Shown: positions 1 through 22,525, numbered from the stretch's first letter. The stretch: DNA of 22,525 nt from Candidatus Methylomirabilota bacterium (GCA_046726415.1 JBKPAK010000172.1:1-22525); one strand, 5' to 3'. The notes: generated from the sequence alone by a model not told the origin. Numbers and translations: made by a program.

Positions 1-336
1 CGCGACAGCAAGTGGACCGATGACTTCCGCCGTATCGTCCAACGCGCCGGGGTGCGGATCGTGCTGATGCCCGTCCGGGCGCCGAATGCCACCGCCTACG
101 CGGAGCGCTTCGTGCGCTCGATCCGAGAGGAGTGTCTCGACCGCCTGATCCTCTTCGGGGAGCGTCGGCTCTTCCGCGCCCTCGACGAGTTCGTCGCTCA
201 CTACCATGGCGAGCGGAACCATCAAGGGCTCGGCAACGAGTTGATCGACCCGGCAGCCGCTGTCGCGGGCGCGACCCGGGTGCGCTGTCGGGACCGGCTA
301 GGAGGGCTGTTGCGCTACTACCACCGTGCAGCCTGA
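1..336 (+). mobile_element. Integrase core (rve) domain transposase/integrase, 3' part (5'-truncated by window edge)
   Basis: Frame 1 is open from base 1: RDSKW..F...GVRIVLMPVRAPNATAYAERFVRSIREECLDRLILFGERRL..ALDEFVAHYHGERNHQGLGN...RDRLGGLLRYYHRAA. This is the characteristic C-terminal half of rve/DDE integrase-core proteins. Confidence 0.88.
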
Positions 337-452
337 GCATGGGATGAGTTTTCGGACAGTACGGGCCGGCCGCGCGCACAGTCGCCGTCAAGTTCGCTAG
401 CTTGGCGTCGACGGCGCGGCTCCGCCTTCAGCGGCTCATAACGTTGCCCGAC

Positions 453-2570
453 TCACTTGAGCACGTTACTGGCTTCCGCTTCGTCGATATACCGCTGCAC
501 GTCGTCGGCAAGAAGGAATCCGTCTTGCTGGAGCTTCTGCGCCGCCTTCGCGACTTCCTTCACGTACCCGGCGTGATTTTTGTAGCGTTCTTCGAGCGAT
601 TTGCGCGGGTCGCCGATTGCCTGGCGCTGGGCCTTGGTCGTCTGGAAGGGGATGTACTGGCCATTCGCTTCACAGCCGTCGTTGCCCCCGGTCGCGGCCG
701 CCCGCAGCGCCCAGCCGGTCGTGGTGGCAATCGGCGCCTCGACCCCCGGCAGGCGGACGCCGGCGATTTCGTTGCCGTCGTCGTCCACCTTCGAGACAAA
801 GATCGGATAGGACGGCCGGCCTACAATCGATGGCGGGTAGTTCGACAGGATGCCGTTATCGAAATCCGGCCCGAAGTCGAGGAAGTAGCGGGTCGTGATC
901 ACACCCGTGTAAAGCACGCCCGGGATGTTCGGCCAGCCCAGTTCCTGCTGCGGAACGACTCCCACCTGTGAACCGGGGACCGTCACTGCAAATGCCCTCT
1001 TACCGCCCTCCGGTATCCGGCTCTTCGGCGGCTTGGTTCCGTCGCTCATCCATTGGTCGAGCGCGACCAGGAGCGCGCGATGTGCGCGGTACGGGCTGAC
1101 CGGATTGAGAAATTGCTGGCACGTCGACTTGGTGGTGGCGTCGCCGACACCATGCGACAGCCCCGACATCAGGTAGTAGCGTACGTCGTCCGGATCCTTC
1201 AGATCCTTGCCACGCGTGTCTGTATGCAGCAGGGAACCGGCCTTGACCCAGTACTCGTTCGCGGTATTGACTTCGAAGCGCTTGGGGCAGGTGTTGGTCT
1301 CCGTGCAGCGCGCATCGCGGCCGTCAGTCTTGCCGCTCAGGTGATCGGTCAGCGTCTCATGGGCGAACGGAAACACGCCTTCGGGGTACAGGTGATTCTG
1401 CCGATTGCGCTCCGTTCTGCCGGGCTGGGCGAACCGATAGTTGATCTGATCGCCGCTGCCGCCACCGGTATGGCTCAATATGCCGTCCAGGACGCGGAAG
1501 CCGTTTTCGTCCTCGTTGAAGCCGAGGTGCACGAAGTCATTCAAGGTGCGTGACGGCTGCGAAATTGAGTAGCTGAAGGTGTGCAGCACGTCGCCGGCGA
1601 GCGGATTGCCCTGAGCCGCCGTGCCGTGCCGCAGGAATGAGACCCAGTCGCGTGTCGCCGCCAGACCAATTCCGGTCACGACGGGATTCTTCGCCGTGTA
1701 CGTGAACTCGTAGATCCAGCTTCGCTGAAATGGCGTTCCGGCCGGCAACAGCCGGATCGCGGTCCTGGTTGCGTCCGTGTACGCCCAGCTGCCCGCTGGT
1801 ACGACCATCGGCGTGTCGTTCAGGAGCGCGCGCGCCGTGAGCACCGCATCGTCCGGCGTCGCCGCCGGATAAGTCAGCGCGAATGTCATCCTCGACGCGG
1901 CGCTTGCGCTGTCATTCACCAGGTATTCGTACGAAGGCCCGGTGATGTCGGTGCTGGCCGATCCCGCCGGGAAATGCGCCGTGGGAAGCGAGATCGTCAT
2001 CCCGCCACCGGTAGCGGAACCCGGCGTGGCGCCCACATCCCATCCGTTGCCGACCACGGTGTAACCCCGGCTCATGACGAACCCGGTGCCGGCATCCGCG
2101 GCCGTACTCGGATCGTTGGTAAGGGGCGGATTGTCGAGCGAGAACTCATTGAGTCTGGCGAGGCGCATCTCGCCGCGGTTGTTCATATCAAGCAGCACCC
2201 GGTGGTTGCCGTTGCCCAGGTTGATCGGCTTGAGAATGAAGATATCCATCGAATACTGGACCTTCCCGTTCGCATTGCGCGGCGCGAGCGAGATGTCGGT
2301 GATGACGTCGTTGTGCTGGTCGAGGGGGTCGAGCTCGCCGAAGGCGGTGCCGCGCAGCTTTTCGTACTGGCCTACGGTACCGAACGACAATCCGCCGAAC
2401 GTGGGCGATTGTCCGGGGCAGAACGTAGGCGACTGCGACCGGGCGCAGTCGATGACGATGTGCGTAATGCGCGCTTCCGCGGCCGGTGCGGCGACGAGCG
2501 CGGCAACGAGTGATGAAGCGAGGGTAATCCCGAAGCTGGTACGGCGAGACAAGCCGGGAAAATGTCTCAT
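453..2570 (-). CDS. Secreted alpha/beta-hydrolase-domain protein (Abhydrolase_10-like family), 705 aa
   Basis: Long ORF with an AGGAGG RBS. N-terminal signal peptide ends ...APAAEA. Family-like motifs: FG.VGQYEKLRG.AFGELDP, GIGLAATRDWVSFLR, QINYRFAQPGR, FPFA, EYWVKAGSL, VDDDGNEIAGVRLP, DPRKSLEERY. Confidence 0.8.
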   Translation of the reverse strand: MRHFPGLSRRTSFGITLASSLVAALVAAPAAEARITHIVIDCARSQSPTFCPGQSPTFGGLSFGTVGQYEKLRGTAFGELDPLDQHNDVITDISLAPRNANGKVQYSMDIFILKPINLGNGNHRVLLDMNNRGEMRLARLNEFSLDNPPLTNDPSTAADAGTGFVMSRGYTVVGNGWDVGATPGSATGGGMTISLPTAHFPAGSASTDITGPSYEYLVNDSASAASRMTFALTYPAATPDDAVLTARALLNDTPMVVPAGSWAYTDATRTAIRLLPAGTPFQRSWIYEFTYTAKNPVVTGIGLAATRDWVSFLRHGTAAQGNPLAGDVLHTFSYSISQPSRTLNDFVHLGFNEDENGFRVLDGILSHTGGGSGDQINYRFAQPGRTERNRQNHLYPEGVFPFAHETLTDHLSGKTDGRDARCTETNTCPKRFEVNTANEYWVKAGSLLHTDTRGKDLKDPDDVRYYLMSGLSHGVGDATTKSTCQQFLNPVSPYRAHRALLVALDQWMSDGTKPPKSRIPEGGKRAFAVTVPGSQVGVVPQQELGWPNIPGVLYTGVITTRYFLDFGPDFDNGILSNYPPSIVGRPSYPIFVSKVDDDGNEIAGVRLPGVEAPIATTTGWALRAAATGGNDGCEANGQYIPFQTTKAQRQAIGDPRKSLEERYKNHAGYVKEVAKAAQKLQQDGFLLADDVQRYIDEAEASNVLK

Positions 2571-2859
2571 GGCTGCCTCCTATGGAAAGAAGCTGCTGTT
2601 TCTCTCTTTTCGTTCTCCTGGAGGGAGGCCGTAGCGGCAACGGCCTTCTCTAGGCCATGCGATTGCCCGTTGGATGCTAGACCAGTCGTTTCGCAACGTC
2701 AAACTATCCCCGCGTGCTCCGTCGTGATACGACTACACACGAACGCGGCGCGCGCTTGCGCGCGTCATGTTCACACTGTGGCCTCAAGCCCCAGCGGGAC
2801 CACAATCAGCAGATCGCCGTACTCAGCCGTTCTGAGTCTCCGGCCTCACGCCTTCCAGC

Positions 2860-3404
2860 GCCTAGGAAACTTTAGCGCCCGTCGGCGCTGCACGACCCGC
2901 GCGGCGGACCGCAGGCCGACCGGGGAATGCCATCGTCCCCTGGGCTGGGCACCCGACAGAGCGCGGACACAGCGCCGTTTGACTCCAACTCCTGCGGGGA
3001 TGGGACACTCGGAACCCGGACGTGGTCAAGGGCGGCGGGAGTGAGGCAGACCGTCGCCCTGGCGGGGTAGGTGCCGTCGGCGATCGGGCAGCCCTTTGAG
3101 CGGGCTGTTGGGGGAGGGTTACGGGGTGGCGGCGGTGTGGGCGAGCTGGGGCGGGGCCGGGGGTGTCGGGACCCGGCGCCAACGTAAGGTGGGCGAGGAT
3201 GGCGCGCACGACCGCCGGATCCTGGATGGTGGCGACGACGCGCAGCCGGCCGCCACAACGGGGACAGGCGAGGACATCGAGATCGAGCGCACGGCGCATC
3301 AACGCCGCCCAGGTCCAGGCGTGCGTGGGGAAGGCAGGGCGGGCCTCGGGCGTGAGGGCGGCGGCGTCTGGGGCCGGGCGGCCGTAGCGGACGAGCCCGT
3401 CACG
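2860..3404 (-). mobile_element. Remnant of an IS91-like (rolling-circle) transposase: C-terminal coding fragment plus downstream end region
   Basis: Minus strand reads ...VRYGRPAP...WTWAALMRRALDLDVLACPRCGGRLRVVATIQDPAVVRAILAHL...P.PAP, a typical IS91-family transposase C-terminus with CxxCGG. The catalytic N-terminal region is absent. Boundaries are approximate. Confidence 0.75.
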
Positions 3405-3487
3405 TTCTCGGCTGAAGCGGTCTCTGCTCTACGCGGCCACTGCGACCCCCGCGAAGGGAATGGGCGGTATCACGTCCGAGTGACAAA

Positions 3488-3513
3488 TCCCGTTGCGGAT
3501 TCGAACCCGTGTT
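3488..3513 (-). other. Degenerate tRNA 3' fragment (T-arm; tRNA-Glu-like), possible old att scar
   Basis: Reverse complement AACACGGGTTCGAATCCGCAACGGGA contains a GGTTCGAATCC T-loop and resembles the tRNA-Glu 3' region (AACACGGGTTCGAATCCCGT...). There is no D-arm or anticodon arm, and the T-stem is broken. Confidence 0.4.
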
Positions 3514-3811
3514 GATCGCCACTTTCAGTATCTAAAGGGAAGCTCGAACCCGGAGGTGGACTCTTTAGCGGCTCAAGCGGGGCCGCGAACCCAACTGCGG
3601 CACGCCTCGGGCCGGGCGTTCTCTGGGCGTCCCGCACGGCGGGCGTGCCGATGAGCTGGAGGACGAGTTTGGGCCTGCGGCGACAAGACCGGAGCTGGCG
3701 CAACTTCCGCCACAGGGAGGGTTGGCGTGGGCGGCCGGAGGCTCGACGAGCTGATAGCCGATCAAACCATCGACGGGTCACTCGCAGAACCTCTGGCCGG
3801 GTGAGTAAGGC

Positions 3812-3830
3812 TGCTACCACTGCGCTACCA
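3812..3830 (+). repeat. Paired direct repeat YGCTACCA (11-bp period), putative integrase arm-type sites upstream of the att core
   Basis: tgctacca at 3812-3819 and cgctacca at 3823-3830. The same motif pair recurs at 4030-4048. Confidence 0.65.
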
Positions 3831-3936
3831 ACACATCCCGAACTATGCCGATACACGCGCAGCATGGTTCAGTCCTGAGTCCTGAAATCCTCGGGGCTTG
3901 CGTCGTCGTCGGTGTCGGTAGGTGTCTTCGGGGACA

Positions 3937-3982
3937 ATTCGTAATCAGCAGGCCGCGGGTTCAAACCCCGCCCCCGGCTCCA
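3937..3982 (+). other. 3' half of tRNA-Thr(CGT): att-site core, not a complete tRNA gene
   Basis: TTCGTAA anticodon loop, TCAGC 3' stem strand, AGGCC variable loop, GCGGG-TTCAAAC-CCCGC T-arm, CCCCGGC acceptor strand, T discriminator and CCA. Upstream sequence supplies no 5' acceptor strand, D-arm or 5' anticodon stem. Confidence 0.85.
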
Positions 3983-4029
3983 TTGTTCTCGGGCACTTCC
4001 AGGGCCTCTCCACCACCCGACCCCCGGCT

Positions 4030-4048
4030 TGCTACCGTTTTGCTACCA
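4030..4048 (+). repeat. Paired direct repeat TGCTACCR (11-bp period), putative integrase arm-type sites downstream of the att core
   Basis: tgctaccg at 4030-4037 and tgctacca at 4041-4048, in the same orientation and spacing as the 3812-3830 pair. Confidence 0.65.
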
Positions 4049-4237
4049 CTCTGGTCGTCGAGTCGATTGATGGCAGCCTTGTTGCCCGTCAGATTGACAA
4101 GCCTTATCCGGGACGGCCAGACTCACGGACCCGTCCACCGCTTTCCACCGGCGAATTCCGGCGCTCTGTTCAGTGAGCCTGAGCGGCTAAAATCTCGTCA
4201 GTCCGATGACACTCGCCGAGGACTCGATGAAGAAGTT

Positions 4238-5776
4238 ATGCTGACCGGACCGACCAGAGCCTCAGCTCCGCCGCCTGATGCGCCTCGAATCGACGCCAGG
4301 CCCGCGCGCGACCGCCGTCTCGTAGAGATGCTCCTGCTCGGTCTCCTGACCTACTACGCACTCACTCTCGGCGGTCATCATTACTCGATCGACGGCATCC
4401 TGATGTTCGAGGCCGCCAAGCAGCTCCTCTTCCAGCGTAGTTTTGGCTTCGACCCGCCAATCGTGTGGGGCTCGAGGACGCTCTTCACGAGTTTCTACGG
4501 AATCGGCCTGACCTTGGCCTACGTGCCCGGTCTCATCCTGCTTGCTCCGTTTGCCGCCTGGATCCCGCACCTCACCACCGTCCCCTTCACTCCGGGCCTG
4601 CGCTACAATCCCGCCCTGTACAGTAACCTTCCATACCTGCTCTCCTCGTGGCTGAATCCGCTGATCACTGCGGTGACCGCCATTCTTGTGTTCCGACTCG
4701 CGCGAGGGCTCAGCCTCTCGGCCCGATGGTCGGTCGGTGCCGCGCTCGTCTACGGGCTGGCCTCGCCAGCGGTCGCGTACGCGCGCTTCGACTTCGCGCA
4801 GCCCCTGGCGAGTCTCGCCCTGACCGGCGCCCTCGTGCTGCTCCGCGGGGCGCGCGCACGGCACCGACTGGTAGGAGCGGGGCTGAGCCTGGGCGCTATG
4901 ATCCTGACCCGGCCGGAACTAGTCATCCTCACGCCGTTAATCCTGGCCTGGGTCGTGGTCAGTACACGGCGAGTCCGGGATGCCATCCCGGTCACGATCC
5001 CAATCGTCGTCGCCGTCGCTCTTAACCTGGTTGTGAACCGGGCCCGGCACGGGAGCGCGACCACGACGGGATTTCGATCGCTGGCGACAATATGCAGCAG
5101 CTCGCCGTTCGATGTCGCTGTGGGCATCTTCCGACTCTTGGCGGGGCCCAGCCACGGCCTCCTCGTCTTCTTTCCCCTTGCGTGGCTCGGCCTGCTCGGA
5201 CTGGCATCGATGCTCAGAGCTGAGCGAGCGGTGGCGCTGCTCTGGGGTGGACTTCTCGTCACGGGTCTGCTGTTCTACGGCGCCATCAGCTTCTGGTGGG
5301 GTGGCTGGAGCTGGGGCCCGCGTTTCCTGCTCACGTTCGTGCCGCCGCTGGCCGTGGCCGCCTCCTTCTGGGTCTCCGCCGGAAGGCAGGGGGCTCCCCC
5401 CTGGCGTCTGGCGCTCTTCTTTAGTCTCGGTGCGGTGGGCGTTCTGGTTGCCTGGAACGGCATCCTCGTCGACTTCGTCACCTTTTATGGATGGCTCGAG
5501 CGGAAGGGAGAGCTTCCTGGTCACGCCCTGGCCCAGCTCCGGATCTGGCCGTCTCCGCTCGCCTCCGGATGGGCGCTCCTGGGCCTATCCTCGCCAGATC
5601 TTCTGTGGCTCCGCACCTGGCGCGTTGGCGGCGGAGTGCGCTTGGCTGGCCTCATGGCGGTCGCCCTACTGATGGCTATCCTGGCATGGTCGTCGACCCG
5701 AATGGCCGCGCTCCTCAGAGCGGACGCGCATGCTACCGCGCATGTTACGGCAGGGTCAACTTCCGTCAGTACTTGA
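4238..5776 (+). CDS. Polytopic membrane glycosyltransferase, GT-C fold (ArnT/PMT-like, lipid-phosphate-sugar dependent)
   Basis: Many hydrophobic helices. An acidic motif follows TM1 (HHYSIDG), with SFYGIG, YARFDFAQP, LTRPE and WWGGWSWGPRFLL downstream. The start is placed at ATG 4238 because the longer ORF from 3845 runs through the tRNA fragment; exact start uncertain. Confidence 0.7.
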   Translation: MLTGPTRASAPPPDAPRIDARPARDRRLVEMLLLGLLTYYALTLGGHHYSIDGILMFEAAKQLLFQRSFGFDPPIVWGSRTLFTSFYGIGLTLAYVPGLILLAPFAAWIPHLTTVPFTPGLRYNPALYSNLPYLLSSWLNPLITAVTAILVFRLARGLSLSARWSVGAALVYGLASPAVAYARFDFAQPLASLALTGALVLLRGARARHRLVGAGLSLGAMILTRPELVILTPLILAWVVVSTRRVRDAIPVTIPIVVAVALNLVVNRARHGSATTTGFRSLATICSSSPFDVAVGIFRLLAGPSHGLLVFFPLAWLGLLGLASMLRAERAVALLWGGLLVTGLLFYGAISFWWGGWSWGPRFLLTFVPPLAVAASFWVSAGRQGAPPWRLALFFSLGAVGVLVAWNGILVDFVTFYGWLERKGELPGHALAQLRIWPSPLASGWALLGLSSPDLLWLRTWRVGGGVRLAGLMAVALLMAILAWSSTRMAALLRADAHATAHVTAGSTSVST

Positions 5777-5786
5777 TGGCCAACGG

Positions 5787-5903
5787 ATTCCCATCGTCCA
5801 GCTCGCCGGGGCCACCGAGACCGGATTCATGTGCGGCAACCATCCGGCCCATCGCAAGCACGGCTCGATCGGCCAGCCGACCCTTAACATGCGTGTCGTC
5901 GTG
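5787..5903 (+). pseudogene. Short fragment resembling an AMP-binding (acyl-CoA synthetase-like) enzyme
   Basis: IPIVQLAGATETGFMCGNHPAHRKHGSIGQPTLNMRVVV resembles the YGxTETG...N.P...GS.G.P segment of adenylate-forming enzymes. No flanking domains are present. Confidence 0.4.
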
Positions 5904-6065
5904 GCTCCGTGGTTCGGATTTCGGGGACATGCGATCGGCTGACAACGATTCTTTGTCAAGGCGGAAGGCACCCTCCATTCTGTGCTCGACCCGCCTCCCA
6001 GGGTTGTTCCGGTCGGGGCGGCGTGTGGCCTGGGACGGCGCGACGCGCACGCGGCTGGGAGCGCG

Positions 6066-6830
6066 TCAGCTCCACGCCAGCCTTCGGCCGTCGCGCTCGA
6101 GGAAACGCGGTCGGACAAGGCCCAGCCTCGCCAGGCGGAACAACGCCGCCCCCCGCAGCACCCCGAGGCCATAGACCACGCTCCGACCGAACGCGATGGA
6201 GGAGGACTCCTTAGTGTAGCGGACGGGGCAGGTTACTTCGGCAATGGCGAAGCCGAACCACATGGCCTGCAGGAGCATCTGGTTGTCGAACACGAAGTCG
6301 TCATCGTTCTCCTGAGGCGGTAGCTCTTGCAAGAGCCGCCGCGAGAACGCTCGGTAGCCGGTATGGTATTCGGAGAGCTTCGCACTCACGAGCAGGTTCT
6401 CCGCCGCGGTCAGGAAGCGGTTGCTGACGTATCTGTAGCGCGGCATGCCTTCCGCGACCGCCTTCCCGCCGAGGATACGCGATCCAAGGGCAACGTCGTA
6501 GAATCCGCTTCCGATGCATGCGGCCAGTGCTGGGATGAGTCGCGGCGTGTACTGGTAGTCGGGGTGCACCACGACGACAATCTCCGCCCCGCGCCGAAGC
6601 GCCTCTGCGTAGCACGTCTTCATGTTCCCGCCGAAGCCGCGATTCTTCGGATGGACGATCGTGTGAAGCTCCAGCCGCCGCGCCTCCTCGACCGTGCGGT
6701 CCCGCGACTGATCGTCCACGACGATGATGTCGTCGACGACGTCCCTCGGAATCTCGAGGACGGTCTTCTCGAGCGTCGCCTCCGCGTTGTATGCGGGCAT
6801 GACGACCGTCACCTTCCGCCCCGAGATCAT
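6066..6830 (-). CDS. Glycosyltransferase family 2 (polyprenol-phosphate sugar synthase / DPM1-like), 254 aa
   Basis: VTVVMPAYNAE, IIVVDDQSRDRT, HPKNRGFGGN, HPDYQY, GSR, HTGYRAFSR and FVFD motifs. Confidence 0.92.
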   Translation of the reverse strand: MISGRKVTVVMPAYNAEATLEKTVLEIPRDVVDDIIVVDDQSRDRTVEEARRLELHTIVHPKNRGFGGNMKTCYAEALRRGAEIVVVVHPDYQYTPRLIPALAACIGSGFYDVALGSRILGGKAVAEGMPRYRYVSNRFLTAAENLLVSAKLSEYHTGYRAFSRRLLQELPPQENDDDFVFDNQMLLQAMWFGFAIAEVTCPVRYTKESSSIAFGRSVVYGLGVLRGAALFRLARLGLVRPRFLERDGRRLAWS

Positions 6831-7573
6831 GCTATCCAGCCGTCAACGCACCGTTTTCGCGGGGTCCACGAGGTACGGGCGTGGGAAGGCCGGTGCTCCG
6901 AGAACTGGGCTCTGGAGAAACCAGCGACGCGGGCACATCACGAAAGCGGGCCACAGCCGCCTGCGTGGCTACTCGTTCAGGTCGCGGTGTCGATGCTGCG
7001 TCTGAGGGCCCCCGAAATGGCGGAGCGGCCGCGTGGGATCGCTGCCCGTCACCGAGTGCGGACGACATCCGCAACAGTGTAGCCCAGACGGAGTCCGAGA
7101 CGATTGGCAGCGGTCACCAGAAGAGGGGCAGGGGTTTGCGCCCTCGCCGTGCGTATGCTCGTCCGGATGAGCGATGACCCCGCCGTTGATCATCGGGACC
7201 GCGTAAGATCGTCCTGGTCGCGCGCGCCGCTGGATCAACGGCCATCCGCGATCCACCGCCGGCGTCGTCGTTCTCGGTATCAACCCTGTCGCATTCTTGC
7301 GGAAGTGCGGTGGAGGCGCAACCCGCGGCCCTGATGTGACCGTCCCAAGCATGACTGATCTCCGAGATCGGCGCGAAAAGACCATGGACAACATCGAGGG
7401 TGGATGATCGGGTTGGTCGCCGTCCCTGTGGGTGGGTGGGGGTGCTGGGGTCCAGGGTGCCGTCTCCGGCTATCTCTCTGTTTTGAATCCAATTGGAAAG
7501 AGAGAGTTGTCCGTACAAGCAGTCATTAAGGTTGACCATCGCACTGAAGTCCATCTCCCCCGAACGAGGAGAC

Positions 7574-7875
7574 ATGACCAACTACGTCACTCACAATACT
7601 GCCGTTACCCACTTCGTTGAAAGCGACGGCCTCCGCTATGCGTATCGGCGTTGGGTCCGGCAGGCGGCGTCCCGCTCGTCTTCTGCCATCGGTTCCACGG
7701 AACCATGGACGATTGGGATCCCGCGGTCGTCGATGCACTGGCGGCGGAACGGCGGGTCATTTTGTTTGACAATGCCGGCATCGGGTTGTCACGGGGGAGA
7801 CGCCCGACAGCGTCAAGGGGATGGCCGACAGGGTTCAGAATTCATTCGGCTGAATGACTTCAAGCCGGTTGATGC
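7574..7875 (+). pseudogene. Frameshifted, truncated alpha/beta-hydrolase pseudogene
   Basis: GAGGAG RBS before ATG 7574. MTNYVTHNTAVTHFVESDGLRYAYRRW continues after a frameshift (~7652) as PAGGVPLVFCHRFHGTMDDWDPAVVDALAAERRVILFDNAGIGLS, then with further shifts as TPDSVKGMAD and EFIR...VD. It ends before the nucleophile motif. Confidence 0.8.
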
Positions 7876-7968
7876 CCCTGCCTCCACAGCCGCGCGCGTC
7901 GCGTGTGCCGGTTGCCGGCGGCGTGCACTTTGGCTATGGTGGGCCCGCCCGAGAGAGGAGGGCGCGCC

Positions 7969-9477
7969 ATGAAAACGATCCGTAACGTGCTGACTGTGCT
8001 CGCCGCCGTCCTGCTCCTCACCGCGCCCGCCCCCGCGCTCGCGAAGGATCCGTGGGTGGTCGCCTTCGGCGAGGAGCCGTTCACGCTCAACCCGGCGGGC
8101 AAGGGCGCGCTGGCCGCCGTGTCGGATTACGTGCAGATCCACATCTTCGACGCGCTCGTCGACTTCACCGGCGTGAACCTCACGCTGAAGCCGATGCTGG
8201 CCACGCGCTGGGAGAACCCCAGCCCGACGACGTGGCGGTTCCACCTGCGCCGCGACGCGAAGTTCCACAACGGGGATCCCCTCACCGCCGAGGACGTGAA
8301 GTTCACCATCGAGACGCAGCTCGCGAACAAGGGCGCCACCGTGAACGCCTATCTAGGGCCGACCGAGGGCGCGCGGGTGCTCGATCCCTACACGATCGAG
8401 ATCACGACCAGGACGCCCTTCCCGGCTCTGCTGTTCAATCTCTCGCGCGTCCACATCCTGCCGCGCGCCTACGATAAGCTCGGCGCCGACGCCTTCGCGG
8501 CGAAGCCGATCGGGTCCGGCCCCTACCGGTTCGTCGAGTGGCAGCGCGGCCAGCGCATCGTCCTGGAGGCGAACCCGGATTACTGGGGCGGTCAGGCGAC
8601 GCCGAAGCGGCTCGTGTTCCGCCCGATCGTCGATCCCAGCACTCGCGCGTCCGAGCTGCGCGCCGGCGGCGCCGACATCGTCATCAACCCCCCGATCGCC
8701 CAGGTGAAGGAGCTCGGGAGCGGCGACACCCAGATCCTCACGGTGCCGGCCGCGCGCGCCATCGCGTACCCCATCAATACCCTGCAGAAGCCGCTCAACG
8801 ACGTTCGCGTCCGGCGCGCGCTCAATCATGCCATCGATCGCGAGGCCATCGTCCGCAGCCTGCTGCAGGGCTTTGGTCAGGCGACGGGACAACCGTTCGC
8901 GGCTGGCTGGCTGGGCTATGACGAGGCGATCAAGTCGTATCCGTACGATCCCGCCCAGGCGAAGCGCCTGCTGGCCGAAGCGGGCTACCCGAGCGGGTTC
9001 GACGTGACCTGGAACATCTCGACAGGCGCGTTCCTCGCCGACAAGGAGATCGCGGAGGCCGCGGCCGCGATGCTCGGTCAGGCCGGCGTGCGGGTCAGGC
9101 TCGTGCCGACCGAGCGTGCCAAGATCCAGAAGGATCTCCAGGCGGCGACGTTCGACGGGATCACGGCCGGCCAGTGGGGCACGATCGCCGAGTCGGAGAT
9201 CATGGTCCGCTGGTTCTTCCGCACGCCCAAGATCTTCACGCCCGAGCTGGACGCGCGGCTCAACCAGTTGGCGACGGCGGCGGCGGGTGAGGTGGACCGC
9301 GACAAGCGCGCCAGGATCTATCGCGACCTCGCCAAGTTCGCGCACGACGAGGCGCTCTGGCTCTTCATCCATCACCAGGACGAGGTGATCGCCAAGCGCC
9401 GCGAGATCCCCTGGCAGGTGAGCGTTGCGCGCGGCGGCAAGGCACACATCTACTACTTCACCTTGGGCCCTCGCTGA
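7969..9477 (+). CDS. ABC transporter substrate-binding protein, family 5 (DppA/OppA-like), 502 aa
   Basis: GAGGAGG RBS and signal peptide MKTIRNVLTVLAAVLLLTAPAPALA. Motifs PMLATRWE, FHLRRDAKFHNGDPLTAEDVKFT, PIGSGPYRF, DVRVRRALNHAIDRE, YDPAQAKRLLAEAGY. Confidence 0.95.
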   Translation: MKTIRNVLTVLAAVLLLTAPAPALAKDPWVVAFGEEPFTLNPAGKGALAAVSDYVQIHIFDALVDFTGVNLTLKPMLATRWENPSPTTWRFHLRRDAKFHNGDPLTAEDVKFTIETQLANKGATVNAYLGPTEGARVLDPYTIEITTRTPFPALLFNLSRVHILPRAYDKLGADAFAAKPIGSGPYRFVEWQRGQRIVLEANPDYWGGQATPKRLVFRPIVDPSTRASELRAGGADIVINPPIAQVKELGSGDTQILTVPAARAIAYPINTLQKPLNDVRVRRALNHAIDREAIVRSLLQGFGQATGQPFAAGWLGYDEAIKSYPYDPAQAKRLLAEAGYPSGFDVTWNISTGAFLADKEIAEAAAAMLGQAGVRVRLVPTERAKIQKDLQAATFDGITAGQWGTIAESEIMVRWFFRTPKIFTPELDARLNQLATAAAGEVDRDKRARIYRDLAKFAHDEALWLFIHHQDEVIAKRREIPWQVSVARGGKAHIYYFTLGPR

Positions 9478-9503
9478 GCTCGAACGCGGCGCGCGGCTGA
9501 TCC

Positions 9504-10427
9504 GTGCCCGGCTACGTCGTCGGCCGGGTGCTCCAGGCCGCGGTGGCCCTGCTCGGGGTCACCGCCGTCGCGTTCCTGCTCGTCTCCCTCTCCGGAGACC
9601 CGGCGTTCATCCTGCTGTCCCCCGAGGCGGGGGAGGAGCAACGGGCGGCCTTCCGGCGCCTCTACGGCCTGGACGCGCCGCTGCCGGTGCAGTACGTCCG
9701 CTATCTCACGCACGTCGCGCGCGGCGACTTCGGGACCTCGTTCGCGTTCGACCGGCCGGCGATGGCCGTCGTGCTGGAGCGCGCGCCGGCGACCCTCGCG
9801 CTGACTGCGGCCGCGCTCTGCCTGGGAATCGCCGTCGGCGTCCCCGCTGGGGTGCTCGCGGCGGTGAGGGCGGGCGCCGTCCTCGACCGCACGGTGATGG
9901 CCTTCGTCCTCCTCGGACAATCGATCCCCACGTTCTGGCTCGGTCTGGTGATGATCCGGATCTTCGCCGTAAACTTCCGGCTGGTCCCGGTCTCGGGATA
10001 CGGCACGCCGCTCCACCTGTTGATGCCCGCCGTCGTCCTCGGCCTCTACCTGGCCGCGCTGCTGGCCCGCGTCACGCGCTCCGAGATGCTCGAGGCGATG
10101 GCCCAGGACTACGTGCGGACGGCTCGCGCCAAGGGCCTGCCCGAGCGCGCAGTGACCTTAGCGCATGCCCTCAAGAACGCGCTCCTCCCCATCGTGACCG
10201 TGATCGGGCTCCAGCTGGGCGCGCTGCTCGGCGGTGCCGTCATCACGGAGACGGTCTTCGCGTGGCCTGGCGTGGGCACGCTCGTCCTTGACGCGATCCT
10301 GCGAAAGGACTATCCGGTCGTGCTGGCCGTGGTGGAGTTCGTGGCCGCGGCATTCATCGTCATCAACATGGGGCTGGATGTGCTGTACGGCGTCCTCGAT
10401 CCGCGCCTCCGGCTCGCGCGGCGATGA
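9504..10427 (+). CDS. ABC transporter permease (DppB/OppB-like)
   Basis: GLDAPLPVQY, GDFGTS, SIPTFWLG, EAA loop DYVRTARAKGL, HALKNA, ETVFAWPGVG and KDYPVV. Confidence 0.95.
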   Translation: MPGYVVGRVLQAAVALLGVTAVAFLLVSLSGDPAFILLSPEAGEEQRAAFRRLYGLDAPLPVQYVRYLTHVARGDFGTSFAFDRPAMAVVLERAPATLALTAAALCLGIAVGVPAGVLAAVRAGAVLDRTVMAFVLLGQSIPTFWLGLVMIRIFAVNFRLVPVSGYGTPLHLLMPAVVLGLYLAALLARVTRSEMLEAMAQDYVRTARAKGLPERAVTLAHALKNALLPIVTVIGLQLGALLGGAVITETVFAWPGVGTLVLDAILRKDYPVVLAVVEFVAAAFIVINMGLDVLYGVLDPRLRLARR

Positions 10428-11329
10428 CGACCACGCCCCTTTCGGTGGCCGCATCGGCATCGCCCGCGACCCGGCGGCCGGCGGCGTCCCGGCTGGCACC
10501 CGTGTGGCGCGCGGTGGGGCCCGGAGGGACGGTGGTGGCGGGGGTCGTGCTCGTCGCCGTGCTCGCGCCCGCGCTGGCGTGGCATTCGCTGAGCGCGTTC
10601 GACCTCGCGCATCGGCTGGCGCCGCCGGTCTGGCAGCCGGGCGGTACGTGGACGCACCCGCTGGGCACGGACGCCCTGGGTCGGGACATCGCGAGCCGCA
10701 TCCTTCACGGCGCGCGCACGTCACTCGGTCTGGCCGGCGCGGCCGTTCTGCTGGCGGCGGCGCTCGGGATCCTGCTCGGGCTCGTGTCCGGGTACGCGGG
10801 CTCGTGGGCCGACGCGATCATCATGCGGCTGGCCGACGTCCAGCTCTCGTTCCCCTATCTGCTGCTCGCGATCGCGGTGATGGCGCTCCTCAAGCCGTCG
10901 CTGGTGAACCTCCTGATCGTCCTGGTGCTGCGGAGCTGGGTGGTCTACGCGCGGCTCATCCGGGTGGTGACGCTCAGCGCGCGCGAGCGCGAGTTCGTGA
11001 CGGCCGCCCGCGCCCTCGGCGCGGGAGGCGCGCGGATCGTGTTCCGCCACATCGCCCCGAACGTGGTGGGCCCGTCGATCGTCGTCTCGAGCTTCCAGCT
11101 CGCCGAGCTGATCATCGTGGAGTCGTCCCTGTCGTTCCTCGGCCTCGGCGTCCAGCCGCCCGCGCCGAGCTGGGGCGGGATGGTGAGTGAGGGTCGGGAG
11201 TACATCGGGACGGCCTGGTGGCTCTCGGGGTTCCCCGGCCTCGCCATCGTCGTCACTGTGCTAGGCGCCAACCTGTTCGGCGACAGTCTCAGGCGATCCC
11301 TCGACCCGCGCCTGCGCAATGTCGGGTAG
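10424..11329 (+). CDS. ABC transporter permease (DppC/OppC-like)
   Basis: HPLGTDALGRDI, GARTSL, EFVTAARALGA, LSFLGLGVQPPAPSWG and NLFGDSLR..LDPR. ATGA overlap with the upstream permease. Confidence 0.95.
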   Translation: MTTTPLSVAASASPATRRPAASRLAPVWRAVGPGGTVVAGVVLVAVLAPALAWHSLSAFDLAHRLAPPVWQPGGTWTHPLGTDALGRDIASRILHGARTSLGLAGAAVLLAAALGILLGLVSGYAGSWADAIIMRLADVQLSFPYLLLAIAVMALLKPSLVNLLIVLVLRSWVVYARLIRVVTLSAREREFVTAARALGAGGARIVFRHIAPNVVGPSIVVSSFQLAELIIVESSLSFLGLGVQPPAPSWGGMVSEGREYIGTAWWLSGFPGLAIVVTVLGANLFGDSLRRSLDPRLRNVG

Positions 11330-11350
11330 GATGGCAGCGAGAGCGCGCCC

Positions 11351-12640
11351 ATGAGACTCGAGATCGGGTCCGTGCACGTCCGCGGCGTCGAGCTCGGCCG
11401 CCGGACCGAGCTGACCGATCACACGCTCGTGGTCGATCCCGCCGAGCTGCGGGCCCTCGTCCTCGACGATTCCCATTTCGCGGACGTCCGCGTGCACCTG
11501 GCGCGGCCCGGGGAGTCGATCCGGATCATCCATGTCCTCGACGTCGTCGAGCCGCGCTGGAAGGTGGCCGGTCCCGGTGGCGTCTTCCCCGGGTTCGTGT
11601 CGCCGCCGATCACCGTCGGCGAGGGGCGGACGCACCGGCTGGATGGCGTGGCCGTCCTCGAGGTTGGCGCTCCGGTGCCCGGCGAGTCCACGGTCTTCCG
11701 CGAACGGCTGGTCGACATGACGGGACCCGGCGCCGAGCTGTCCCCCTTCGCGCGCACGGAGAACGTGGTGCTCGAGTTCTCGCCGAACCTGGCCTTCTTC
11801 CCGCCCGGCTCGGAAAAGATGGACGACGTCCTCTCGGGCGGGCCGGAGTCGAACGAGTACATGCGCGCAGTCCAGGCGGCGGGGCTGAAGGTCGCCGCGC
11901 ATCTGGGGCGCACGGCTGGCGAGAGGATCCCGGACGATGTCGAAGCGTTCGAGCTCGGCCCGTGCGATCCCGCCCTGCCCCGGGTCGTCTCGCTCCATCA
12001 GGAAGTCACTGCCTGCCCCTATCTCTACGGCGTCCGCGTGTCGCTGCCCCTCGGGACGATGATCCATCCCAACGAAGTGTTCGATGGGGCCGTCGTGCGG
12101 TGGAACCGGGGGTACGTCGGGTCGACGTATTGGGAGCAGAACCATCCGCTCCTGGTGGAGCTCTGCCGGCGCCACGGCCGCGAGCTCAACTACCTCGGCG
12201 GCATCGTGTTCGGCGGGGTGACGGCCTCGGCCGCGGACAAGGAAGCCTCGTCGAGCTCGGTCTCGAAGATCGCGCGCCTCCTGCGGGCGGAGGCGGCGCT
12301 CGTGGTCGGCATCAACGGCTCGAACCACGCAGTCGACCTCATGCTCACGATCCAGAAGTGCGAGCGCGCTGGCATCAAGACCACGCTTGTCTACAACGAC
12401 GTGGGCGAGGGACCCGACGACCCCGGGTTCATCTTCGCGGTGCCGGAGGCGGACGCGATCGTCAACTCGGGCTGGCGCAACGCCAAGGTGACATTACCCG
12501 CGCTCCAGACGATCATCGGGGGCGAGTCGCTGATCGCGCCCGAGATGGACGCGCGGAAGGAGCTGACGGTGCCGTTGCGGTACCTCCACGGGGCCGTCGA
12601 CCCCATGGGGCACTCTCGGCTGACGGTCAGGTTCGAGTAG
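11351..12640 (+). CDS. Glycine/sarcosine/betaine reductase component B alpha/beta subunit (GrdE/GrdG/GrdI family), 429 aa
   Basis: MRLEIG..HVRGVELG..T, ARPGESIRII...DVVEPRWK, VFPGF...VGEGRTHRLDG, DMTGPGAELSPF, IHPNEVFDGA, QNHP, AGIKT and PEADAIVNSG. It lies directly upstream of the selenoprotein B gene. Confidence 0.9.
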   Translation: MRLEIGSVHVRGVELGRRTELTDHTLVVDPAELRALVLDDSHFADVRVHLARPGESIRIIHVLDVVEPRWKVAGPGGVFPGFVSPPITVGEGRTHRLDGVAVLEVGAPVPGESTVFRERLVDMTGPGAELSPFARTENVVLEFSPNLAFFPPGSEKMDDVLSGGPESNEYMRAVQAAGLKVAAHLGRTAGERIPDDVEAFELGPCDPALPRVVSLHQEVTACPYLYGVRVSLPLGTMIHPNEVFDGAVVRWNRGYVGSTYWEQNHPLLVELCRRHGRELNYLGGIVFGGVTASAADKEASSSSVSKIARLLRAEAALVVGINGSNHAVDLMLTIQKCERAGIKTTLVYNDVGEGPDDPGFIFAVPEADAIVNSGWRNAKVTLPALQTIIGGESLIAPEMDARKELTVPLRYLHGAVDPMGHSRLTVRFE

Positions 12641-12651
12641 CGGAGGATTCT

Positions 12652-13956
12652 ATGACCACGTTCCGGGTCGTGCACTTCCTCAATCAGTTCTTCGCCGGCA
12701 TCGGTGCCGAGGACAAGGCCGACTCGCCACCGGGTCGGCGCGAGGGGCCGGTCGGGCCCGGACGGGTGCTCCGGCAGGCCCTCGACGCCCGTGCCGACGT
12801 CGTCGCCACCGTGTACTGCGGAGACAACCACGTCGCGGAGCGACCGGAGGCGATCGACGACATCCTCGCCCTGATCAGGGAGGCGCGCCCCGACATCGTC
12901 GTCGCGGGCCCGGCCTTCTCGGCCGGTCGCTACGGGATGGCCTGTGGCGAGGTCGCGCTGCGCGCGCGGGAGCGGCTCGGCGTGACGGCGGTCACTGGCA
13001 TGCATGTGGACAACGCGGCGACCGAGATGTACCGCACCCGCATCGTAATCGCCAGCACGGGCCCTGCCGCAATCGGGATGGCGAACGCGCTCCAGGTGAT
13101 GGCGCGGTTGGCCCTGAAGCTCGCGTCCGGCGTTGCGCTGGGATCGCCGGTCGACGAGGGGTACGTTCCCACCGGCCGTCGCGTCTTCGAGGTGGCCAAG
13201 CGCCCGGCGGCCGAGCGCGCGGTCGACATGCTGCTCCGCAAGGTGCGCGGAGAACCGTTCACGACCGAGTGGGCCGTCCCGCGGTACCACCGGGTTCCCG
13301 CCGCACCGCCCCTGCGCGATCCCGCGCTGGCGACGATCGCGCTCGTCACCACCGGCGGTCTGGTCCCCCGCGGCAACCCCGACCGCCTGGAGTCTGGCTA
13401 CGTCACCAAGTGGCTTCGCTATCCGATCGCCGGTGTCAACTCGCTGCCTGCGGACCGCTGGCAGTCCGTGCACGGGGGGTTCGACACCACGCGGATCAAC
13501 GAGGATCCGCACCGCGTGGTGCCGCTCGACGTCGTGCGCGAGCTGGAACGCGACGGCGGGATCGGTCGCCTCCATCCCGAGCTCTTCACGACCACCGGCA
13601 ATACCTCGGTGATTCCGACCTTGCGCCGCTTCGCGCAGGAGATGAGCCGGGAGCTGAAGGCTGGGGGCGTCGAGGGGGTGATCCTCACCTCCACCTGAGG
13701 GTCGTGCAGCCGCGGCGGCGCCGCGCTGGCAAAGGAACTCGACGCGCAGGGAATCCCGGTGGCCCAGATCAGCGCTCTCGACGCGCTCGCAAGATCGGTC
13801 GGCTCGAATCGCATTGTCCGAGGCAAGGCGATCACCAGCGTCGTCGGCGATCCCGGCCTGAGCCCGGCCGAGGAGAAGCGACTCCGCAAGGCTCTCGTGC
13901 TGAAGGCGCTCGAGGCGCTCCGGACGGTGGTCGAGGAGCCGCTGATTCTTGGGTGA
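12652..13956 (+). CDS. grdB: Glycine/betaine/sarcosine reductase family selenoprotein B, 434 aa, with selenocysteine at residue 349 (UGA 13696-13698 read through)
   Basis: GGAGG RBS before ATG 12652. Motifs HFLNQFFAGIGAEDKAD, CGDN, GPAFSAGRYGMACG, VTTGGLVPRGNPDRLES and HGGFD lead to VILTST-UGA-GSCSRGGAALAKELDAQGIPVAQI...VGSNRIV....GDP, matching the conserved VILTSTUGTCTRCGA of GrdB. The frame continues to a stop at 13956. The symbol is family-level; the substrate is unknown. Confidence 0.93.
13705..13731 (+). promoter_or_regulatory. Putative bacterial SECIS hairpin
   Basis: CGCGGC (13711-13716) pairs with GCCGCG (13720-13725) around a GGC loop, extended by CAG/CTG and TG/CA pairs with single bulges. 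The apical loop starts with G, 19 nt after the UGA. Confidence 0.7.
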
Positions 13957-14059
13957 CGCGGCGGCAGCGTGAGTCGAATTAGAAACAACTCCCAGCCTGT
14001 TGGCCGGTCGGGGTACATGGTCGGCGAAGCCCTGCCGCCCGCGGAGTAGCGCGGCGCCA

Positions 14060-14905
14060 TCACCCCCCGGACCCCCGCCCCACCGCTTCTCGCACCTCTT
14101 CCACGGCGAGCGAGCCCACGTCGAGGAAGGCGAGGATGCGACACGGACACGCCTCGCCGCCCTCGAACTTCCACGGGAACGCCCCGATGATGCAGCGCGT
14201 GTTCAGCACCTTCTCGATGTCGCCGCCAACATTCTCGGCGTGGATGCATCCCTCGGGAAAGGCCAGATAGTGCATGGGGAAGATCTCCTCCACGACTATC
14301 CGCCCGCTCTTGTGGTGCCGGTACTCGTACTCGCCGAAGAAGTCGCGCACGGGTCGGCCGACCTTTTCCTCGAACCGCCGCGTGAGATCGGGCCGCATGT
14401 AGCGAATGGTGGTGTTCATCGGATGATCGCCGGAGCCGGCGTCGATGCCCCACCAGGCGATCTGCATGTCGTGCATCCACCGGGCGAGCTCCTGCGTCCC
14501 TCCCGGGTGCATGCAGAAGTAGCGCGTGAGGTCCTGCTGGGGCTTGCCCTCGTAGTAGCGGTGGTAGCCCGTGTGCAGGATGAGGATGTCCCCGCGCTTG
14601 ACCTCCATGCGGTCGGTGATCTGCTTGGGGGTCAGGATGCTCCAGTCCTCCACGCAATCGGAGACGTCGACCACCACGCCCTCATGCACCAGCTTGGTGA
14701 GGGGCAGGGAGGCGATGTCGCCGGCGCCGTCGGCGGCGTGCATGGGCCCGTCGAGATGCGTGCCCACGTGCAGCGAGGTCTCCACGCGCTGCGAGACGAT
14801 GCGGTTCGTCTGCAGGGTTTGCGTGTAGTAGATCTTGGAACCGGGGTAACCGATCCAGCCCGGAGTGTGCATGTTCCACGGGTGCGACAGGTCGACCAGC
14901 CTCAT
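14060..14905 (-). CDS. Cyclase-family (kynurenine formamidase-like) metal-dependent hydrolase, 281 aa
   Basis: MRLVDLSH start, HVGTHLDGPMH (HxGTHxDxPxH), GDILILHTG, WGID, H..AEN and GGEACPCR motifs; GGGGAGG RBS. Confidence 0.9.
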   Translation of the reverse strand: MRLVDLSHPWNMHTPGWIGYPGSKIYYTQTLQTNRIVSQRVETSLHVGTHLDGPMHAADGAGDIASLPLTKLVHEGVVVDVSDCVEDWSILTPKQITDRMEVKRGDILILHTGYHRYYEGKPQQDLTRYFCMHPGGTQELARWMHDMQIAWWGIDAGSGDHPMNTTIRYMRPDLTRRFEEKVGRPVRDFFGEYEYRHHKSGRIVVEEIFPMHYLAFPEGCIHAENVGGDIEKVLNTRCIIGAFPWKFEGGEACPCRILAFLDVGSLAVEEVREAVGRGSGG

Positions 14906-14994
14906 GCGGATCCCTCCCCATCGACTGCGATGAGTGCCGCCCGGCGCCGGGCCACGGCCAAGCCGTCGTCACGGCGGGCGCCATGGTAGGTCGT

Positions 14995-15023
14995 TTGACA
15001 ATCGATTGTCGATTGGATAGTTT
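14995..15023 (+). promoter_or_regulatory. Sigma70-type promoter overlapped by a perfect 14-bp palindromic operator
   Basis: TTGACA (14995-15000), 17-nt spacer, TAGTTT (15018-15023). The palindrome GACAATCGATTGTC is at 14997-15010. This is an AT-rich patch in the divergent intergenic region. Confidence 0.75.
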
Positions 15024-15039
15024 CCTGCGCGGTGAGCCG

Positions 15040-15675
15040 ATGACCATCGTCTGGGAACGCGTGATCCCGCCCAAGCAGGGGCTCGGCTTCACCGTCCGCC
15101 GCGGCCAGCACCTGCGGGTCATCGACCTCGAGGGCCAGCAGGTCGTCGACATGGCCCTCTTCAACGCCGACAATCCCCGCGAGAAGCTGTCCACGTCGTA
15201 CTCGCGCACGCGCTACCTCCCTCGCCCGGGCGCGGAGTACGTGCCGCGCGACCGGCTGACGGAAGGCGATACGCTCATGTCGACCATCTGCCGGCCTATG
15301 ATGACGTTCGTCCGGGAAACGCCGGAGCCCAAGGGCGTCCATGACACGCACAACCGCATGTGCAACCGGTTCCTCTACGAGTCGTACGGGCTGGGCCCGC
15401 GCGACGGCTGCCATGAGAACATCGCCAACGCGGTGGCCCCGTGGGGGCTCTTGCCCGAGGACATCCCCGACACCATGGATCTCTTCATGGACTATCACCA
15501 CGATTGCGCTCGCGGGCGGTGGGTGATCGGGGAGCCAGTGTCGAAGGCGGGCGACTATGTGGAGTTCCGCGCGGACATGGACCTCATCGTCGGGCTGTCC
15601 AACTGCCCGCTCGATGTGCTCGCTCCGTGCAACGCGTACCGCTGCACGCCCGTCAAGGTCGAGATCTTCGAGTAG
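15040..15675 (+). CDS. Urea carboxylase-associated family protein (DUF1989), 211 aa
   Basis: VRRGQHLRVIDLEGQQVVD, FNADNPREKLS, HDT...C, GCHEN, SKAGDYVEFRADMDLIVGLSNCP and CN motifs. The start is placed at ATG 15040, downstream of the promoter. Confidence 0.9.
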   Translation: MTIVWERVIPPKQGLGFTVRRGQHLRVIDLEGQQVVDMALFNADNPREKLSTSYSRTRYLPRPGAEYVPRDRLTEGDTLMSTICRPMMTFVRETPEPKGVHDTHNRMCNRFLYESYGLGPRDGCHENIANAVAPWGLLPEDIPDTMDLFMDYHHDCARGRWVIGEPVSKAGDYVEFRADMDLIVGLSNCPLDVLAPCNAYRCTPVKVEIFE

Positions 15676-15895
15676 CGCGAGCGGGGGTGGTCGGTGGGGT
15701 GGCCCGTGACGGCCACCATCGAGGCCCTCGGCCCGCAGCGGCTCGCGGAACGTCACCGTTCGCCGTCCCCGCGTGCTTCCGAGCGCGCGGTAGCGCGACG
15801 CAGACGGGAACGCTCGTGAAGGACAGCGCGCGTCCCGGGCTGGCCGGGCCGGCGCGAACCCCGTGTCGGGGCCTCGTGTTCACGAGGAGCTCCCG

Positions 15896-17146
15896 ATGGA
15901 GCTGATCGTCCGGAACGCGAGGTTGCGGGGTCAGGCCGAAGCGCGTGACATCGCGATCGACGCGGGGACGGTCGCGGCGGTCGAACCGGCGATCGCCGCT
16001 CGCGGCGAACGGGAGATCGACGCCACTGGCGGTCTGGTGACGCCGCCGCTGGTCAACCCCCACGTCCATCTCGACAAGTGCCGTCTGGGCGAGGTCATGC
16101 GCCCGAACCTGTCGCAGACGCTCCAGGAGGCCATCGAGATCACGTGGGACTGGAAGCGCCGCTACACCGAGAAGGACATCGGCGAGCGTGCGGGAGCGGT
16201 GGTCGAGATGGCCGTGCGCGAGGGCACCCTGGCCCTCCGCGCCTTTGCCGACGTCGATACGATCGGTGGGCTCACGCCGGTGAAGGGCCTGCTCGCCATC
16301 AAAGCGCGGTACCGCGACCTCCTGCGGTTCGAAGTGGTGGCCTTCCCGCAGGAGGGAATTCTTCGCGACCCCGGCACCGCTGACCTTCTGCGCGACGCCA
16401 TGGCGCTGGGGGCCGACGTGGCGGGCGGCCTGCCGTGGTACGAGATGACCGACGAGGACGCCCGTCGGCACATCGACGTCGTGTTCGCCATCGCGCGCGA
16501 GCACGACGCCGATGTCCACATGCTGGTCGACGACACGGACGATCCCAACTCCCGCAGCCTCGAGTACTTGGCCGTCAAGACCCTGCGCGAGGGCTGGGGC
16601 GGCCGGGTGAGCGCCAGCCACTGTGGCGCCCTCGCGGCGTACAATGCGCCCTACGCGGCCAAGGTCATCGGGCTCGTGAAGGAGGCCGGTGTTTCCATCG
16701 TCAGCAACCCGCACATCAGTCTCGTGCTGGCCGGGCGCCGCGACGCCGAGCCCGTGCGGCGCGGCATCACGCGCGTCCGCGAACTGCTCGCGGCCGGCGT
16801 GAACGTGGCTTCCGGGCAGGACGACGTCGATGACCCGTACTATCCGTTCGGACGCGCGAGCCAGCTGGAGGTCGCGCTGTTCATGGCTCACACGGCGCAC
16901 CTCACGTATCCCGCCGAGATCGAGACCGTGTTTGATATGGTGACGGTCAACGCCGCCCGGGCCATGCGCCTGCCGCGCTACGGCGTGGGCCCCGGCGACA
17001 GCGGTGACCTCCTCGTGTGGGATGCGGCCACGGTCAAAGAGATCCTCACTCGCCAGCGCCCGCCCGCCTGGGTGGTGAAGGATGGCCGCGTCGTCGCCCG
17101 CAGCACGGTCGTGAGCGAGCTGACGAGCGAGGCTCGCCGCGGATGA
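15896..17146 (+). CDS. Amidohydrolase-family deaminase, cytosine deaminase (CodA)-like, 416 aa
   Basis: GAGGAG RBS; IDATGGLVTPPLVNPHVHLDK, VVAFPQEG, VSASHC, GITRVREL, GQDDVDDPYYPFG, TVNAARAM and VVKDGRVVA. Confidence 0.88.
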   Translation: MELIVRNARLRGQAEARDIAIDAGTVAAVEPAIAARGEREIDATGGLVTPPLVNPHVHLDKCRLGEVMRPNLSQTLQEAIEITWDWKRRYTEKDIGERAGAVVEMAVREGTLALRAFADVDTIGGLTPVKGLLAIKARYRDLLRFEVVAFPQEGILRDPGTADLLRDAMALGADVAGGLPWYEMTDEDARRHIDVVFAIAREHDADVHMLVDDTDDPNSRSLEYLAVKTLREGWGGRVSASHCGALAAYNAPYAAKVIGLVKEAGVSIVSNPHISLVLAGRRDAEPVRRGITRVRELLAAGVNVASGQDDVDDPYYPFGRASQLEVALFMAHTAHLTYPAEIETVFDMVTVNAARAMRLPRYGVGPGDSGDLLVWDAATVKEILTRQRPPAWVVKDGRVVARSTVVSELTSEARRG

Positions 17147-17218
17147 ACGGGCGTGCCGTGCCCGACCTGTCCGTGATCATCGGCGAGACTGGGGCATCCC
17201 TGGTCCGGACATGGTCCG

Positions 17219-17503
17219 ATGCGGCGGAAGGAAGACCACGGACTGCTCACTGGACGCGGCCAATATGCGGCAGCGGTGGTGCAGATCCTGGAGGAGACCC
17301 TATCCTGCTGAATCCACTCGGTGTCAAGGGCGTGGACGAGGGCGGCAGCTCTGGATGCGGTGCGGCGACCGGCAACGCCGTGGCCGATGCGCTGGCGCCC
17401 TCGGCGTCGAGATCAGGGCGCTGCCGCTATCCCCCCCGACCGGCGGCGTGCGCTGATCCAGGCCGCCGGCCGCGAACATTCTCGATCCGGAGGAACGCGA
17501 TGA
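17219..17503 (+). pseudogene. Internally deleted xanthine dehydrogenase/CoxL-family molybdopterin-binding subunit pseudogene
   Basis: The N-terminal motif RRKEDHGLLTGRGQY (17219-17266) is joined almost directly to the C-terminal motif LNPLGVKGVDEGG...NAVADALAP / GVEIRALPLSP / DRRRALI, with frameshifts. Its last stop overlaps the ATG of the next gene. Confidence 0.8.
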
Positions 17504-18480
17504 CAGGAGGGCGTGGCTCGGCCCTGTCGGCGCTGGCCGTCGCCGCCACGTTTGCAATGGCGGTGGCGACGATCTCCGCCCAGGAACCCGTCAAGTTGAA
17601 GGTCGGCAACCTCGGCTTCCCCTCGCACTCGGCCATGATCATCAACGTGCTCAAGGAGAAGGGTTTCGATCGCAAGCACGGCGTCGACATGGAGGTGAAG
17701 GCGTATGGCGCGGTCAGCGCATACTACGGTTCCGTCGCCTCCGGCGAGACGGACGGCGTCCCCGGCGGGCCCCTCGTGTTCCAGCGGATGCGGCTCGAGG
17801 GCGTGCCGCTCAAGATCGTGAGCACCCTCGTCGACATGACCTCGATGTCCGTCGTCACGAAGGATCCGTCGATCCGATCGTTCACCGACCTTAAGGGCAA
17901 GACGATCGCCGCCGACATGGCGTCGTCCGAGTACGCCGTGCTCAGCGTGTACGCCAAGAACAAGGGTCTCGCCCTCGGTCGCGACGTGACCGTGGTCCAG
18001 GCCGGTCCCCCGCTCGTCCGCACCCAGCTGGCCGCCGACCGGGTCGACGCGGGCATGACGTGGGAACCGACGGCCACCATGACCATGCGCGACAACGCGA
18101 ACTATCGCATCGTGTTCAGCGGGAAGGAGGCCTGGCGCGAGATCACCGGAAAGGACGGCTGGCTTTTGGCCCTCGGTCTGCGCGAGGACTGGATCGCGAA
18201 GAATGCGGCAGCCCTGCCGCGCGTCATCGCCGCCTTCGACGAGGCGGCGCGGTTCATGCGCGCGAACCCCGACGAGTGCGACCGCATCCTCCAGCAGGCC
18301 ATCAAGCTGCCGCCCGGGGCGTTCAAGGACATGATCACGGCGCCCCGCGTGGTGTTCCGGGTGGTTTCCACCAGCGACCCGTCAGCCCGCGAGACCTTGT
18401 GGGAAGTCATCAAGGTCGCCATCGGCGAGGGCTACTTCAAGGAGCCGCCGCGCGATCAGTCGGTGATCCACGTGCCGTGA
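17500..18480 (+). CDS. ABC transporter substrate-binding protein, NitT/TauT (SsuA/TauA-like) family, 326 aa
   Basis: GGAGGA RBS before ATG 17500 and a signal peptide ending ...ATISA. Motifs GFDRKHGVDMEV, SIRSFTDLKGKTIA and VDAGMTWEP. Confidence 0.9.
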   Translation: MTGGRGSALSALAVAATFAMAVATISAQEPVKLKVGNLGFPSHSAMIINVLKEKGFDRKHGVDMEVKAYGAVSAYYGSVASGETDGVPGGPLVFQRMRLEGVPLKIVSTLVDMTSMSVVTKDPSIRSFTDLKGKTIAADMASSEYAVLSVYAKNKGLALGRDVTVVQAGPPLVRTQLAADRVDAGMTWEPTATMTMRDNANYRIVFSGKEAWREITGKDGWLLALGLREDWIAKNAAALPRVIAAFDEAARFMRANPDECDRILQQAIKLPPGAFKDMITAPRVVFRVVSTSDPSARETLWEVIKVAIGEGYFKEPPRDQSVIHVP

Positions 18481-18534
18481 GCCGGGCCGGCGCCGATGAC
18501 CGCCGAGAGGCGGGTCCGGAGCGGCTGACCGCCG

Positions 18535-19323
18535 ATGGCTGACCGCCTCGAGCGACCGGGCGAGGCCGTCGAGGCCAGCGACGCCACCCTCGGCGGGCGC
18601 TGGCCGAAGGAGACCATTGTCTCGCTGGCGGCCTTCGCCGTGCTCTGGCAGCTCGCCTCCATGGTCTTGCCGCCGTTCGTGGCCCCGAGCTGGGTTCGCA
18701 TCGGCAAGAGCCTGCTCGACATTGCGACGCGCCCCGAATTCATCGCCGTCACTGTGGGCCGGGTGGCCGCCGCGCTCGTGATCTCGTTCGCCCTCGGCAT
18801 GATCCTCGCCATGGCCATGTACTGGTGGCGCCACCTCGAGCGCTACCTCATGCCGCTCATCAAGCTGCTCATGGCGGTGCCGGTGCTGTGCTGGATCCTC
18901 TTCGCCGTGCTGTGGTTCAAGGTGCGCGAGGTGCGGATCGCGTTCATCCTGGTCGTCGTGTGCGCTCCCATCTTCGTGATCGACGTGCTCGACGGCATGC
19001 ACGGGGTGAGCAAGGAGCTGCGCGACATGGTGCGCGCACTCCGGCCGACGGCCCGTCAGTTCTTCACCAAGCTCGTCGTGCCGGCCACGGTCCCGGCCAT
19101 CCTCACGAGCTGGAAGGTCAACCTGAGCCTGTCCATCCGCGTGGTGACAATGGCGGAACTGGTGGGGGCGACATCGGGAATCGGCTACGCCCTCATGCAG
19201 GCCAACGAGACGTTCTCGGTGGCCGACGTGTTTGCGTGGACGGTGGTACTGGTGCTGATCCTGATGGCCGCCAACATCGCGGTGACCCGCCTGGAGCGGC
19301 GGTTGCTGGTCTGGCGCGAATGA
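18535..19323 (+). CDS. ABC transporter permease, NitT/TauT (SsuC/TauC-like) family
   Basis: Hydrophobic helices; LWQL, T.GRV, VP.LCW, PATVPAIL and AELVGATSGIGY. Confidence 0.92.
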   Translation: MADRLERPGEAVEASDATLGGRWPKETIVSLAAFAVLWQLASMVLPPFVAPSWVRIGKSLLDIATRPEFIAVTVGRVAAALVISFALGMILAMAMYWWRHLERYLMPLIKLLMAVPVLCWILFAVLWFKVREVRIAFILVVVCAPIFVIDVLDGMHGVSKELRDMVRALRPTARQFFTKLVVPATVPAILTSWKVNLSLSIRVVTMAELVGATSGIGYALMQANETFSVADVFAWTVVLVLILMAANIAVTRLERRLLVWRE

Positions 19324-20168
19324 CGGCGCCTGTCACCGGACGGGCGGGGAAGGGCTCACCCGACGCCGGGTCGACCGCCGACAGCGACATCGACGTGCGC
19401 GGCCTGCGCAAGGTCTTTCGCCACAAGGGGTCTCGGGCGGCGGTGGTGGCCATCGAGCGCCTGAGCTTCACCATCCGGCGCGGGGAGATCGTCGCTATCG
19501 TCGGCACCACTGGCTGCGGCAAGTCGACGTTCTTCAACATCCTGATCGGCCTCGATCAGCCCACCGAGGGCCGCATCGAGATCGGCGGCCGCACGCCCTA
19601 CGGCGACTTCGCCGCGTTTCGGGGCCGCATAGCCATCATTTTCCAGCAGGACCGTCTGCTGCCCTGGCGCTCGCTGATCGACAACGTCACCCTGGGACTC
19701 GAGATCATGGGGATCGAGGCCGCCGAGCGGCGCCAGCGCGCCGAGCGGTGGCTGTCGCGCCTGGGCCTCGAGCGGTTCCTGGGCGCCTTCCCGAACGAGC
19801 TGTCAGGTGGAATGCGCCAGCGGGCGGCCCTCGCCCGGGCGTTCGCGGTGAACCCCGAGATCCTGCTGGCCGACGAGGCGTTTGGCCATCTCGACGAGGT
19901 CACGGCCCGGGAGATCCGGAGCCAGTTCTTCGAGATGGTGCGCGCCGAAGGGAAGACGGCCATCCTCGTCACCCACCAGCTGGAGGAGGCCATCGACACG
20001 AGCGACCGGCTTCTCGTGTTCGGCCGCCCCGCCACGCTGCTCGCTGACCTGCGCCTGAAGAGCTGGCCGACCGACGAGCTGGCCGGGCTGCGCGCGCGCA
20101 TCCAGCGGATGCTGCAGACCAACGAAGCCCATCCCGACGTTCTGGCCACCGCCAAGGAGGCGCGATGA
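19320..20168 (+). CDS. ABC transporter ATP-binding protein, NitT/TauT (SsuB/TauB-like) family
   Basis: Walker A GTTGCGKST, FQ.DRLLPWRS, signature LSGGMRQR, Walker B ILLADE and H-loop LVTH. ATG 19320 overlaps the permease stop. Confidence 0.95.
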   Translation: MTAPVTGRAGKGSPDAGSTADSDIDVRGLRKVFRHKGSRAAVVAIERLSFTIRRGEIVAIVGTTGCGKSTFFNILIGLDQPTEGRIEIGGRTPYGDFAAFRGRIAIIFQQDRLLPWRSLIDNVTLGLEIMGIEAAERRQRAERWLSRLGLERFLGAFPNELSGGMRQRAALARAFAVNPEILLADEAFGHLDEVTAREIRSQFFEMVRAEGKTAILVTHQLEEAIDTSDRLLVFGRPATLLADLRLKSWPTDELAGLRARIQRMLQTNEAHPDVLATAKEAR

Positions 20169-20262
20169 CCGCTCCGCGCTCCCGCCGAGGAGTCGGAATG
20201 ACGCTGCCTCGCTCGCGCCAAGGACTCGTCGTCACGCTGTTCGCCGCTGCCAAGGAGTTGCC

Positions 20263-21546
20263 ATGAAGCTCGATAGCGCCGCCCAGAGAGTCTTCGACCA
20301 CATCGACGTCGACGAGCTGGTGAAGGTCGCCCTCGATCTCGGCAACATCGACAGCCCCACCGGCAGCGAGGGACCGGTGGCGGACTACGTGTACGACTGG
20401 CTCATCCGCCAGGGTATCGCTGCCCGCAAGGTCGCCCTCGTGCCGGACCGCCCGAACGTCGTCGGCGTGGTGCCCGGCACCAGCCACGGCCGCAGCCTCG
20501 TCTTCAACAGCCACATGGACACGACGATCCACAAGGACGAGTGGTGGACGACCCGGCGCGCGGCCGATCCCATCTTCCATTCGGCGTGGCGGGACGGCGA
20601 CGCCTTGGTGGGCAACGGCGTGTGCAACGACAAGGGCCCCATGGCCACCTGGCTCCTCGCCGCCAAGGCGATCGTCGACAGCGGCATCATCTTCAAGGGC
20701 GATCTCGTGCTGATGGCGGTGGTGGGCGAGATCGGCGTGGAGCCGGTCGACGAGTTCCAACCGCCGGCCTATCTGGCCAAGGAGCCCGGCACGCGCTACG
20801 CCATCACCCGCGGCGGCGTCGCCGACTTCGCGCTGGTGGCGGAGGGAACCGACTTCGGCATCGTCGGAGTCGAGGCGGGCAAGGCGTTCTTCAAGCTGAC
20901 GGTGTTCGGCGACGACGCGCCCATCTACACGCCCTACATCAACCGCCCCACCGCCATCGAGCAGAACCCCAACGCCATCCTCCGCATGGCCGCGCTGCTG
21001 CCGCGGCTGGAGGAATGGGCGTACAATTACGAGCGCACGCACCGCTACGAGGGGCCGGGCGGCGTGATCGTGCCGCGGGTGAACGTGGGGGCCATCCGTG
21101 GCGGGGTGCCCTACAAGATCACCAAGACCGTCCAGCAGTGCGCCATCTACGTCGACGTGCGGACCACGCCCGTGCAGAACCCGCTCGATCTCCGCGAGGA
21201 TCTGCGGCGGCTCGTGAGGGGTGCCGGGCTGTCCGGCGAGGTGGAACTTTACACCTACCGCCCGGCGTTCGAGATCGATCCGCGACGGGCGGAGCCGCTG
21301 GTGGGCGCCATCACCCGGGCGCACGAGGCGGTGATGGGCGGGAGTCCCAAGCCGGCGGCGCCGCCCTTCTCCAGCATGTGGCGCGACATCAACTGCTTCA
21401 ACGAGATGCGGATTCCGGCCGTAACCTACGGGCCGGGGGTGAGCGTGGGCGGCGGGCAGTTCGTCATGCCGATCTCCGCCCTCGTCACCGGCACTCGTCT
21501 GTACGCGCTGACGGCGCTCGACCTCTGCAACCAGGATCGTTCGTGA
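20263..21546 (+). CDS. M20/M25/M40 family metallohydrolase (ArgE/DapE-like), atypical active site, 427 aa
   Basis: SPTGSE, RPNVVG, LVFNSHMDT, GNGVCNDKG, VVGEIG, AEGT, NVGAIRGG and IPAVTYGPG; AAGGAG RBS. Confidence 0.88.
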   Translation: MKLDSAAQRVFDHIDVDELVKVALDLGNIDSPTGSEGPVADYVYDWLIRQGIAARKVALVPDRPNVVGVVPGTSHGRSLVFNSHMDTTIHKDEWWTTRRAADPIFHSAWRDGDALVGNGVCNDKGPMATWLLAAKAIVDSGIIFKGDLVLMAVVGEIGVEPVDEFQPPAYLAKEPGTRYAITRGGVADFALVAEGTDFGIVGVEAGKAFFKLTVFGDDAPIYTPYINRPTAIEQNPNAILRMAALLPRLEEWAYNYERTHRYEGPGGVIVPRVNVGAIRGGVPYKITKTVQQCAIYVDVRTTPVQNPLDLREDLRRLVRGAGLSGEVELYTYRPAFEIDPRRAEPLVGAITRAHEAVMGGSPKPAAPPFSSMWRDINCFNEMRIPAVTYGPGVSVGGGQFVMPISALVTGTRLYALTALDLCNQDRS

Positions 21547-21779
21547 CCGTTGGCGTCACCGCGCTTCTGGCCGCGGGAACTCTCCGCCAGGCGCTCGAAG
21601 GGCCAGCGGCGGGCGCAAGCGATAGCGACAGAGATGCTCGCGGTCGGCGCGGGCGTGGGCGGGCAGGGCGACGCTGGCGTGCAGGGAAAAGCCCTGCCGA
21701 CGGGCCCAGCGCGGCTTCTGGGCGTCCGCCACTGCGGCGGCGGAGCGGAGGCGACGGACCGGCTGCTCGGCGAAGGACG

Positions 21780-22130
21780 CGCTGAAATCGTCCGCTTCTC
21801 GTTCTCGTGGTGTCCCAGAAGGAAATGTGCGATCTCGTGAGCGACGGTGTCAACGGCACGTCCGGCTGGATCAGTCAGCATCTCCGGATTCAAGTAGCGC
21901 CCCGGGATCGTGGGTCGTGAGACGGGTAGCTCGGGCGAAGAGTCGGAGAGCGCGTTCTCTCGCGTGATACAGAGAACGATCACCTTGATATCGAGGAACA
22001 CCTTCGCGCCGGTGGGGGATGGCCGAGACGATCTCGAGGAAGGCTCCAGTAGAGGGTTCCGACGGGCCCTCTGATCGCTCCCCCAGCGCAAGTTTTCTTG
22101 CGGGAGCGCGCGTCGTGCATAGTCCATCAC
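21780..22130 (-). pseudogene. Decayed HExxH metallopeptidase-like (ImmA/IrrE-like) fragment
   Basis: YLNPEML...AVDTVAHEIAHFLLGH, with HEIAH at 21825-21839. The rest of the ORF is low-complexity and runs into the convergent M20 gene. Boundaries are approximate. Confidence 0.45.
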
Positions 22131-22300
22131 TCCAGCAGCTACGTCACCCGCACCGCGAGGATCTTGGCCAGTTTCGCAAGAGTGTTGGGCTTGGGATCAT
22201 GCTTCGGTTTCAATCCTGCCCCCCGCTCCACGCAGGTCAAGCGCCTGAGGAGCGTCGCCTCGGCCGAAAGGCCCCGTGCGGTTCCTGTCCTTCGCCCTAT
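22128..22300 (-). pseudogene. Decayed XRE-family HTH regulator fragment
   Basis: IGRR..TARGLS...IET/KHDPKPNTLAKLAKILAVRVT*LLE resembles an XRE HTH, with a frameshift and an internal stop. Confidence 0.5.
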
Positions 22301-22392
22301 CGCGTGGGCCGGGCGAAATTTGCGAATAACCCCACCATCGAGACGCGCTGAATACTCGCGCGCGGCATGGAGACGATCGCCCGCGGCAAGGC

Positions 22393-22524
22393 TCAGATGA
22401 TGTCCTGGGCTTTGAGATCCTCCAGGTCGCGCGCGCTCAAGCCCAGCCACTCGGCATAGATCGGGGCATTGTGCTCGCCGAGCAGCGGTGAGCGGTCCAC
22501 CGCGACGTGCGATTCGGACATCTT
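22393..22524 (-). CDS. Class III CoA-transferase (CaiB/BaiF, formyl-CoA transferase-like), C-terminal end (5' part outside window)
   Basis: KMSESHVAVDRSPLLGEHNAPIYAEWLGLSARDLEDLKAQDII* is a typical CoA-transferase III C-terminus (PLLGEH...LGL....L....II). Not in the ORF track. Confidence 0.85.
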   Translation of the reverse strand, partial: KMSESHVAVDRSPLLGEHNAPIYAEWLGLSARDLEDLKAQDII

Positions 22525-22525
22525 C

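Follow-up and report, generated by a model that had tools for sequence, protein, structure and literature searches.

We identified a five-gene operon on the plus strand (positions 7969-13956) of a 22,525-nucleotide stretch of DNA from a Candidatus Methylomirabilota bacterium (the whole stretch is referred to here as the window). The operon probably encodes the membrane parts of an importer and a substrate-specific, pyruvoyl-independent protein B of a multi-B system of the glycine reductase family, in which an imported compound would be passed to shared GrdA and GrdC in a pathway that lacks GrdD. Rather than working alone, the component B pair most likely supplies shared partners whose genes lie in other parts of the genome.

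Operon organization and conservation

The first gene (7969..9477) encodes an SBP_bac_5 periplasmic solute-binding protein of the peptide/opine/nickel cluster (PF00496, 315 bits). Its longest open reading frame spans 7903-9477, from a GTG at 7903, and the start is likely the ATG at 7969, which would give the signal-peptide-like N-terminus MKTIRNVLTVLAAVLLLTAPAPALA. Two ABC permease genes follow, one of the DppB/NikB type (9504..10427; PF00528 and PF19300; Opp2B, 320 bits vs. a cut-off of 350) and one of the DppC/NikC type that overlaps it by 4 nt (10424..11329; PF00528; Opp2C, 274 bits vs. a cut-off of 300). The last two genes encode a GrdE-family subunit of component B (11351..12640; PF09338, 285 bits) and a 434-amino-acid GrdB-family selenoprotein (12652..13956; PF07355, 415 bits; TIGR01918, 457 bits). 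Successive spacings calculated from the coordinates are 26 nt, the 4-nt overlap, 21 nt and 11 nt, and thus match the tightly packed five-gene operon with gaps of 26 bp or less described in a first-pass annotation. Also as described there, genes for GrdA, GrdC, GrdD, thioredoxin and sel proteins were not identified among the 27 window open reading frames scanned against Pfam (mostly of at least about 128 amino acids), and the GC-rich, non-clostridial context agrees with a host genome of 68% GC. Clusters of Stickland-fermenting Bacillota have the order grdX-grdE-grdA-grdB-grdC-grdD, from which the gene order of the window differs.

The binding protein, the two permeases, and the GrdE- and GrdB-type proteins recur as a module. 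We identified three loci of the window type (the window, G024:C68 and metagenome contig L139), with the same five-gene order, spacing of 4-26 nt and 69-85% protein identity, and three of a sister type (G000:C9 in the host genome, G024:C176 and G001:C24). The flanks of the window-type loci are unrelated, as a search at E 1e-10 gave no match in L139 or L066 for any flank protein of the window. Conservation of the ABC importer together with component B, suggested as a check on the first-pass annotation, is therefore evident at six loci, three of each type.

The operon resembles those for Dpp/Nik/Gsi/opine-type ABC importers (the SBP_bac_5 cluster) in encoding a binding protein and two BPD_transp_1 permeases of the DppBC/NikBC type. 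Unlike these importers, it shares its operon with a selenoenzyme, and no ATPase gene was identified in it or in its counterparts at the other two window-type loci. The binding protein also differs, in scoring far below the cut-offs of all NCBIfam equivalogs (NikA, GsiB, DppA, OppA and CntA). Its nearest solved chains are 5u4o, AgaA (6hlx), AapF (7kz8), HbpA, AccA and NikA (E values of 1e-45 to 1e-30), and it is approximately equidistant from binders of opines, peptides, glutathione/heme and nickel. Its orthologs in L139 and G024:C68 are 85% and 73% identical, respectively. The host genome encodes 98 SBP_bac_5 matches vs. 34 matches to the oligo_HPY ATPase domain, so sharing of ATPases appears to be normal in this genome. 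Thus, we infer that the ATPases for this importer are borrowed from elsewhere in the genome.

Selenocysteine incorporation

The GrdB-type gene contains a single in-frame TGA (13696-13698), the selenocysteine codon for U349 in the motif TSTUGSCSRGG. The S/T-T-U-G context typical of the family is present as TSTUG and is followed by a SECIS hairpin (13711..13725) that begins 12 nt past the UGA and folds as a 6-bp stem (CGCGGC/GCCGCG) with a GGC loop (13717-13719). Across 62 homologs the helix has seven pairs, is 96.2% paired and shows changes on both sides in four of the seven; its covariation score was reached by none of 500 shuffles. The hairpin did not match any Rfam family. A single TGA occurs at the same column in all 119 GrdB-type frames (taken from 100+ loci) and is unchanged in near-identical soil-metagenome contigs from three of four runs, so it is not an assembly slip.

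The machinery for decoding selenocysteine is complete in the host genome. All four components whose presence the first-pass annotation had left to a genome search were identified: tRNA-Sec, selA (592 bits) and selB (374 bits) on contig C313, and selD (336 bits) on contig C223. Public gene calls, including those of ~120 database relatives among the matches listed, end at about 348 amino acids, as they would if the TGA were a true stop, or the gene were decaying, and the short product were the whole protein. We consider this hardly credible given that all 119 frames continue, with 85 more conserved codons in frame after the TGA of the window and about as many in the others, that the SECIS shows compensatory changes, and that the decoding machinery is complete. 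Truncation at selenocysteine is a usual artefact of gene callers.

The GrdB-type subunit

Membership of the GrdB-type protein in its family is supported by TIGR01918 (456.7 bits vs. a cut-off of 65.45) and PF07355 (415.4 vs. 22). Cut-offs were not reached for the equivalog models of GrdB (TIGR01917, 425.5 bits vs. 602.2; 15 Bacillota controls gave 620-756 bits), sarcosine GrdF (NF040794, 455.5 vs. 800), betaine GrdH (NF040795, 398.8 vs. 775) and D-proline PrdB (TIGR04483, 73.8 vs. 300, in the C-terminal part only). The protein is 44-50% identical to glycine GrdB and sarcosine GrdF. In quick trees with SH-aLRT as the sole support measure and no root inferred, it is excluded from the canonical GrdB/F/H clade (25 rows, support 96) and from that of GrdH (8 rows, support 100); the clade to which it belongs is supported at 99-100.

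The glycine-GrdB motif given in the Methods of PMC9751293 (YxNx6GGE...CGD...GPxF[NF]AGRYG...AHGGxD[QTAP]...RV[IL]PxD...TxGNxTxV) is present as a whole in 34 of the 119 frames, all from the Bacillota sample. The window protein matches one of the six elements in that published form (CGD), and the published GrdF motif likewise fails. Also absent is the UxxCxxC redox motif: the window has UGSCSRG (UxxCxxG) and the G024 ortholog UGSCNRG, vs. UGTCTRC in canonical rows. Absence of the third residue of this motif is a point against the scheme of transfer to GrdA that is proposed below.

The GrdE-type subunit

The GrdE-type protein is 30-35% identical to GrdE and GrdG and did not reach the cut-offs for GrdG (NF040793, 229.5 bits vs. 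780) or FarE (NF053623, 127.7 vs. 675). In place of the canonical SGNC-VSAC, the protein has RWNR and a four-residue gap. The cysteine that forms the pyruvoyl group is absent, with arginine at the cleavage column in the window, G024:C68 and L139, and the second cysteine (SAC) is also missing in the window. This column is residue 242 of a 428-amino-acid GrdE, in agreement with the pyruvoyl peptide (amino acids 242-266) of C. difficile GrdE as it appears in PMC9908766, and contains cysteine in 8 of 35 aligned GrdE-family rows (six GrdE, GrdG and one unassigned). We predict that the subunit is unprocessed. FarE and GrdI also lack processing cysteines and are not proproteins, according to the account of these proteins in PMC10838667.

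The GrdE tree is congruent with the GrdB tree (support of 98 for the canonical clade and 97 for the window plus sister type) and has a GrdI clade (7 rows, support 100) that excludes the window protein; labels of GrdE, GrdG and GrdI in this tree rest on adjacency to NCBIfam-labelled GrdB, GrdF and GrdH, not on the proteins themselves. Both subunits are therefore outside the glycine, sarcosine and betaine clades and under every NCBIfam equivalog cut-off. Together with the single matched element of the glycine-GrdB motif, this bears out the earlier description of a divergent component B with an unknown substrate, for which such phylogenies had been suggested.

Partner proteins

The first-pass annotation considered the enzyme to be stand-alone, perhaps without the canonical A and C components, and this view is contradicted by the genome. 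The host genome encodes four GrdB/GrdE pairs (that of the window and three more), and contig C21 carries grdB-type, grdE-type, grdC and grdA genes together. The grdA gene (G000:C21:9849-10289; PF04723, 177.6 bits) has one TGA and the motif CFVU, and grdC (C21, 8386-9846) scored 604 bits on NF040746 (cut-off 450). Both lie on a contig other than that of the window in an assembly of 352 contigs with 4.66% estimated contamination, so their placement in the same cell rests on binning. Relatives provide independent physical linkage. In L139, which has an 83%-identical ortholog and five genes 80-85% identical to those of the window, the operon is back-to-back with grdC-grdA; grdC, grdA and an amidase gene are divergently adjacent to the gene for the binding protein. 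The sister-type operon of G024:C176 also has grdC-grdA as a divergent immediate neighbour.

GrdA was identified in 16 of the 41 genomes of the order to which the window belongs and GrdC in the same 16, all of which are among the 19 genomes with a full-length GrdB homolog; none of the 22 genomes without such a homolog has either. In the other three GrdB-bearing relatives (G003, G020 and G021; 81-92% complete), neither GrdA nor GrdC was identified. GrdD was not found in the host genome (best match 26 bits) or in any of the 41 genomes, including the 19 that bear GrdB, although 16 carry GrdA and GrdC. As a positive control, GrdD was found in 122 of 401 Bacillota genomes (up to 605 bits) and in 119 of the 125 that bear GrdB. 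Genomes with non-canonical B clades (Dehalococcoidia, Nitrospinaceae, a Deltaproteobacteria-labelled MAG and Actinomycetota) encode GrdC in five of five cases and GrdD in none. Two thioredoxin genes (PF00085) were identified in the host genome, on contigs C318 and C112, neither near a grd locus.

Thus, a search of the genome for the three missing partners, which the first-pass annotation had suggested, recovered grdA and grdC but not grdD. The reading of these genes as an ordinary system, with subunits inside characterised clades and a complete grdACD-trx set elsewhere in the genome, is correct only as regards A and C: the subunits are outside those clades and, with no GrdD, the set is not complete.

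Comparison with known systems

Betaine reductase GrdH (a selenoprotein) and GrdI of Peptoclostridium (Eubacterium) acidaminophilum and relatives belong to the same two Pfam families as the window pair. Both systems have selenocysteine in a T-U-G context with a SECIS, belong to a set of several B pairs that use GrdA and protein C in common, and have a partner subunit that lacks the Cys242-type site and is not a pyruvoyl proprotein (for GrdI, as presented in PMC10838667). However, the window proteins score far below the GrdH model and are outside the GrdH and GrdI clades, the selenocysteine motif is UxxCxxG vs. UGTCTRCG in labelled GrdH rows, the importer is of the SBP_bac_5 type, and the host genome lacks an identified GrdD. 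Fluoroacetate reductase FarB/FarE of Cloacibacillus porcorum MFA1 (Synergistota) sets a precedent for the use of a new substrate by a protein B of the Grd family; as described in PMC10838667, both processing cysteines are absent from FarE, the CxxC of FarB is altered, and the common GrdA/C machinery is used. The window differs in its low score on the FarE model, in retention of the first cysteine of CxxC, in the ABC importer context, and in its host, a soil bacterium of another phylum. Glycine GrdB/GrdE and sarcosine GrdF/GrdG of Stickland-fermenting Bacillota have homologous subunits with the same selenocysteine position and SECIS, and the genome of the window encodes the CFVU-motif GrdA partner. 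Here the differences are the missing pyruvoyl-forming cysteine, the poor match to the motif, the scores under the equivalog cut-offs, and GrdD, which is nearly always present with GrdB in Bacillota vs. never in the order of the window.

Possible function

In the pathway that we propose, a carboxylate-bearing N- (or onium-) compound would be imported by the SBP_bac_5 system, as the conserved gene linkage suggests. The U349 selenolate would attack the carbon next to the carboxylate and expel the leaving group; the sequence features for this step are present, and from these we infer the chemistry. Because the GrdE-type subunit lacks a Cys242-type cleavage site, the attack would occur without a pyruvoyl Schiff base, and in this would resemble those of betaine reductase GrdHI and fluoroacetate reductase FarBE. 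The Se-bound carboxyalkyl group may then be handed to the CFVU selenoprotein GrdA, followed by processing with GrdC and reducing power from the thioredoxin system. The genes that this hand-off would require are present, co-occur across genomes, and are adjacent to the operon in orthologous contigs. Since no GrdD was found in the lineage, the last step would not be the canonical GrdD thioester/acetyl-phosphate step, and known downstream chemistry cannot simply be assumed.

The best NCBIfam names for the two subunits are GrdF and GrdG, the orthologs are named "glycine reductase" or "betaine reductase" in their sources, and the missing pyruvoyl cysteine is common to GrdI. The protein could thus be a divergent component B for betaine (or glycine or sarcosine), with only the lineage new, but this seems unlikely given scores of 399-456 bits vs. 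cut-offs of 602-800, GrdH and GrdI clades (both with support of 100) that exclude the window proteins, and a mismatch to the motifs published for GrdB and GrdF. Reduction of glycine and sarcosine is taken to require the pyruvoyl/Schiff-base route, and this route is absent here. Moreover, the linked importer is of the peptide/opine/nickel type and not the betaine transporter OpuD, which in Synergistota is located beside betaine-type B genes (in the description of those loci in PMC10838667).

It is rather improbable that linkage to the importer is incidental and that the enzyme uses an endogenous metabolite, or a product freed by neighbouring hydrolases from another imported compound. The many SBP_bac_5 genes of the host genome, the lack of an ATPase, and the amidase, amidohydrolase or M20 genes near several loci are consistent with this, but the order and close spacing are kept at three loci with differing flanks, the sister type keeps the order at three more, and the hydrolase neighbours differ in family between loci. 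It is very unlikely that the reductase is self-sufficient and can dispense with GrdA and GrdC. Despite the absence of A and C genes among the open reading frames of the 22.5-kb window, the movement of the module between different flanks, and the three relatives with GrdB homologs that show neither protein, both are encoded in the same genome, their genes adjoin the orthologous operon in L139 and the sister operon in G024, and they occur in most GrdB-bearing relatives and never without a full-length GrdB homolog. The three exceptions are incomplete MAGs (81-92%).

To our knowledge, nearly all described Grd-family selenoenzymes come from gut and sediment anaerobes that carry out Stickland fermentation, and we know of four Grd substrates, fluoroacetate being a recent addition to glycine, sarcosine and betaine. 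The soil bacterium studied here has a large genome and encodes four B pairs, none of which belongs to a characterised type. Because the window type is hard-wired to an importer, the ligand of the binding protein offers a tractable route to the substrate. It is possible, although doubtful, that the operon represents a novel soil selenoenzyme branch, in which the pyruvoyl-independent protein B would reductively cleave a carboxylate of the opine, peptide or onium type that is imported and is unused by known Grd enzymes, and would feed a pathway of GrdA and GrdC alone, where the Se-bound acyl group is removed without GrdD and perhaps without acetyl phosphate. That GrdD is consistently absent from genomes that retain GrdA and GrdC calls into question, for these environmental systems, whether the pathway ends in acetyl phosphate and ATP as in textbooks, and this matters where metagenome studies take "glycine reductase" to mean energy conservation. 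About 65 metagenomic protein clusters among the database matches listed are 70-82% identical to the window GrdB-type protein, all mis-called as a 348-amino-acid "glycine/betaine reductase", which shows that this clade is common in environmental data.

Gene content and setting of the operon

The operon is an uncharacterised importer-coupled component B, predicted to be pyruvoyl-independent, within a Grd system that has several B proteins and lacks GrdD. It is real and well conserved. The + strand genes encode an SBP_bac_5 binding protein (ORF 7903-9477; the likely start at 7969 gives a signal peptide), two BPD_transp_1 permeases (9504-10427 and 10424-11329), a GrdE-family protein (11351-12640; PF09338, 285 bits) and a GrdB-family protein (12652-13956; PF07355, 415 bits). 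Intergenic spacings are 26, -4, 21 and 11 nt. GrdA, GrdC/D, thioredoxin and sel genes were not identified among the 27 window ORFs scanned. The first-pass annotation, which described a tightly spaced five-gene operon lacking these genes, was right in every particular. A scan for promoters and terminators gave only chance-level results: one promoter-like site inside grdE and a minus-strand site resembling a terminator.

The window is the whole of the 22,525-bp contig C172, which belongs to a 7.6-Mb assembly of 352 contigs (98% complete, 4.66% contamination; GC about 63-72%). Five soil-metagenome runs from five studies each contain at least half of the sampled words of the window, and one of these runs may be the source sample. 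In one review, a Methylomirabilota MAG is described as having 63 predicted selenoproteins (PMC13188914).

Upstream, a 68-aa ORF (7651-7857, +; ..PLVFCHRFHGTMDDWDP..VILFDNAGIGLS..) sits in the 1.1-kb gap between a GT2 gene (6066-6830, -) and the binding protein gene. By eye it resembles the start of an alpha/beta-hydrolase and may be a gene remnant. Downstream and separate from the operon is a cluster (14060-21546) that begins with a cyclase/arylformamidase-like gene on the opposite strand (14060-14905). It also includes DUF1989, a cytosine-deaminase-like amidohydrolase (NF005748, 365 bits; below the cut-off of 438), an NMT1/SsuA-type binding protein with permease and ATPase, and an M20 peptidase. 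This cluster, which is not kept beside the orthologous operons, looks as if it serves to import and hydrolyse some N-compound.

Selenocysteine decoding

The full-length GrdB-family protein can be read only if the in-frame TGA at 13696-13698 encodes selenocysteine (Sec), and we conclude that it does. All 119 GrdB-type reading frames extracted from the fetched loci have exactly one TGA, in the same alignment column, and about 85 conserved codons continue past it. A SECIS hairpin begins 12-14 bases 3' of the UGA (window stem 13711-13716/13720-13725, loop GGC). Among 62 homologs (60 distinct rows), 96.2% of the cells of its seven-pair helix are paired, against 19-71% in slid controls. Both-sided changes occur in four of the seven pairs; none of 500 shuffles reached the covariation score, a comparison that overstates independence because coding constraint overlaps the same helix. 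In the homolog alignment, a Cys-to-Gly change in the window stem (UGC to GGC) is answered by GCA to GCC on the opposite side. With Rfam, neither a SECIS nor any other family reached its gathering threshold in the window, and around the UGA there were chance-level matches alone. The machinery for Sec is present in the genome, as a check of the first-pass annotation established: tRNA-Sec is on contig C313 with selA and selB beside it, and selD is on C223.

The selD gene (C223:11994-12938) itself has an in-frame TGA, and thus selenophosphate synthetase is a selenoprotein in this genome. We also identified weak matches to the PF07355/GrdB C-terminal region at C156:55541-55894, C78:1306-1728 and C49:3035-3337, and at many places in relatives (22-34 bits; 22-34% identity to residues ~185-431). 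Those at C156, C78 and the relatives' places each have an in-frame TGA. These matches point to a widespread family of short PrdB-like selenoproteins in the order.

Divergence from characterised component B proteins

Of the NCBIfam models, the window GrdB-type protein passes the broad subfamily model alone (TIGR01918, 457 bits). It scores below the equivalog cut-offs for sarcosine GrdF (455.5 against 800), glycine GrdB (425.5 against 602.2) and betaine GrdH (398.8 against 775). The GrdE-type protein is likewise below the cut-offs for GrdG (229.5 against 780) and fluoroacetate FarE (127.7 against 675). Controls came from a Bacillota sample, in which 125 of 401 genomes have PF07355. When 42 of the 119 frames were scanned, 15 exceeded the GrdB cut-off, one that of GrdF and eight that of GrdH; 18 were below all cut-offs.

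The GrdB tree was built from 74 rows: eight metagenomic proteins, and the 66 of the 119 frames left after removal of rows at least 75% identical to a representative and of most partial rows. Its unassigned rows are below the NCBIfam cut-offs or outside the 42 scanned, and all fail the published glycine-GrdB motif. In this tree, which like that for GrdE comes from a quick search and is unrooted, the labelled GrdB, GrdF and GrdH rows group together in a single clade of 25 rows (SH-aLRT 96), and the window protein is outside it. That protein is in a 5-row clade (99) within a 10-row clade (100), with the type found on contig C9 as its sister at weak support (88). The GrdE tree (36 rows) agrees: the window and C9 types form a clade (97), and both are outside the canonical GrdE/G/I clade (98). 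The proposal that this is a divergent component B is thus borne out for both subunits, by trees and equivalog cut-offs alike.

The glycine-GrdB motif, taken from the accessible text of Nobu et al. (PMC9751293), is present whole in 34 of the 119 frames, all from the Bacillota sample. It is absent as a whole from all four paralogs of the window's genome, and the window protein has one of its six elements. A sequence search of the PDB gave neither subunit a solved relative at E 0.01 or better. Against database genome contigs, the GrdB-type protein matched 28 loci, none of them above 48% identity and none a close ortholog. Close orthologs are one in its own order (genome G024, contig C68) and one on metagenome contig L139, the sole long contig with a close ortholog from the metagenome scan. 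Searches of literature outside subscription journals, on Rokubacteria/Methylomirabilota and on Dehalococcoidia Grd or selenoproteins, gave no account of the window's clade.

Active-site residues

The canonical GrdE and GrdG segment is SGNC-VSAC. Its first Cys aligns to residue 242 of a 428-aa GrdE, in agreement with the Cys-derived pyruvoyl peptide (aa 242-266) given for C. difficile GrdE in the accessible part of PMC9908766. This Cys is present in eight of 35 aligned GrdE-family proteins (six adjoining labelled GrdB, one adjoining GrdF and one unassigned); seven that adjoin GrdH have SGSF/Y at the site. In the window protein and its orthologs in G024 and L139 we found RWNR followed by a four-residue gap, so that both cysteines are gone. 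In this the window subunit is like FarE and GrdI, which are described in the available portion of PMC10838667 as lacking these cysteines and not being proproteins. We therefore predict from sequence that the window GrdE-type subunit is unprocessed and pyruvoyl-free. We infer that the substrate has a leaving group that does not need Schiff-base activation. The Sec motif also departs from the canonical UGTCTRC: the window protein has UGSCSRG, and both it and the G024 ortholog have the pattern UxxCxxG. PMC10838667 also describes the CxxC as protecting Sec and reports that FarB has lost it.

Dehalococcoidia/Chloroflexota records (L040, L046-L048, L052, L056, L059) have three GrdB-type and three or four GrdE-type genes within ~10 kb. 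The motif is UGTCNRC in all, and the aligned rows have no pyruvoyl Cys.

Components A and C

We identified four full-length GrdB/GrdE pairs in the window's genome, on C9, C21, C165 and C172. After the C21 pair come grdC, which scores 604 bits with NF040746 (cut-off 450), and grdA, which has one TGA and the active-site motif CFVU. Among 41 genomes of the order, the window's own included, a full-length GrdB homolog (best E no higher than 1e-100) occurs in 19. GrdA is present in 16 and GrdC in the same 16, all among the 19; the three GrdB-bearing genomes without them (G003, G020 and G021) are 81-92% complete. In relative G002, a grdC match is in two pieces a few bases apart (C8:123334-124750; model positions 2-79 and 83-476), which may be a frameshift or assembly error.

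Of the canonical A and C components that the first-pass annotation supposed might be missing, grdA and grdC are present. GrdD was not found: the best match to NF040747 in the genome is 26 bits (cut-off 350). No match at E 1e-10 or better was found in any of the 41 genomes, several of which are in 10-30 contigs. GrdD is also absent from all five genomes of other phyla with non-canonical GrdB homologs, one of them a single-record Dehalococcoidia chromosome; GrdC is over its cut-off in all five. The NF040747 model works: it matches 122 of the 401 Bacillota genomes, with scores that reach 605 bits; of the 125 that bear GrdB, 119 are matched (an overlap counted from two result tables). No recurrent gene that might stand in for GrdD adjoins grdC-grdA in six relatives, where the neighbours are Zn-ADH, PhyH and DsbA-like proteins, thioredoxin, SDR and NMT1-type ABC genes. 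Among the papers found outside subscription journals on GrdC/GrdD and Dehalococcoidia, none describes a GrdD-less system by title or abstract.

The pair on C165 (L018, 65-6263) has the motif UGTGTRC and the order GrdB then GrdE. A RidA-domain protein is encoded before it, and after it comes an 826-aa protein with the DAO-FAO_M-GCV_T architecture of dimethylglycine/sarcosine dehydrogenase; a sigma-54 activator is nearby.

Importer linkage and proposed mechanism

A reductase independent of components A and C, as suggested at first pass, is very unlikely. Besides the grdC and grdA of C21, there are the grdC, grdA and amidase genes of contig L139, which diverge from the binding protein gene of an operon whose five proteins are 80-85% identical to those of the window. 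In G024 a sister-type operon (GrdB 54% identical) is back-to-back with grdC-grdA. PMC10838667 states that in this enzyme family one A/C system is normally fed by several substrate-specific B proteins. The window operon does not stand alone as a new system. Relatives are publicly annotated as 'glycine/betaine reductase' and cut short at the Sec codon, which is misleading for this operon. A component B for a known substrate, as that name implies, is unlikely beside the placement of both subunits outside the characterised clades. A true stop at the TGA, where such annotation ends, is hardly credible: the UGA is unchanged in near-identical contigs from three of four soil-metagenome runs examined, and the conserved frame continues beyond it.

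That the importer is linked by chance is quite unlikely. The order binding protein-permease-permease-GrdE-GrdB is kept at G024:C68 (proteins 69-78% identical) and L139, and the flanks of these operons have nothing in common with those of the window at E 1e-10. The same order is kept for the sister type at three loci (C9, G024:C176 and G001:C24), in line with the importer-plus-component-B neighbourhood noted at first pass. Dpp-type ATPases are absent from all three window-type loci; on C9 a pair is upstream of the sister operon, on the other strand. ATPase sharing among Dpp/Opp-type sets is evidently the rule in this genome, since there are 98 SBP_bac_5 matches versus 34 oligo_HPY ATPase-domain matches. 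The window binding protein is equally distant (E 1e-45 to 1e-30) from an agropinic-acid binder, AapF, HbpA/DppA, AccA, GsiB and NikA.

In the pathway that we propose, the importer would take up the enzyme's substrate, the selenolate would attack it directly without a pyruvoyl group, and the product would be handed to GrdA, with reduction by thioredoxin. As a whole, we regard this mechanism as moderately probable.

Two adjoining ORFs on C9 (L017, 17417-18660), ~3 kb past the sister operon's Dpp-type ATPases, have parts of a phage-integrase domain and look like a split integrase.
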